A stretch of 60,940 nt of DNA, counting the filler. It is 8 parts of 8 records of this genome, joined end to end, with 100 filler letters (N's around TTAATTAATTAA, not from the genome) between each part and the next. Parts side by side here need not be neighbours in the genome. Positions count along the whole stretch, not along the records: positions 1 to 9,635 come from SRR31147125_81761; 7 more parts are not named here. One strand, given 5' to 3'. Under the pieces are notes generated by a model that saw only the letters and a list, made by a program, of their open reading frames with translations, made no database searches and was not told the DNA's origin. A program made the translations under genes and the position numbers. Shown piece after piece: positions 1 through 60,940 of this stretch (positions are counted from its first letter, which is position 1; the number at the start of each line of letters is the position of its first letter).

Positions 1-980
1 TCATCACTGCCTTTTGAAACGGCACCTTCCATCTCATCGACAATGGACTTGATATTGATATTCACATGATTTCCTGGATGGTAATATTCAAGTAATGAGA
101 CGAGAGATTCCTCCAGCTGTACTTTGACCTCATTGAAAATCGAAGACGCCCTTTCTCCCAATTCACTCTCAATATTTTTTGAGACGGCCAGTAAAATATC
201 GTTATATACGGTGATAATGGCCGAATATTCCTGGGAGCCGCCACCACCGGTTTTGTCACTGAGCTGAACCTCTTCGGTCTGTTCAATCAAACCGTATGAA
301 TTGAGTGAGAAGAAAATTTTGTATACGGCAAACTCATCATATCCACTTTTTGAGACAATATCACGAATGGTACGATCCCCATCAATCAAAGAGAGGATCC
401 GCCACTCATTGGCATTCAGTTTGATCTCTTCTTTATTTTGAACGTTGCCGGACATTTTGAACACCAGCTGATCACTTGTGATGACGGTGTTGAGCACGGA
501 CATCTCGTCAATTCGTCGGGATGCCTCGAGGATCAGCTTCATGGGGTTGAGTTGGGTCACCACCATCCCTTCGAGATTGAGTTTGATCTCCTTGTATTCA
601 AACATCCCTTTTTTCCACAACAACAAGCTGTAGAGAATCTCCTCCACTTGCTTGGTATTGTATTTTTTCAGCGTACTCTCCAGAACATATCCTTTATCCA
701 CCAATATCTTTCCAAGGGAGACTTTTTCTTCCCGGCCCAGCGAGAGGCACTTTTGAAGCTGTTCCGCCGAGATGATCCCATCCCGTCGCAAAATATATCC
801 CAGTCGCGATTCCTTTTGAGACCCGGTGGCATAAACAATGGTTCCCTCTTCGAAAAAGACTTTGCATTCATTGTCTCCGCTGGTGACTCTGAGCAGACCG
901 GTTTTTTGGTCATTACATAAAAGCTGGAGAATGCTTGTTAAAAAAAGTCCCTCAAAATCGCCCTGAAGATTCATTGCCAT
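1..980 (-). CDS. DUF4388/PATAN-domain protein, 3' end runs off the window (missed by the ORF track)
   Basis: Manual translation from ATG at 980: MAMNLQGDFEGLFLTSILQLLCNDQKTGLLRVTSGDNECKVFFEEGTIVYA...RLGYILRRDG...LGKILVDKG...LLWKKGMFEY...LILEASRRIDE, open to position 1. The pattern (G.L...L.QLL...KTG.L; W..G.F.Y; EA.RR.DE) is typical of DUF4388 proteins. Confidence 0.8.
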   Translation of the reverse strand, partial: MAMNLQGDFEGLFLTSILQLLCNDQKTGLLRVTSGDNECKVFFEEGTIVYATGSQKESRLGYILRRDGIISAEQLQKCLSLGREEKVSLGKILVDKGYVLESTLKKYNTKQVEEILYSLLLWKKGMFEYKEIKLNLEGMVVTQLNPMKLILEASRRIDEMSVLNTVITSDQLVFKMSGNVQNKEEIKLNANEWRILSLIDGDRTIRDIVSKSGYDEFAVYKIFFSLNSYGLIEQTEEVQLSDKTGGGGSQEYSAIITVYNDILLAVSKNIESELGERASSIFNEVKVQLEESLVSLLEYYHPGNHVNINIKSIVDEMEGAVSKGSD

Positions 981-1103
981 AGTCAATCTCTTTGGTTATA
1001 AGTGGATAATCGCTGCCATGACGGCTTGTTATTGCAATGCTTCATACTATAATAACATCGGTATATATGACAACCAGAAAATATATTTGCGCTGAGAGTT
1101 GCT

Positions 1104-2600
1104 ATGCTGAACACCCTTGTTGACTTCACCGATTGCTGCCGATCCTACGGACTTCGTGTCTCAACCAGCGAACTATTGGATTGCTACTCCCATCTCTCAT
1201 TGATCGATCCTCTGGATGAAACCACTTTCAGGACAGTGCTTCAATCCAATTTTGCAAAAAGTAGACGTGAGCAGAATCGTTTCAAAATGCTTTACACCCT
1301 TTTTTTTCATGAATCGTCACAGGCGCAAAACCAACCGAGGGGACTTTCAATCATCAAAAATGACGCTTCAATCTCTCCAGGAAACAAACGCAAACCTTGG
1401 TCCGAACAAGAGGAGAATATATCTGATGCGATCACATCCGTCATCGATCACTACCATCAACAATTTGATGATGGTGATGGCAATTCCGGTTCCACAATTG
1501 AGCGCAGTTTGTTGGATTTTATTCAGAGAAAACCGGGTTTCTTCCTTGAGCAAATTCATCAACTCAACACCATGGCCGTCCGGAAACAAACGCATTTCAA
1601 ATCAAACATGGATCAACTTTCCGGCAGATTGAGTGTCATGCTCACCATCAATCAAATGCGTCAGAAAATTCTTCAAATTGCCGGAAGTAATGATGATCAT
1701 TTAGACGTAGATGCAACATCCGAACGGCATAGTCATGGATTTAGGAATAGGCTCCAAAGTTTATTAAACCACCGATTGGATCAAGCCTATGCCCTTCTGA
1801 CAGATGAGCCTCGAGAAAATAATGAGGCGCTCATTGAAAATCAATCCGTTTTTTGGGGCCAAAAGATCTTGACTGAAAAACCCTTTTCATCTTTATCTCC
1901 CCTTGAAATCGTCCAGGTTCGAGAAGTGATGGATTCCTTTGCAAAGAAGTTGAAAAATCAGGCAGGGCGACGATTTGCCGTCAAAAGCAGAGGGCGGCTG
2001 AACATCAATAAAACCTTGCGGGAAGCCGGAAGATTCCAGGGGACGCCACTCAAGCTCTCATTTAAAGATAAGCCCCTGAACAAGGCTCGTTTGATTGTAC
2101 TTTGCGATGTTTCCGGATCGGTTTGGTCATCGGCCCGGTTTATGCTGAATATTCTCTACTCCCTTCAGGAGTGCTTTCATCGCATCAAAAGCTTTGTTTT
2201 TGTCTCTGGAATTCATGAAGTGACGGACTATTTCAATGATTTTGATGTCAACGATGCCATCGAAAAACTTCTCACAGCATCTCCCATCAACATCTCTGCC
2301 CCGACTGACTACGGCATGGTATTCCACTTATTCAATCGGGATCATCTCCATTTATTGGACCATAAAACCACTCTGATCATTATGGGAGACGGTCGCTCCA
2401 ACTATCTCAACCCCCAAGCCCATCTTTTGGGAGTGTTTCGTGAACGGTGTCGCAGGATCATCTGGCTTACACCGGAACCGGGAAATTTATGGAACAGTGG
2501 AGACAGTGAGCTTCACACCTACAAATCCCATTGCCACGAACTTCGCACCTGCATGAATATGAATCATTTACAGCAATTTATCCATGAGTTAGTGCTGTAA
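1104..2600 (+). CDS. VWA domain CoxE-like protein
   Basis: LCDVSGSV MIDAS motif, TDYG and IIMGDGRSNY, IIWLTPEP; N-terminus 'R..GLRVSTSE'. Confidence 0.85.
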   Translation: MLNTLVDFTDCCRSYGLRVSTSELLDCYSHLSLIDPLDETTFRTVLQSNFAKSRREQNRFKMLYTLFFHESSQAQNQPRGLSIIKNDASISPGNKRKPWSEQEENISDAITSVIDHYHQQFDDGDGNSGSTIERSLLDFIQRKPGFFLEQIHQLNTMAVRKQTHFKSNMDQLSGRLSVMLTINQMRQKILQIAGSNDDHLDVDATSERHSHGFRNRLQSLLNHRLDQAYALLTDEPRENNEALIENQSVFWGQKILTEKPFSSLSPLEIVQVREVMDSFAKKLKNQAGRRFAVKSRGRLNINKTLREAGRFQGTPLKLSFKDKPLNKARLIVLCDVSGSVWSSARFMLNILYSLQECFHRIKSFVFVSGIHEVTDYFNDFDVNDAIEKLLTASPINISAPTDYGMVFHLFNRDHLHLLDHKTTLIIMGDGRSNYLNPQAHLLGVFRERCRRIIWLTPEPGNLWNSGDSELHTYKSHCHELRTCMNMNHLQQFIHELVL

Positions 2601-2788
2601 TCATTCCCCTGTTGCTTTGTTCGCAGCGGACAACGGAATGGAGAGATTCCGTTTCAGAGCACCCGGCAGGCTTTACAAATTCATTTCGCTCATTATAATT
2701 TGTCAGATCCATTTGATCTTTCGAGTTCATACGGATCACTCAATCCCCTTAAAATCCAATATTAACCAACATAACGAAATGAGGTATC

Positions 2789-3445
2789 ATGCTTAAACTT
2801 GGAGAAAAAGGTGCTGTTCAGCAACGAGATAAAGAGACTTACGCCATTGCCCCCCATATCCCTTGCGGTGTTATCACGCCGGATCAGTTGCGAGTCATTG
2901 CAGATACGGCTGAAAAATATAACGCCGCTGCATTAAAAGTAACCAGTGCGGCCCGTATTGCCATTGTCGGACTGAAAGAAGAGGATATCGACAATGTCTG
3001 GAAAGATCTGGAGTTGAGTCTGGGGCATGCCGTCGGACTCTGCGTCAGAAGCATTAAAGCGTGCCCCGGTACCACCTTTTGCAAACTGGGTCAGCAGGAC
3101 AGCTTAGGGATGGGAATGAAACTGGATGAAATCTATCACGGCATGGAGCTTCCCAGCAAAACCAAAATGGGCGTTAGCGGTTGCACCAATCAATGCGCTG
3201 AAAACTGCATCAAAGATATTTCTCTGATGGGAAAAAAGAGCGGATGGACCTTGTGGGTCGGCGGTTGCGGTGCATCAAAACCGAGACTTGCCGATCTGTT
3301 TGCCCAAGAGCTGGATTCGGATGCAGCGTTGGATATGATCAACAAAGTGATTGAATACTACAAAGAAAACGCAAAGAAAGGGGAGCGTATGGGTAAGATG
3401 ATCGATCGTATCGGTCTCGATACCATGAAAGAAGCTCTTCTATAA
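2789..3445 (+). CDS. Small (218 aa) siroheme/[4Fe-4S] sulfite/nitrite reductase-family protein
   Basis: CPGTTFC and SGCTNQC ligand motifs; ferredoxin-like half domain; C-terminal GERMGKMIDRIG; RBS GAGG upstream. Confidence 0.85.
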   Translation: MLKLGEKGAVQQRDKETYAIAPHIPCGVITPDQLRVIADTAEKYNAAALKVTSAARIAIVGLKEEDIDNVWKDLELSLGHAVGLCVRSIKACPGTTFCKLGQQDSLGMGMKLDEIYHGMELPSKTKMGVSGCTNQCAENCIKDISLMGKKSGWTLWVGGCGASKPRLADLFAQELDSDAALDMINKVIEYYKENAKKGERMGKMIDRIGLDTMKEALL

Positions 3446-3469
3446 AAACACCGGTCCAAAACATGACAC

Positions 3470-3498
3470 GTAGAGACAAGGCCTTGCCTTGCCTCTAC
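3470..3498. repeat. GTAG-type REP-like palindrome
   Basis: GTAGAGACAAGG-CCTTG-CCTTGCCTCTAC: 12-bp stem with one mismatch, starting with GTAG, between convergent genes. Confidence 0.6.
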
Positions 3499-3619
3499 TC
3501 ACAATGAATATCCAACCCTGGGAAGCCGGAATCAAAGGTCTTTCCGATATTTTACCAAAAGCCAATACAACACGAAAATCGAAAACAAGTGCCTAAATCC
3601 ATCCATTGGAGCTCATGTT

Positions 3620-5904
3620 TTATTTTTTACCGGATACTTTTGCTTCCTCAAAGGAAGCCATCTCGCACATGATTTTACAGGCTGCCTCTGCCGTATCAAT
3701 GGTCAAGGCTGCGCCGGTTCCTTCACCCAACCGCATCCCGAAATCGATGACCGGTTTCAGTCCCATATGATCCAATGCCGTCTTCTGGGCCACCTCCACA
3801 GATTTATGACCGGAGATCAGATAGCCGCCGATGGCCGGAGAAATGAGATAGGCCAAAAGCCCTGCCGCAGTGGAGATTACCCCGTCCAGGACCACTGCCG
3901 CTTGCTTTGAGGCGGCAGCAAGAACGGCACCTGTAATCCCTGCAATCTCAAATCCTCCCACTTTCCGGAGCACATCCATACCGTCTGTTGAATCGGGCTG
4001 CTGAAAAGCCAGACTCTTTTCCAGCACTTCAATTTTGTGTTCCAGGCCTTTGTTGTCCACCCCGTCCCTCTTCCGGCCGCCTGTGCCGAAGAGATTCCGC
4101 AAATGACGCTGATGATGGCCGATGCAGATGTGGTATTTCCAATCCCCATTTCCCCGACGCCGACAATATCCAAGGGAGCGGATTCATGGCTTTCAAGGAA
4201 CACCTCCATCCCCCGACGTAAGGCCCGCCATCCCTCTTCATGGGTCATAGCCGGTTCAATGGCAAAGTTCCGGGTTCCTTTTCGAACTTTTTTATCGATC
4301 AGATCCGGATGGGAATCAAATTCTCCGTTCACGCCCATATCCACAATCTTCATGTCGATATGGTGATGCTTACAAAGCACATTGATGGCAGCGCCCCCAT
4401 TAAGGAAATTCTCCACCATCTGCCGGGTCACTTCCGACGGATAGGCGGAAACGCCTTCCTCCGTGATGCCGTGATCTCCTGCAAAAACAAAAAGCCCTTT
4501 TCTTCTGATGGCCGGAAACAGGCTCTGTTGAATCAGACTCATCTGCAGTGCCAGATCCTCGAGGGTGCCAAGGGCACCGAGGGGTTTGGTTTTATTGTCG
4601 ATTTTACTTTGCGCCGCCGGTTCCAGCGTTGAATCCACCGAGGGGATGGCTGCAATCACCCGGCGACACCATACCTCATCCTCAGAAACGGCTTGACCGG
4701 CCGATAGGATGTCGGATCTGAAAACGCCATGATCAACGTCTTCTTGCTCATACGGTTCCATGACGTTCATGACCTTCTCTTCGAAAGCATTTTCTTCGAG
4801 AGAATTTTCCACGTTACCGGCATCCATTGGATTTTGTTCCATTGCTTTGCCGGTGAAATCAAGAATGTACTTCAACGCATTTCCTGCCAGGATCTGCGGC
4901 ATCAGAGAGGCTGCTTTTTCCGGAAATACCACATCCTCGATCAACAGTTCAAGCAAGGGCATATTTCGCACCATAAAGGGCATGCCGTCCACCATATTTT
5001 GACGGGTCAGTCCGTAGGATCCGGTGACCTCCACCTCTTTATAATGGAGCAGGTTGATAAGATTGGTCTCAATATGCTCATTTTTGCTGAGCCCGCTGAA
5101 AAAGGAAATTTTGCCGCCTTTAGCCGCTTTCACAATCCCGAGATCAAATGCAATGGGATCTGCACAGGCATTGATGACGGCGTCGAACTCACCATCAACG
5201 GTATCTTTGACGCACTTGATCTTTGCGGCCATCAGAAACGGCTGAATTTTATCGATTTTCTCCGCCTGTTTTTCGATGACCAGCGGAATCGCTCCCCGAT
5301 CTTTCGCTGCCAGCGCCGCGATCAACCCGACTGTACCGCCCCCATAGATAATAACCCGCTGATGGGGTTGAACGGCCAGCTTGTCCAGCGCATTGAACAC
5401 GCATCCCACCGGCTCTGCAAAGCAGGCTATATGGGAGGATGCCATCAATGTATCGACACCTCTCAATTCCGAGTCAGAATCAATATCAAAATTTGCCCCC
5501 GAGTACGGATCCGATTTTCGCTTTTCCCAGTTATCCCCGGTCAGGGGAATCAATGAGGCATCGGGAAGCACGACATACTCTGCAAAACCGCCATTGTGAT
5601 GAAATCCGGTGATTTTCATCCCCTCGCACAGGTTTTCCCTTCCCTTGAGGCAGTAGTCGCAATGCCCGCAGCTTTTGCCGGGCCAGACCACGTAGATTTT
5701 CTCCGAATCATCCATCACCACCATCTCGTGCCCGGGTACGCGTGGGAAAACCAGATCCCGATGCCCCTGCTGCCACATTTTGGCATCGGTGCGACAAACC
5801 GCGCAATAGCGTACCCGCATCAAGGAAAAACCGGCCGGAGCCTGAGGAATTTCCTGTTGCTGCAGTTCCAGTTGTTCAAGTCCGGTCAATGTCAGTTGCT
5901 TCAT
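3620..5904 (-). CDS. cobT: Zn-dependent (MDR family) dehydrogenase fused to nicotinate-nucleotide:DMB phosphoribosyltransferase CobT; ~761 aa after repairing one frameshift
   Basis: N-half: CAVCRTD, GHE, CGHCDYC...C, GGGTVG. C-half: KTKPLGALG, FAGDHGI...GVSAYP, GEMGIGNTT, KVGGFEI, RLGEGTGAAL. ORFs 3877-5904 and 3620-4102 join as GRGTG-VDNKGL if one G is added to the run at 4060-4063. Confidence 0.85.
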
Positions 5905-5932
5905 GCCTCATCACCTAATTTATTAAAAATTT

Positions 5933-6148
5933 TCAAGAAGCGCTAAACGGCTCTTCTTTTAAGATCAGTTTATATATTTTCGGATTCATATCCGGTTTAT
6001 TCTTCAATGTCTGCACATGCGCTTGAACGGTTTCCAACTGGGTCATGGGAAAGACGGATGCCTTATCCAGTTTGCATCGAAGATACCTTCCCTCTTTCAC
6101 CCGAATATACCCATCACCTGTTTTGATGATCAGCAGTTCCGTCTTCAC
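5933..6148 (-). CDS. Small hypothetical protein (~71 aa; likely GTG start at 6148, ATG at 6172 possible)
   Basis: Open frame filling the gap between two co-oriented genes; G-rich RBS-like run upstream of the GTG. Confidence 0.6.
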   Translation of the reverse strand: MKTELLIIKTGDGYIRVKEGRYLRCKLDKASVFPMTQLETVQAHVQTLKNKPDMNPKIYKLILKEEPFSAS

Positions 6149-6254
6149 TTTTAAACGCCCCCTGTTTCTCATTATTGAAGGAATCGGTCCATACTTTGAC
6201 GGTGTCGGATAAAACCTGTCCCGCCTTTGTGTCTTTGGAAACAGGCCAAAATTG

Positions 6255-7370
6255 TTATCCCATCAAGCGTGCCAATTTTTTCAGGCCTTTTTCAGGATCT
6301 TGATTCTGACGTTTAACCCAAGCTTCCAACGTATCCATTGCCTGACCGCCGTCAACTGATTTTGTGGCCTTTTCAACGCCGGCCTCAATACTATCGACGG
6401 CATCGGCCACATAGTAGATGAGCGAGGCGTTGAGGATCGCGGCATCCTCCCTCGGCCCTTTCTCATGTCCTCGAATCAGGGAGACAAATCGTGCCGGTTC
6501 TTTTGAGATATCCGAATCCGGAGCGATCTCCGAGCAATCATGTCGTTCCAATCCAACCGATTTGGGGGTAAAGGAATACGATTCGATACTTCCGTCCTGT
6601 TTCAGTTCCGCACACCAGGTGGTACCGCAGACAGACGCCTCATCCATGCCTTTGTCCGTTCCATCGATGGCACCGTGGAGGACAACGGCCCGCTCAAACC
6701 CGATGGCTTTCATCACATGAACCACCGGCAAAATCATCTCCTTGGAATAGACGCCGCGAACAGCCCTTCTCGGCATGGCAGGATTGGCAAGTGATGCGGC
6801 AATATTGAGAGTGGAACCAAAATAGATCTGAGACAAAATTCTGCCCAGGGCCATGGGATGAACCAGTGGGCTCATGCCGTTAAACAGCCCGATGTTGGCC
6901 TTTTCAATACTGGCAGCGACATTTTCCACGGAACATTCCACATCCACGCCAAGGGCTTCAGCCATATCCACGGTGCCGCATTTCGAAGTGATGGCCCGTG
7001 CACCGTGTCTTGCCATTTTGATCCCCCCTGAGGCGGCAATGAGGGATGCCGCCGTACTGATGTTGAAGGTCTTGAAGGTATCCATGCCGGTACCGCTGTT
7101 TTCAACCACCGGGGCATTGCTGTTCAGCCGGACCTTGTTGGTATCCAGCTCATAGATCGCTTCCCAGGCACCGGCAACTTCATCTGCGGTTTCTCCTTTG
7201 GCATTAAGAGCGGCCAGAAAGGCACCTTGTTGCATATCGGTCACTTCGTTATTCAATACTTGTAAAAAGGCTCTTTCAGCTTCTTCCCGGGTCAATGCCT
7301 CTTTCCTGATCAACCGGGTGATCACAGCACCAAATGCTCTATTTTTTTCTAAATCCATATTATTCTCCAA
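6255..7370 (-). CDS. Anthranilate phosphoribosyltransferase-like (glycosyltransferase family 3) protein with atypical motifs
   Basis: N-terminal helical domain (GAFLAAL..KGET.DE), GTGMD..TFNIST, ARHGAR, LANP, GMDE. Confidence 0.85.
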   Translation of the reverse strand: MENNMDLEKNRAFGAVITRLIRKEALTREEAERAFLQVLNNEVTDMQQGAFLAALNAKGETADEVAGAWEAIYELDTNKVRLNSNAPVVENSGTGMDTFKTFNISTAASLIAASGGIKMARHGARAITSKCGTVDMAEALGVDVECSVENVAASIEKANIGLFNGMSPLVHPMALGRILSQIYFGSTLNIAASLANPAMPRRAVRGVYSKEMILPVVHVMKAIGFERAVVLHGAIDGTDKGMDEASVCGTTWCAELKQDGSIESYSFTPKSVGLERHDCSEIAPDSDISKEPARFVSLIRGHEKGPREDAAILNASLIYYVADAVDSIEAGVEKATKSVDGGQAMDTLEAWVKRQNQDPEKGLKKLARLMG

Positions 7371-7618
7371 AATGATTCCATGTCTAATTCAGAGCCGAAA
7401 AGTTACCTCCTGGCCCCATAAAATGTCAATGATTTTGAGTAATTTTCGACATCACAATGATAAAATCACTTTTCAGAAACAATTAAAGGATTTGCATGTT
7501 TCAGCCAAAATGGATATGTCTCTCTTTCGATAACGGATAACCCAACGATGAGCCCTTAGCTCAGTTTCATCCCCGGTTGCCGGATTTTCAAACAATAGAT
7601 TTCAGGAGTAACCATGCA

Positions 7619-8556
7619 ATGGCCGATATGAGCACCCAACAATTAATACTTGAGGATCAATCCATGAGAGACGGACTCCAGATGGAGTCTCGGATTTTTC
7701 TTTAGAGGAAAAGATCAAATGTTTTGATTTACTTCAAAATGCCGGGATTAAAAGAATTCAGGTGGGATCATTTGTCCACCCTAAAATTGTCCCCCAGATG
7801 GCAGATACCGATGAGTTAATCAAAACAATCGGTAAACAGGCGACTGCGACGGTTACGGCATTGATTCTAAACAACAAGGGGTTGGATCGAGCCCTTGAAT
7901 GCGGCGTCCCTCATGTGAGTATGTCCGTCTCCGTCAGTGATGCACACAGCAGAAAAAATACAAACAAACCAGCCGAGGATGCACAGGAAGAAATGGTTGG
8001 ACTTATCCGAAAGGCGCTTGAATCAAACTTGGAAGTCCGGGCGGAACTGCAGTGTGTTTTTGGATGTATTTATGAAGAGGACATAGATGAAAATACAGTA
8101 TTGAGCGCCGCTGAAAAAATGCTCAAGACCGGTGTGACGGAGATCAGCTTAGCCGATACAACCGGTCAGGCGACTCCCATCGCCATTCGAAATATGGTGC
8201 ATCGCTTTCAAGATGAATTTCCGGAAACCGGAATGTCACTTCACCTCCACGATACCCGAGGACTAGGTCTTGCGAACCTGTTTGCCGGTTATGAAGCCGG
8301 CGCCCGAAGTTTTGATGTTTGCGCAGGGGGACTTGGAGGCTGTCCATTTCTTAAAGGTGCCGCCGGTAATGTGCCAACGGAGGATGCGATCAACATGCTG
8401 GAAACCATGGGGGTCGATACGGGAATTGATCTTGAAAAAGTGTGCAACGCGGTCGATTATTACGAAACCTGTTTGGAACGACGGCTTCCCGGAAAAATGA
8501 AGCAAGTGCTTGCTCTCAGCCCCGCATGTAGTTTTAAAAAAAGTGCGCGCAATTAA
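7619..8556 (+). CDS. Hydroxymethylglutaryl-CoA lyase-like DRE-TIM enzyme (one frameshift near 7695-7699)
   Basis: An upstream frame carries EDQSMRDGLQ and joins ORF 7762 (GSFVHPK, LADTTG, HLHDTRG, GGLGGCPF, GNVPTED) by adding one T to a T5 run. Start at 7619 or 7628. Confidence 0.85.
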
Positions 8557-8598
8557 CCCTTGTATGTTGAAAAACATAAGGGTTAATACAGGTGATCA

Positions 8599-9507
8599 AT
8601 GTTTTCCCAACTGCTTTCCATTTTTGTAACTGTTGTATGTCCGGTTTTTACATTGGTGTTGCTGGCTTATTTACTGGGCCCTCGACTCGACATCCAGTAT
8701 CGATCTCTGACAAGAACAGCGTATTATCTATTGATTCCAGCCTTTATTTTCAACGTACTCAGCCGAATAGAAATTGACCTGTCCACTGCCGGAAGGATGA
8801 TTGTCGGCATCGGTGTCATTTACACAGCGACTGGTATTCTCGGATGGATCACTGCCCGGATGCTCGGTTTCGGGCGAGAAACGGCCGCAGCTTTTCTGAT
8901 GACTTGTATTTTCGGGAACGTTGGTAATTACGGACTTGCACTGGCACGTTTCAGGCTTGGTGATACTGCCATGGAAAGTGCTACGGTTTACATGGTAACG
9001 ATCAACACGCTCTCTTTTACGTTAAGTGTTCTGACTGCCGGCTGGCTCCGAAAAGGGGGATTCGGGGCCTTGAAAAACTTGATAAAAACGCCCGGTGTCG
9101 TCGTTCTGCCTATCGCGTTGCTGTTTCCATTATCCGGAACGGTTCCACCGATAATGGTTCAACGTATCACCGGCCTGCTGGGGGATGCCATGATTCCAAT
9201 GATGTTACTCATTTTGGGACTGCAACTTCGAGAGGCCGGACACCTCGAGTGGGGGTGGAAAACCTTTACGGCATGTGGAATCCGGCTCATCGTCGGGCCG
9301 GCCCTGGCATTTCTTCTGATCCCCCTGATCGGCCTTTCTGAAATCCAGTCCTCAGCCGGAATCCTCCAGGCATCCATGCCGTCGGCGGTGCTGACCGCCA
9401 TCATTGCCATGGAGCATAATGTGGTACCGACCTTTGTGATATCCGTCGTTTTTTTCAGTACAATGCTCAGTCTGATCAGCCTGACCATGGTAATGGGAAT
9501 GCTTTAG
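8599..9507 (+). CDS. AEC (auxin efflux carrier) family transporter
   Basis: ~10 hydrophobic segments; FGNVGNYG, IPMMLLILG, QASMPSA motifs. Confidence 0.85.
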   Translation: MFSQLLSIFVTVVCPVFTLVLLAYLLGPRLDIQYRSLTRTAYYLLIPAFIFNVLSRIEIDLSTAGRMIVGIGVIYTATGILGWITARMLGFGRETAAAFLMTCIFGNVGNYGLALARFRLGDTAMESATVYMVTINTLSFTLSVLTAGWLRKGGFGALKNLIKTPGVVVLPIALLFPLSGTVPPIMVQRITGLLGDAMIPMMLLILGLQLREAGHLEWGWKTFTACGIRLIVGPALAFLLIPLIGLSEIQSSAGILQASMPSAVLTAIIAMEHNVVPTFVISVVFFSTMLSLISLTMVMGML

Positions 9508-9635
9508 TTACTTATCCCGCATTGTCGTGATTTTGGGGAAGGAGAATCAAAAACCTCATTATGGTTCCGGCTTGTCCAAAGGTAAATAATGGGAATATCT
9601 TTCCAATGCAGGTAAAACAGTATTTGATCTTTTTT

Positions 9636-9735
9636 NNNNNNNNNNNNNNNNNNNNNNNNNNNNNNNNNNNNNNNNNNNNTTAATTAATTAANNNNNNNNN
9701 NNNNNNNNNNNNNNNNNNNNNNNNNNNNNNNNNNN
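9636..9735. other. Artificial contig spacer
   Basis: N run + TTAATTAATTAA (stops in all six frames) + N run. Confidence 0.98.
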
Positions 9736-10159
9736 CCCTGTCCCGTTGCCGGGATACACTGCGCCTGCTCGATCTCGACTGTCCGGTCACCTTTGACGAG
9801 GGGGTAAGGGAGATCGATTTCGGCCTGTGGGAAGGGCTCAGCTTCAACCAGGTTCAGCAAAAATACCCGGACCAGGCAGATCGCTGGGCAACACAACACG
9901 ACGATTTCACCTTCCCCGGCGGTGCGCATATCGGGACATTCAACCTCACCATCCAGCAATGGTTTGACGTACTGCTTCAGACGGGGCATAATCGGGTCCT
10001 CATTGTTGCCCACGGCGGCGTGCTGCGCACCGGACTTCTCCACCTTCTCGGTGGTGGGGGGACAGCGGATTCGGGCTGAACCTCAGCGAGGCGGCGATAA
10101 CGAAAGTATCACTGCACAAGGGGTATCCGTATCTCGAAAAGTTTAACTGCAGGGGATGA
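9736..10159 (+). CDS. cobC: Alpha-ribazole phosphatase / histidine phosphatase, 5'-truncated, frameshift near 10050-10061
   Basis: Manual translation: LSRCRDT...REIDFGLWEG...FPGG...LIVAHGGVLR; a second frame ends ...YLEKFNCRG* with ATGA overlap onto cobU. Confidence 0.75.
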
Positions 10160-10698
10160 GCATGGCGAATATCGTGCTGGTGACCGGAGGTGCCAGAAGC
10201 GGGAAAAGCGCGTATGCGCTTGCCCGCGCTGAGGAGATTGAGGGCAGGAGATGTTTTGTCGCCACCTGTGAGGTCCTCGATACGGAGATGGCCGAACGGG
10301 TTGAAAAACACTGTCGGGAGAGGGACAGCCGCCTGTGGGAGACGGTGGAGGAACCGCTCACAATTGCGTCTCTGGTTGAAGGCGGAGACTACGATATTTA
10401 CCTTATCGATTGCCTGACGCTCTGGGTCAATAATGTCATGGCCGCGTACGAGAGCCGGGGAGAGTCCTGCGGAGAGAAGCAGATAGCCAGCGAAATCACA
10501 GCGCTAGTCGAACGTGCGGGGAACCTGCAGGGGACGGTGCTGATCGTGTCTAACGAAGTCGGCATGGGGATCGTACCGGAAAATGCACTGGCAAGAAAAT
10601 ACCGTGATCTCGTCGGCGTATGCAACAGACTGCTTGGCGAGGCCGCATCCGAGGTCGTGTTGGTGAGCTGCGGTATTCCCCTTCATATAAAGCAATAA
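10156..10698 (+). CDS. cobU: Adenosylcobinamide kinase / cobinamide-phosphate guanylyltransferase
   Basis: GGARSGKS, EMAERVEKH, WETVEEP, IDCLTLWV, VSNEVGMGIVP. Confidence 0.95.
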   Translation: MSMANIVLVTGGARSGKSAYALARAEEIEGRRCFVATCEVLDTEMAERVEKHCRERDSRLWETVEEPLTIASLVEGGDYDIYLIDCLTLWVNNVMAAYESRGESCGEKQIASEITALVERAGNLQGTVLIVSNEVGMGIVPENALARKYRDLVGVCNRLLGEAASEVVLVSCGIPLHIKQ

Positions 10699-10721
10699 GC
10701 AAGGCAAAAAAGAGATTTCGA

Positions 10722-11789
10722 ATGAATCTGCTAGAACAAACATGTAAGGAAATCTTTCCCCAGGACAGTGACTATCGGGATCGTGCGCAAGCCCGTCTCG
10801 ATCAGTTGTGCATTCCGCATTGGGCGCTTGGTGATCTCATGGATCTCGGTCTCGATCTCGCCGGCATAACCCGGAGTATGAACCCGGAACTTGGTCGGAA
10901 GGCAATCGTTACGATGGCCGGTGATCACGGTGTCGTGGCTGAGGGCGTTTCAAAATATCCGCCTGAGGTAACGCCTCAGATGGTGCACAATATCGTGTCC
11001 GGTGGCGCCGGTATCAATGCCCTGGCAAACCAGGCGGGTGCAGATGTCTATGTCGTCGACCTCGGGGTTGCTTTTGAATTTGAAAACCTTGCCGATAACC
11101 GGTTCTTCATTGACAGAAAGATAGCCCACGGGACGAACAATATCGCCGTGGGACCGGCGATGAGTATCGCGAATGCGCGCAAAGCTGTTGAGGCCGGTAT
11201 AGAGATAGGCGTTAGACTGAGTGATTCATACGATATTTTCGGTACCGGTGACATGGGTATCGGCAACACCACACCCAGTACCGCGATTGCCGCTGTTATT
11301 ACCGGAAAATCGGTTGCCGAGTTGACGGGCAGGGGAACAGGACTCAATGATGACCAACTCGTCAGTAAGGTTGCCGTCATAGAAAAAATACTGGAAGTCA
11401 ATAAACCGGATGCGAAAAACGGACTCGACATACTGTCTAAGGTCGGTGGGTATGAGATCGGTGGTATTGCCGGTCTGATTCTGGGTGCTGCGTCGTGCCG
11501 GAAACCGGTTATTGTCGACGGGTTTATATCCACGGCCGGGGCCTTGATCGCCAATGTTCTCGAGCCCTTTGTCAGGGATTATATAATCTGCGCACACCGA
11601 TCGGTGGAACCCGGGCATGTATTCATGCAGGAAGTGCTCGGCTGCTCCCGCCCGCTGCTCGACCTTAATCTCAGGCTCGGAGAGGGGACAGGCGCAGCAC
11701 TGGCCATGAATGTAGTAGAGGCTTCCAAACACGTTCTGACCGAGGTCGCCACGTTCGAGGAAGCAGCGGTTGCAGGGGCCGACAAGTAA
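10722..11789 (+). CDS. cobT: Nicotinate-nucleotide:DMB phosphoribosyltransferase
   Basis: MAGDHGV..EGVS.YP, GDMGIGNTT, KVGGYEIGG, LRLGEGTGAAL; start placed at MNLLEQ. Confidence 0.95.
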   Translation: MNLLEQTCKEIFPQDSDYRDRAQARLDQLCIPHWALGDLMDLGLDLAGITRSMNPELGRKAIVTMAGDHGVVAEGVSKYPPEVTPQMVHNIVSGGAGINALANQAGADVYVVDLGVAFEFENLADNRFFIDRKIAHGTNNIAVGPAMSIANARKAVEAGIEIGVRLSDSYDIFGTGDMGIGNTTPSTAIAAVITGKSVAELTGRGTGLNDDQLVSKVAVIEKILEVNKPDAKNGLDILSKVGGYEIGGIAGLILGAASCRKPVIVDGFISTAGALIANVLEPFVRDYIICAHRSVEPGHVFMQEVLGCSRPLLDLNLRLGEGTGAALAMNVVEASKHVLTEVATFEEAAVAGADK

Positions 11790-11869
11790 CAGGACAGGTT
11801 ACGGCAAACGGATATGTCATGGGTGGGATAAACAGCTCGCATGGTTTGAAAACGGCACTCTCCAGGCCC

Positions 11870-12613
11870 ATGCATTCATTTTCCGCCGCGCTGAGATTCC
11901 TCACCATTTTCCCGGGCTTAACGCCGGCAAAAGATGACTCCGAATATTTCTCCGGAGCCGCATACTACATTACCATTGTCGGTTTGGTGTGCGGAGCTGT
12001 GATCGGCGGCTCCGCACACCTGCTGGCACAGAAGGGGCCGCTGATGCTTGTCGCGGTCGCCGCTGCCGTATCCCTTTCGCTGGTCTCCGGTTTCCTTCAT
12101 CTCGACGGTCTGGCCGATACCGCAGACGGCTTTATGAGCTGCAGGGACCGGGAGCGGAGTCTTGAGATCATGAAAGACAGCCGCATCGGGGTGATGGGGG
12201 CGACTGCGCTTGTCGTGGTGCTGCTGTTCAAGGCGGCGGCGCTGGTATCGCTTCCCGCAGATAGTCTGGCGGCGATGCTGGTCGCAGCGCCCGTGGCCGG
12301 CCGCACGGGTATCATCCTGATGATGTCGTATCTCCCGTATGCGAGGTCGGAGAGTGGACTTGGCACCCTGTTCCTCGAGGACGGTTCTGCGCACAGGGTT
12401 TCGATCATGTCAGTCATCTTGATGGTGGTTATCCTTGCGGTTATGGTTCCTCAGAAGGCGGTGCTGCTGCTTGTCGTGTTCGGCATCACGCTGTTTTTAC
12501 TCTGTCTGCTCTGCATGAAAAGGATCGGCGGCTACACCGGCGACACCCTCGGCGCTGCCTGCGAACTGGTTGAAACGGCTGTGCTGGTTGGCGGTGCGTT
12601 CGTTCTTTACTAA
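11870..12613 (+). CDS. cobS: Adenosylcobinamide-GDP ribazoletransferase (cobalamin synthase)
   Basis: ALRFLT, GFLHLDGLADTADG, IMKDSRIG, GGYTGDTLGA; start may be 11819 or 11870. Confidence 0.95.
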   Translation: MHSFSAALRFLTIFPGLTPAKDDSEYFSGAAYYITIVGLVCGAVIGGSAHLLAQKGPLMLVAVAAAVSLSLVSGFLHLDGLADTADGFMSCRDRERSLEIMKDSRIGVMGATALVVVLLFKAAALVSLPADSLAAMLVAAPVAGRTGIILMMSYLPYARSESGLGTLFLEDGSAHRVSIMSVILMVVILAVMVPQKAVLLLVVFGITLFLLCLLCMKRIGGYTGDTLGAACELVETAVLVGGAFVLY

Positions 12614-12635
12614 CCTGATGAATTGATGATAGAAG

Positions 12636-15236
12636 ATGTCGAAAAACGGACAGAGCTTGATTCCCGGTAAGCAGATCGGCGCCCGTGAACATGGCGGCAA
12701 TATCCACAAGTTCAACTCGCTGGAAAATTCCCTGCAGATGCTTGATTTCAGCGCCAATATCAACCCCCTTGGTCCACCGGCCTGGCTGAGATCTTCGATC
12801 AACCGCAATCTGAATCTCGTCAGTCATTATCCGGACCCTGAATGCACTGAGTTTATCGAAGCAATTTCCTCGCGCTACAACGTCGATAAGGAATTCGTGA
12901 TTCCGGCCAACGGGTCAACTGAACTGCTGCACCTGATTCCGCGAATCGTGCCAGCCTCCCGCGTCTTCGTACCGGTTCCATGCTATATCGATTATATCGA
13001 TGTCTTCGCCAGACACGGGTTCGACGTCACCTTGCTTTACACGCTGAAGGACGATGACTTTTCTGTTTCATTTGCGCAGATTTCTGCTGAGTTGAAAGGA
13101 GGGGATCTGGTCATTTTCGGCAATCCCGTCAATCCATCCGGTACGGTGATGGCTGACGAGAATATCCTGAAACTGGCCGGGAATCATCCGGAAACCCTGT
13201 TCGTTATCGACGAGGCGTTTCACGATTTTGTCACACCTTTTGCTACCGTTGGCGGCAAGCTCGACAATATCATCACCCTCAATTCCCTTACCAAGTTTTT
13301 CGGGGTACCCGGGCTCAGAGTAGGATTTGGTATTTTCCCACTATCCTATGTTCAGAAGATAAAGGAGCACCTGCCCCAGTGGAGTGTCAACACGTTGGCG
13401 CAGTGTGTGGGCATGGAGGCTCTCGCTGATGATGACTATTGCCGACGTACCGTCAGCGAATGCATCAGGCTGCGCACGCACCTCAAGAAAGATCTTGAGA
13501 ATATCAGTCGGATTACGGTGTTCGATTCCCATGCGAATTATCTGTTGCTCAAGCTTGGACATGGGCTGAGTGGGCAGCAGGTGTATCGCGACCTGCTCGA
13601 GTATGGGATCATTATCCGGAGGTGCGGCAATTACCGGGGACTCGGGGATTCCTATATCCGTGTTGCGGTAAAATCTGAACAGGAAAACAGGCGGCTCGTT
13701 GGAGCGCTCAGGCGGTTACTGCAGACATCCAGATCTACCGGGAAGAAGATTCACAGAGCCGCTGCGCTCATGGTCCAGGGGACCTCATCCAACGCCGGTA
13801 AATCGATCCTGAGCGCTGCTTTGTGCCGCATTTTTTATCAGGACGGCTACCGAGTCTGCCCATTCAAGGCCCAGAACATGTCTCTCAACTCCCATGTCAC
13901 TGCTGACGGCGGTGAAATGGGGAGAGCCCAGGTCGTTCAGGCACAGGCCGCAAAACTCGAGCCGGACTGGAGGATGAACCCGGTCCTGCTCAAACCCAAC
14001 AGCGATACCGGCAGCCAGGTAATCGTCAACGGCCGGCCGGTGAGAAACATGGATGTACGCCAGTATCACGCCTACAAGGATGAAGCGTGGAAGGCGGTGA
14101 CCGGCTGCTTTGATCAATTGCAAGTGGAATACGATGTAATCGTCCTGGAAGGGGCGGGGTCGCCGGGCGAGGTCAACCTGAAATCCCACGATATCGTCAA
14201 CATGAAAATGGCCCGTTACGCCGATGCACCGGTCCTGCTTGTCGGGGATATTGATCGGGGAGGAGTGTATGCCTCCTTTGCCGGCATCATGGATGTTCTC
14301 GAGGAGTGGGAGCGCACCCTGATTGCCGGATTCATCGTCAACAAATTCAGGGGGGATAAATCGCTGCTCGAAGATGCCCACCGGTTCGTCAAAGATCACA
14401 CGGGGCGCGACGTACTCGGCGTTGTACCGTATATCATGGACATGTCAATTCCCCAGGAAGATTCCGTGTCCCTTCGTGAGGGGTTCTACCGGGATCGGGG
14501 GACCGGGGCAGACCAGGTGGAGATCGTCGTGATTGACCTGCCGCATATCTCCAACTTTACCGATATTGACCCGCTCTATTTTGAACCGGACGTAAACATC
14601 AGGTTCGTCTCAGACCCCCTGCTGATCGGCCGGCCTGACTGTATTATACTGCCCGGCTCAAAAAATGTAGTTGGAGACCTGAAATATCTGCTTGACCGGG
14701 GGCTTGATGCTGCGATCGTCGATTGCCACAGACAGGGGACAGAGGTCGTTGGAGTCTGCGGTGGATACCAGATGCTCGGCGAAATGATTCGTGATCCACA
14801 CCAGATCGAGACGAAAGAAGGGTATATCAAAGGGATCGGGCTTTTGGGTGTCGAGACGGTGATGGCCTGGGAAAAAACCCTGACCAAACAGAGGGGAACA
14901 CATATCGGATCGGGACACGCTATCGTCGGGTACGAGATCCATCACGGGAAGACCGATGGCAGTATAACGCCGGTGCTTATATTTGAAAACGGTGAACATT
15001 GCGGCTGCAGGACTGACGACGGTTCCGTGTGGGGCGCCTATCTGCATGGCATTTTCGATGAGGATTCCTTCAGGCGCTGGTTCCTCGATCGTTTGAGAAC
15101 GGAAAAAGATCTGGAACCGCTGGGCCATGGGGGAGCCACCTACAACGTCGATCGGAGTCTGGACGAACTTGCCGACCTCGTCAGGAGCAGTGTCGATATG
15201 ACCTCCATCTACCGGTTACTGAATCGTGACGCCTGA
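12636..15236 (+). CDS. cobQ: Fused L-threonine-O-3-phosphate decarboxylase (CobD) and cobyric acid synthase (CobQ/CbiP)
   Basis: N-half HGG, DFSANINPLG, DEAF, SLTKFFGVPGLR (PLP Lys). C-half QGTSSNAGKS, PFKAQNM, EGAGSP, GVCGGYQMLG, YLHGIF. Confidence 0.93.
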   Translation: MSKNGQSLIPGKQIGAREHGGNIHKFNSLENSLQMLDFSANINPLGPPAWLRSSINRNLNLVSHYPDPECTEFIEAISSRYNVDKEFVIPANGSTELLHLIPRIVPASRVFVPVPCYIDYIDVFARHGFDVTLLYTLKDDDFSVSFAQISAELKGGDLVIFGNPVNPSGTVMADENILKLAGNHPETLFVIDEAFHDFVTPFATVGGKLDNIITLNSLTKFFGVPGLRVGFGIFPLSYVQKIKEHLPQWSVNTLAQCVGMEALADDDYCRRTVSECIRLRTHLKKDLENISRITVFDSHANYLLLKLGHGLSGQQVYRDLLEYGIIIRRCGNYRGLGDSYIRVAVKSEQENRRLVGALRRLLQTSRSTGKKIHRAAALMVQGTSSNAGKSILSAALCRIFYQDGYRVCPFKAQNMSLNSHVTADGGEMGRAQVVQAQAAKLEPDWRMNPVLLKPNSDTGSQVIVNGRPVRNMDVRQYHAYKDEAWKAVTGCFDQLQVEYDVIVLEGAGSPGEVNLKSHDIVNMKMARYADAPVLLVGDIDRGGVYASFAGIMDVLEEWERTLIAGFIVNKFRGDKSLLEDAHRFVKDHTGRDVLGVVPYIMDMSIPQEDSVSLREGFYRDRGTGADQVEIVVIDLPHISNFTDIDPLYFEPDVNIRFVSDPLLIGRPDCIILPGSKNVVGDLKYLLDRGLDAAIVDCHRQGTEVVGVCGGYQMLGEMIRDPHQIETKEGYIKGIGLLGVETVMAWEKTLTKQRGTHIGSGHAIVGYEIHHGKTDGSITPVLIFENGEHCGCRTDDGSVWGAYLHGIFDEDSFRRWFLDRLRTEKDLEPLGHGGATYNVDRSLDELADLVRSSVDMTSIYRLLNRDA

Positions 15237-15932
15237 ACTGATTTTCTACCTGCTGCTCTCATTCATCCTGCTGGCGGATATGCTGTGCGGTGACCCGCGC
15301 ATGATCCCCCACCCGGTTCGCTTTATCGGGATGTTGTGCAGCAGGTTCGAGTCGTTGACCAGGAACAGCTTTCAATGCATTTCACCCCGGGGGCAGGGAG
15401 TCTGTACCTTTTGTCTGGTTATCGGCGGTTCTCTACTCAGTGGTTGGGTGTTTATTCGCCTGCTCGGGATCGTGTCGATACATGCTGCCTCTGTCGGTGC
15501 CGTACTCATCTGTTATTTCTGTGTTGCCGCCGGGGATCTTGTGAAACACTCCACTGCGGTACGGACCTGCCTCGATCTGGGGCACGTTGAGGAGGCTCGC
15601 AAAGCCGTCGCAATGATGGTGGGGAGGGATACGGAAAATCTCGATGAGGCGGAGATTGCGCGAGCGTGCATAGAATCGGTCGCCGAGAATCTGGTGGATG
15701 GAATCACCGCCCCGCTGTTCTGGGCCCTCGTTGCTGCGTTGGCTGCGCCAGTTTTTGGTACCAGCCTCATCGTATCCGCAGCGTTCGGGTATATCGGGTA
15801 TAAGGCGGTTAATACGATGGATTCGATGTTCGGCTACAAGAACGAACGCTATGGTGAGTTTGGCTGGTTTGCCGCTCGCGTTGATGATGTCTTTAATTTC
15901 ATTCCGGCCCGGCTCAGTGGGGTCTGTGTCGT
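15226..15932 (+). CDS. cbiB: Adenosylcobinamide-phosphate synthase, 3'-truncated
   Basis: GDP...HPV, MVGRDT, ESVAENLVDG, YKAVNTMDSMFGYKNERY, NFIPARL. Confidence 0.93.
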
Positions 15933-16032
15933 NNNNNNNNNNNNNNNNNNNNNNNNNNNNNNNNNNNNNNNNNNNNTTAATTAATTAANNNNNNNNNNNN
16001 NNNNNNNNNNNNNNNNNNNNNNNNNNNNNNNN
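15933..16032. other. Artificial contig spacer
   Basis: N run + TTAATTAATTAA + N run. Confidence 0.98.
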
Positions 16033-16075
16033 AAAAAAACTCTTATGATTTGCGTTATTTTTGAAAGGAGAAAAA

Positions 16076-16995
16076 ATGACAATACCTGAAATTATGGAAA
16101 GACGTATGGCATTCTCATTTGAGGTTTTTCCACCTAAGACAGACGCCGGTATGGAGAAGCTGACCGGTCAGGACGGCGTTCTTGACAAGCTGTGTACGCT
16201 GAAGCCCGATTATATTTCCTGCACGTATGGCGCCGGCGGCGGCAACGTGGGTAAAAACCTTGAGGTTTTGGATGCCGTCAAAAAAAGACAGTCGGGATTA
16301 CTCACTTCACCTGCATAGGAAATACCAGACAGGGTATCAAGGAGCAGCTTCAAACCTATCTGGAACATGGGATCAATAATATCCTCGCGCTTCGCGGAGA
16401 CCTGCCCTTTGGATGGACGGGCACAGGCGGCGATTTGCAATATGCCACCGAACTGGTTAAGTTTATCCGAGATGAATTCGATGATAAGTTTACAATTGCC
16501 GTGGCCGGCTCGCCGGAAGGCCACATCCAATGCCGGAGCCTTGAAGCCGACATTTCTTTCCTGAAGCAAAAACAGGACGAAGGCGCCGACTTTATTATGA
16601 CGCAGCTTTGCTGGGATATGGACCAGTTTCGTTATTGGATGGATGCCATCCGTATGGCCGGCATTACCATGCCCGTCGATGTGGGCATTATGCCGGTACT
16701 CGACGCTGCGGCAACGATCAACATGGCGCTGTCAAGAAACGGGTGCGTTATGCCCCGGGCGCTCGCCGAGCTTATCTCCAAGTACTGGATTTTCCCCAAT
16801 CCGTTCGCACCAAACGAAGCCGAAGACTCAATCGCTGCAAAGAAAGCGGCTTTTAAAGAAGCTGGCATTGAGTATACAATCCGTCTAATCGACGAGTATC
16901 GTGTTTGCGGGATTGCCGGTATCCACTTGTACGCACTGAACAAATATGACGACGTCGCCCGCCTTGTGAAAGAATCAGGCATCAAGGATCTGTAA
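16076..16995 (+). CDS. metF: Methylenetetrahydrofolate reductase (one frameshift at A7 run 16280-16286)
   Basis: [16 protein letters not shown], then after the shift [31 protein letters not shown]. Confidence 0.9.
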
Positions 16996-17075
16996 GCAGC
17001 TTATATTTTTGTAAATCTAGGTCGCAACTGCGGCTCAAAGATATAAATTACCAAATTTCAAGGAGGAATTTATTC

Positions 17076-18836
17076 ATGTTGGACCCGACCAAATATAAAG
17101 ACTGGCAAATAGCTGAAGAAGCTGAAAAGACATTACCCGGTGTCGATTATTTCCGCGAAAAGATGGGTCTTCTTCCCGAAGAGATCATCCCTTATGGAAA
17201 AACTCCGAAGCTCGACTTTATCAAGATCATGAACCGCCTGCAGAATAAACCCGACGGTAAGTTTATCGAAGTCACGGCCATCACGCCGACGCCACTCGGC
17301 GAAGGCAAATCCACCACATCCCTCGGCATCATCGAAGGCCTCGGCAAGCTCGGCAAAAACGTTGGCGGCTGCCTGCGTCAGCCCTCCGGCGCTCCGACGA
17401 TGAACGTTAAGGGCACGGCGGCCGGCGGCGGTAACGCTCTCCTCATGCCGATGACCGAGTTCTCCCTCGGCCTTACCGGCGATATCAACGATATTATGAA
17501 TGCGCACAACCTCGCGATGGTCGCTCTTAACGCCCGTATGCAGCACGAGCGCAACTACACGGACGAGCAGCTGGCTGAGCGTGGCCTGAAGAGACTCGAT
17601 ATCGATCCCGAGCGTGTTGAGTTCGGCTTTGTTATCGACTTCTGCGCACAGGGTCTGCGTGAAATCCAGATCGGTCTTGGCGAAGGCACAAAGAACGGCT
17701 TCCCGATGAAATCCAAGTTCGGCGTTGCTGTTGGTTCCGAGCTGATGGCCATCCTGTCTATCGCCCGTGACCTTAAAGACCTCCGTGAGCGTATTGGCAA
17801 AATCGTTCTTGCTTACGATAAAAAAGGCAACCCCGTCACGACGAGCGACCTCGAAGTCGCCGGCGCAATGACTGCCTGGATGCGTAACACCATTAATCCG
17901 ACGCTCTGCTATACGATTGAGCATCAGCCCTGCTTCGTACACGCCGGTCCCTTTGCCAACATCGCCATCGGCCAATCCTCCATCATCGGCGATCGTCTTG
18001 GCCTCAAGCTCTTCGACTATCATGTCACAGAGTCCGGCTTTGCCGCTGATATCGGCTTCGAGAAATTCTGGAATGTTAAATCACGTCTTTCCGGCCTCAA
18101 GCCCAACGTCTCCGTCGTTGTCGCTACGATCCGCGCTCTTAAGATGCACGGCGGCGGCCCGGCTGTCGTTCCCGGACGTCCCCTGCCGAAGGAATACACG
18201 GAGCAAAACCTCGAGCTGCTTGAAAAAGGCACGGGCAACCTGTTCCATCATGTTAACAACGTTATTAAGTCCGGCATCAACCCTGTCGTCTGCATCAATA
18301 AGTTCTACACAGATACCGACGAGGAAGTTGCGCTCATCAAAAAGCTGTGCGCCGAGAAGGGTGTCCGTTGCGCCCTGTCCGAGCATTGGCAGTTTGGCGG
18401 CGAGGGCGCCAAGGAGCTGGCCGAGCTGATTATCGAAGCCTGCGAAGAGCCTGTCGAGCTGAAATATCTGTATTCTCTTGAAATGCCCCTACGCCAGCGC
18501 GTAGAGCTCATCGCCAAGGAAGTCTACGGCGCAGACGGCGTCGATTGGGCGCCGCTGGCCATTGAGAAGGCTGAGCGCTTCGAGAAGGATCCGAAATATG
18601 CCAACTACTCCACAATGATGGTTAAAACCCATCTGTCCCTGTCCCACGATCCCACGCTCAAGGGCGTGCCGACGAATTGGCGTCTGCCGATCCGCGACAT
18701 CCTCGAGTATGGTGGAGCTGAGTTCCTGTGCCCGATGGCCGGCACGATCAGCATGATGCCCGGCACCGGTTCCGATCCCGGATATCGCCGTATCGATGTC
18801 GATGTTGAAACGGGTCAGGTTTCCGGCCTGTTCTAA
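17076..18836 (+). CDS. fhs: Formate--tetrahydrofolate ligase
   Basis: [48 protein letters not shown]; strong RBS. Confidence 0.97.
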
Positions 18837-19027
18837 AAACGTCTCCTGTCCGCCATGCCGTCATAACATTGACGGCATGGCGCACTGTGCCGCCGTTTAC
18901 ACGGCGGCATCGTAAAGCTATGTGGCGTGTATCACGAATACAACGCTCAGGCAGAGCGATGAAGCTTGTTTATCGCTCGGATAAAACTTTGTACGGACGA
19001 AAACGTACGAGTAAAGGAGAATGCTAA

Positions 19028-19645
19028 ATGTCATTTGTTACGGTTAGCTGCACGGAGTTTGTCGACGTGCTGGCCTCAAAAGCAGCCGTTCCAGGCGGCG
19101 GCGGCGCGTCCGCGCTCGTTGGTGCTGTTGGCACTGCACTAGGCTCAATGGTTGGCAATCTGACAGTCGGAAAGAAAAAATATGCCGATGTCGAAGCCGA
19201 TATTCTGGCGATTATGGATAAAGCAGCTGCGCTTCAAAAAGAACTGCTGCGTCTCGTTGATGAGGACGCTGTTGTGTTTGAGCCGCTTTCCAAAGCCTAC
19301 GGTATCCCCAAGGATGACCCCAACCGTGAAAAGATCATGGAAGATGCGCTGAAAAACGCCTGCACCGTTCCTATGGATATCATGCGCGCCTGCGCAAAGG
19401 CGATCGAGCTTCACGAGGAGCTGGCCGAAAAGGGCAGCAAGCTGGCGCTCAGTGACGTCGGCGTCGGCGTTGCTTTCTGCAAATCCGCGCTTTTGGGCGC
19501 AAGTCTGAACGTCTTTATCAACACCAAATCGATGACTGATAAAGACTATGCTAAAACGATAGAAACCGAAGCAGACGGACTGATCGAAAAATATGGCGCG
19601 CAGGCGGATAAGATTTACGAATCCGTCGTATCCCGTCTGAGATAG
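19028..19645 (+). CDS. fchA: Methenyltetrahydrofolate cyclohydrolase (FTCD cyclodeaminase-like)
   Basis: LAS...VPGGGGASA, MVGNLT.GK, LNV.IN; position between fhs and folD. Confidence 0.88.
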   Translation: MSFVTVSCTEFVDVLASKAAVPGGGGASALVGAVGTALGSMVGNLTVGKKKYADVEADILAIMDKAAALQKELLRLVDEDAVVFEPLSKAYGIPKDDPNREKIMEDALKNACTVPMDIMRACAKAIELHEELAEKGSKLALSDVGVGVAFCKSALLGASLNVFINTKSMTDKDYAKTIETEADGLIEKYGAQADKIYESVVSRLR

Positions 19646-19655
19646 GAGTAACCAT

Positions 19656-20504
19656 ATGGCAGAACTTTTAAAAGGTAAAGAAGTCGTTGCCGCGATGAAC
19701 GAGAAGCTCAAAGCGGAAGTCGAGACGCTCAAATCCAAGGGCATCTCCCCCACTCTTGCTATTTTGCGCGTCGGTGAACGCCCGGACGATATTTCCTATG
19801 AAAGAGGCGCGACAAAACGCTGCGAAACTGTTGGCGTTGCCGTTAAAAACGTTGTGCTTCCCGCCGATGTGACCCAGGACGCACTCATGAAAAGCATCGA
19901 CGAGCTCAACAATGATAATAACGTCCATGGCGTTTTGATATTCCGTCCCCTGCCCAAGCACCTGGACGGCGAAGCAGTCCGCAAGGCGTTGAAGCCCGCA
20001 AAGGACATCGACGGTATCACGGACGGCTCCCTGGCCGGTGTGTTCTCCGGCAGCGGCGAGGGCTTTGCTCCCTGCACGGCACAGGCCTGCATGGAGATTC
20101 TGGATTTCTACGGTATTGACTGCAAAGGCAAGCGCGCGACTGTTATTGGCCGCAGCCTCGTCGTCGGTAAGCCCGCAGCTGTCATGCTGATGGGCAAAAA
20201 CGCAACGGTAACAGTTTGCCATACTAAGACTGTTGACATGCCGTCCGTTGCCAAAAATGCTGAGATTCTGATCGTTGCGGCCGGCAAAGCTGGCGCCGTG
20301 ACGAAGGAATACCTGTCGCCCGGTCAGATCGTTGTTGACGTCGGCATTAACATGAACGACGAAGGCAAGCTCTGCGGCGACGTGAATTTTGAAGATGCGG
20401 AACCGATTGTCGGGTCAATCACGCCGGTACCCGGCGGTGTTGGAACGGTTACAACTTCGGTCCTCGTATCACATGTTGTAGAAGCTGCGAAAAAATTATT
20501 GTAA
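19656..20504 (+). CDS. folD: Methylenetetrahydrofolate dehydrogenase FolD
   Basis: KDIDG, PCTA, GRSLVVGKP, DVGIN, TPVPGGVG. Confidence 0.95.
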   Translation: MAELLKGKEVVAAMNEKLKAEVETLKSKGISPTLAILRVGERPDDISYERGATKRCETVGVAVKNVVLPADVTQDALMKSIDELNNDNNVHGVLIFRPLPKHLDGEAVRKALKPAKDIDGITDGSLAGVFSGSGEGFAPCTAQACMEILDFYGIDCKGKRATVIGRSLVVGKPAAVMLMGKNATVTVCHTKTVDMPSVAKNAEILIVAAGKAGAVTKEYLSPGQIVVDVGINMNDEGKLCGDVNFEDAEPIVGSITPVPGGVGTVTTSVLVSHVVEAAKKLL

Positions 20505-20523
20505 CCAAAGGAGCATTTATGTT

Positions 20524-21354
20524 ATGATTATCATAGCTGAAAAGCTGAACGGCTCAATTCCGTCTTGTGCAAAAGCCATCGCCGCCCGCGACGATGCCTA
20601 TATCACGGATTTTGCCAAAAAGCAGGCCGATGTTATTGAGAGTGTCGAGGATGGCGGTTTCATTGATGTATGCTCTTCCGTTAAAGAGGGCGAATTTGAA
20701 GCCATGCAATGGATGCTCGACCTCGTGAAGAAGGCAACCGACTGCCCGATTTCCGTTGACAGCCCTGACGTTAATGTCTGCATCCAGGGCATGCAGTACC
20801 TGGAAGAAAAATACGGCGATAAAAAGGGTCTTTTTAACTCCGTATCCGGTGAGGGTAATAAATTCGACGTCGCGTTCCCGATTCTTGCTAAAAACAATTG
20901 GGATGTTATGATTTTGCTGTGCGACGATACGGGTATCCCCAAGACGGCTGCAAAGCGCATCGAGGTCTTTGACGCTGCGATGGCAAAAGCCAAGGAATAC
21001 GGCATCGAAGACAGCCGCATCCACATCGATCCCCTGATCGAAATGCTTTGCACCTCGGAAGACGGCATTGCAATGGTCGTCGAAGTTATGTCTTATATTA
21101 AGAAGAACTATCCGAAGGTTCATATCTCCGGCGCTGTTTCTAACATTTCCTTTAACCTGCCGGTCCGTAAGATCGTCAACATCGCCTTCACAGTTCTGGC
21201 GATGAACGCCGGCATGGACAGCGGCGTGCTCGATCCTCTCAACCAGGACATGATGGGCGTCATCTTTGCAACAGAGTCTCTTCTCGGAAATGACGAGATG
21301 TGCATGGAATACATTACGGCATACAGAGCCGGTGTATTCGGACAAAAAAAATAG
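20524..21354 (+). CDS. Methyltetrahydrofolate:corrinoid methyltransferase (pterin-binding, AcsE/MtvA-like)
   Basis: IIIAEKLNGS, ISVDS, NSVSGE, IDPL, SNISF.LP.R. Confidence 0.88.
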   Translation: MIIIAEKLNGSIPSCAKAIAARDDAYITDFAKKQADVIESVEDGGFIDVCSSVKEGEFEAMQWMLDLVKKATDCPISVDSPDVNVCIQGMQYLEEKYGDKKGLFNSVSGEGNKFDVAFPILAKNNWDVMILLCDDTGIPKTAAKRIEVFDAAMAKAKEYGIEDSRIHIDPLIEMLCTSEDGIAMVVEVMSYIKKNYPKVHISGAVSNISFNLPVRKIVNIAFTVLAMNAGMDSGVLDPLNQDMMGVIFATESLLGNDEMCMEYITAYRAGVFGQKK

Positions 21355-21413
21355 TGTATCATTTGGCATAAGTCGCTTATTATATTTCATTTATTTACAG
21401 GAGGTTTTTTGTT

Positions 21414-21530
21414 ATGTCAAAAATCCAGGAAGTCGCAAATGCCGTTGAACTCGGCAAAGTTAAACTCATTGAAGGTCTTGTTCAGGAATCTCTCGACGCG
21501 GGCGATGACCCCAACGAAATTCTCAACACC
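21414..21530 (+). CDS. Corrinoid (B12-binding) protein, N-terminal cap domain, 3'-truncated
   Basis: RBS AGGAGG then MSKIQEVANAVELGKVKLIEGLVQESLDAGDDPNEILN; follows the methyltransferase. Confidence 0.75.
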
Positions 21531-21630
21531 NNNNNNNNNNNNNNNNNNNNNNNNNNNNNNNNNNNNNNNNNNNNTTAATTAATTAANNNNNNNNNNNNNN
21601 NNNNNNNNNNNNNNNNNNNNNNNNNNNNNN
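21531..21630. other. Artificial contig spacer
   Basis: N run + TTAATTAATTAA + N run. Confidence 0.98.
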
Positions 21631-22857
21631 GGGATTTTCGATCAAGGCGTCATATCCGGAACTACTTTCATCACAACTCTTTTAGGTGCAAGATATATAA
21701 GCCCCAATGATTTCGGTGTTTTTGCTCTGTGTTTTTCAGGGTTACTGCTCGCTTTCAATTTCCAGTCTGCTTTAATTACTCAGCCGATGGTTGTGCTGAC
21801 CGCAAGATACGAAGGATCGGAAAAACAAAAATACCTGTTTTCTACCTTTTTTCAACAACTTATGCTTGCAATCATACTTGCTTTAGCTGCCTCACTGATT
21901 GCTTTTTTCTATTCGCTAGGCGATAAATCCACCTCATCAGCCATTACCATTTTAGCAATGGCTGCAACCATTTTTGCATATCAATTACAAGAATTTTTCC
22001 GAAGATTGCTATTTACTGACCTGCAAATGACCAAAACCTTGATTGGAGATGCAATTGGCAGCCTTTCAAGGATCGGCATATTGATGATGCTGGTTTTCAC
22101 TACCGAATTGACCTCTTCTTTGCTCTTTATGGCAATGTTTGCCGGATATCTGATATCGACTTTCGTTCTGGCGATCTTTGGAAAGAATTATTTCGAGTAT
22201 TCACTAAGTGACTTTAAAAAGACGCTGGCAAGAAACTGGGATCAAGGCAGATGGCTTTTAGGAGCTAATCTTACGACATGGATGCTTGCAAATTACTACC
22301 TGTTTGTCGTTGCCCAGATGCTTGGAACTGCTGAAACAGGAGCTTTAAAAGCAGCCCAGACTATCTTGGGACCTCTTAGTATGCTACTTCAGGGAATAGA
22401 AAATTTCTCGCCATCGATGGCTGCTATAAGGCTAAAAGACAAAGGAAATCAATCATTTAAGAACTTCATGCATTGGCTGGCGATACTCATATTGGCTTGC
22501 GGTGGAATCTTCTGCGTACTTGTCGGTATTTTCTCTGAAGAACTTTTAGACATTCTGTATAAAGGTAAATATTCAGGTTTCGGCATTGTGGTAATAATAC
22601 TTGCGATGTCAAACGCTGTCGGCTTGTTCCAGAAAGCCGGATTTATCGGACTTCGTGTGCTTAGAACACCAAAACCCATATTCCAATCGGCTGTTGTGGC
22701 AAGCATTGCCATGCTGGCATTTTCTTACTTTTTTGTAAAATATCTTGGAGTTATGGGTAGCGCGCTAGGAACTTTCATGAATACTTTCATGATGGCTGCA
22801 ATGATTACAATCGCGTTTAGAAAAGCGTTGGAATCAAACAAGCCCGAAAGCACTTGA
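21631..22857 (+). CDS. Wzx-like polysaccharide flippase, 5'-truncated
   Basis: Frame open from the contig edge: FDQGVISGTTF...AR.ISPNDFGVF; ~12 TM segments; sugar-gene context. Confidence 0.8.
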   Translation, partial: GIFDQGVISGTTFITTLLGARYISPNDFGVFALCFSGLLLAFNFQSALITQPMVVLTARYEGSEKQKYLFSTFFQQLMLAIILALAASLIAFFYSLGDKSTSSAITILAMAATIFAYQLQEFFRRLLFTDLQMTKTLIGDAIGSLSRIGILMMLVFTTELTSSLLFMAMFAGYLISTFVLAIFGKNYFEYSLSDFKKTLARNWDQGRWLLGANLTTWMLANYYLFVVAQMLGTAETGALKAAQTILGPLSMLLQGIENFSPSMAAIRLKDKGNQSFKNFMHWLAILILACGGIFCVLVGIFSEELLDILYKGKYSGFGIVVIILAMSNAVGLFQKAGFIGLRVLRTPKPIFQSAVVASIAMLAFSYFFVKYLGVMGSALGTFMNTFMMAAMITIAFRKALESNKPEST

Positions 22858-22873
22858 CAATGTATTTAATATC

Positions 22874-22902
22874 TTGACTTGACCGATTTCGAGTCGTAAT
22901 AT
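22874..22902 (+). promoter_or_regulatory. Candidate sigma70 promoter
   Basis: TTGACT-17 nt-TAATAT upstream of rfbF. Confidence 0.4.
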
Positions 22903-23071
22903 TGCAAAGCTCTAAGAGCTTGTTATAGGGGAATTAACAGACAAAACCTGATTGTTGTTTAAACAACCAAATTTGAAATTTGTTTAACATATCTTTAAGC
23001 CTTTTTGGGGTTTGGATAAACAAATAGATGATTGGGAAGGTATTTTACCAAATATTTGATGAGAGAGTACT

Positions 23072-23863
23072 ATGCAAGTAATCATACTTTGTGGTGGTCA
23101 AGGAACAAGACTAAGAGAAAAAACAGAAACGATTCCAAAGCCGATGGTCGCTGTTGGCAGCAGACCCATCCTTTGGCACATCATGAGCCTTTACTCAAAA
23201 GCAGGACATAAAGACTTTCTTTTGGCACTCGGATACAAAAAAGAAGTCATCAAGGATTACTTCCTGAATTACAGAGCAATGAGCAGCGACGTAACCATAA
23301 CTCTCGGAAAAGAAAAACAAATTGAATATCACAGCGAGGAAAACATCGAAGACTGGAGAGTTACTCTTTCCGATACCGGTGATGATTCAATGACTGGTGC
23401 CAGAGTGGCCAGACTTGAAAAGTATATCACCGGCGACACTTTTATGCTGACTTACGGTGATGGCGTTTGCGATGTAGATATTAGCAAACTGATAGAATTT
23501 CATAATAGTCATGGAAAGATCGGAACTCTGACAGGTGTTCATGTTCCATCGAGATTCGGTAAACTGGATGTCGATAATGATTCAGGAATTATTAAAAAGT
23601 TCACTGAAAAACCACTTGAAAGCGGAACATCCGACTATATCAACGGCGGTTATTTTGTCTTTAAAAAGGAATTTTTCAAGTATCTGAGCAAAGATCCATC
23701 CTGTATCCTTGAAAGAGATCCGCTTGAAAATCTGGCCGCTGATGGCCAATTGGTAACATACAGACATGATGGCTTCTGGCAATGCATGGACACATTCCGC
23801 GACTGGCAGTCGCTTGAAAAACTTTGGAATTCGGGAGAAGCTCCCTGGAAAAAAAGAATGTAA
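23072..23863 (+). CDS. rfbF: Glucose-1-phosphate cytidylyltransferase
   Basis: LCGGQGTRL, PKPMV, DTG..SMTGAR, TYGDG, INGGYF, GFWQCMDT.RD, APWK. Confidence 0.93.
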   Translation: MQVIILCGGQGTRLREKTETIPKPMVAVGSRPILWHIMSLYSKAGHKDFLLALGYKKEVIKDYFLNYRAMSSDVTITLGKEKQIEYHSEENIEDWRVTLSDTGDDSMTGARVARLEKYITGDTFMLTYGDGVCDVDISKLIEFHNSHGKIGTLTGVHVPSRFGKLDVDNDSGIIKKFTEKPLESGTSDYINGGYFVFKKEFFKYLSKDPSCILERDPLENLAADGQLVTYRHDGFWQCMDTFRDWQSLEKLWNSGEAPWKKRM

Positions 23864-23893
23864 ATATAAATAGAGAAACAGAAAGAAAAAACC

Positions 23894-24922
23894 ATGAAAG
23901 TTCTAGTAACAGGAAGTGAAGGCTATATCGGAACAGTTCTGGTTCCAATGCTTCTTGAAAGAGGCTATGACGTAACAGGACTCGACACTTGTTATCTATC
24001 AGAAAGACATTTCGTTCCCGGTATCAGAAAATACAACTTTGTTAAAAAAGACGTAAGAGATATTGAAAAATCCGATTTGGAAGGTTTTGACGCTGTAGTT
24101 CATCTTGCCGCTCTATCAAATGATCCATCAGGCGAACTTCTCCCCGGTATTACAGAGGAAATCAACTACAAGGCATCTGTCAGAACTGCCGAAATCGCTC
24201 GCGAAGTTGGTGTTAAAAAATTCGTATTTTCTTCTTCTTGCAGCATTTATGGTGCTGGACAATCGGAAAAGCTCAATGAAAACAGTAGCTTCAACCCATT
24301 GACAGCATATGCAAAATCAAAAGTATATACAGAAAAAGAATTGAACAATCTGGCATCTGACGGATTTTCGCCTTGTTATTTGCGAAATGGAACAGCTTTC
24401 GGCGTTTCTCCCAGAATGCGTTTTGATATTGTGCTACCGAACCTTACAGCATGGGGTGTAACAACTGGCAAAGTCACCCTGCTCTCAGATGGCTCTGCAT
24501 GGCGTCCACTGGTACATATCAGAGATATCAACCTTGCTGTTATCGCTTGTCTGGAAGCTCCTACAGAGCTAATGCACAATGAAGCTTTCAATGTTGGAAC
24601 AACTGAAGCAAACTACCAGATTCGTGATCTGGCAGAAGAAGTCGCAAAAGTTGTTCCTAATTCAGAAGTAACATTTGCTGAAGGCGTTGAGGCGGACAAA
24701 AGAAATTACAATGTAAGTTTTGAAAAAATACACACTGTACTAAAAGACTACTTCTTCCCAACATGGTCTATGCAGGATGGAATCGATGAATGTTATCATG
24801 CTTGCAGAATCGCTGGCCTGACATACGAACAATTCGATAGCCCAATGTATATCACGCTAAAGATGCTCAAACAACACATGGAAGAAGGACGCTTGGACGA
24901 CAAGTTAAGATGGAGGAAATAA
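23894..24922 (+). CDS. NAD-dependent nucleotide-sugar oxidoreductase/epimerase (extended SDR)
   Basis: TGSEGYIG, HLAALSNDP, SSSCSIYG, YAKSK. Confidence 0.85.
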   Translation: MKVLVTGSEGYIGTVLVPMLLERGYDVTGLDTCYLSERHFVPGIRKYNFVKKDVRDIEKSDLEGFDAVVHLAALSNDPSGELLPGITEEINYKASVRTAEIAREVGVKKFVFSSSCSIYGAGQSEKLNENSSFNPLTAYAKSKVYTEKELNNLASDGFSPCYLRNGTAFGVSPRMRFDIVLPNLTAWGVTTGKVTLLSDGSAWRPLVHIRDINLAVIACLEAPTELMHNEAFNVGTTEANYQIRDLAEEVAKVVPNSEVTFAEGVEADKRNYNVSFEKIHTVLKDYFFPTWSMQDGIDECYHACRIAGLTYEQFDSPMYITLKMLKQHMEEGRLDDKLRWRK

Positions 24923-24923
24923 C

Positions 24924-25394
24924 ATGAGTGAAATTATCAAAACCGCTATTGATGGCGTATTAATAAAACCTTTGAGGAAAATCCCGGATGAGCGTGGAAT
25001 GATTATGCACATGCTCAGATCAGATGAGCCGTTTTTCGAAAAATTCGGCGAAGTATACTTTTCCATCGGTCTACCACAAGCAATCAAAGGCTGGCATCTG
25101 CACACCAAACAAACACAAAATTATGCCGTTTTACAAGGAATGATTAAACTGGTTCTGTTCGATGAGCGTGATGATTCACCAACCAAAGACAAATTAATTG
25201 AAATGTATACCGGTGAAGACAAATACGAACTTATCCGCATTCCTCCCGGTGTTGTCAATGGATACAAAGCATATGGCGACAAACCGGCATTAGTGGCCAA
25301 TTGCGCTGATTTGCCTCACGATCCAACAGAAATGCTGCGCTATGATCCACTTGATTCTCACATCGACTACGATTGGGACATTGTGCATAAATAA
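24924..25394 (+). CDS. RmlC-like (cupin) NDP-4-keto-sugar 3,5-epimerase
   Basis: IDGV...PDERG, KGWHLH, LFDER.DSPT, IPPGV. Confidence 0.85.
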   Translation: MSEIIKTAIDGVLIKPLRKIPDERGMIMHMLRSDEPFFEKFGEVYFSIGLPQAIKGWHLHTKQTQNYAVLQGMIKLVLFDERDDSPTKDKLIEMYTGEDKYELIRIPPGVVNGYKAYGDKPALVANCADLPHDPTEMLRYDPLDSHIDYDWDIVHK

Positions 25395-25433
25395 ATTTGG
25401 TAATTACAAGAACTTGAACACAGGATCGATAAA

Positions 25434-26390
25434 ATGGAACTTAACGGTAGCAAAGTATTGTTGACCGGTGGCACAGGATTTCTCGGTCACCATGTAGTAA
25501 ATGCCCTGCTTGCAAAAGGAGCTAAAGTTGCTCTTATTTTGCAACCTCATGAAAAGACATGGCGAATCGAAGGCATTCGTGACCAATTGGAGCTTCATGA
25601 AGCCTCATTACTTGACCAGGAAGCCACTAAAAAGGCCACAGACGCCGCAAAACCTGATGCTGTTATTCATTTTGCAGGCAATATGGAACGCAGACGCGAT
25701 ACGAGCATTCTTGATGATCTTACCAAACATCATGTAATGGCAACTGTTAACCTCATGCGATCTCTCGATAGCGAAGTTACAAAAATCGCGATCAATACTG
25801 GCACCAGCGAAGAATATGGCGAACAACAAGATCCCTTTAAGGAAGATATGCCTATCGATCCGGTATCACCATACTCTGCAACCAAAGCCGCTGCAACCTC
25901 GATGGTGACATATATCTCAAAGGCTATCGGTATTCCTATCGTTACCATGCGACCATTTATCACATATGGACCGGCACAACTACATGACACACTTATTCCT
26001 TTCATGATTAAAAACATCCTTGCCAAGAAAACAGCAGGTTTAACAGAAGGAACACAGTACAGAGATTTTGTGTATGTAGACGATCTTGTAAGTTGCTATC
26101 TCGCAGCTATCGAGAAATCGGAAAACATCACCAAACCTGAGATTCTTAACATCGGTGCAGGACAAAACAACATGGTTCGCGACGTAATAATAAACATTGC
26201 AGATCATCTTGATGGCCATGATTACATCAAGCTTGGAGCAAGAGAAATGCGTGCGGGCGAAGCTCCATCAATGATAGCCGATATTTCCAAAGCAAAAGAA
26301 TTGATTGGTTGGGAACCTAAAGTTTCCCTTCGCGATGGGCTTAAAAAGACGGTTGATTGGTGGCTTGAGCATAAAGAATTCTGGAACTAA
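25434..26390 (+). CDS. NAD-dependent nucleotide-sugar 4-reductase/epimerase (extended SDR)
   Basis: TGGTGFLG, GTSEEYG, YSATK, RDFVYVDD, GWEPK. Confidence 0.85.
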   Translation: MELNGSKVLLTGGTGFLGHHVVNALLAKGAKVALILQPHEKTWRIEGIRDQLELHEASLLDQEATKKATDAAKPDAVIHFAGNMERRRDTSILDDLTKHHVMATVNLMRSLDSEVTKIAINTGTSEEYGEQQDPFKEDMPIDPVSPYSATKAAATSMVTYISKAIGIPIVTMRPFITYGPAQLHDTLIPFMIKNILAKKTAGLTEGTQYRDFVYVDDLVSCYLAAIEKSENITKPEILNIGAGQNNMVRDVIINIADHLDGHDYIKLGAREMRAGEAPSMIADISKAKELIGWEPKVSLRDGLKKTVDWWLEHKEFWN

Positions 26391-26439
26391 ATTTCATAGG
26401 TCACAATCTTTGAGTCTACTTACAAAAAACAAAAAAGGA

Positions 26440-27084
26440 ATGATTGTTGTTGTAACCGGTTGTGACGGCTCCGGAAAATCCACCATTCTTGATGGAGTAA
26501 AAGAACGATTATCTCAGGATTACAGTTCAATGAGCATTCATCAGGAGCATTTGCGACCGAACCTGCTACCTGCTTTAAATGACCTTATTCATCCTTCACG
26601 ATGGTTCAAACCCAAAAATACCGCTCCTGTAACCGATCCTCATGGTGGAAAAACAGCAGGAACGTTAAGCTCTCTTATCAGACTTGGCTATTACAGCACA
26701 GATTATATAGTCGGTCATTTCCTGAAAGTGGTACCAAAAACGAACAGCTTTACACTGTTTTTCTTTGACCGCTACTTCTATGACTATATCGTAGACCCAA
26801 AACGAGCCTGTATAGGTTTGCCAAGTGAACTGATAGAAAATCTCTTACCGATAATACCTATCCCTGACTTATCTTTTTATCTTGATGCAAAAGCTGAAGT
26901 TTTACTTTCACGCAAACAGGAATTACCGGCACAAGAACTTGAAAGACAGACAAGAGATTACAGAAATCTCATGGGACAATTAAAGAACTCTCATATCATA
27001 GATGCCGAAAAACCCGTTGAAGAAGTTATCGACTCGGTTTATAGTATTATTAGAGATAAAATCGATAGTACTCTGAAAGGTTGA
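26440..27084 (+). CDS. Thymidylate-kinase-like P-loop protein of polysaccharide loci
   Basis: GCDGSGKST, FDRYFYD, PDLSFYLDA, RKQEL; start placed at MIVVV after AAGGA. Confidence 0.75.
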   Translation: MIVVVTGCDGSGKSTILDGVKERLSQDYSSMSIHQEHLRPNLLPALNDLIHPSRWFKPKNTAPVTDPHGGKTAGTLSSLIRLGYYSTDYIVGHFLKVVPKTNSFTLFFFDRYFYDYIVDPKRACIGLPSELIENLLPIIPIPDLSFYLDAKAEVLLSRKQELPAQELERQTRDYRNLMGQLKNSHIIDAEKPVEEVIDSVYSIIRDKIDSTLKG

Positions 27085-27091
27085 TAACCAA

Positions 27092-27529
27092 ATGTTTGGA
27101 AAAGACGCTTCACAGATCTGGCGATTCATAGCATTGCCTAGATCAACCCCAAGCTATTGCTTCCACCTGGATCAATAGCTTCACAGGTAGAATCCTTTAT
27201 CCTCTATTCCCCCGGGTCGAAAAAAGGAAAAGCCCTAAAAAACATCTCCAAACTTACAGCAAAATCAGGCGCATTGAATCTTTTCGCTTTGCTAAAAGCC
27301 GAAAAGCTAAACAAAATCAAAATTCCCGACACTTTATCGACAGTACTTACTAAAAAAACACTGAAAGAATGCTTGAAAAGATGGTCAGCAGCATACGGGA
27401 AAAACCTTGTAATTTCAGGTATTTCCATAGGAACTGCAAGCTCCTACCAAAAGGCTGTAGTGCTTCTTTATTGCCCTGACCTAAAAACCTATGTGATCGC
27501 AAAAATCGGGCAAACAAAAGGAGCAAAAA
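27092..27529 (+). CDS. Hypothetical protein, possibly phosphotransferase (APH-like), 3'-truncated, frameshift near 27145
   Basis: ATG 27092 frame (MFGKDASQIWRFIALPRS) joins ORF 27157 by one added base; GT.S.YQKAV...AKIG. The family call is weak. Confidence 0.45.
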
Positions 27530-27629
27530 NNNNNNNNNNNNNNNNNNNNNNNNNNNNNNNNNNNNNNNNNNNNTTAATTAATTAANNNNNNNNNNNNNNN
27601 NNNNNNNNNNNNNNNNNNNNNNNNNNNNN
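27530..27629. other. Artificial contig spacer
   Basis: N run + TTAATTAATTAA + N run. Confidence 0.98.
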
Positions 27630-27630
27630 A

Positions 27631-28674
27631 AAGGACGGTCGTACCGTGTACGGCAAGTACATTCCCGCAAAAGACGGGACGGATATTCAGATCGGTCTGG
27701 GGAAAAATGTTTCCATTACCGACAACGGCCGCACCGTCATTGCCACCGCCAGCGGCCAGGTCCTTCTCCTGAAGAATAAAGTCACCGTGGAAACCGTTCT
27801 GGTCATCCCCGGGGACGTCAATGCCGCCACGGGAAATGTCAACGGCCTGGGAACGGTCATCATCAAGGGCAACGTGGAGGACGGTTATCAGGTCTCCGCC
27901 CAGGGAAATATCGAAGTCAACGGTTTCGTCGGGAAATCCAACCTCCAGGCGGGAGGGGACATCGTTGTAAAACGGGGTATAAACGGCGGAGAAGGGGAGT
28001 TCGGCAAGATCCAGGCCGGCCTCTCCGTCTGGTCCAGTTTTATCAACAACGCCCATGTGGAAGCAGGGGAGAATGTCGTGGTCAGCGACGGTATCGTCAA
28101 TGCTCATGTGGATGCCAGCCGGAAGATCCTCTGCAAGGGTAAACGGGCCAGAGTCGTGGGCGGAGAACTGAAAGCTTCGGAGGAGATCAACGCCGCGACC
28201 CTGGGTTCCAAGAGCGGCGCCGAAACCATTCTCCGTGTCGGGTACGATCCCAAGGCCAAGGAAGAGATGGATGGCCTGATGAGCCGTCAGGAGGAGCTGG
28301 ACCGGGAACAGAATGAGACGGACCGGAATCTTCAGGGGCTTATGAAGCAGAAACGGCAGAAGAAGCTTCCCGCTGAGAAAGAGAAGCTGTTTCAGGAACT
28401 CCGCAGCCGGCACAATGACCTGGTGGATGAGATGGAAAGGCTCAAAGAAACCCTGGAACAGAAAAAAGAGTATTTGTCTGTTCTGCAGCTTCAGGGTAAA
28501 ATATCCGCATCCACCAATGTCAATACCGGTGTGAAGGTGTTTATCAAGGACGACGAATACGAAGTGACCAATCCGTATGATTATCCTGTGACTTTTATTC
28601 TGCAAGACGGTTTTATTACTACGACGAAGTACGAGGACATTACGGAAGAGGAGCTTCAGAGAAAAGAGTCGTAG
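27631..28674 (+). CDS. FapA/DUF342 family flagellar-associated protein, 5'-truncated
   Basis: G.TV.G..IPA.DG, GDV...TGNV...G.V.I.GNVEDG beta-helix repeats, coiled coil, C-terminal beta segment. Confidence 0.88.
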   Translation, partial: KDGRTVYGKYIPAKDGTDIQIGLGKNVSITDNGRTVIATASGQVLLLKNKVTVETVLVIPGDVNAATGNVNGLGTVIIKGNVEDGYQVSAQGNIEVNGFVGKSNLQAGGDIVVKRGINGGEGEFGKIQAGLSVWSSFINNAHVEAGENVVVSDGIVNAHVDASRKILCKGKRARVVGGELKASEEINAATLGSKSGAETILRVGYDPKAKEEMDGLMSRQEELDREQNETDRNLQGLMKQKRQKKLPAEKEKLFQELRSRHNDLVDEMERLKETLEQKKEYLSVLQLQGKISASTNVNTGVKVFIKDDEYEVTNPYDYPVTFILQDGFITTTKYEDITEEELQRKES

Positions 28675-28737
28675 AAGGGGATGCAGGTGTGCCGGTCTCC
28701 TTTTGCTGACTGAGGGATAACCGCAGAGGAGGAGTCG

Positions 28738-29064
28738 ATGTCCATTAAACCTCTGGACCTGCAAACCATGTTTGTCCGGCTGAACGAGGTCAGCAAAGAG
28801 CAGTCTCAGAATCAGCAGGCCGCGGCCCTGCAGCAGAATCAGGAAGCCCGGAAGCTGGTTGAACGGGAACTGCAGCAGAACAGCTCCGTCAATCCGACCA
28901 AAGAGGACCGGGAAGTCGTCAAAGTGGAAGAGCGGGAACCCGAAAGCGGCCGGAAGGAAGAAGGTGAGAATCCGCCGGCTCCCGGGGAAAAAGAAGAAGA
29001 GAAAAAGAAACAGAAAGTTGTCCAGGATCCCGATATGGGACAGCATATCGATATATCCGGCTGA
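28738..29064 (+). CDS. Conserved hypothetical protein of flagellar loci
   Basis: MSIKPLDLQ...Q-rich...DPDMGQHIDISG; RBS GGAGGAG. Confidence 0.75.
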   Translation: MSIKPLDLQTMFVRLNEVSKEQSQNQQAAALQQNQEARKLVERELQQNSSVNPTKEDREVVKVEEREPESGRKEEGENPPAPGEKEEEKKKQKVVQDPDMGQHIDISG

Positions 29065-29082
29065 ATTTGTTCAAGGAGTACT

Positions 29083-29613
29083 ATGACAGGGATTATTCTC
29101 GGCATCGCCATACTTGTTTTATCCGGAGGATTTCTGTATCTGAAAATCAGGATAGACAAAGCCGTATCGGGCGACCAGTGGCTCGGACGGATTCAGGATG
29201 AAATTGATCAGCTGGTTCTGGAGATGAACCAGACGGCCGAACGGAATGTCGCTCTGCTGGAAGACCGGATTAAAGCCCTGCAGAACCTGCTGGAGGAGGC
29301 GGACAGGAAGCTGCTGCTCCTGCAGAAGGAGAGTGAGAAGACCGATCTGTCCAGACAGGTTTACTCTCATCTGAAGCAGAAGGCCGTTATTCCTCCGGAA
29401 TCCGGGGATGAGGCGATCTCTGTCGTTCAGGCCCCTGCCGCCGTCTCAGCCGGCAGCGGCAAAGCAGACCGGCCTCCCTCCCTGCGGGAACAGGTGATGG
29501 AGCTCTATGGGCAGGGTTTCTCGGCGGAAATCATCTCCCAGAAGCTGAAATCCTCCATTGCCGAGGTGGATCTTATCATTTCCCTGCACACCGGACCGGG
29601 GGGTGAGGGATGA
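29083..29613 (+). CDS. Membrane-anchored coiled-coil protein with C-terminal HTH-like segment
   Basis: N-terminal TM, coiled coil, LY.QG.SAE.IS.KL...AEVDLI. Confidence 0.75.
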   Translation: MTGIILGIAILVLSGGFLYLKIRIDKAVSGDQWLGRIQDEIDQLVLEMNQTAERNVALLEDRIKALQNLLEEADRKLLLLQKESEKTDLSRQVYSHLKQKAVIPPESGDEAISVVQAPAAVSAGSGKADRPPSLREQVMELYGQGFSAEIISQKLKSSIAEVDLIISLHTGPGGEG

Positions 29614-31474
29614 CCGGAACCCGGAAACATCTGAAGGAATTCCTGCAGGACGCGGTTCCCATTCTGGAGAAGCTGAAGCACCGGGTGGATATCTGCCGCG
29701 AGCAGTATCCCGACCGGGAAATCCTGGATGATATTTTCCGGCACCTTCACTCCCTCAAATCCGGAGCCTCCTTTTTTCAGCTGACGGATATCGAGAACCA
29801 TATCCACTCCATGGAATCCCTTTTTGAAGATATGAAAAGTTCTCCGGGAGGAGAGGAGTTCCGGCGGAAGGCCAGGCGCCTCTTTCAGGGGATCCCCCTG
29901 CTGGAGGAACTGCTGGAGGAGGGGTATTCCCCTGCCCAAGCCGGCGAAACCGAACCGGGGGAGACCGATATACCGCGGTCCGAACCTGTCCGGGAAGGGC
30001 ATCCGGTAGAACTCTCGCCTTTTGAGCAGCAGCTTCTCCGAGAGGCCGAACGGAGGGGGAAACCCTGTTCCGTCTTTCTGTTCAGGTGGACCCGGAAGAA
30101 CGCCTTCCCTATGTCAGGGCTTACCTGATCCTCAATAACCTGGAACTGACAACCAATGTCATTCATGCCTGTCCGTCGCCGGATGATCCGGAACAGGACT
30201 TTTTCCACCTTACCTATATTCTGACCTCCGACGGGGGCGATGCTCCGGTGTTCAATGCGGTCAATGTGGACGGGATCCTTCAGACCAGCCTGGTCCGGCT
30301 GGATTATTCCCGTTTCAGCACAGACGGCAGCGGAGCGCAGCCTGTATCGGAAACCATGGTGAAAGAGACTCTGGCTCCGGTAATCCGCAAGGTGGAACTG
30401 GAAACGGACACCATTTCCCGGCTGAAGGATTCCCTGGTGGAGATGAAGGAGATTGTTCTTCCCCTGCCTCCGGGGCTCCCGCAGAGAGCCTCTGCTGGGA
30501 CTTATCAGGGATATGGAACAGAACCTGAACAGCGTCTCCCTGATCCCCCTGTCGTCCCTGTTTCCCAATCTGAAACGGTTTATACGGGAGTCGGGGGAGC
30601 GGATCGGCAAACAGATTACCGGAGAGTGCCGGGGCGGCCAGTTCGGACTGAACGTCCGCACCCTGGAGATCATCTCCCGGATTCTGATCCAGCTGATCCG
30701 CAATGCGGTCAGTCACGGGATCGAGAGCCCCGCCGACCGGATCAGTGCCGGTAAAAATCCCGGCGGAACCATTACCATCGATGCCCGCAGCGACGGCAGC
30801 GCCATCCGTATCCTCTTCGGGGACGACGGCGCCGGGATCGATACGGACGCGGTGGCTCTGAAGGCGGGAAACCGGGAAGAGCTGGCAGAGCCCGGCGGGC
30901 TGCTGCGGATCCTCTCCCGGCCCGGGTTTTCCACAACAGACAGTGTGGACCGGCTGTCCGGCCGGGGAATCGGGCTGGATCTGGTTACCCACGATGTGGA
31001 AAATGCTCTGGGAGGCCGGATGAAACTTGAGACCGCTAAAGGGGCGGGGGCCCGGTTCATTCTGACTCTTCCGGGAGAACGGGACCTGCTCCCCCTTATG
31101 ATTTTCCAGATGGACGGCCGCCTCCTGGCAATACCCAAAAGAAATGTGGCGGGCGTCTTTCCCATGGAGGGCCGCCGGCTGGAACAGAAGGAGCACAATC
31201 TACTCCATTACAGGCACGGTAAGGTCTCGCTTCCCCTTTTCAGCCCCACCGGTATGGTGAGCCGCCGGGACAGCAACCTTTCCACCCCCTATGTGATTGT
31301 CATCCAGCATCAGGGAAAGAAAGCGGTCCTGCCCGTGGATGATCTGGTCATGGAGAAGGAAATCCCCCGGGATCTTTTTTTCTTGGTGACCAGACCGAAC
31401 CCTTCCTGTACAATGTAACTGTCTCGGGAGAGAAAGCGGATTTTCTGTACCTCTCTCCGGGACTGATCGGATAG
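29610..31474 (+). CDS. CheA-like histidine kinase (Hpt, P2-like, HATPase_c, CheW-like), ~620 aa, three homopolymer frameshifts
   Basis: FRHLHSLKSGA (Hpt), RAYLILNNLE, QLIRNAVSHGIE, DDGAGID, PGFST..SGRGIGLDLV; shifts at 30055-30059, 30472-30475, 31375-31381. Confidence 0.75.
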
Positions 31475-31482
31475 GTAATATT

Positions 31483-31818
31483 TTGAAAGAGATTGTCAAC
31501 ACAGTATTAGAAGTAGAGAAAGAAGCGGAGAGCCGGCTGGCGGAAGCCCGCCGACAGGCCGCGGAAATCAAAAAGGAGTGCGACAGGGAACTGGCTGAAC
31601 GTACCCGCATCGTCAAAGACGCCTGCGCCGCCGAGTATCATCGGAACGTCAGGGAGATCCGCCGGGAACTGGAACAGGCGGCCCATGACAGACTGGAAGA
31701 GGAAAAACAGCAGTACGGGGTCCGTCAGAACCTGTCTGAAGAACCTTTCCTGTCTATCGTGAACGATGTGGTCGATATCATAGCCGGAACCCCGGTTCCC
31801 CGGGAGAATGATACGTAA
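31483..31818 (+). CDS. V/A-type ATPase peripheral stalk subunit G/H
   Basis: Charged helical protein (EVEKEAE..LAEAR..A..I) heading the ATPase operon; TTG start. Confidence 0.65.
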   Translation: MKEIVNTVLEVEKEAESRLAEARRQAAEIKKECDRELAERTRIVKDACAAEYHRNVREIRRELEQAAHDRLEEEKQQYGVRQNLSEEPFLSIVNDVVDIIAGTPVPRENDT

Positions 31819-32821
31819 GTACGCTTTCATCAACGCAAAAGTCAAGGCACGCCGGAGCAAACGCCTCTCCGAAGAGTTTTTCCGGACCGCCGCCCGAACC
31901 CGCAGCCTTCCCGAAGCCATACAGCTGTTCCGGGACACCCCCTATCCCTCCCTGACGAATATTTACAATGAGACCGGAGATATCCGGCTGGTGGAAAAGG
32001 ATCTCCTCTCCCGGGAGATTGCTCTGTATACCGATCTTATCCGTTTCCTTCCCCCGATGTCCGCCGTTTTTCCGAATCCCTGTTCCTCCGGTACGAAATT
32101 GATTCCCTGAAATTCGCCCTCCGGCTTTGGTATGCCCAGTGTGTCCGGGGAAAAAATATCACCCGGATGTTCGGCTACTTTCTGCCGGTTTTCATCCGTC
32201 ACACACCCGACTACAAGTCTCTGATCAATGCCCCCGATGAAGAGCGGGTGCTGGAAATCCTCCGGAACACCCCCTACGGGGATCTCATCCGGGAGGGGCT
32301 CACCCGCTGCCGGGCGGACAAAACGCTCTATCCCGTTGAATGGGCGCTGGACCGCTACTACTTCAGGCAGCTGGTGGAAGCCCTCTCCGTTCTGACCCGC
32401 CGGGACCGGTCCCCGGCGGCCGGGATCGTCGCCCGGCTGACGGACCGCCAGAATCTTCTGACCCTTCTGCTGTTCCGGCGCTCTTCCGCCTTTCCGGAAC
32501 CCGCAGCGGGAGACAGCTTTCTGGAGGGAGGAGAGACCATCACACGCTCCTTCTTTGAGGAGAGCCTGCAGATGGATGACACGGTGTTCCGGGAGGCTCT
32601 GCACCGCCTGTTTCCCCATTTCTCCTTCGGGGTTCTCAACAAGGCCCTGCCGCAGCTTTTTTCGGAGATGGAGGAAAATCTCCGGGAAATTTCCGGAAAC
32701 TGGCGGGGGAGACCCCTTTTCCATAGGAATCATCCTCTCCTGGTACCTCTCCGGGCAGGATGAATTCCGCAAAATTACCCGGCTGCTGAATGAAAAGTTC
32801 TATGAATCCAGGGAGGTCTAG
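31808..32821 (+). CDS. ntpC: V/A-type ATPase subunit C (frameshifts at 32051-32055 and 32705-32709)
   Basis: YAFINAKVKA, TPY repeats, LDRYYF, DPFSIGIIL; three frames join into one gene. Confidence 0.8.
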
Positions 32822-34825
32822 ATGTTTTTCCCGGTTAAAATGAAGAAACTGTCGGTGATCACCGCGGCGGAGTATGCCGACGGGGTGACCCGGGTGCTGC
32901 TCAATGCCGGAACGGTGGATCTGAACGAACCGAAGGATTATTACCGGTGGCAGGGCGTCAGCCGGCGGGACGTGGAGATTCCCCAGGACCGGGTACGGGA
33001 AATCCGCAGCCGGATCGAAGGGTTTCTGGCCATGGCCGATGAGACACCCTCCGGCGGGGGGGAACTCACCGCCGAGGCGATGGAGCCGGTGGAACCGGAG
33101 AAGTGCGACCGGCTGCTGGATAAACTCGCGGCGGGTCTGCAGCAGGTCCGGGATCAGCAGAAGAATCTCCAGCAGGAACTCTTTCAGATGGAGGAGCTGC
33201 GGGAGCAGCTGGAACAGATGCCCGCCATAGCCCGGGGACTGGTTCCCGGAGACAGCGTCTATATCAGGATTCATACGGGAAGCCTGAAGACGATCCATCA
33301 GGCCGCCTTTTTCAAGGCTCTGGAGGGACTGACGACCCTGAGCAAATGGGAGGCTCAGGACGACCGGAGGATCTTTGTGGTCCTGGTGGCCCTGAAACGG
33401 GAGGAGAAAGCCCTGGACTCCCTGATGGAGCGCTTTCAGTGGGAATCCCATTCCCTCCCGCCGGAAGCCGCCGCCTCTCCCGAATCCCTCCTGGCGGAAC
33501 TGGAGGAGAAGATCCGGACCATCCGTGACAAACAGAAGAAGATGGCCGATCAGGGAAAGGAACTCATACGCAGCCGGAAGGAGGAACTGACCGCCCTCTG
33601 GCGGAATGTCCGGGTGAACGAGCTGTTCGACCGGGTGCAGCTGGAGTTCGGAGAGACCGGCCGGACCATCCTGTTTTCCGGCTGGGTTCCCGCCCGTTCG
33701 GCCGACCGGGTGGAGGGCGCCCTGAGAGAGGCCGCCTCGGACAACATCTTCCTCCAGTGGCATGAGGTCAGGGACCTGGACTCCATCAGCCGGGCGGATG
33801 TTCCGGTGGAACTGGACAACCCGAAGCTGCTGAAACCCTTTCAGCTGGTGGTGGAGAACTACTCCCTGCCGCGGTACGGGACGGTGGATCCCACCCCCTT
33901 TACGGCTGTTTCGTTCTTTATGATGTTCGGACTGATGTTCGGCGATGCCGGGCAGGGGCTGGTCATCCTGACCCTGGGACTCCTCGGTTCCCGGTATTTC
34001 AGGAAAGAGCCCCGGAAACAGCGGCTTCTGCAGCTGATCGCCTGGTGCGGGGTGTCGGCCGTTCTGTTCGGTACCCTCTTCGGTTCCTGGTTCGGCTATC
34101 CTCTCCTGCCGCCCCTCTGGTTCGATTATCACGGGGTGGTGGCCGGGCACGGCTCTACGGAAAACCTGATCTCCAGTGTCTATGACATTCTGGGAATCAC
34201 CATCCGGTTCGGGATCTGCGTCATCTACATCGGCCTGATCCTCAACTGGGTCAATCTGGTCCGGAAACGGGACTGGCTCTCTCTGATCCTGGACCGGACC
34301 GGTCTTCTGGGGGGATGGATCTACGGTGCCGGGATCTACACAGCCTGGACCTTCGTCGCCTCGGGCTATCAGGAGATGCCCCCTGCGGAACTGCTGGGGG
34401 GAATCCTGGGATTGCCCGTGCTGCTGCTGGGGGTCAAAGAGCCTCTGGAAGTCATCCTGGAGAGGAAACAGTTCCGGCCCGGTATGATCCTGGAATGGTT
34501 TATGGAATGGATTGTACAGCTCCTTGAAACATTCTCCGGCTACCTCTCCAATACCCTCTCATTTATGAGGGTGGCCGGTCTGGGGATCGCCCATGTCAGT
34601 CTGATGACCGCCTTTGCGGAGATGGCGGGACTGACGGATTCTGTAATTTTTCGTTTTCTGATTTTGTTTGCAGGGAATATACTGGTTATTGCACTGGAAG
34701 GACTGTCCGCCGGGATTCAGTCTCTCCGGTTGAACTATTATGAATTTTTCTCAAAATACTTCAGCGGTTCAGGACGGGCCTTTGCGCCCGTATCCCTGGG
34801 CCGGAGGAACCTACAGGAGGAGTGA
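32822..34825 (+). CDS. ntpI: V/A-type ATPase subunit I
   Basis: GWVP, P.YG.VDPT, FGLMFGDAGQG, SNTLSFMRV, IQSLRLNYYEFFSKY. Confidence 0.95.
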   Translation: MFFPVKMKKLSVITAAEYADGVTRVLLNAGTVDLNEPKDYYRWQGVSRRDVEIPQDRVREIRSRIEGFLAMADETPSGGGELTAEAMEPVEPEKCDRLLDKLAAGLQQVRDQQKNLQQELFQMEELREQLEQMPAIARGLVPGDSVYIRIHTGSLKTIHQAAFFKALEGLTTLSKWEAQDDRRIFVVLVALKREEKALDSLMERFQWESHSLPPEAAASPESLLAELEEKIRTIRDKQKKMADQGKELIRSRKEELTALWRNVRVNELFDRVQLEFGETGRTILFSGWVPARSADRVEGALREAASDNIFLQWHEVRDLDSISRADVPVELDNPKLLKPFQLVVENYSLPRYGTVDPTPFTAVSFFMMFGLMFGDAGQGLVILTLGLLGSRYFRKEPRKQRLLQLIAWCGVSAVLFGTLFGSWFGYPLLPPLWFDYHGVVAGHGSTENLISSVYDILGITIRFGICVIYIGLILNWVNLVRKRDWLSLILDRTGLLGGWIYGAGIYTAWTFVASGYQEMPPAELLGGILGLPVLLLGVKEPLEVILERKQFRPGMILEWFMEWIVQLLETFSGYLSNTLSFMRVAGLGIAHVSLMTAFAEMAGLTDSVIFRFLILFAGNILVIALEGLSAGIQSLRLNYYEFFSKYFSGSGRAFAPVSLGRRNLQEE

Positions 34826-34826
34826 T

Positions 34827-35192
34827 ATGAATCAGCAGCAGGTACGGTTCAGAACCAGAGTGGGAGGCAGCCTTGTCGGCGTGGCTCTCTTTATGATCCT
34901 TTTTTCACTGTTTGCCATTGTTCCCGCCGCGGCGGAGGAGCATCAGGGCGTGGAAGTGATGACCCAGGAGATGGCCAAGGTCCGTCAGTGGGGATTCATC
35001 GCGGCGGCGGCCGCCTTCGGTTTCGGCGCTCTGGGAGCGGGATTTGCCATCTCATCGGTCGGTGCGGCAGCCATGGGCGCCATGAGCGAGAAGCCGGAAA
35101 TCGGAGGACAGGCCCTGATCTTCATCGCACTGGCGGAAGGGCTGGTGGTGTTCGGGTTTATCACGGCCCTGATGATACTGGGGAAATTCTGA
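34827..35192 (+). CDS. ntpK: V/A-type ATPase proteolipid subunit K/c (single hairpin with N-terminal leader)
   Basis: GAAAMGAMSEKPE, ALAEGL; RBS AGGAGG. Confidence 0.9.
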   Translation: MNQQQVRFRTRVGGSLVGVALFMILFSLFAIVPAAAEEHQGVEVMTQEMAKVRQWGFIAAAAAFGFGALGAGFAISSVGAAAMGAMSEKPEIGGQALIFIALAEGLVVFGFITALMILGKF

Positions 35193-35198
35193 CCCTCT

Positions 35199-35504
35199 AT
35201 GGATTATTTTCTGATCGGCGATGAGGATGCCCTCCTGGGATTCGGCATGGTGGGTGTGGACGGTGTCATGGCCCGGAACGCCGAAGAGACCCGGCACGCC
35301 CTGCGGCAGGCCCTGGAAAACCCGGATATCGGGATCATCCTGATCAACGAGAATCTGGCCTCTCTGATACGGGAGGAAGTGGACCGGTATGTATTTACCC
35401 GTGAATTCCCCCTTATCCTGGAGATCCCGGACCGTCTGGGAAAACGGGAAGGACAGAAGAGCCTGAGAGATACGGTCAATGAAGCCATTGGAATCAAACT
35501 GTGA
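35199..35504 (+). CDS. ntpF: V/A-type ATPase subunit F
   Basis: IGDED..LGF..VGV, GIILI, PLILEIP. Confidence 0.92.
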   Translation: MDYFLIGDEDALLGFGMVGVDGVMARNAEETRHALRQALENPDIGIILINENLASLIREEVDRYVFTREFPLILEIPDRLGKREGQKSLRDTVNEAIGIKL

Positions 35505-35514
35505 GGATGAGAAT

Positions 35515-36177
35515 ATGACGACCGAAGATTCGGCAGACCTTCTGATCAGCAAAATCCGTCAGGATACGGAGAACGAAGCGGCCGCTCTGATCCACCGCGC
35601 CGAGACCATCCGGGAGGATCGGCAGAAAGCCCAGGAGGGCTGGGAAAAGCGGGAAAAGCGGGACTGGGAGCGGCGGACAAAGGAGTACCGGAAGGAACAG
35701 GAGGAGCGGGACAGGTCCTCTTTCCGGATGGAACGGAAGCGTCTGTTCCTGCAGGCCCGGGAAGAGGTAATGAAACGGATCGAGGAAGAGGCCATGCGCC
35801 GTCTGGAGCAGAGCACAGCCTCACCCTGGTACCGGGAGGTCCTGAAACGCTGGATCACCGAAGGGATTCTGGGACTCCGGGAAAAGGATATCATTCTGAA
35901 AGGCGCCGCCGGGGATCTGGCCCTGATGGACAGCCGGCTTCTGGATGAAGTGACCCGGGAGCTGCGGGAAAACGCGGGACTGACGGTCCGTCTGACCGTG
36001 GACCGGGAGAATCCGGAGCTGGTTCCGGGGGTTCTGCTTTCCACGGCCGACGGCCGGGTTTCCTTCAATAATCAGCTGCCCGCCCGGTTCAGCCGTCTGA
36101 AGGCCCGTGTCAGGCGTGTGGTGAGTGCGGGATTAAAAGATGAATATCTCACAGGGGGAGCGGACAACCATGAGTGA
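35515..36177 (+). CDS. ntpE: V/A-type ATPase subunit E
   Basis: Long N-terminal helix; GV...DGRV.FNN...R C-terminus; operon position. Confidence 0.8.
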
Positions 36178-37941
36178 AAGGATTATCGGCCGGGTCAAAA
36201 GGGTGAACGGACCGGTTATCACCGCTGCGGGAATCACCGACGCCCGGATGATGGAACTGGTCCGGGTGGGAGAGTTCCGTCTGGTCGGCGAAGTGATCAA
36301 GCTTCAGGGGGACCAGGCGGTCATACAGGTCTATGAGGACACCACCGGTCTCCGGCCGGATGACAATATCTACGGGGCCGGAATGCCCCTGTCGGTGGAA
36401 CTGGGTCCGGGACTGATCGGAACCATCTACGACGGGATCCAGCGTCCCCTGAAGGAGCTGTTTGATCTGTCGGGGAACTTCCTGGAACGGGGAATGGAAG
36501 TGGCCGCCGTGAGCCGTGAGAAAAAATGGCTCTTCCGTCCCCTGGCCGGTTCGGGGGACGAGGTTTCCGCCGGCATGATCCTGGGAACCGTACAGGAAAC
36601 CGAAAGGGTTCTGCACAAAATTCCCGTGCCCCCCGGGAAGGAGGGCGTTCTGGTGGAGGTCATGCCCGAAGGGGAGTACCGGGTCGATGAACCGGTGGCC
36701 CGTCTGGAGGCGCCCGACGGAAGCCGGGAGGATCTGACCCTGATGCAGCGCTGGCCCATCCGGGTGCCCCGGCCGGTCCGGCAGAGGGAACCTCTGACCC
36801 TCCCGCTGGTGACGGGGCAGCGGGTGATCGACACCCTGTTCCCCCTGGCCAAGGGCGGGACCGTGGCCATCCCCGGCGGATTCGGCACCGGCAAGACCAT
36901 GACCCAGCACGCCATTGCCAAATGGTGTGATGCGGATATCATCGTCTATATCGGCTGCGGCGAACGGGGAAACGAGATGACCGACGTGCTCACCGAGTTC
37001 CCCGAACTGATCGATCCCCGCACGGGGACCTCTCTGATGGAGCGGACCATTCTGATTGCCAACACATCCAATATGCCCGTTTCCGCCCGGGAGGCGAGTA
37101 TCTATACGGGGATAACCCTGGCCGAGTACTACCGGGACCAGGGCTACCATGTGGCCATCATGGCCGATTCCACCTCCCGGTGGGCCGAAGCGCTCCGGGA
37201 ACTCTCGGGACGGATGGAGGAGATGCCCGCCGAGGAGGGGATTCCCGGCCTATCTGCCCACCAGGATCGCCGAGTTCTACGAGCGGGCGGGGTATATGGA
37301 AACCCTGTCGGGAGAGAAGGGGTCGGTTTCGGTCATCGGGGCGGTTTCTCCCCGGGAGGGGATTTTCCGAACCCGTCACCCAGCACACCCGGCGTTTTGT
37401 CCGCTGTTTCTGGGGCCTGGACCGGCAGCTGGCCAATGCCCGGCACTATCCGGCCATCTCCTGGCTGGACAGCTACAGCGAATACCTGACCGAAGTGACC
37501 CCCTGGTGGGAGGAGCACAGCGGAGAGGGGTGGGCCGAGAGCCGCCGCACCATAATGGAACTCCTCCAGAAGGAAGTCCGGCTCCAGCAGGTGGTCAAAC
37601 TGGTGGGGGCCGATGCCCTTCCGGACAGCCAGAGGTTCATCATCGAGGTGTGCCGGCTCTTCAAGAACGGGTTCCTGCAGCAGAACGCCTTCGACGATAT
37701 TGACCGTTACTCGTCGGTGGAAAAACAGCGGCGGATGCTGGAGATCATTCTGCTCTACTGGAGGCGGGGCGCCGAAGCGATCAAAAACGGTGTGACCCTG
37801 GTGAAGCTCCGGCATATGAAGATTCTGCAGGACATCGTGAAAATGAAGCTGTCCATTGATAATGACGATATCCGGGGATTCGACCGGCTGGAAGCCAAAC
37901 TGGAACGCTCCCTGGATCAGCTGGAGGCTCTGTATGGTTGA
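36170..37941 (+). CDS. ntpA: V/A-type ATPase catalytic subunit A (indels at 37237-37240, 37350-37353, 37363-37366)
   Basis: [42 protein letters not shown] and SPPGGDFSEPVTQ restored by single-base homopolymer repairs. Confidence 0.93.
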
Positions 37942-38784
37942 AATGTTCAATCTGGAAAAAGAACTCCTGGCGGGAAAGGAGTACAGGGGACTGAACCGGA
38001 TTGACGGTCCCCTGGCATTTATCCGGAAAACCCATCCGGTGGGTTACCGGGAACTGGTGGAACTGACGGACTATCAGGGACGGCAGCGCCTGGGGATGGT
38101 GCTCGATACCTCCGACGAGGTTGTGGTGGTCCAGGTCTTCGAGGGGACCACCGGCCTGACCATGCCGGATACCCGGGTCCGCTTCAAAGGGGAACCCCTG
38201 ACCCTGCCGGTCTCGGACCGGATGCTGGGCCGGGTCTTCAACGGGCTGGGAAAACCCATGGACGGCGGTCCCGAACCGGTGGGGGAGAAAGCCCTGGATG
38301 TGAACGGCATGCCCGTCAATCCCACGGCCCGGCAGTACCCCCGGGACTTCATTCAGACCGGCATCTCCGTGATTGACGGAATGAACACCCTGATCCGGGG
38401 GCAGAAGCTCCCCATCTTTTCCGGGAACGGCCTTCCGCACAACGAACTGGCTGCCCAGATCACCCGGCAGGCGAAGATCCGGGGCGGGGAGAGCAACTTC
38501 GCCGTGGTGTTCGCCGCCATGGGAGTCAAGAACGATGTGGCCCGGTACTTCACCGACTCCTTCGAGCGGTCCGGCGTGCTGGACAAGGTCGCCCTCTTTC
38601 TCTCTCTGGCGGACGATCCCTCCATCGAGCGGATCATCACCCCCCGGACCGCCCTGACCCTGGCGGAACACCTGGCCTACGACTGCGGGATGCATGTGCT
38701 TGTGATCATGACCGATATGTCCAACTACTGCGAATCCCTCAGGGAGATCTCCACCCTCCGGGGGGAGATCCCCTCCCGTAAGGG
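37934..38784 (+). CDS. ntpB: V/A-type ATPase subunit B, 3'-truncated
   Basis: [46 protein letters not shown]. Confidence 0.95.
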
Positions 38785-38884
38785 NNNNNNNNNNNNNNNN
38801 NNNNNNNNNNNNNNNNNNNNNNNNNNNNTTAATTAATTAANNNNNNNNNNNNNNNNNNNNNNNNNNNNNNNNNNNNNNNNNNNN
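38785..38884. other. Artificial contig spacer
   Basis: N run + TTAATTAATTAA + N run. Confidence 0.98.
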
Positions 38885-38910
38885 CTATTATTTAAAATCG
38901 AACTCGGGTT
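38885..38910. mobile_element. Possible IS982-family terminal inverted repeat at the contig edge
   Basis: ...AATCGAACTCGGGTT, reverse complement AACCCGAGTTCGA; IS982 ends begin with ACCC. Recalled similarity only; no transposase visible. Confidence 0.3.
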
Positions 38911-39280
38911 AGTAGAAGGGTCAATCAATTCAATCTGCACTGTAGGTAAGATAGATGAGTTTTTTTTTGTAGATATGTAATGTATTTGTTATTAACTTGT
39001 TAGCTTCGTGTTGTGCAAGAAAAACCCCCGCCGTACGCAAGATTCTCCAATTTGTATATTGCAATATTTTTAACCCTGTTTATCCGGTTTTCCCAACCCC
39101 GAAGCTAAGTTTTATTCCTGAATTTTGTAAGTGTAAAACTGAATCAGGAACAAAACGAACTTATGAAGAAAACTTTCTTTCAACGCGTTTTTACATTCCG
39201 CACCGTAAACATCATTTTGTACATACTAATGATTGCACTAATCATTATACTGTTTATATACATTTAATCAAAACTAAATT

Positions 39281-42200
39281 ATGAAGAAGAAAAATCTAAT
39301 TCTGTTTCGTAAGCTGACGCTTCTTGCTGTTGCCATATTTATGGTATCGGTAACATGGGCTCAGCAAACTATTAGTGGAAAGGTTGTTGATTCTGACGGA
39401 CAACCTTTACCAGGTGTTGCTGTGGTTTTAAAAGGAACAACTACAGGAACTGCAACAAATCTCGATGGAGATTACACTTTAAGTGTTCCGGCCGATGGAG
39501 AACTAATATTCTCGTTTGTGGGAATGTTACCTGTTACCGAACTGGTAAACGGGCGTTCAGCAATTAATGTAACTATGCACCCCGATGCCATTGGTTTGGA
39601 AGAAGTAGTTGCAATTGGTTACGGTACCATGAAAAAGTCGGACTTAACAGGTTCTGTAATGTCGGTTGGCTCCGAAAAATTTGAAGCCCAGCCAATTACT
39701 AAAATGGACCAGGCTTTACAAGGACGTGCTGCGGGTGTACAAGTTACGCAAAACAGTGGAGCACCGGGCTCAACCATGAAAATTCGTATTCGTGGAGCCA
39801 ACTCAATTTCGGGTAATAACAGCCCGCTGTATGTAGTCGATGGTATGGTGGTTAGCGATATCGGTTCGATTAACATTAACGATGTTGCTTCTATGGAGGT
39901 ATTAAAAGATGCATCGGCAACCGCTATTTACGGTTCGCGTGGAGCAAATGGTGTTGTGCTTATTACTTCGAAAACGGGTAAAAAAGGACAATCGAAAATA
40001 ACGTTCGAAACCTTCCACGGCGTTTCTAATATTTTCCAGAAATTGCCAATGATGACTCCGGTTGAATTTGCTGAAGGTGTAAACTTTGCAGAAGGAATGG
40101 AAATTTATTCGCAAGCTGAACTCGACGCATTAAGAAGTGGTGGCGGTGTTGACTGGCAAGATGAATTGTTCCAATCAGCTCCATCGCATAACTATTTGTT
40201 ATCGTTTAGCGGAGGTTCGGAAAAAGTAGACTATTTTATTTCGGGAAGTTTATACGATGCTGAAGGTACAATTTTCAACCAGAATTATAAGCGTTACACG
40301 GTAAGAGCAAATATTAATGCTCAGGTAACCGATAAACTGAAAATTGGTGTCAACATTTCGGGAGCACGCGAAGAAGACGATGGCGTACGTGCCAACCTTT
40401 CCGACGGTTTAAGTTACGATCCAACTACTCCTATTTACGACGAAAATGGTGACTATATTTTCACCTCGGAGAAAAACGTTGGTAATGCGGCTACAAACCC
40501 AATTATTAATCCTACCGAAAAGATTAGAGAAAACTTCCAGAATAGGTTAAATGCAACCGGTTACCTCGATTTTAAATTAATGAACAATCTTGTTTTAAAT
40601 GTATCGGGAGGTTTAAACTATTACAATAAAGACAACAACAGTTATACACCAATATCTATAAACGGTAGGGGGAATGCTTCTGTTGACGTAGCTAACTCGT
40701 ACACTTTGCAAAATACAAACCGTTTAACATATACTTTGAATAACGGCGGCGATCATCATCTTCAAATTGATGCAATTCACGAGCAACAGTATTATCAAAC
40801 TAAGTTTACAAATACCGATGCCGAACAGTTTTTTTCTGATGCTACAACTTACAAAGATATGGCACTCGGACTACTTCAGGTTATTGAAAATGGCGAAAAA
40901 TCATCAAGCTTACAATCGTTTCTGGGTAGGGTAAATTATACCTTTGCTGGTAAGTATTTATTAACTGCCTCGTTAAGGGCCGATGGTTCCAGTAAATTCC
41001 ATAAGGAAATCAGTGGGGCTACTTCCCATCAGGTTCTTTTGCATGGAGAGCTTCGGAAGAAGGTTTTGTGCAAGATGTTGAGACCATTAGTAACCTAAAA
41101 GTTAGAGCAAGTTACGGTATTACCGGTAGCCAGGCTATCGATATTTTTGCAACTCGTTCGCGTTCTTTAACCGGAACAAGCTATAATTATCCATACTCCG
41201 GCGATGTTGCGGCTATTGGTGCAGCTCCATCAAATCGAATGGCTAATCCGGATTTAACCTGGGAGCAAACAGCGCAGGCAAACATTGGTTTCGACCTTGG
41301 TTTGTGGGATAATAAAGTAAGCTTTGCTTTCGATGCTTATCATAAAAAAACAACCGACCTGTTGTTAGATGTAACTTTACCCGAGTTTGTTGGCCCAACC
41401 GTAATGGCTCAAAATATTGGTGAAATGAAAAATAGCGGTTTCGAATTTGTTTTAGGATGGAATCCGCAAATGAAAGGCGATTGGTCGGTATCTAATACCG
41501 TTACATTTAACAGAAACCGAAACGAAGTTACTGCACTGGTAAACGACGAACCTATTGAAATGGGTGACGACTACATGACTAATACATTTGCAGCTAATCC
41601 TACTCGTGTTGAAGTTGGTTTACCTTTAGGTAGTTTCCGCGGATATATTTTTGAAGGCGTTTGGCAAACCGATGAGGCTGCAGAAGCCGATACCTGGGGC
41701 GCAAAACCAGGCGATGCAAAATACCGCGATGTTAGCGGACCTGACGGAACTCCTGATGGAAAAATTTCCGGCTAAGGACATTACTACTGTTGGCGACGGA
41801 AATCCTGACTTTACATTTGGTTTGAATGGTAATGTAAGCTGGAAAAATCTTAGTCTGGACTACTTATTTACCGGTTCAATTGGTAACGATATTTATAACT
41901 TCCAACGCGGACGTATGATGTCGCTTGGCGGATCGACTTTCCACGCAACACATGCCGATTATAAAGACCGCTGGACAGAAACCAATCCGAGCAATGAAAT
42001 ACCTTCGGGGCGCGATGGTACCGAATTGCTTTCAAGTGCATTTGTTGAAGATGGTTCGTATGTAACGTTAAAGAATGTAAGTCTTGCTTACACGTTCGAT
42101 AACGTACTTAACTCTGTTGGTCTCGACGCTCTTAAAGTATATGGAAGTATTGAAAATGCATTTATAATGACTGGTTATTCAGGTTTCGACCCTGAATCTA

Positions 42201-42294
42201 CTGCTTCGGGTGGTAGCGATGTGGATTTGGGTATCGACTTAAATGCTTATCCATTATCAAGAACATTTACACTTGGTGTTAAATTAACTTTTAA
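39281..42294 (+). CDS. susC: SusC/RagA TonB-dependent transporter (frameshifts near 41006, 41770, 42290)
   Basis: Signal peptide, CarboxypepD-like N-domain, LEEVVAIGYG, LKDASATAIYGSRGANGV, NPDLTWE, YP..RTFTLGVKLTF. Confidence 0.92.
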
Positions 42295-42408
42295 TGAATT
42301 AGAAAATGAAACAAATCATGAAACGAGCATATAAAAAGCTTACAGCAAGGTATGTATTGTTTCTGCGAGTTCCATCGAATACATTATAAAATTTGAAATT
42401 TGAATGAG

Positions 42409-43959
42409 ATGAAAAAGATAAAGATTACATTATTTAAAACAATAATGCTTGCAGCTATTTTAGTGGGCACGCAAGCATGTTTCGAGCTGGAAGAAGATAC
42501 TGGCAGTATTCTTAGCCTGGAAAACCTGGCCGACGAAGGTGCTATTGAAGCAGCTTTAACTCCTATGTATCGTCAATATCAGGACGTTGTTAAAGGACCA
42601 CATCAGCATTTTATGGTGGCTTACGGAGCCGATGATATTACAACCTGGTGGGCCGGAAACAAAGCTCCTTTGCGTGTTTTCGACCGTTTTGATTATGGCG
42701 GTGGCGAGAACTCTGATGCATTGTGGTTAGACCAGGCATGGAGTAAATACTGGAAAGTAATTTATTACAGCAACACTTTAATCGAGGGTTTAAAGACTTC
42801 GCCTGCCGATGCTGATTTTGTTGCAGAAGCCGATGCAGAAGCTCGTTTTTTCAGAGCTTTAGCATATTTCGAATTGGTAAAACGTTGGGGAAATATGCCA
42901 ATTATTTTAGATGGAATGACTCCAACAGGTGACGAAAAACGTGCAACTGTTGTTGAAAATTATGCACATATTGAAGCCGACTTAAAAATTGCGGAAGTAA
43001 ATCTCCCTGCTCCTGATGCACTTACTGCTCCGGGAAAAGTGTCGAATGCTGCAGCAAAAATATTAATGGCCGACTTTTATATGAGGTGGGCTGGCTGGCC
43101 TGTAAAAGAGAGTGGGAAATATGCACTGGCTGCACAAAAATCCAAAGAAGTAATGGATATGGGCTATTTCGAATTGTTGCCGCTGGATGAGCTTTGGACT
43201 CAGGAAAACCAAAATAGTAAAGAATCAATCTTTGCTGTTCAGTTTTCAGAATCGGAAGATATCAGAAGTGGTGCGCCGGCAACGTATAGTTTCCACATGG
43301 CTCGCGGTTGGTCCGACTGCTATCCAGAACTTCAATTCTTCTACGATTTTCCTGAAGGTTTAAGAAAAGACATTACATTTTATACAGATATTCCAAACCG
43401 AAAATATAGCGGAGGACTTATTATTTCTAAAGATCCTGCTACAATACCTTGGGAATCATCGGAAAGACAACACCCTATGTACCGCAAATTTCAAATAGCT
43501 GAAAGATACGATGTTGCAAACCGTGTTACAGGTTACCGGGCCATGGAAATTTATCGTTACGCCGAGGTGTTACTTACTTATGCCGAAGCAAGCGCCCGTG
43601 CTAATGGTGGAGCTGTTACAGGCGAAGCTTTAGAGGCTTTAAACATGGTAAAACGCCGTGCAATGGGATTGCCTTACGACGCTGCCGATGTTACAGTTGA
43701 TGTTACTTCAGCAACTGCCGATGATGTTTTGCAGGAGAAAGGATGGGAGATTGCCGGTGAATTAGGAAAACGCTGGTGGGATTTGGTGCGTACCGAGAAA
43801 GTTGCAGAGGTAAACGCTCGCCGCGACCCAACCGAAAATGTGGATTTGGCTATTGCTGCCAGCCAAATTACCGAAAAACATTACATCGCACCTATTCCTT
43901 ACCAGGCAATTACAACAAGTAATTTAGAGCAGAATCCTGCGGGATTCAAAATTCAATAA
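42409..43959 (+). CDS. susD: SusD/RagB lipoprotein
   Basis: Lipobox TQAC, EARFFRALAYF.LV..WG..P, YRYAEVLL.YAEA, RWWDLVR, LEQNP. Confidence 0.93.
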   Translation: MKKIKITLFKTIMLAAILVGTQACFELEEDTGSILSLENLADEGAIEAALTPMYRQYQDVVKGPHQHFMVAYGADDITTWWAGNKAPLRVFDRFDYGGGENSDALWLDQAWSKYWKVIYYSNTLIEGLKTSPADADFVAEADAEARFFRALAYFELVKRWGNMPIILDGMTPTGDEKRATVVENYAHIEADLKIAEVNLPAPDALTAPGKVSNAAAKILMADFYMRWAGWPVKESGKYALAAQKSKEVMDMGYFELLPLDELWTQENQNSKESIFAVQFSESEDIRSGAPATYSFHMARGWSDCYPELQFFYDFPEGLRKDITFYTDIPNRKYSGGLIISKDPATIPWESSERQHPMYRKFQIAERYDVANRVTGYRAMEIYRYAEVLLTYAEASARANGGAVTGEALEALNMVKRRAMGLPYDAADVTVDVTSATADDVLQEKGWEIAGELGKRWWDLVRTEKVAEVNARRDPTENVDLAIAASQITEKHYIAPIPYQAITTSNLEQNPAGFKIQ

Positions 43960-43983
43960 TAGATTTAGTTTGGTTAGAGTGAA

Positions 43984-44021
43984 TTCCTTCCCCGGCTCCG
44001 ACGGGGAAGGATTCTTTTTTT
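43984..44021 (+). terminator. Intrinsic terminator after susD
   Basis: TCCTTCCCCG-loop-CGGGGAAGGA followed by TTCTTTTTTT. Confidence 0.8.
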
Positions 44022-44053
44022 ATCTTTATACAGAAACCTAAATCAATTAAAAA

Positions 44054-45544
44054 ATGAAAACCTTCTTTATCGGTTTGCTTTGTGCTTTTATTGTTAGTTG
44101 TCAGCAGGAAGTAACTCAAAAACCTAATATTCTTTTTATTGCTGTAGATGATTTACGTCCAGAGCTGGGATGTTACGGAAACACCCAAATAAAAAGTCCT
44201 AACATCGACAAACTGGCTTCTGAAGGTCTTGCTTTTAGCCACGCATATTGTCAGCAGCCTATTTGTATGGCATCGCGTGCCAGTTTAATGTCCGGTCTTC
44301 GCCCCGATACCATGCTTATTTACAATTGCCAATCGCTGGAACAAGATGCCCCCGGTATTCTAACACTCGATCAGCATTTCGAAAATAACGGTTATAAAAT
44401 ATGGGCATCAGGAAAAATATATCATCATGAAATTGATAGAAAAGTTCAATTTGGAGAAAAACACCATAGCCCGGAAACAAAAGAAATTGGGCGAGGCTAT
44501 TTATCAGAAGATTCAAAAAAAATAATTGAGGAATATGATGTTTGGTATCGCGAGAACCGTAAGCAAGAAGGTGGCGGCAGAGGACCGGCTTTCGAAAGCC
44601 CGGATGTGGCGGACAATGCCTACCGTGATGGGAAAATGACTGACATGGCCATTTCTCAACTATCGGAATTGAAGAACGATGATGAATCCTTTTTTATGGC
44701 CGTTGGTTATAGAAAACCGCATCTTCCGTTTAATGCGCCCAAAAAGTATTGGGACATGTACGATAAAAATGAAATTGAGCAGGCCGATAACATGTTTCAC
44801 CCCGAAAATGCAAGCCGGTATTTCAACTATAATTTTGGGGAATTGCGCAACTATTACAATATCCCGAAAGGAAATGAAGAATTTAATAATGAACTGAACC
44901 TGAACTTAAAACACGGTTATTATGCCTGTGTTTCGTATATCGATGCGCAAATTGGCCGCTTATTGGAAGCCTTACAGGAAAATGGTCTCGACGAAAATAC
45001 AATTGTAATTTTGTGGGGCGACCACGGTTGGAAATTGGGTGAGCACAATATGTGGTGTAAACATACCCAGTTCGAAATAGATAATCATGTGCCGCTTTTA
45101 GTTAAAGTGCCCGGACAAAAAAGTGCCGGCGAAAAATCGAAAGCTTTTGTCGAATATGTAGATATTTATCCTTCGTTATGCGATTTGGCTGGCTTGGATT
45201 TGCCCGAACATTTACAGGGGAAAAGTTTTGTGCCGCTAATTGAAAATCCAGATAAAAAGTGGAAAGAGGGCGCACTGAGTTACTGGCCAATTGGCAGAAC
45301 GAATCCCGAAAAAGTGGTTATTGGTTTTACCATAAAAACCGAACGTTATCGGTACACCGAATGGATTAAAACAAGCACCGGCGAATTAATGGCCCGCGAT
45401 CTGTTCGACCACCAAACCGATCCCGAAGAAAATATAAGTATAGCCAATAATCCTGAAAATGAGGAGTTGATGAGCAAATTGAGTCAATTGCTGAAGCAGG
45501 GAAAAGGTTGGCGAGAAATTGCAGAGAATATTGAAAATGAATAA
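44054..45544 (+). CDS. Formylglycine-dependent sulfatase, iduronate-2-sulfatase-like lipoprotein
   Basis: Lipobox IVSC, PNILFIAVDDLRP, CMASRASL, KPHLPF, WGDHGWKLGEH. Confidence 0.9.
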   Translation: MKTFFIGLLCAFIVSCQQEVTQKPNILFIAVDDLRPELGCYGNTQIKSPNIDKLASEGLAFSHAYCQQPICMASRASLMSGLRPDTMLIYNCQSLEQDAPGILTLDQHFENNGYKIWASGKIYHHEIDRKVQFGEKHHSPETKEIGRGYLSEDSKKIIEEYDVWYRENRKQEGGGRGPAFESPDVADNAYRDGKMTDMAISQLSELKNDDESFFMAVGYRKPHLPFNAPKKYWDMYDKNEIEQADNMFHPENASRYFNYNFGELRNYYNIPKGNEEFNNELNLNLKHGYYACVSYIDAQIGRLLEALQENGLDENTIVILWGDHGWKLGEHNMWCKHTQFEIDNHVPLLVKVPGQKSAGEKSKAFVEYVDIYPSLCDLAGLDLPEHLQGKSFVPLIENPDKKWKEGALSYWPIGRTNPEKVVIGFTIKTERYRYTEWIKTSTGELMARDLFDHQTDPEENISIANNPENEELMSKLSQLLKQGKGWREIAENIENE

Positions 45545-47234
45545 AAGACACTTCAGAAATTGTTTCGTATTATTACTAATTAGCCTGTCAGGATTTTGGG
45601 CAGGTTGTAAGGACAAAGAAACTAAACCAAACATCCTTTTTATTCTGATGGATGACCTTGGTTACGGCCATTTTGGAATTTATAACGACACAATAAGCAC
45701 CGACGATTTTAACCCGTTTTTTGTGCAACTTGTAGATAGTTTACAAGGCTATTCGAAAGAAAAAGCATTGGAGTTTTCGAAAATTGCCAGCCCTACTTTA
45801 ACCAGTCTGGCCAATGGCGGAATTTTATATACGAATGCTCATACATCGAGTAATTTATGTGCCGCCTCGCGACTTGGTATTGCCACCGGAACCTTACAGT
45901 GCAAATGGGGCGTTTATACGAATGCCGATTGCGAAAGACACGGTATTAGTGACGGAACGCACCTTGCCGAAAAGGTAAAAGAGCAAGGCTACAAAACTGC
46001 ACACATTGGCAAATGGCACATTGGTAGCAAAAACAGGCAATTAATTCCTGATATTTTAAAAAGTCACGGTATAAACAAGAGATTAAACAGTAAAGAACTA
46101 AAAAATAAATACCCCGAAGTTTATAACGAAATTCAGAATTGTGGTTATTACGGTTCGGTAATCGACGAGCATAATCCGTTAAATAATGGTTTCGATTATT
46201 ATTTCGGATATAATACCTGGGGAAGTCAGTATTACAATTCAACTTTGGTTTGGGAGAATTTTAAACATGCCGGCAAACAAAAAGGCTACAATACCGATGT
46301 GTTTACTGATAAGGCAATCGATTTTATGGATGAGCAGATTAGCGATGATAATCCGTTTTACATTCAGTTGCATTATCATGCTGTACACGATTCGATAGAA
46401 CCCAAAGCACCCGATGCATATTTTAATCGATTTGATTCGGATTCGTACCACCTTAATAATTTTTACGCGCACATTTATGGTGTCGACAGCAATGTAAAAC
46501 GTATTGTTCAATTCCTGAAAGAAAATGGACAGTACGAAAACACGCTAATTGTTTTTACTTCGGATAACGGCGGAATGTGTGGCGGTTCGTACAACGGGCA
46601 TAAAACAGGCTCGCCACTTCCGGGTAACGCTCCGTTTTGGGGGCACAAAGGAAATTATTACCAGGGCGGAATTCGGGTACCCATGTTTGTGCACTGGCCC
46701 GGTGGAATAAAACAGCCAAATGTTTCGCAGCAGTTGGTTTCAACCATGGATATTTTGCCAACTGCAGTTGAACTTGCCGGCGGAAAAGTACCGGATTCGG
46801 TTGATGGAAAAAGCCTGAAACCCTGGTTTGAGAATGGAAATTCAGCACCAATTCACGAGCATCTAATTTGGTCGGGTGTTCATGCTGCTAAATGGGGCTA
46901 TCTAATTCAGAAAACAACAAAAACGCATAAAGACGAAGATAAATTTGCTCCGGGAGCCTGGGCAATACGGCAAAACGATTACCTGCTGCGTTTTACCGGA
47001 ACATTGGAGGCCGGTGTGTATTTAGATTATATGAAAGGAAAAGAGCCGGTTTACGAGCTATTCAATATTAAAAACGACCCGGCAGAGTTAAATAATCTGG
47101 CTGAAGTTATGCCCGAAAAGGTAAAAGAGCTGGCTAAATTGTATTTTAGGGAAAGCAAAGAATTTCCTAAACCCGTAATCTGGAAAAAAGAAAAGTGGGA
47201 AGAGTTGAAAGATTCGGAGGCAATGTTAAAATAA
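45537..47234 (+). CDS. Formylglycine-dependent sulfatase, YdeN-like lipoprotein
   Basis: Lipobox WAGC, KPNILFILMDDLGYG, CAASR, GKWHIG, FTSDNG, GGIRVP. Confidence 0.9.
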   Translation: MNKRHFRNCFVLLLISLSGFWAGCKDKETKPNILFILMDDLGYGHFGIYNDTISTDDFNPFFVQLVDSLQGYSKEKALEFSKIASPTLTSLANGGILYTNAHTSSNLCAASRLGIATGTLQCKWGVYTNADCERHGISDGTHLAEKVKEQGYKTAHIGKWHIGSKNRQLIPDILKSHGINKRLNSKELKNKYPEVYNEIQNCGYYGSVIDEHNPLNNGFDYYFGYNTWGSQYYNSTLVWENFKHAGKQKGYNTDVFTDKAIDFMDEQISDDNPFYIQLHYHAVHDSIEPKAPDAYFNRFDSDSYHLNNFYAHIYGVDSNVKRIVQFLKENGQYENTLIVFTSDNGGMCGGSYNGHKTGSPLPGNAPFWGHKGNYYQGGIRVPMFVHWPGGIKQPNVSQQLVSTMDILPTAVELAGGKVPDSVDGKSLKPWFENGNSAPIHEHLIWSGVHAAKWGYLIQKTTKTHKDEDKFAPGAWAIRQNDYLLRFTGTLEAGVYLDYMKGKEPVYELFNIKNDPAELNNLAEVMPEKVKELAKLYFRESKEFPKPVIWKKEKWEELKDSEAMLK

Positions 47235-47250
47235 GCAAGAAATAAACTAT

Positions 47251-47374
47251 ACCCTTTCGGCTGTCGCCACTTTCCCTTACAAAGGAAAAATGCTGTGATG
47301 AAATGCCAGAACCGTTCATGGGGACCGGTAGTTGTTAAGAATGCGCTCCCCTTGTAAGGGGAGCTCCCGACAGG
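47251..47374. repeat. Inverted pair of REP-like palindromes
   Basis: CTCCCCTT-GT-AAGGGGAG at 47346-47363 and a degenerate reverse copy TTTCCCTTACAAAGGAAA at 47271-47288, flanked by CTGTCG / CGACAG. Confidence 0.5.
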
Positions 47375-47474
47375 NNNNNNNNNNNNNNNNNNNNNNNNNN
47401 NNNNNNNNNNNNNNNNNNTTAATTAATTAANNNNNNNNNNNNNNNNNNNNNNNNNNNNNNNNNNNNNNNNNNNN
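47375..47474. other. Artificial contig spacer
   Basis: N run + TTAATTAATTAA + N run. Confidence 0.98.
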
Positions 47475-48006
47475 CCCCTGGTCTCACGCAACTTTTTCCC
47501 CGTTCTTTCCGGTGGAAAAAGATTTTTCTAACTTTGTGTTTGCGCCGACAGAAGATTGTCCGTGGAGGGAAGAGGTCGTTCGTGGTTACGTCCATGATCA
47601 GAATGCTTATGCAATGGGTGGTGTCTCTGGTCATGCCGGTCTTTTTTCTACCGTGAGTGACATAAGTAAAATTGTGAGCGAACTTGTTTTAAGTTTTAAG
47701 GGTAAGAGTGTTTTTGTATCGACAGAGGTTATAAAGAAATTTTGGGAAAAGAGCTCTGGTGATTTGGGAAATTTCAGGCTTGGTTGGGATAGTCCGTCGA
47801 GACCAATATCTCAATCGGGACGCTTCTTTTCCGATGATAGTGTTGGTCATTTGGCGTATACGGGGTGTTCTTTGTGGATTGATTTGGCCCAAGATTATTG
47901 GGTGATATTACTCACAAATAGGGTCCATCCATCGGCTACGAATCACAAGATAAAAGGCTTTCGTCCGAAAATTCACGACAAAATTCACGCCGAATTGGAC
48001 GTATAA
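47475..48006 (+). CDS. Serine hydrolase (beta-lactamase-related) C-terminal part, 5'-truncated
   Basis: APTE, G.VHDQNA..MGGVSGHAGLFST, GHLAYTGCSLWID, LLTNRVHP. Confidence 0.85.
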
Positions 48007-48202
48007 AGGCATAAATAAAAAGCCTTATAAATCAACATCTTAACGATCAAACCTATCATTTACTTTTACTCTTAAGCATAATGTATCAATTTTGAAGTCT
48101 TTTTTAGGGTTGCTTTTTCGACCCCTAAATCCGAAAAAATCATGTTATTTCAACTAATTAGCGATTGACTTACCTCCAGATTTCTTTTAATTTTCCCATA
48201 TG

Positions 48203-48228
48203 GTGGGATGAAGTGGGATAGTATGTGA
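48203..48228 (+). promoter_or_regulatory. MraZ-binding direct repeats
   Basis: GTGGGA at 48203 and 48213 (10-bp period) plus degenerate ATGTGA at 48223, upstream of mraZ; TTGACT at 48165. Confidence 0.65.
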
Positions 48229-48290
48229 TTATGTCACACAAAATGGGCAAGAAGTGACGTAATGTGGCAGTTAACTAATGGAAATGACTT

Positions 48291-48731
48291 ATGTTTCGAG
48301 GAAGGTTTGAACATAGCTTAGACGCAAAAGGGAGACTTTCAGTCCCTTCGAAATTTCGTGAGCACCTTGTCACGAAATATGACGAAAGATTAGTTGTTAC
48401 AAATTTCGACAACTGCCTATGGGCATATCCCGCCGCCGAATGGAGCAAGGTAGAAGACAAGGTCGCATCTCTTCCTCAGTTCAAAGAAGAGGTCAAGGCT
48501 TTGCAACGTGTCTTTATCTCCGCAGCTACAGAATGTTCGATAGACAAGAGTGGCCGAATCTTACTTCCGCCAACACTTCGTGATTATGCTGCAATCGATC
48601 GTGAAGTTGTCTTGGTTGGAATGATCAATCGAATTGAGATTTGGTCCAAGGAGAGATGGAATGCAGTCTTCGAGGATGCACTTTCATCACTATCGACCAT
48701 GGGAGATAAGCTCGCGGACCTTGGACTCTAG
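48291..48731 (+). CDS. mraZ: Division/cell wall cluster repressor MraZ
   Basis: MFRG...H.LDAKGRLSVP; DKSGRILLP..LR; EIW. Confidence 0.96.
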   Translation: MFRGRFEHSLDAKGRLSVPSKFREHLVTKYDERLVVTNFDNCLWAYPAAEWSKVEDKVASLPQFKEEVKALQRVFISAATECSIDKSGRILLPPTLRDYAAIDREVVLVGMINRIEIWSKERWNAVFEDALSSLSTMGDKLADLGL

Positions 48732-48826
48732 AAGTTTGTCATCCGAATTGTTTAAGTGGATGGCGAGAGTTGGTTGTATGTTTTAGGTCGCAAGTCATCT
48801 GGCTTATGACCTTCGACCTAAGGCTT

Positions 48827-49720
48827 ATGACTTACAAATATCACACTCCTGTACTTTTGAAAGAAGTTATCGATTACTTAAATTGTAGATCGAGCGGACT
48901 TTATATTGACGTTACGTTAGGTGGCGGTGGTTGGTCTGAAGCAATTTTAGAAGCAAGTGGTGATAGTGGTCGCGTTGTTGCTTTTGATAGAGACATGGAT
49001 GCGATCGGAGAAGCCAAGGCAAGGCTTGAAAAGTATTCAGATAGGTTCGGAGCTTATCAATCCACTTTTTCATCTCTTGCAAGTGAGTGTGATCGAATAG
49101 GTATTGGTAAGGTCGACGGAGTGGTCGCAGACCTTGGAGTTTCTTCGTATCAGCTTGATGAAGCAGATCGTGGTTTTAGTTTTTCAAAAGAAGCTCCGCT
49201 TGACATGAGAATGGATCGAAATAGCGGTTTTTCTGCATACGATCTTGTGAATACGAGCAGAGCCGAAGATTTGGCTGATTGGTTTTATCAATACGGGGAA
49301 GAACGTTTCTCAAGAAGAATTGCTAGAGCGATTGTTAAAGAGCGGGGAAAGGAAAAGATAGAAACAACAAAGCAGCTTGCCGACATCGTAAGTCGTGCAA
49401 TGCCTGGCCGTCATAGATACGGAAAGATACATCCTGCAACAAGAGTTTTCCAGGCCTTGCGAATTGTTGTTAATGACGAATTGGCTGAGTTGGAAAAATT
49501 GATCGAAGATATGCCTTACCACCTAAATGCTGGCGGGAGGATTGTTATTGTTAGTTATCATTCGTTGGAAGACAGGATTGTTAAGCATAAATTTCGTGAG
49601 TTGGGAGCAACCGACGAATTTAAAAGAGTAACAAAAAAACCGGTTAGACCAACAGAAGAGGAAATTGGAGATAATAGGCGAGCAAGGAGTGCCCGCTTAA
49701 GAGTTTTAGAAAGGGTTTGA
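48827..49720 (+). CDS. rsmH: 16S rRNA m4C1402 methyltransferase
   Basis: HTPVLL.EV, DLGVSS.QLD...RGFSF, PLDMRM, HPATRVFQALRI, SYHSLEDR, ARSARLR. Confidence 0.96.
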   Translation: MTYKYHTPVLLKEVIDYLNCRSSGLYIDVTLGGGGWSEAILEASGDSGRVVAFDRDMDAIGEAKARLEKYSDRFGAYQSTFSSLASECDRIGIGKVDGVVADLGVSSYQLDEADRGFSFSKEAPLDMRMDRNSGFSAYDLVNTSRAEDLADWFYQYGEERFSRRIARAIVKERGKEKIETTKQLADIVSRAMPGRHRYGKIHPATRVFQALRIVVNDELAELEKLIEDMPYHLNAGGRIVIVSYHSLEDRIVKHKFRELGATDEFKRVTKKPVRPTEEEIGDNRRARSARLRVLERV

Positions 49721-49723
49721 TAG

Positions 49724-50146
49724 ATGCAACAACATACAATGCCTTTAACAAAGATGCTTCGAGGTCAGGGAATAGGGGCGAAGTCTGTTGCGATTAGAAA
49801 TAAGCTGATCAGAAAGATTGTCGTTCTTCTGATTTTGATAACTTGTGTTGCTCTTTTCTGTGTTTGGTCGCGCGTGAAGATAATTCAGATGGGTTATGAG
49901 TTTTCAGCACTGCAGAAAAAATCGGGAGAGCTTACAAAAAAAGTAAATCATCTGAAGCTAGAGGTTGAAAAGTTGAGATCTCCAGGAAGGCTTCAGAAGG
50001 TTGCTGTGAATGCTTTGGGGATGTATCCCCCAAAAAGCGATCAGGTTGTCTTTTTGAAAAAAGAAGGTTCTGAACTCATTGTTAAAGGTGAAGCCCAAGA
50101 GTTGCCAGTAGGCAACAGTGAGAGTAAAGTTGAAGAAAAAGAATAG
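49724..50146 (+). CDS. ftsL: Cell division protein FtsL
   Basis: Single TM plus coiled coil, LGM..P; between rsmH and ftsI. Confidence 0.85.
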   Translation: MQQHTMPLTKMLRGQGIGAKSVAIRNKLIRKIVVLLILITCVALFCVWSRVKIIQMGYEFSALQKKSGELTKKVNHLKLEVEKLRSPGRLQKVAVNALGMYPPKSDQVVFLKKEGSELIVKGEAQELPVGNSESKVEEKE

Positions 50147-52172
50147 ATACAAACTAAAAAGATTCAAGAGGAGCGGAAACGCTTATAAGGCGGAAAAGAC
50201 AATGGAATTCCGTATGTATATAATTGTCTTTATCTGTTTTATAGGTTTTGCGGTTGTCTTGAGTCGTGCTGTCTATCTTCACCTTTCTGATAACGATCAG
50301 TTAAAATGGATTGCGAACAAACAATACAATGCAAAAATTCCTCTGAGTCTTCGTCGTGGTAAAATTTTTGATAGAAACGGTGAAGAGTTGGCGGTAAGCC
50401 TTCCAGTTCCTTCCATATATGTTGATCCAGCCTTGGTAGAAGACAAAGAAAAAACAGCAAAAGAGTTGAGCTCGGTTCTTAAATTAAAAGAGAAGAGTGT
50501 TTCGAAGAAATTGAACTCTAGTCGTCGTTTTGCATGGATTAAGAGAAGGGTCTCTTATGATACGCTCAAGAAAGTTCTTTCGCTCAATCTTCCTGGTGTG
50601 AGTTACACCGAAGAGAGTCGTCGTTTTTATCCAAACAGTGAATTGGCTTCACAGGTTTTAGGGGCTGTTGGGTATGATTCTCAAGCATTAGCTGGGATCG
50701 AGATGGCCTACGACGATGTTTTGAAGAGCAAAAAGAAGTCGACAACCTATAAAAGAGATGCTCGCGGCAAAATGTATACAACACCACTTAGCTTTAGTGA
50801 GCAGTCTGATGTTGGTGATATCTATCTAACAATAGATAAGCAGATCCAATTCTTTACTGAAAACGCCCTTAGAGAAGCTGTAGAAAAATATAACGCCAAA
50901 GATGGTGTAGCTGTAGTTGTCGATACTGAGACTGGCGATATCCTAGCTATGGCCAATTCTCCGGTTTTTGATCCAAATAGATATTCAAAATATCCCGTTT
51001 CAAGTTGGAGAAATAGGGCTGTGACAGATGCCTTTGAACCGGGTTCCACATTCAAGGTTTTGGTTGTTGCCTCAGCTCTTGATGAAGGTGTTGTAAATGC
51101 AGAGACGATATTTGATTGTGAAAATGGATCTGTCAGAATTGGCCCAGATACATTAAGAGATCATGATCCTTATGGTGAGTTATCGGTTCAGGATATTGTT
51201 AAGTATTCAAGTAATATCGGTTCGATGAAGGTTGCATATGAACTGGGTCGCGAAAGATTTGCAGAAAAATTATCGGAATTTGGTATCGGTTCTGTAACCG
51301 GTGTTGATTATCCTGGTGAAGTTGGGGGTATCTTAAGGAGTCATAAGACTTGGCAGCCTGTTGAATATGCAACGGTCGCTTTTGGTCAGGGTTTGACAAC
51401 AACTCCAATTCAAATGGCAGCATCATTTAATGCTGTTGTTAATGGTGGAACATATTACAGGCCACGTTTGGTCTCCAGAGTTATTGGTCGCGATGGAGAG
51501 ATTGTTGCGAACCAGAAGTCGGAAGTTGTGACCCATCCAATTAGAAAGGATGTCTCTGAGACGATGAGATATCTCTTGAAACGTGTTGTTGAAGAAGGTG
51601 GAACAGGAACAAGGGCCCATTCAGAAGCTTATTCGGTTGGAGGGAAAACAGGAACAGCTCAGAAGGTCAGTCGTGGGTACAAGGGTTATGCTAAGGGGAA
51701 ATATTTTTCCTCATTTATCGGTTTTGCTCCGGTTGAAAAGCCGAGGCTTGTTGTCTTTGTAGGAATCGATGAACCAAAGGGTTCTTATTATGGTGGAACG
51801 GTCGCGGCACCAGCTGTGAAAGAGATTGCTGAAAGATCTCTTCGTTACCTGGGCGTTATGCCTAAAAAATCCCCAGTAATGTTTATGGCAAAGAAAAAGC
51901 CTGAAACACTGGATAGAATTAGCAATAGGGTTGCTGTTGAATACGAATCTCCAAAAACAAATAGAGCTAAGTTTGCAAAGATAGATAATGAAAATTTTGT
52001 AATGCCTGACTTGAGAGGTTTGACAATGCGGGAAGTTTTGGCTTCTACGAGTAATGTCGATTTGTCGCCTGAAATTGAAGGTGTTGGTGTTGCTGTTACC
52101 CAAACTCCGGAGCCAGGCAGTTTGGTTAAAGAGAGTGAAAAATTCTCAGTAAAATTTGAGTTACCTAGATGA
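50118..52172 (+). CDS. ftsI: Class B PBP FtsI with C-terminal PASTA domain
   Basis: RRGKIFDRNG, EPGSTFK, SSN, KTGTAQ, MPDLRG; start may be 50202. Confidence 0.93.
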   Translation: MRVKLKKKNRYKLKRFKRSGNAYKAEKTMEFRMYIIVFICFIGFAVVLSRAVYLHLSDNDQLKWIANKQYNAKIPLSLRRGKIFDRNGEELAVSLPVPSIYVDPALVEDKEKTAKELSSVLKLKEKSVSKKLNSSRRFAWIKRRVSYDTLKKVLSLNLPGVSYTEESRRFYPNSELASQVLGAVGYDSQALAGIEMAYDDVLKSKKKSTTYKRDARGKMYTTPLSFSEQSDVGDIYLTIDKQIQFFTENALREAVEKYNAKDGVAVVVDTETGDILAMANSPVFDPNRYSKYPVSSWRNRAVTDAFEPGSTFKVLVVASALDEGVVNAETIFDCENGSVRIGPDTLRDHDPYGELSVQDIVKYSSNIGSMKVAYELGRERFAEKLSEFGIGSVTGVDYPGEVGGILRSHKTWQPVEYATVAFGQGLTTTPIQMAASFNAVVNGGTYYRPRLVSRVIGRDGEIVANQKSEVVTHPIRKDVSETMRYLLKRVVEEGGTGTRAHSEAYSVGGKTGTAQKVSRGYKGYAKGKYFSSFIGFAPVEKPRLVVFVGIDEPKGSYYGGTVAAPAVKEIAERSLRYLGVMPKKSPVMFMAKKKPETLDRISNRVAVEYESPKTNRAKFAKIDNENFVMPDLRGLTMREVLASTSNVDLSPEIEGVGVAVTQTPEPGSLVKESEKFSVKFELPR

Positions 52173-52186
52173 GGTTTGAATAGATT

Positions 52187-53668
52187 ATGAAATTGAGTGA
52201 GTTGATAAAAAATATAGATACAATAGATGTGATTGGAAATCTTGATGTAGAGGTTTCTGATATTGCATATCATGCTGGAAAAGTCGTTAAAAACGGCTGT
52301 TTTATAGCTATTGTGGGAAATGTTGTTGATGGTCACGACTATGTCGATATGGCAATCGAAAATGGTGCAAGCGTTGTTGTGAGTTCTAAGAGAATTGTTA
52401 CAGAAAAGACTGTTACCAATATAATAGTTGAAAATGAAAGAAAGGCGCTGGCTCTTCTCTCCTCAGCTTTCTTTAACGAACCTTCCAAAAAAGTCAATCT
52501 GATTGGTATTACCGGTACGAACGGTAAAACAACAATAACTTATCTTTTAGAGTCAATTTGGAAAGTTTGTGGAAAAACTCCAGGTGTTATTGGCACTGTG
52601 AATTATAGATACGGGAGTGTTCTTACCAATCCAGAACATACAACCCCAGAATCGTATGACCTTCAGCATATCTTGAGTGATATGGTCGAGAATAATGTAG
52701 ATTCAGTTGCAATGGAGGTTTCGTCACATTCGCTAGCGCAGGATAGAGTAGCTGGATGTCACTTTGATGGAGCAGTCTTTACGAATCTAACTCAAGATCA
52801 CCTCGATTATCATCTTGATATGGAAAGATATATGGCCGCAAAGGCTTTGCTTTTCAAAAAGTATCTCCCAGAAAGCGAAAAGGGCGAAGGTTGGTCAGTT
52901 GTTAATATCGATGATGAGTTTGGTCGTGATCTAGCAAAAGAGCTTTCATGTAAAGTATATGCCTACTCAACTAAAAAGGAAGTAGACGTCTATATAAAAG
53001 AAGTTGAATATTCCTTAAACGGAATGCATCTAAAAGTGGTTGTTGAAGGAAAAGAAGTTTCCATGAAGAGCAGTCTTATTGGAAAGCATAATGCTTCAAA
53101 TATTTTAGGTGCAATTGCGGCGGCTCATGCCTCAGGTGTTTCGCTTGATAAAATAGCTGAAGGAATTGAATCTTTGGAGGCCGTTCCCGGTCGTCTTGAG
53201 CCTGTAAAAAATTCAAAAGGTTTCAATGTTTTAGTCGACTATGCTCATACTCCAGATGCTTTGAAGAATGTGACAACAGCTTTGAAGGCTTTGAAACCAG
53301 AGCGTCTGATTACTGTTTTTGGTTGTGGTGGAGATAGGGATAAAACCAAAAGACCTCTTATGGGCTATGAAACAGCTATGAATAGCGATCTTCTCTTTAT
53401 TACTTCAGATAATCCAAGAACAGAAAATCCCAGGAAGATTGTGGATGAAGTTGTGACTGGAGTAATGAGAGTCGGTTTAGAAGAAGGTTCAGGTTATTTT
53501 GTTGAAGTTGATCGTAAAAAAGCAATTGAAGCGGCAATAAAAACAGCAGGCAAAAAGGATGTTGTTTTAATCGCAGGTAAGGGACACGAAGATTATCAGA
53601 TTATAGGGAAAGAAAAGTATGATTTTGATGATGCGAAAGTTGCATCAGAGGTCATTGAATCGATTTGA
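52187..53668 (+). CDS. murE: UDP-MurNAc-tripeptide synthetase (meso-DAP type)
   Basis: GITGTNGKTT, MEVSSH, DYAHTPD, DNPR, GKGHE. Confidence 0.96.
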   Translation: MKLSELIKNIDTIDVIGNLDVEVSDIAYHAGKVVKNGCFIAIVGNVVDGHDYVDMAIENGASVVVSSKRIVTEKTVTNIIVENERKALALLSSAFFNEPSKKVNLIGITGTNGKTTITYLLESIWKVCGKTPGVIGTVNYRYGSVLTNPEHTTPESYDLQHILSDMVENNVDSVAMEVSSHSLAQDRVAGCHFDGAVFTNLTQDHLDYHLDMERYMAAKALLFKKYLPESEKGEGWSVVNIDDEFGRDLAKELSCKVYAYSTKKEVDVYIKEVEYSLNGMHLKVVVEGKEVSMKSSLIGKHNASNILGAIAAAHASGVSLDKIAEGIESLEAVPGRLEPVKNSKGFNVLVDYAHTPDALKNVTTALKALKPERLITVFGCGGDRDKTKRPLMGYETAMNSDLLFITSDNPRTENPRKIVDEVVTGVMRVGLEEGSGYFVEVDRKKAIEAAIKTAGKKDVVLIAGKGHEDYQIIGKEKYDFDDAKVASEVIESI

Positions 53669-53680
53669 TTGGATAAGAAA

Positions 53681-55069
53681 ATGAAATTTAATATAAATGA
53701 TATTGAAAGAGTGACAAAAGGCAGACTTCTTCAAAAAGGTTCGTCTGAAGAGGTTTTGAATGTTGTTATCGATAGCAGAGAGCTTGAAAAAGGTGAATGT
53801 TTCTTGGCTCTTCGTGGTCCTCACTTTGACGGTACAGATTTTATAGATCAAGCTGTCAGTAGAGGCGCCTCTGCCGTTATTGCAAATTGTGAGATAGATC
53901 TCCCTGAGAAAATTTCCTTAATAGTTGTTGATGATCCGGTTGAAGCCTTAGGAGCTGTTGCATCTTTGTGGAGAGAAAATTTTAACGTTCCTTGTGTTGG
54001 TATAACCGGAAGTAATGGAAAATCGACTACAAAACAGATGGTAACGGGTGCGATTGGTTCGTTGGGCCCAATACTCCGAACCGAAGGTAACTATAATAAT
54101 TTGATAGGTCTTCCTCTCACTGTTTTGAGATGGAATGAAGATCATGCCGCAGCCGTTCTTGAGATGGGGATGAATGCACCTGGTGAGATTGCTGCGCTAA
54201 CCAAAATTGCCAGACCTCATGTTGGTGTGATTACCAATGTAAGTTCGGCCCACTTAGAGTTTTTACATAATATAGATAACGTAGCAAAGGCCAAGGGTGA
54301 GCTTTTTGAAAATATGAGAAGTGATGGGACAATTATTGTAAATCTCGAAGATCCTAGGGTTGTTAAGCTTGCGTCTGGTTATGCCGGTCAGAAATATACG
54401 TTCGGAATGCAAAATGGTGCAGATGTTCAGTTTGGAAGATTGGAATCTAGAGATCTTGAATCGATTGATATGACCATATACGTCGAAGGTAAAGAATATC
54501 CAGTTCACCTTCCAGTTCCCGGCACACATAATGTCATGAATGTAATGGCTGCAGTTTCTGTTGCGAGAGTTTTAGGTGTGGATGCTGAGACTGCCATCAA
54601 AGGTGTTGAATCTTTTGAGCCGATGTCGATGAGAATGGAGAGAGTTGTTCTCGCAAATGGCATTCAGCTTGTTAACGATTGTTATAATGCAAACCCACAC
54701 TCAGTAAAAGAAGCGTTGAGAACAGTCTCTGGTGCAAAAAAGGCAGGGCGTTTCATCGCAGTTTTGGGCGACATGTTGGAGCTTGGCGAAACAGCACACG
54801 ATTGTCACAAAGAGGTTGGTTTAGCTGCTGCCGAACATAATGCAGACATGCTTTATATTTTTGGAGATCATGCAAAGTCTGTTGAAGAGGGTGCTTTGGA
54901 AGGTGGTCTGCATGGTTCAAAGGTTATCGTTGAGCCGGATATGGATGAGTTGAAAGAGAAGGTTTTAGCATATGTAAATACGGGCGACATTATTTTGATA
55001 AAGGGATCGCGTGGAATGCAGATGGAGAGAGTTGTGGATTATTTAAAAGACGAGATAGGAGTCGAGTAG
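53681..55069 (+). CDS. murF: UDP-MurNAc-pentapeptide synthetase
   Basis: IDSR, GITGSNGKSTTK, LEMGM, NDCYNANP, LGDMLELG, KGSRG; TTG start at 53669 also possible. Confidence 0.96.
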   Translation: MKFNINDIERVTKGRLLQKGSSEEVLNVVIDSRELEKGECFLALRGPHFDGTDFIDQAVSRGASAVIANCEIDLPEKISLIVVDDPVEALGAVASLWRENFNVPCVGITGSNGKSTTKQMVTGAIGSLGPILRTEGNYNNLIGLPLTVLRWNEDHAAAVLEMGMNAPGEIAALTKIARPHVGVITNVSSAHLEFLHNIDNVAKAKGELFENMRSDGTIIVNLEDPRVVKLASGYAGQKYTFGMQNGADVQFGRLESRDLESIDMTIYVEGKEYPVHLPVPGTHNVMNVMAAVSVARVLGVDAETAIKGVESFEPMSMRMERVVLANGIQLVNDCYNANPHSVKEALRTVSGAKKAGRFIAVLGDMLELGETAHDCHKEVGLAAAEHNADMLYIFGDHAKSVEEGALEGGLHGSKVIVEPDMDELKEKVLAYVNTGDIILIKGSRGMQMERVVDYLKDEIGVE

Positions 55070-55556
55070 ATGTTATATCATTTCCTATATCCGTTACATG
55101 ACCAATATATAGGGTTTGGTGTATTTAAATACATCACCTTTAGGGCTTTCTTTGCGATTTTTACGGCAATGATCGTCTATTTTGCTTTCGGAAAATTATT
55201 GATAAAAATTTTGGAGAAGAAACAGTTCTGGCAGGCAATCAGAGATGATGGTCCTGTTGAGCACCTAAACAAAGGAACCACTCCAACCATGGGTGGGACA
55301 CTCCTTTGGATTGGTATTTTGATTTCGACAGTTCTTTGGGCCAGATGGGATAATCCATATATTCCTCTAGTTTGTGGAGTTTCAATTGCGTACGGTTTGA
55401 TTGGTTTCTTTGATGATTATAAAAAGGTTATCTTGCGTGACGCCCATGGGCTTAGAGCCAGATATAAATTTCCTCTTCAGGTTCTAGTTGGCGTTATAGC
55501 AATGTTGATTCTTTTTGATGGAATCGGTTTTGATACAAGATTGTCGGTTCCTTTTT
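55070..55556 (+). CDS. mraY: Phospho-MurNAc-pentapeptide transferase, 3'-truncated
   Basis: YITFR, IRDDGP..H, TPTMGG, GFFDDY.K. Confidence 0.95.
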
Positions 55557-55656
55557 NNNNNNNNNNNNNNNNNNNNNNNNNNNNNNNNNNNNNNNNNNNN
55601 TTAATTAATTAANNNNNNNNNNNNNNNNNNNNNNNNNNNNNNNNNNNNNNNNNNNN
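55557..55656. other. Artificial contig spacer
   Basis: N run + TTAATTAATTAA + N run. Confidence 0.98.
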
Positions 55657-55696
55657 ATCAAGAGCTGAAGCTTTGGCTTTAATAAATATGAGGTAG
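55657..55696 (+). CDS. folE: Probable C-terminus of GTP cyclohydrolase I
   Basis: SRAEALALINMR* resembles the FolE C-terminal helix; immediately upstream of folP. Confidence 0.5.
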
Positions 55697-55703
55697 AGAT
55701 TGA

Positions 55704-56528
55704 ATGATTACTTTAAAAGCGAGAGAGAAAACATTAAATCTAGGTGGTAGAACGCAGTTAATGGGTATTTTGAATGTGACACCGGATTCATTTTCAGATG
55801 GTGGTAGGCACAATGATATTGAGTCTGCTATTCGTCATGCAAAAGCTATGATTTTAGATGGTGCAGATATTATTGATGTCGGTGGTGAATCAACAAGACC
55901 AGGGGCTGGAGAAGTCAGTGAAAAAGAAGAACTCATAAGAGTTATACCAGTTATAGAACAATTAAAAAAGGAAACAGGTGCACTTATTTCCATAGATACT
56001 TATAAAGCAAGGGTTGCCGAAGCGGCAATGGAAGCGGGGGCACATATTATTAATGACGTCTGGGGGCTTCAAAAGGAACCTGATATTGCAAAGGTTGCAG
56101 CGCATTATGATGTGCCTGTAATTGCCATGCATAATCAAATTGGTACTGAATACGATGTAGATATTCTTGAAGCCATGAAAAGTTTCTTTGATAAGACCAT
56201 TGAGATTGCCCTTCAAGCGGGCGTTAAAGAAAAAAATATCATTCTAGATCCAGGTATTGGTTTCGGTAAGACTGCCCAACAAAATATTCATGTCATGAGT
56301 AGATTGAAGGAAATTAGAGACTTTGGATATCCAGTTTTACTTGGGACATCTAGAAAATCGATGATCGGCTATATTTTGGATTTACCTTCTGACGAAAGAG
56401 TAGAAGGGACACTTGCAACAACTGTGCTTGGTATACAAGCTGGGTGTGAAATTGTAAGAGTCCACGATGTGAAAGAAAACTTAAGAACAATTATGGTAAC
56501 AGATGCCATTTTAAAGGGGATCTATTAA
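55704..56528 (+). CDS. folP: Dihydropteroate synthase
   Basis: MGILNVTPDSFSDGG, GGESTRPG, DPGIGFGK, SRKS, RVHDV. Confidence 0.97.
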   Translation: MITLKAREKTLNLGGRTQLMGILNVTPDSFSDGGRHNDIESAIRHAKAMILDGADIIDVGGESTRPGAGEVSEKEELIRVIPVIEQLKKETGALISIDTYKARVAEAAMEAGAHIINDVWGLQKEPDIAKVAAHYDVPVIAMHNQIGTEYDVDILEAMKSFFDKTIEIALQAGVKEKNIILDPGIGFGKTAQQNIHVMSRLKEIRDFGYPVLLGTSRKSMIGYILDLPSDERVEGTLATTVLGIQAGCEIVRVHDVKENLRTIMVTDAILKGIY

Positions 56529-56887
56529 TGGGTAAAATAAAGATGATGAACATGGCGTTTTTCGGATTCCATGGTGTTATGACTGAAGAAAAGACATTGG
56601 GACAAAAGTTCTTTGTTGATTGTATCTTAACACTGGACCTGGACAAAGCAGGTCAAACAGATGACGTCAATGAAACTGTGAGCTATGCAGATGTCTATGA
56701 AACAATTAAAGAAATTTTAGAAGGGCCGTCACTGGACTTAATAGAAGCAGTTGCAAAACAGATGGTGGATCAAATTCTTTTAAAATATCCAAAAGTACAA
56801 GAGGTATCTGTGGAAGTGAAAAAACCTGAGGCGCCTGTAAGAGGGCAGTTTGATTATTTCTCAGTGTGCATGGACGGTAAGCGATGA
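56528..56887 (+). CDS. folB: Dihydroneopterin aldolase
   Basis: GFHGV..EE..LGQ.F, TVSYA, LIE, KPEAP. Confidence 0.95.
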   Translation: MGKIKMMNMAFFGFHGVMTEEKTLGQKFFVDCILTLDLDKAGQTDDVNETVSYADVYETIKEILEGPSLDLIEAVAKQMVDQILLKYPKVQEVSVEVKKPEAPVRGQFDYFSVCMDGKR

Positions 56888-57366
56888 AAAAGGTATTTTT
56901 AAGTCTTGGAAGTAATATTGGAGACAAGAGAGCTTACCTAGACGATGCTGTAAAAATCCTATCAGACCATGAGGCTGTTTGTAACGTAAAAAAGTCTTCT
57001 TATTATGAAACAGCTCCAGTGGGGTATTTAGATCAAGATGTCTTTATGAATATCTGTGTTTCTTTAGAAACAGATTTAAGCCCTTATGTGTTGCTTGCCC
57101 TATGTCAGGATATTGAAGAGACATTGAAGCGCGTAAGAATTGTCAGGTGGGGCCCTAGGACCATAGATGTTGACATATTACTTTATGATGATATGATATC
57201 TACGGACGAAAAGTTAACCCTTCCTCATCCAAGGATGCTTGAGAGGGGATTTGTATTGGTGCCTCTTAAGGAACTCGAACCAAGCCTTGTGATACAAGGT
57301 AAAGGTATTGACGCTTATTTGGCCATCGTAGATCAGACTGGAATTGTGAGAAAAAATGACAGATAA
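56884..57366 (+). CDS. folK: HPPK (6-hydroxymethyl-dihydropterin pyrophosphokinase)
   Basis: LSLGSNIG, YET.P, RWGPRTIDVDIL, LPHPRM.ER.FVL. Confidence 0.96.
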   Translation: MKKVFLSLGSNIGDKRAYLDDAVKILSDHEAVCNVKKSSYYETAPVGYLDQDVFMNICVSLETDLSPYVLLALCQDIEETLKRVRIVRWGPRTIDVDILLYDDMISTDEKLTLPHPRMLERGFVLVPLKELEPSLVIQGKGIDAYLAIVDQTGIVRKNDR

Positions 57367-58128
57367 AAGAATTTTAAACGGCAAGAAAAAACTGTAAAAG
57401 TTAAAGAGCTTACATTTGGTGAGACACCCATTATGATTGCAGGACCGTGTTCTGTTGAATCGAGAGAGCAGATCGTGAGAATGGCTCACATTGTAAAAAA
57501 TTTAGGAGCACAGGTTTTACGTGGTGGTGTCTTCAAACCTAGGACGAGTCCTTATGCATTTCAGGGATTGGGCGAAGAAGGTATTAAATACATGCGGGAA
57601 GCATGTGATGCCACAGGACTCTTGATGATTACAGAATTGATGGATGAACATAATTTAGACTTAGTGCTTAAGTACACGGATATTGTTCAAATTGGCTCTA
57701 GAAATATGTACAATTATTCTCTTTTAAAGATTATTGGAAAGACAAAGCGACCAGTATTACTAAAAAGAGGCATGAGTGCTACTATTAAAGAATGGATAAT
57801 GGCTGCAGAATATATTGCTGCAGAAGGCAATGAAAATATCATTCTTTGTGAAAGAGGTATTAGAACCTTTGATACTTACACTAGAAATACCTTGGATTTA
57901 ACAGCTGTACCAATCATGCAGCTTGAAACAGGATTGCCTATAATTGTAGATCCAAGCCATGGGACAGGAAAAAGACATTTAGTGGAACCCATGTCTAGGG
58001 CCGCGATGGCTTTAGGGGCAGACGGTCTTATGATTGAAGTTCACGAAGAACCTGAAAAAGCCCTGAGTGATGGTGAACAATCTTTATCACCTGATGAGTT
58101 TGCAGCGCTTATGAAAAACATATTTTAG
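57356..58128 (+). CDS. aroF: DAHP synthase type I-beta, catalytic barrel only (frameshift in A-run within the first ~12 codons)
   Basis: [47 protein letters not shown] 57356 overlaps the folK end. Confidence 0.9.
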
Positions 58129-58135
58129 CAAAGGG

Positions 58136-58171
58136 AAACCCACTATTGATTTCAATAGTGGGTTTATTTTT
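58136..58171. terminator. Bidirectional terminator between convergent aroF and MCP genes
   Basis: AAACCCACTATTGA-TT-TCAATAGTGGGTTT perfect 14-bp inverted repeat followed by ATTTTTT. Confidence 0.85.
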
Positions 58172-60180
58172 TACAATTTAAAGATACTGATTGAGTCTAA
58201 TAAATTGTGTAATTCTTCTTGATTTTCATGCATTTTTTCACTGACTACATCTAGATTTTCAGTCTGATTAATTGTCGAAGCACTGATTTCTTCTGATCCT
58301 GCAGCAGTTTGCTCAGAGACGCCTGAGATATTCTCAATCTCAACAAGTACTTCGTCTTTCACGGTGTTCACATTGTCAAAATCTGACTCTAGATTGTCTA
58401 CATAAGTCATAACCGTTTCTAAGTCATTGTTGATCTCACCAAATATTTCTTGTGTTTCTTCAACCGAGTCATTAACTTGATCAACTGCTTCCTTAGTACC
58501 ATCTATTGTTCTATTGGTATGATTTACTAAGTCAACAATTTCAGAAATAATTGTGTTGATTTCATCTGATGATCTTGAAGATTGTTCTGCTAGTTTTCGA
58601 ATTTCTTCGGCTACAACAGCGAAACCACGGCCCTGCTCTCCTGCACGAGCCGCTTCTATAGCAGCATTTAAAGCAAGGAGGTTGGTTTGCTCTGCAATGT
58701 TTTGAATCGTAACGATGATGTCACTAATTGTTGATGACTTTTGAGCCAACTCTGCAACACTGACATTGACGCTGTTATTGGCTTCAATGTTATTGTCAAA
58801 GTTGTCTTTAAGTCGTTTCAAAGTGGCATCGCTTTTATCGCTATTCTTTCTAACTTTTTCCATGAGATCAATTGTTTTATCTAAGTTACCTGATGCCGTA
58901 TCAATCCTGTTAGATAACACATTCATGGAGTTGACAGACTCACTGCTTGACTGCGCTTGAGAAGTTGCCCCAATAGCAATTTCCTCAATGGATTTATTGA
59001 TGTCATTGTTACTAATGGTAACCATTTCAAGGATGCCTTGGACTTCATCTGTTGATTTAGAAATGGATTCTGATAAACCTTTTGTCTGTTTGAGTAGACT
59101 TTGAATATCTCCAAGCATCTTGTTGAAACTATCTGATAATATACCAAATTCATCTTTTGTAGTTATGGTCATACGGGCATTTAAATCCCCATCACCAGCT
59201 TGACTCATTTTATCTTGTAATAATGCAATTGGTTTAAAGAGTCTCGTGGTAACGATAAAAATGATGATGATAACAACTAATAAGGATAAACCAAGAAGGA
59301 TAGAGACAGCGAGTACAATCCCGTTTAATTCGTCTATATAATCCGCTTCAGGCATGGTAGCAACAATGATTTTATCGTCAACTGTTCTGAAGGTCGCATG
59401 GATTTTATTGCCATTGTAATCATAGGTAAAGCGACCATTTTCCTCTTCAAGTAGGGGGGCAAGGACTGGAATAGTCGCAATATCAAGCCCCACATTATCA
59501 GGGTTCTTATGGTAAAGTGTTATTCCGTCTAAACCAATGATGTAAGCGTAACCACTTTTACCAACCTTCAAGCCTTCAATAAGGGGTTGTAGGCCAATGG
59601 TTTCTTCAAGGTCAGTGATGTAACTTGGTGCTAAACCAACTTGTACGATACCTGGTTCGTCAAGTCTTGAAACGCCAATATACTGAAAGAGGACGCTATC
59701 TGTCGCTCTTAAAGAGGGCTTTTGAGCCAAGCGACCATTACTTTGACCGATTAGATCTAAAAAGGGTTTGGTCTGGTCAGAAGTATTGAAATCAAAGCCA
59801 AAGAAGCCTTCAATATTACCGTATTCAAGAACACCATCTTTGTTCATAACATGAATTTCATCTACACCAATACTTTCAGCTAAAGCAATCATATTCTTTG
59901 TTTCAAGCATTTCTGGGTTCGCCTTTATTATTTCTGCGACTGATTCTGCCAAATCAAGATTTTTTTCATCGAGCGCCATTAAAAAAGTTTCCCGTATATC
60001 TTGTCTTGTATGGATGTTCTCTATGAGGTTATCAATCTGACTGTCCATTTGTGCACCAATCAAGTTTAATACCAGGGTGTCTCTTACTTGATTTTGTATC
60101 AAGACACCTAGGGCGAGATTGGCTATCAATAATATGGCTATTATTGGTAGGAGTAATTTACTTTTTAATTTCATATGCAC
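58171..60180 (-). CDS. Methyl-accepting chemotaxis protein (TM, Cache-like sensor, TM, HAMP, signalling domain)
   Basis: [47 protein letters not shown]...YH; DEFG.L..SFN.M. Start 60174 or 60180. Confidence 0.95.
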
Positions 60181-60306
60181 CTATCTTTCTTATCACAACA
60201 ACATAACTTTGATCTACTAGTCCATTATATACCCCGTTTCAATTCAAATGAACATATATGATAGTAATTCTCAGAAAAGAATAGATTCAAATTAAAAATA
60301 CACATT

Positions 60307-60334
60307 AAAAAAGACCCATTCAAATGAATGGGTC
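60307..60334 (-). terminator. Intrinsic terminator after hflC
   Basis: GACCCATTCA-AA-TGAATGGGTC with A6 on the left (U-tract on the minus strand). Confidence 0.8.
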
Positions 60335-60342
60335 CTTAGTCT

Positions 60343-60940
60343 CTATTGACCTGCAGTTATGTCAGAGAAGAATTTTAAATAATCGTTATTTCTGTCTAAG
60401 AAGATAACTGTATCGGCATCGATTGTCTCTTCATAAGACTTAAGTGTTCTCCAAAACTCGTAGAATTCAGGATCTCTGTTGAATCCATCAGCGTAAACTT
60501 CAAGTGCTGTTGCATCTGCTTCACCTTTGATTGTTTCTGCTTGTTCAATGGCATCAGCTTTGATTTGAGCAACTTCTCTGTCTGTATCAGCAACAGTATT
60601 ATTGTAAATCTCTAAACCTTCAGAACGCTTTTGCTGAGCAATCGCGCCTCTTTCTGCAATCATCTTAGCGTAAGTTGAATCGATGTTAGATGGTGGCAAG
60701 ATGGTTCTGTAAACTTCAATATCTCTAATTGCAATACCTTTTGCTGCAAGGTTGTCGTTTAATTCTACAATGGCATCTTCAAGAACGATATTAAGAGCTT
60801 CTTTGTCTGTTAAGAATTCTTGAGATGAAAGTGTATTGATTTTTTCAATTACAACAGCGTATGCAACTTCATCAATGATTCTGTTGGCATTTGTCACTGT
60901 TCTAAGGGAAGCATCGTATAGGCCAGGGTGTGTTATTTCC
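60343..60940 (-). CDS. hflC: HflC-like SPFH protein, 5' part outside the window
   Basis: MIAER..IA...RSEG, GEADA, DPEFYEFWRTLKSYE; frame open to the window edge. Confidence 0.88.
   Translation of the reverse strand, partial: EITHPGLYDASLRTVTNANRIIDEVAYAVVIEKINTLSSQEFLTDKEALNIVLEDAIVELNDNLAAKGIAIRDIEVYRTILPPSNIDSTYAKMIAERGAIAQQKRSEGLEIYNNTVADTDREVAQIKADAIEQAETIKGEADATALEVYADGFNRDPEFYEFWRTLKSYEETIDADTVIFLDRNNDYLKFFSDITAGQ

Follow-up and report, generated by a model that had tools for sequence, protein, structure and literature searches.

What does a gene annotated as an anthranilate phosphoribosyltransferase do next to a zinc-dependent dehydrogenase that is joined to CobT, the NaMN:base phosphoribosyltransferase of cobamide synthesis? 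We met this arrangement in a 60,940 nt stretch of DNA (the window), which consists of at least eight pieces separated by linkers of the form N44-TTAATTAATTAA-N44. On its minus strand lie a TrpD-like gene, a small ORF and a fusion of an MDR Zn-dehydrogenase with CobT (3620-5904 over its whole length), with the individual features listed in Table 1. The initial annotation proposed that these genes belong to an uncharacterised cobamide branch, and the proposal is supported by co-conservation, riboswitches, ties to CobT and the presence of a separate canonical trpD; neither of the two outcomes that it named as refuting was observed. We think it very likely that the three genes form one operon and are an example of a widespread, B12-regulated accessory module in the CobT (lower-ligand) branch of nucleotide-loop assembly. 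The module probably performs an undescribed step in making the lower part of B12.

Table 1. Features of the module and its upstream region in the window.
Feature	Position	Strand	Basis
TrpD-family phosphoribosyltransferase paralog, 371 aa, first module gene	6255..7370	-	PF02885 + PF00591; TIGR01245
Small conserved ORF, 79 aa as listed, putative accessory in the tier-1 form	5933..6172	-	orthologues, DKASVFP core
MDR Zn-dehydrogenase domain of the fusion, residues 1 to ~355	4840..5904	-	PF08240, PF00107
Variable linker between dehydrogenase and CobT, approximate boundaries	4645..4839	-	no consensus in alignments of fusions
CobT (DBI_PRT) domain of the fusion, split over two frames	3620..4644	-	PF02277
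G4 homopolymer, site of the frame shift	4060..4063	-	sequence read directly; in-frame relatives
390-nt upstream intergenic region, no recognisable cobalamin riboswitch	7371..7761	-	Rfam + permissive search

The whole module is contained in piece 1 (1-9635), and the earlier statement that it sits on one contig is thus true for the module. As had also been noted, there are no trp genes alongside it on this piece, where its neighbours are genes for DUF4388, VWA/CoxE, a small NirSir protein, HMGL-like and Mem_trans. The window also contains a canonical cobU-cobT-cobS operon (10156-12613), which is on a different piece and is therefore not a true neighbour of the module. Besides the frameshift in the fusion, described below, there is a second one in the window, in an A7 run (16280-16286) in MTHFR. 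The three genes are co-oriented and closely spaced: the fusion follows the small ORF after 28 nt, and the small ORF follows the TrpD-like gene after 82 nt, or after 106 nt if we count from the GTG at 6148, near which the conserved core of the small ORF (~66 aa) starts; these values agree with the original description. The Pfam domains likewise confirm that a TrpD-fold and a CobT-fold phosphoribosyltransferase occur together, with the CobT joined to the dehydrogenase.

The claim that the last gene is a Zn-dehydrogenase::CobT fusion held for the domain architecture and failed for the single open frame, which is interrupted at the G4 run. The ORF at 3877-5904 encodes 675 aa and matches PF08240 at 56.6 bits, above the cut-off, and PF00107 (ADH_zinc_N) at 29.9 bits, slightly below the Pfam cut-off of 31.8. 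The PF02277 match is split, with profile positions 1-204 in this ORF and 190-329 in an overlapping ORF in another frame (3620-4102). Taken across both ORFs, CobT (PF02277, TIGR03160) is represented over its full length in the C-terminal half of the fusion, where the GEMGIGNT, GRGTG and LGEGTGA motifs are present. This domain shares only 40-45% identity with the stand-alone CobT of the window, from which it also differs in being fused to an MDR dehydrogenase and frameshifted. Six relatives are in frame at the G4 site, where they encode GRGTG(V/I/M)D, and compared with them the run is one base short; intact fusion orthologues are 700-780 aa long. The frameshift is probably an assembly error.

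Conservation was assessed in three sets of loci: 19 module loci found among 201 sampled genomes of the same order (tier-1), 13 loci from a subgroup that is ~50% identical (tier-2), and six loci from small-genome Chloroflexota. One cluster with 54% identity carries the source name Dehalococcoides mccartyi. Sampling loci by the CobT domain pattern returned ordinary cobT genes in 72 of 80 cases, and carriers of the module were reached through a genome search instead. The TrpD-like gene adjoins the dehydrogenase in 18/19 tier-1 loci, 11/13 tier-2 loci and all six Chloroflexota loci, and in the latter two sets the dehydrogenase frame ends within a few bases of the TrpD-like start or overlaps it. 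Given its recurrence in dozens of loci, this gene arrangement is far beyond chance. The order TrpD-like gene, small ORF, fusion is kept in 5/5 loci that have upstream DNA. The expectation that all three genes would be co-conserved was thus borne out for the TrpD-like/dehydrogenase pair, which spans two bacterial phyla; it was not for the small ORF, which is optional, and CobT is fused in part of the family. The dehydrogenase and the TrpD-like protein are the invariant core, and CobT may be fused, adjacent or elsewhere.

Orthologues of the small ORF lie between the TrpD-like gene and the dehydrogenase in five of five assessable loci of one comparison and have DKASVFP as a conserved core motif. 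We detected the ORF in 13/19 tier-1 loci, whereas the 13 tier-2 and six Chloroflexota loci yielded no copy, a distribution that marks it as an apparently optional part of the module. It matched no Pfam or NCBIfam family. The predicted structure of the small protein is confident (pLDDT 91), a fold search with this model gave no PDB match (best E 0.17), and its neighbours in a protein atlas are solely its own unnamed clusters.

The TrpD-like protein has the two-domain fold of TrpD (PF02885, 65.7 bits; PF00591, 171.4 bits) and scores 255.3 bits against TIGR01245, above the curated cut-off of 199.05; in databases it carries the name TrpD. Its identity to canonical copies, and to TrpD structures that have been solved, is 30-35%, and it retains the TFNIST and GMDE motifs. 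In contrast, the substrate-site motifs GTGGD, KHGN(R/K), G-x-R-(S/T)-x-F-N and LGPLxNP, whose residues we take to bind anthranilate and PRPP, are absent. They are replaced by GTGMD, RHGAR, FGSTLN and AASLANP, which vary little or not at all among 22 paralogs (KHGN to RHGA, GIR(S/T) to FGS, LGP to AAS, GTGGD to GTGMD); the clade also has TSxCGTVD where canonical copies have SSKCGSAD, RHGAR for KHGNR, and FGSTLNIAASLANP for GIRSIFNMLGPLTNP. The canonical carboxylate-binding arginine is missing, and two new arginines, R177 and R205, are invariant. In a tree, the protein of the window groups with 30 other module copies in one clade apart from canonical TrpD, and from the alignment this clade has lost acceptor-site residues common to canonical TrpDs.

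If this gene were the only trpD of its genome, a role in tryptophan synthesis would have to be considered. However, a second, higher-scoring TrpD was found in all five carrier relatives tested, at 356-421 bits for the TIGR01245 family compared with 228-251 bits for the module copy. This second TrpD sits among trp genes in all four carriers whose flanks were scanned (trpG-trpD-trpC or more in three, trpD-trpC in the fourth). The module copy coexists with it, is usually placed behind a cobalamin riboswitch, and is outside any trp operon in all loci that we saw.

In the dehydrogenase, C34, H59, E60 and E164 and the cysteines C79, C82, C85 and C93 are invariant in 21 fusions, as are G188xG190xxG193 and E211. 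With its catalytic and structural Zn ligands, its GxGxxG motif and the acidic residue after beta-2 all invariant, the enzyme looks active. Zn-dependent MDR polyol and threonine dehydrogenases (Tdh, sorbitol and galactitol-1-phosphate dehydrogenase) have in common with the fusion the catalytic Cys/His/Glu(/Glu) zinc set, the structural zinc cysteines and a Rossmann motif that includes an acidic residue. Nevertheless, no characterised MDR equivalog (Tdh, IolM, Ahr, idonate dehydrogenase and others) reaches its cut-off, the best scores being far below at 56-75 bits versus 283-470 bits. The best PDB match (E 9e-18) covers mostly the N-terminal domain. At E <= 1e-30 the family has ~100 representative clusters of its own; stand-alone orthologues are 320-374 aa long, all seven of the longer relatives that we checked are CobT fusions, whole or truncated, and the fusion occurs in at least 120 protein clusters.

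Tabulating neighbours and riboswitches tied the pair to cobamide metabolism, both through fusion or adjacency to CobT and through the cobalamin riboswitch RF00174, which is directly upstream in 22/27 module loci scanned. One locus reads CbiZ-CbiB-CobD, riboswitch, ADH-TrpDlike-CobT-CobS-CobC-like-CobU. The riboswitch is absent in the copy in the window and in its three nearest relatives (L001 and L097 are among the nearest). The whole window gave no Rfam match at the gathering threshold, 7300-7800 gave no cobalamin riboswitch match at E <= 10, and a permissive search upstream of the module in the window and in L001 returned chance matches only. In a promoter and terminator scan that included the intergenic region upstream of the module, sites were no commoner than in shuffled sequence. 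In RNA libraries of six studies, the locus of a relative was seen in assembled contigs, which prove no transcript.

PF02277 was found in all 25 carrier genomes, which excludes the idea that the pair replaces CobT. A stand-alone cobT follows the pair in 7/13 tier-2 and 2/6 Chloroflexota loci. Of five tier-1 genomes examined, three have a second ThiC-family gene adjoining the stand-alone cobT, and from this position we read it as bzaF-like; by NCBIfam one such gene scores as ThiC, below the BzaB cut-off. These genomes would then have two units of base enzyme plus CobT, one being the ThiC-family gene with cobT and the other the dehydrogenase with its own CobT domain. In five tier-2 genomes the cobT of the module is the only full cobT, and a second ThiC-family gene was not found. 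These five would fit a module that replaces BzaF, yet there is no anticorrelation in the 201-genome sample. By hand count, a BzaF-like ThiC paralog (<600 bits) is present in ~11/35 carriers and ~55/201 genomes overall, figures based on a rough 600-bit split of PF01964 scores in a sample where many genomes are incomplete and any ThiC is found in 122/201. Since the two frequencies are similar, the module is no simple Bza replacement.

The closest parallels among known systems are the bza operons (bzaF, or bzaAB, with cobT) and arsAB, which encode lower-ligand synthesis or activation and are likewise dedicated enzymes clustered with their own CobT and controlled by B12. Unlike them, the module has no methyltransferases and no radical-SAM ThiC-like enzyme; no such domain (BzaF, BzaAB) was found in the three module genes with Pfam or NCBIfam. 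Moreover, bza chemistry begins at aminoimidazole ribotide, whereas that of the module would begin at PRPP and an amine. In searches of the literature on trpD, cobT, lower ligand, cobamide, PRPP and cobalamin riboswitch we found no accessible paper describing the pair, a search directed at Dehalococcoides found nothing on it, and one on 5-methylbenzimidazolyl with Desulfobacterium found no paper. The one lead was a Chlorobium paper: among the genes drawn in a figure on low-coverage genome regions, the legend names trpD and a dehydrogenase, and some of the regions hold cobalamin genes (PMC8620254).

Our leading but tentative reading, which we regard as possible, is that the module provides CobT with its base; which substrate is used, which way the dehydrogenase runs and in what order the steps follow are what we infer here. 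The TrpD paralog would catalyse PRPP-driven N-ribosylation of a planar amine or N-heterocycle, not of anthranilate. The dehydrogenase, an NAD-type Zn enzyme of the polyol/threonine-dehydrogenase kind, would oxidise a secondary alcohol, located on the ribose-derived chain or on a bound ring, and this oxidation would form or release a heterocyclic base. The fused or adjacent CobT would then convert the base and NaMN to the alpha-ribotide, which CobS would attach to the corrinoid, and the small protein may be a lineage-specific accessory subunit. We find it improbable that the pair is a third, oxygen- and radical-SAM-independent route to a benzimidazole-type lower ligand. In such a route the paralog would use PRPP to ribosylate an ortho-diamino (or similar) arene, the neighbouring amine would close on the sugar C1', and the NAD-dependent dehydrogenase would oxidise the adduct and split off the sugar remainder, so that C1' would become C2 of the imidazole ring thus made, with the base passing straight to the fused CobT. 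Base auxotrophs would use the same enzymes to salvage an environmental precursor, not a finished base. Dehalococcoides mccartyi requires exogenous dimethylbenzimidazole. It is also a corrinoid auxotroph (PMC4285132), so a complete de novo base pathway is unlikely there, and the proposed supply of base to CobT would need an imported or unknown precursor, which counts against our leading reading.

Instead of supplying the base, the TrpD paralog may supply the ribosyl donor. It would use PRPP to turn the released pyridine back into NaMN or an analogue, with the fusion channelling the donor to CobT and a net reaction of PRPP + base -> alpha-ribotide + PPi. The module is indeed tied to CobT itself and to no base synthase, its presence is independent of a BzaF-like gene, such a reaction would suit a base-importing organism, and R177 and R205 could bind a carboxylate. 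We nonetheless consider this unlikely, because it leaves no role for the dehydrogenase, the most constant partner, because the canonical carboxylate-binding arginine is missing, and because NadC (PF01729) is present in all five Chloroflexota carriers, so that NaMN is already made. Somewhat more doubtful is that the paralog traps scarce benzimidazole, or another base, with high affinity as a beta-ribotide, the dehydrogenase transiently oxidising a ribose hydroxyl and so aiding conversion to the alpha form for CobS. The predicted acceptor site, hydrophobic and devoid of carboxylate binders, the NAD-type sugar-alcohol character of the dehydrogenase, the induction of the pair by B12 shortage via the riboswitch and its occurrence in a corrinoid auxotroph lineage would all fit. 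On the other hand, CobT would be dispensable, yet it is in every carrier and often fused to the dehydrogenase, and anomerisation by an MDR enzyme would, to our knowledge, be without precedent.

A link to CobT that is only operonic would be expected if the pair served another part of the nucleotide loop, such as the aminopropanol-phosphate linker made from threonine, or a B12-independent bypass of some reaction that depends on B12. Threonine 3-dehydrogenase is among the best named relatives of the dehydrogenase, with a score far under its cut-off, cobD adjoins the module in several loci, and B12 riboswitches often control B12-independent isozymes. In linker synthesis, however, there is no evident place for a PRPP transferase, and the number of clusters with the CobT fusion argues for shared metabolites; a linker or bypass function is in our view improbable. 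Finally, there may be nothing special here: a second anthranilate phosphoribosyltransferase and an unrelated alcohol dehydrogenase by cobT, with the fusion in the window a decaying pseudogene. The TIGR01245 score, the database name and the frameshift are in line with this. But the pair is conserved across phyla and under riboswitch control, the acceptor-site changes are clade-wide, and the frameshift lies in a homopolymer, with a similar one in MTHFR in the same window. The conservation data largely refute this last explanation, which we regard as very improbable.

The choice of lower ligand sets which neighbours can use the cobamide of a microbe, and the known sources of the base, which are BluB, Bza and uptake, fail to account for many anaerobes. 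The two-enzyme core described here, annotated as 'anthranilate phosphoribosyltransferase', 'alcohol dehydrogenase' or simply 'CobT', belongs to the B12 regulon both in sulfate reducers and in small-genome Chloroflexota; among named organisms, the dechlorinator Dehalococcoides mccartyi is the closest to the latter. Should the core indeed supply or capture the base, or feed CobT in another way, it would add a missing step to the textbook pathway, correct a widespread misannotation of TrpD, and offer a way to test how bioremediation consortia depend on corrinoids.

The MDR Zn-dehydrogenase and the TrpD-like gene form a pair that is B12-regulated and functionally tied to CobT, which is fused to the dehydrogenase, adjacent to the pair or encoded elsewhere. 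In the window, the pair and the small ORF between them are separated by gaps of 28 nt and 82 nt. The latter becomes 106 nt when counted from the GTG at 6148, in agreement with the gap sizes given in the initial annotation (about 28 and 106 nt).

Features of the window discussed in the text
Feature	Position	Strand	Remarks
TrpD-family protein, 371 aa	6255-7370	-	ORF; Pfam PF02885 + PF00591
Small ORF, 79 aa	5933-6172	-	ORF; no Pfam match
Dehydrogenase::CobT fusion ORF, 675 aa	3877-5904	-	ADH_N, ADH_zinc_N, DBI_PRT/CobT
Remaining CobT, profile 190-329	3620-4102	-	ORF in other frame, overlaps fusion ORF
cobU-cobT-cobS-cobD::cobQ-cbiB	10156-15984		canonical genes, piece 2
Aminotransferase::CobQ, 866 aa	12636-15236		within the preceding run
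MTHFR gene	16049-16995		two frames, broken at A7 run 16280-16286
Linkers	9636-9735, 15933-16032, 21531-21630, 27530-27629, 38785-38884, 47375-47474, 55557-55656

The fusion ORF covers positions 1-204 of the 329 in the Pfam DBI_PRT/CobT profile, and its ADH_zinc_N match (29.9 bits) is slightly below the 31.8 cut-off. The frame changes at a G4 run (4060-4063); in six relatives an uninterrupted frame encodes GRGTG(V/I/M)D at this site, and intact fusion orthologues are 700-780 aa long. Because the MTHFR gene of the window carries a second homopolymer frameshift, we take both to be probable homopolymer errors of the assembly. In a low-coverage relative (L008:10001-12015) the fusion also seems to lie in two frames and matches the out-of-frame tail of the window copy, probably a separate assembly error of its own.

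Seven linkers (N44-TTAATTAATTAA-N44) split the window into at least eight pieces. These may come from more than one organism, since G+C jumps from ~0.40 to 0.55-0.61 and then back at two joints, one at 27.6 kb and one at 38.8 kb. The module lies wholly within piece 1 (1-9635), so its placement on one contig stands, and its neighbours there (DUF4388, VWA/CoxE, small NirSir protein, HMGL-like and Mem_trans genes) include no trp gene, as had been noted. The DUF4388, VWA/CoxE and NirSir genes of the two nearest relatives (L001, L097) show 55-91% identity, and the order of the three, with a NirSir protein of 218 aa, is kept (window 3-3445, L001:12415-15876, L097:4614-8417). The canonical cobalamin genes are on a different piece and therefore cannot be counted as module neighbours. 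Their run includes a class I/II aminotransferase (CobD-like threonine-phosphate decarboxylase) fused to CobQ, and the linker that follows truncates its cbiB.

The ADH::CobT architecture was seen in at least 120 protein clusters, most of which bear the name Desulfobacteraceae. TrpD-like gene, small ORF and fusion follow in the same order in all five full-length fusion loci with upstream DNA on their contigs; a sixth (L003), with too little upstream DNA, is outside this count. Of 201 genomes sampled evenly from the same order, 20 had a match to the dehydrogenase domain; the open frames measured 703-785 aa in 14 of these and 334-374 aa in the other 6. Searching these genomes with the TrpD-like protein gave three identity tiers: the carriers just described (tier 1, 58-78%), about 16 further genomes (tier 2, 46-54%) and canonical TrpD, the enzyme of tryptophan synthesis (33-37%). 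The TrpD-like gene adjoins the dehydrogenase in 18 of 19 fetched tier-1 loci, the exception being a genome (G042) in which it lies elsewhere with the small ORF, the module being split over L098 and L131. In six of these 19 loci, no small ORF was detected. Unfused tier-1 forms consist of riboswitch, TrpD-like gene, sometimes the small ORF, and a dehydrogenase without a CobT domain; two are directly followed by an rRNA operon.

Among the tier-2 loci, an MDR dehydrogenase (28-35% identical) is directly upstream of the TrpD-like gene in 11/13, and a stand-alone cobT follows that gene in 7/13. With a tier-2 query, the clusters matched bear the names Dissulfuribacterales, Methanosarcinales, Halobacteriota and Dehalococcoides mccartyi, the last a lineage carrying the pair that is a corrinoid auxotroph according to PMC4285132. 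In a 401-genome Chloroflexota sample, the TrpD paralog was found in 7 genomes, all of 1.4-1.9 Mb, and the six fetched loci all have riboswitch, dehydrogenase and TrpD-like gene in that order. In two, the genes that come next are cobT, cobS, a CobC-like phosphatase gene and cobU; one of the two also has cbiZ, cbiB and cobD before the module. The initial annotation had proposed a module, and the genes of the pair are indeed co-conserved in all three groups.

A cobalamin riboswitch (RF00174) is directly upstream in 22 of 27 scanned module loci, a count that leaves out L099-L109 and L127-L130: 9/13 in tier 1 (window included), 7/8 in tier 2 and 6/6 in Chloroflexota. None was found upstream of the module in the window, L001, L097 and the distant L096 and L122. 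Within the window's clade, though not in the window, shikimate genes (aroQ, aroK; type II dehydroquinase and/or shikimate kinase) are instead located just upstream of the TrpD-like gene (L001:7045-8176, L097:13016-13459, L131:8563-10877). Two loci (L121:9983-12305, L125:9601-11927) have a second cobalamin riboswitch directly 3' of the module cobT, which controls a TonB-dependent receptor.

Across 21 aligned fusions, the catalytic zinc set (C34, H59, E60, E164), the four structural-zinc cysteines, GxGxxG and the glutamate after the second Rossmann strand are invariant. As a rule of thumb, this glutamate marks a preference for NAD over NADP. The dehydrogenase domain reached no characterised MDR subfamily at NCBIfam cut-offs, and its PDB matches are weak. 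When all 1.84 billion representatives were scanned, 104 relatives were found at E <= 1e-30. Of ten that are longer than usual and were checked, seven proved to be ADH::CobT fusions or pieces of one, one has only a CobT domain (Pfam) and the remaining two are dehydrogenases whose N-terminus is extended; none is fused to TrpD. The small protein has a conserved core of ~66 aa (…ELLIIKxGxxYIRVKD…DKASVFP…), and its model (pLDDT 91; four strands, helix, strand) matched no solved fold in a fold search.

Judged by sequence and gene context, the module copy is probably not the tryptophan enzyme. All five carrier genomes examined have two TrpD-family genes, with TIGR01245 scores of 356-421 bits for the second copy and 228-251 bits for the module copy. 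The high-scoring gene is within a trpG-trpD-trpC run in three of the four genomes with scanned flanks, with trpE or trpF in some, and is followed by trpC only in the fourth, so the canonical trpD that the initial annotation had asked about is present among trp genes. Module copies have GTGMD, RHGAR and TSxCGTVD where canonical TrpDs have GTGGD, KHGNR and SSKCGSAD, and FGSTLNIAASLANP in place of GIRSIFNMLGPLTNP; they also have a two-residue insertion (LFNGMSP) and an extra insertion ahead of GMDE. According to structural work on TrpD, the Asn and Arg that they have lost are contacts of anthranilate.

A tree of 37 sequences groups all 31 module copies in one clade (support 0.894), with canonical TrpDs across a long branch. 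The Chloroflexota copies are nested among tier 2, which suggests transfer between phyla. The sister of the clade (support 0.995) is a 46% identical paralog with GTGAD and RHAAR motifs. It lies in a cluster (L124:5107-11099) of AsnC regulator, TrpC-like, TrpF-like, RibD_C reductase, TrpD-like and molybdopterin oxidoreductase genes in this order, from which trpE, trpG, trpB and trpA are absent and which may represent another PRPP-amine pathway not yet described.

CobT (PF02277) was found in 25/25 carrier genomes tested, and therefore the pair works beside CobT, not in its place. Three of the five tier-1 genomes checked have an additional ThiC-family gene beside the stand-alone cobT; from this position we read it as bzaF-like. 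In the one genome for which it was scanned (NCBIfam), it scores as ThiC and below the BzaB cut-off. With the module, these three genomes have two 'enzyme + CobT' units. The module cobT is the sole full cobT of five tier-2 genomes, in which only one ThiC-family gene was found. We rejected the module as a simple Bza replacement because, by hand count over the 201-genome sample, a BzaF-like gene is about equally common in carriers and overall. NadC is present in 5/5 Chloroflexota carriers.

Our literature searches, which covered texts outside supplements, found no published description of the pair, and the accessible portion of PMC4285132, on riboswitches and corrinoids, does not mention it. In the portion available of a Chlorobium paper (PMC8620254), trpD and a dehydrogenase appear in the legend of a figure that shows genome regions of low coverage, with cobalamin genes in some of these regions.

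Our tentative preference is that the module is a base-supply line for CobT. A non-anthranilate amine or heterocycle would be N-ribosylated in a PRPP-dependent step, the sugar-derived part would be oxidised in an NAD-dependent one, and the base so formed would be passed on to CobT. We prefer this because it alone uses all three activities and accounts for the fusion. Regeneration of the donor seems unlikely and base capture with anomerisation somewhat more so; another step in loop assembly, or a B12-independent bypass, is improbable, and that there is nothing special about the module is very improbable. Every one of these leaves one module partner without explanation. The chief difficulty for base supply is that the pair is present in a corrinoid-auxotroph lineage, which presumably depends on external benzimidazole as well. 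In this lineage, a base-supply line would have to start from an imported precursor.
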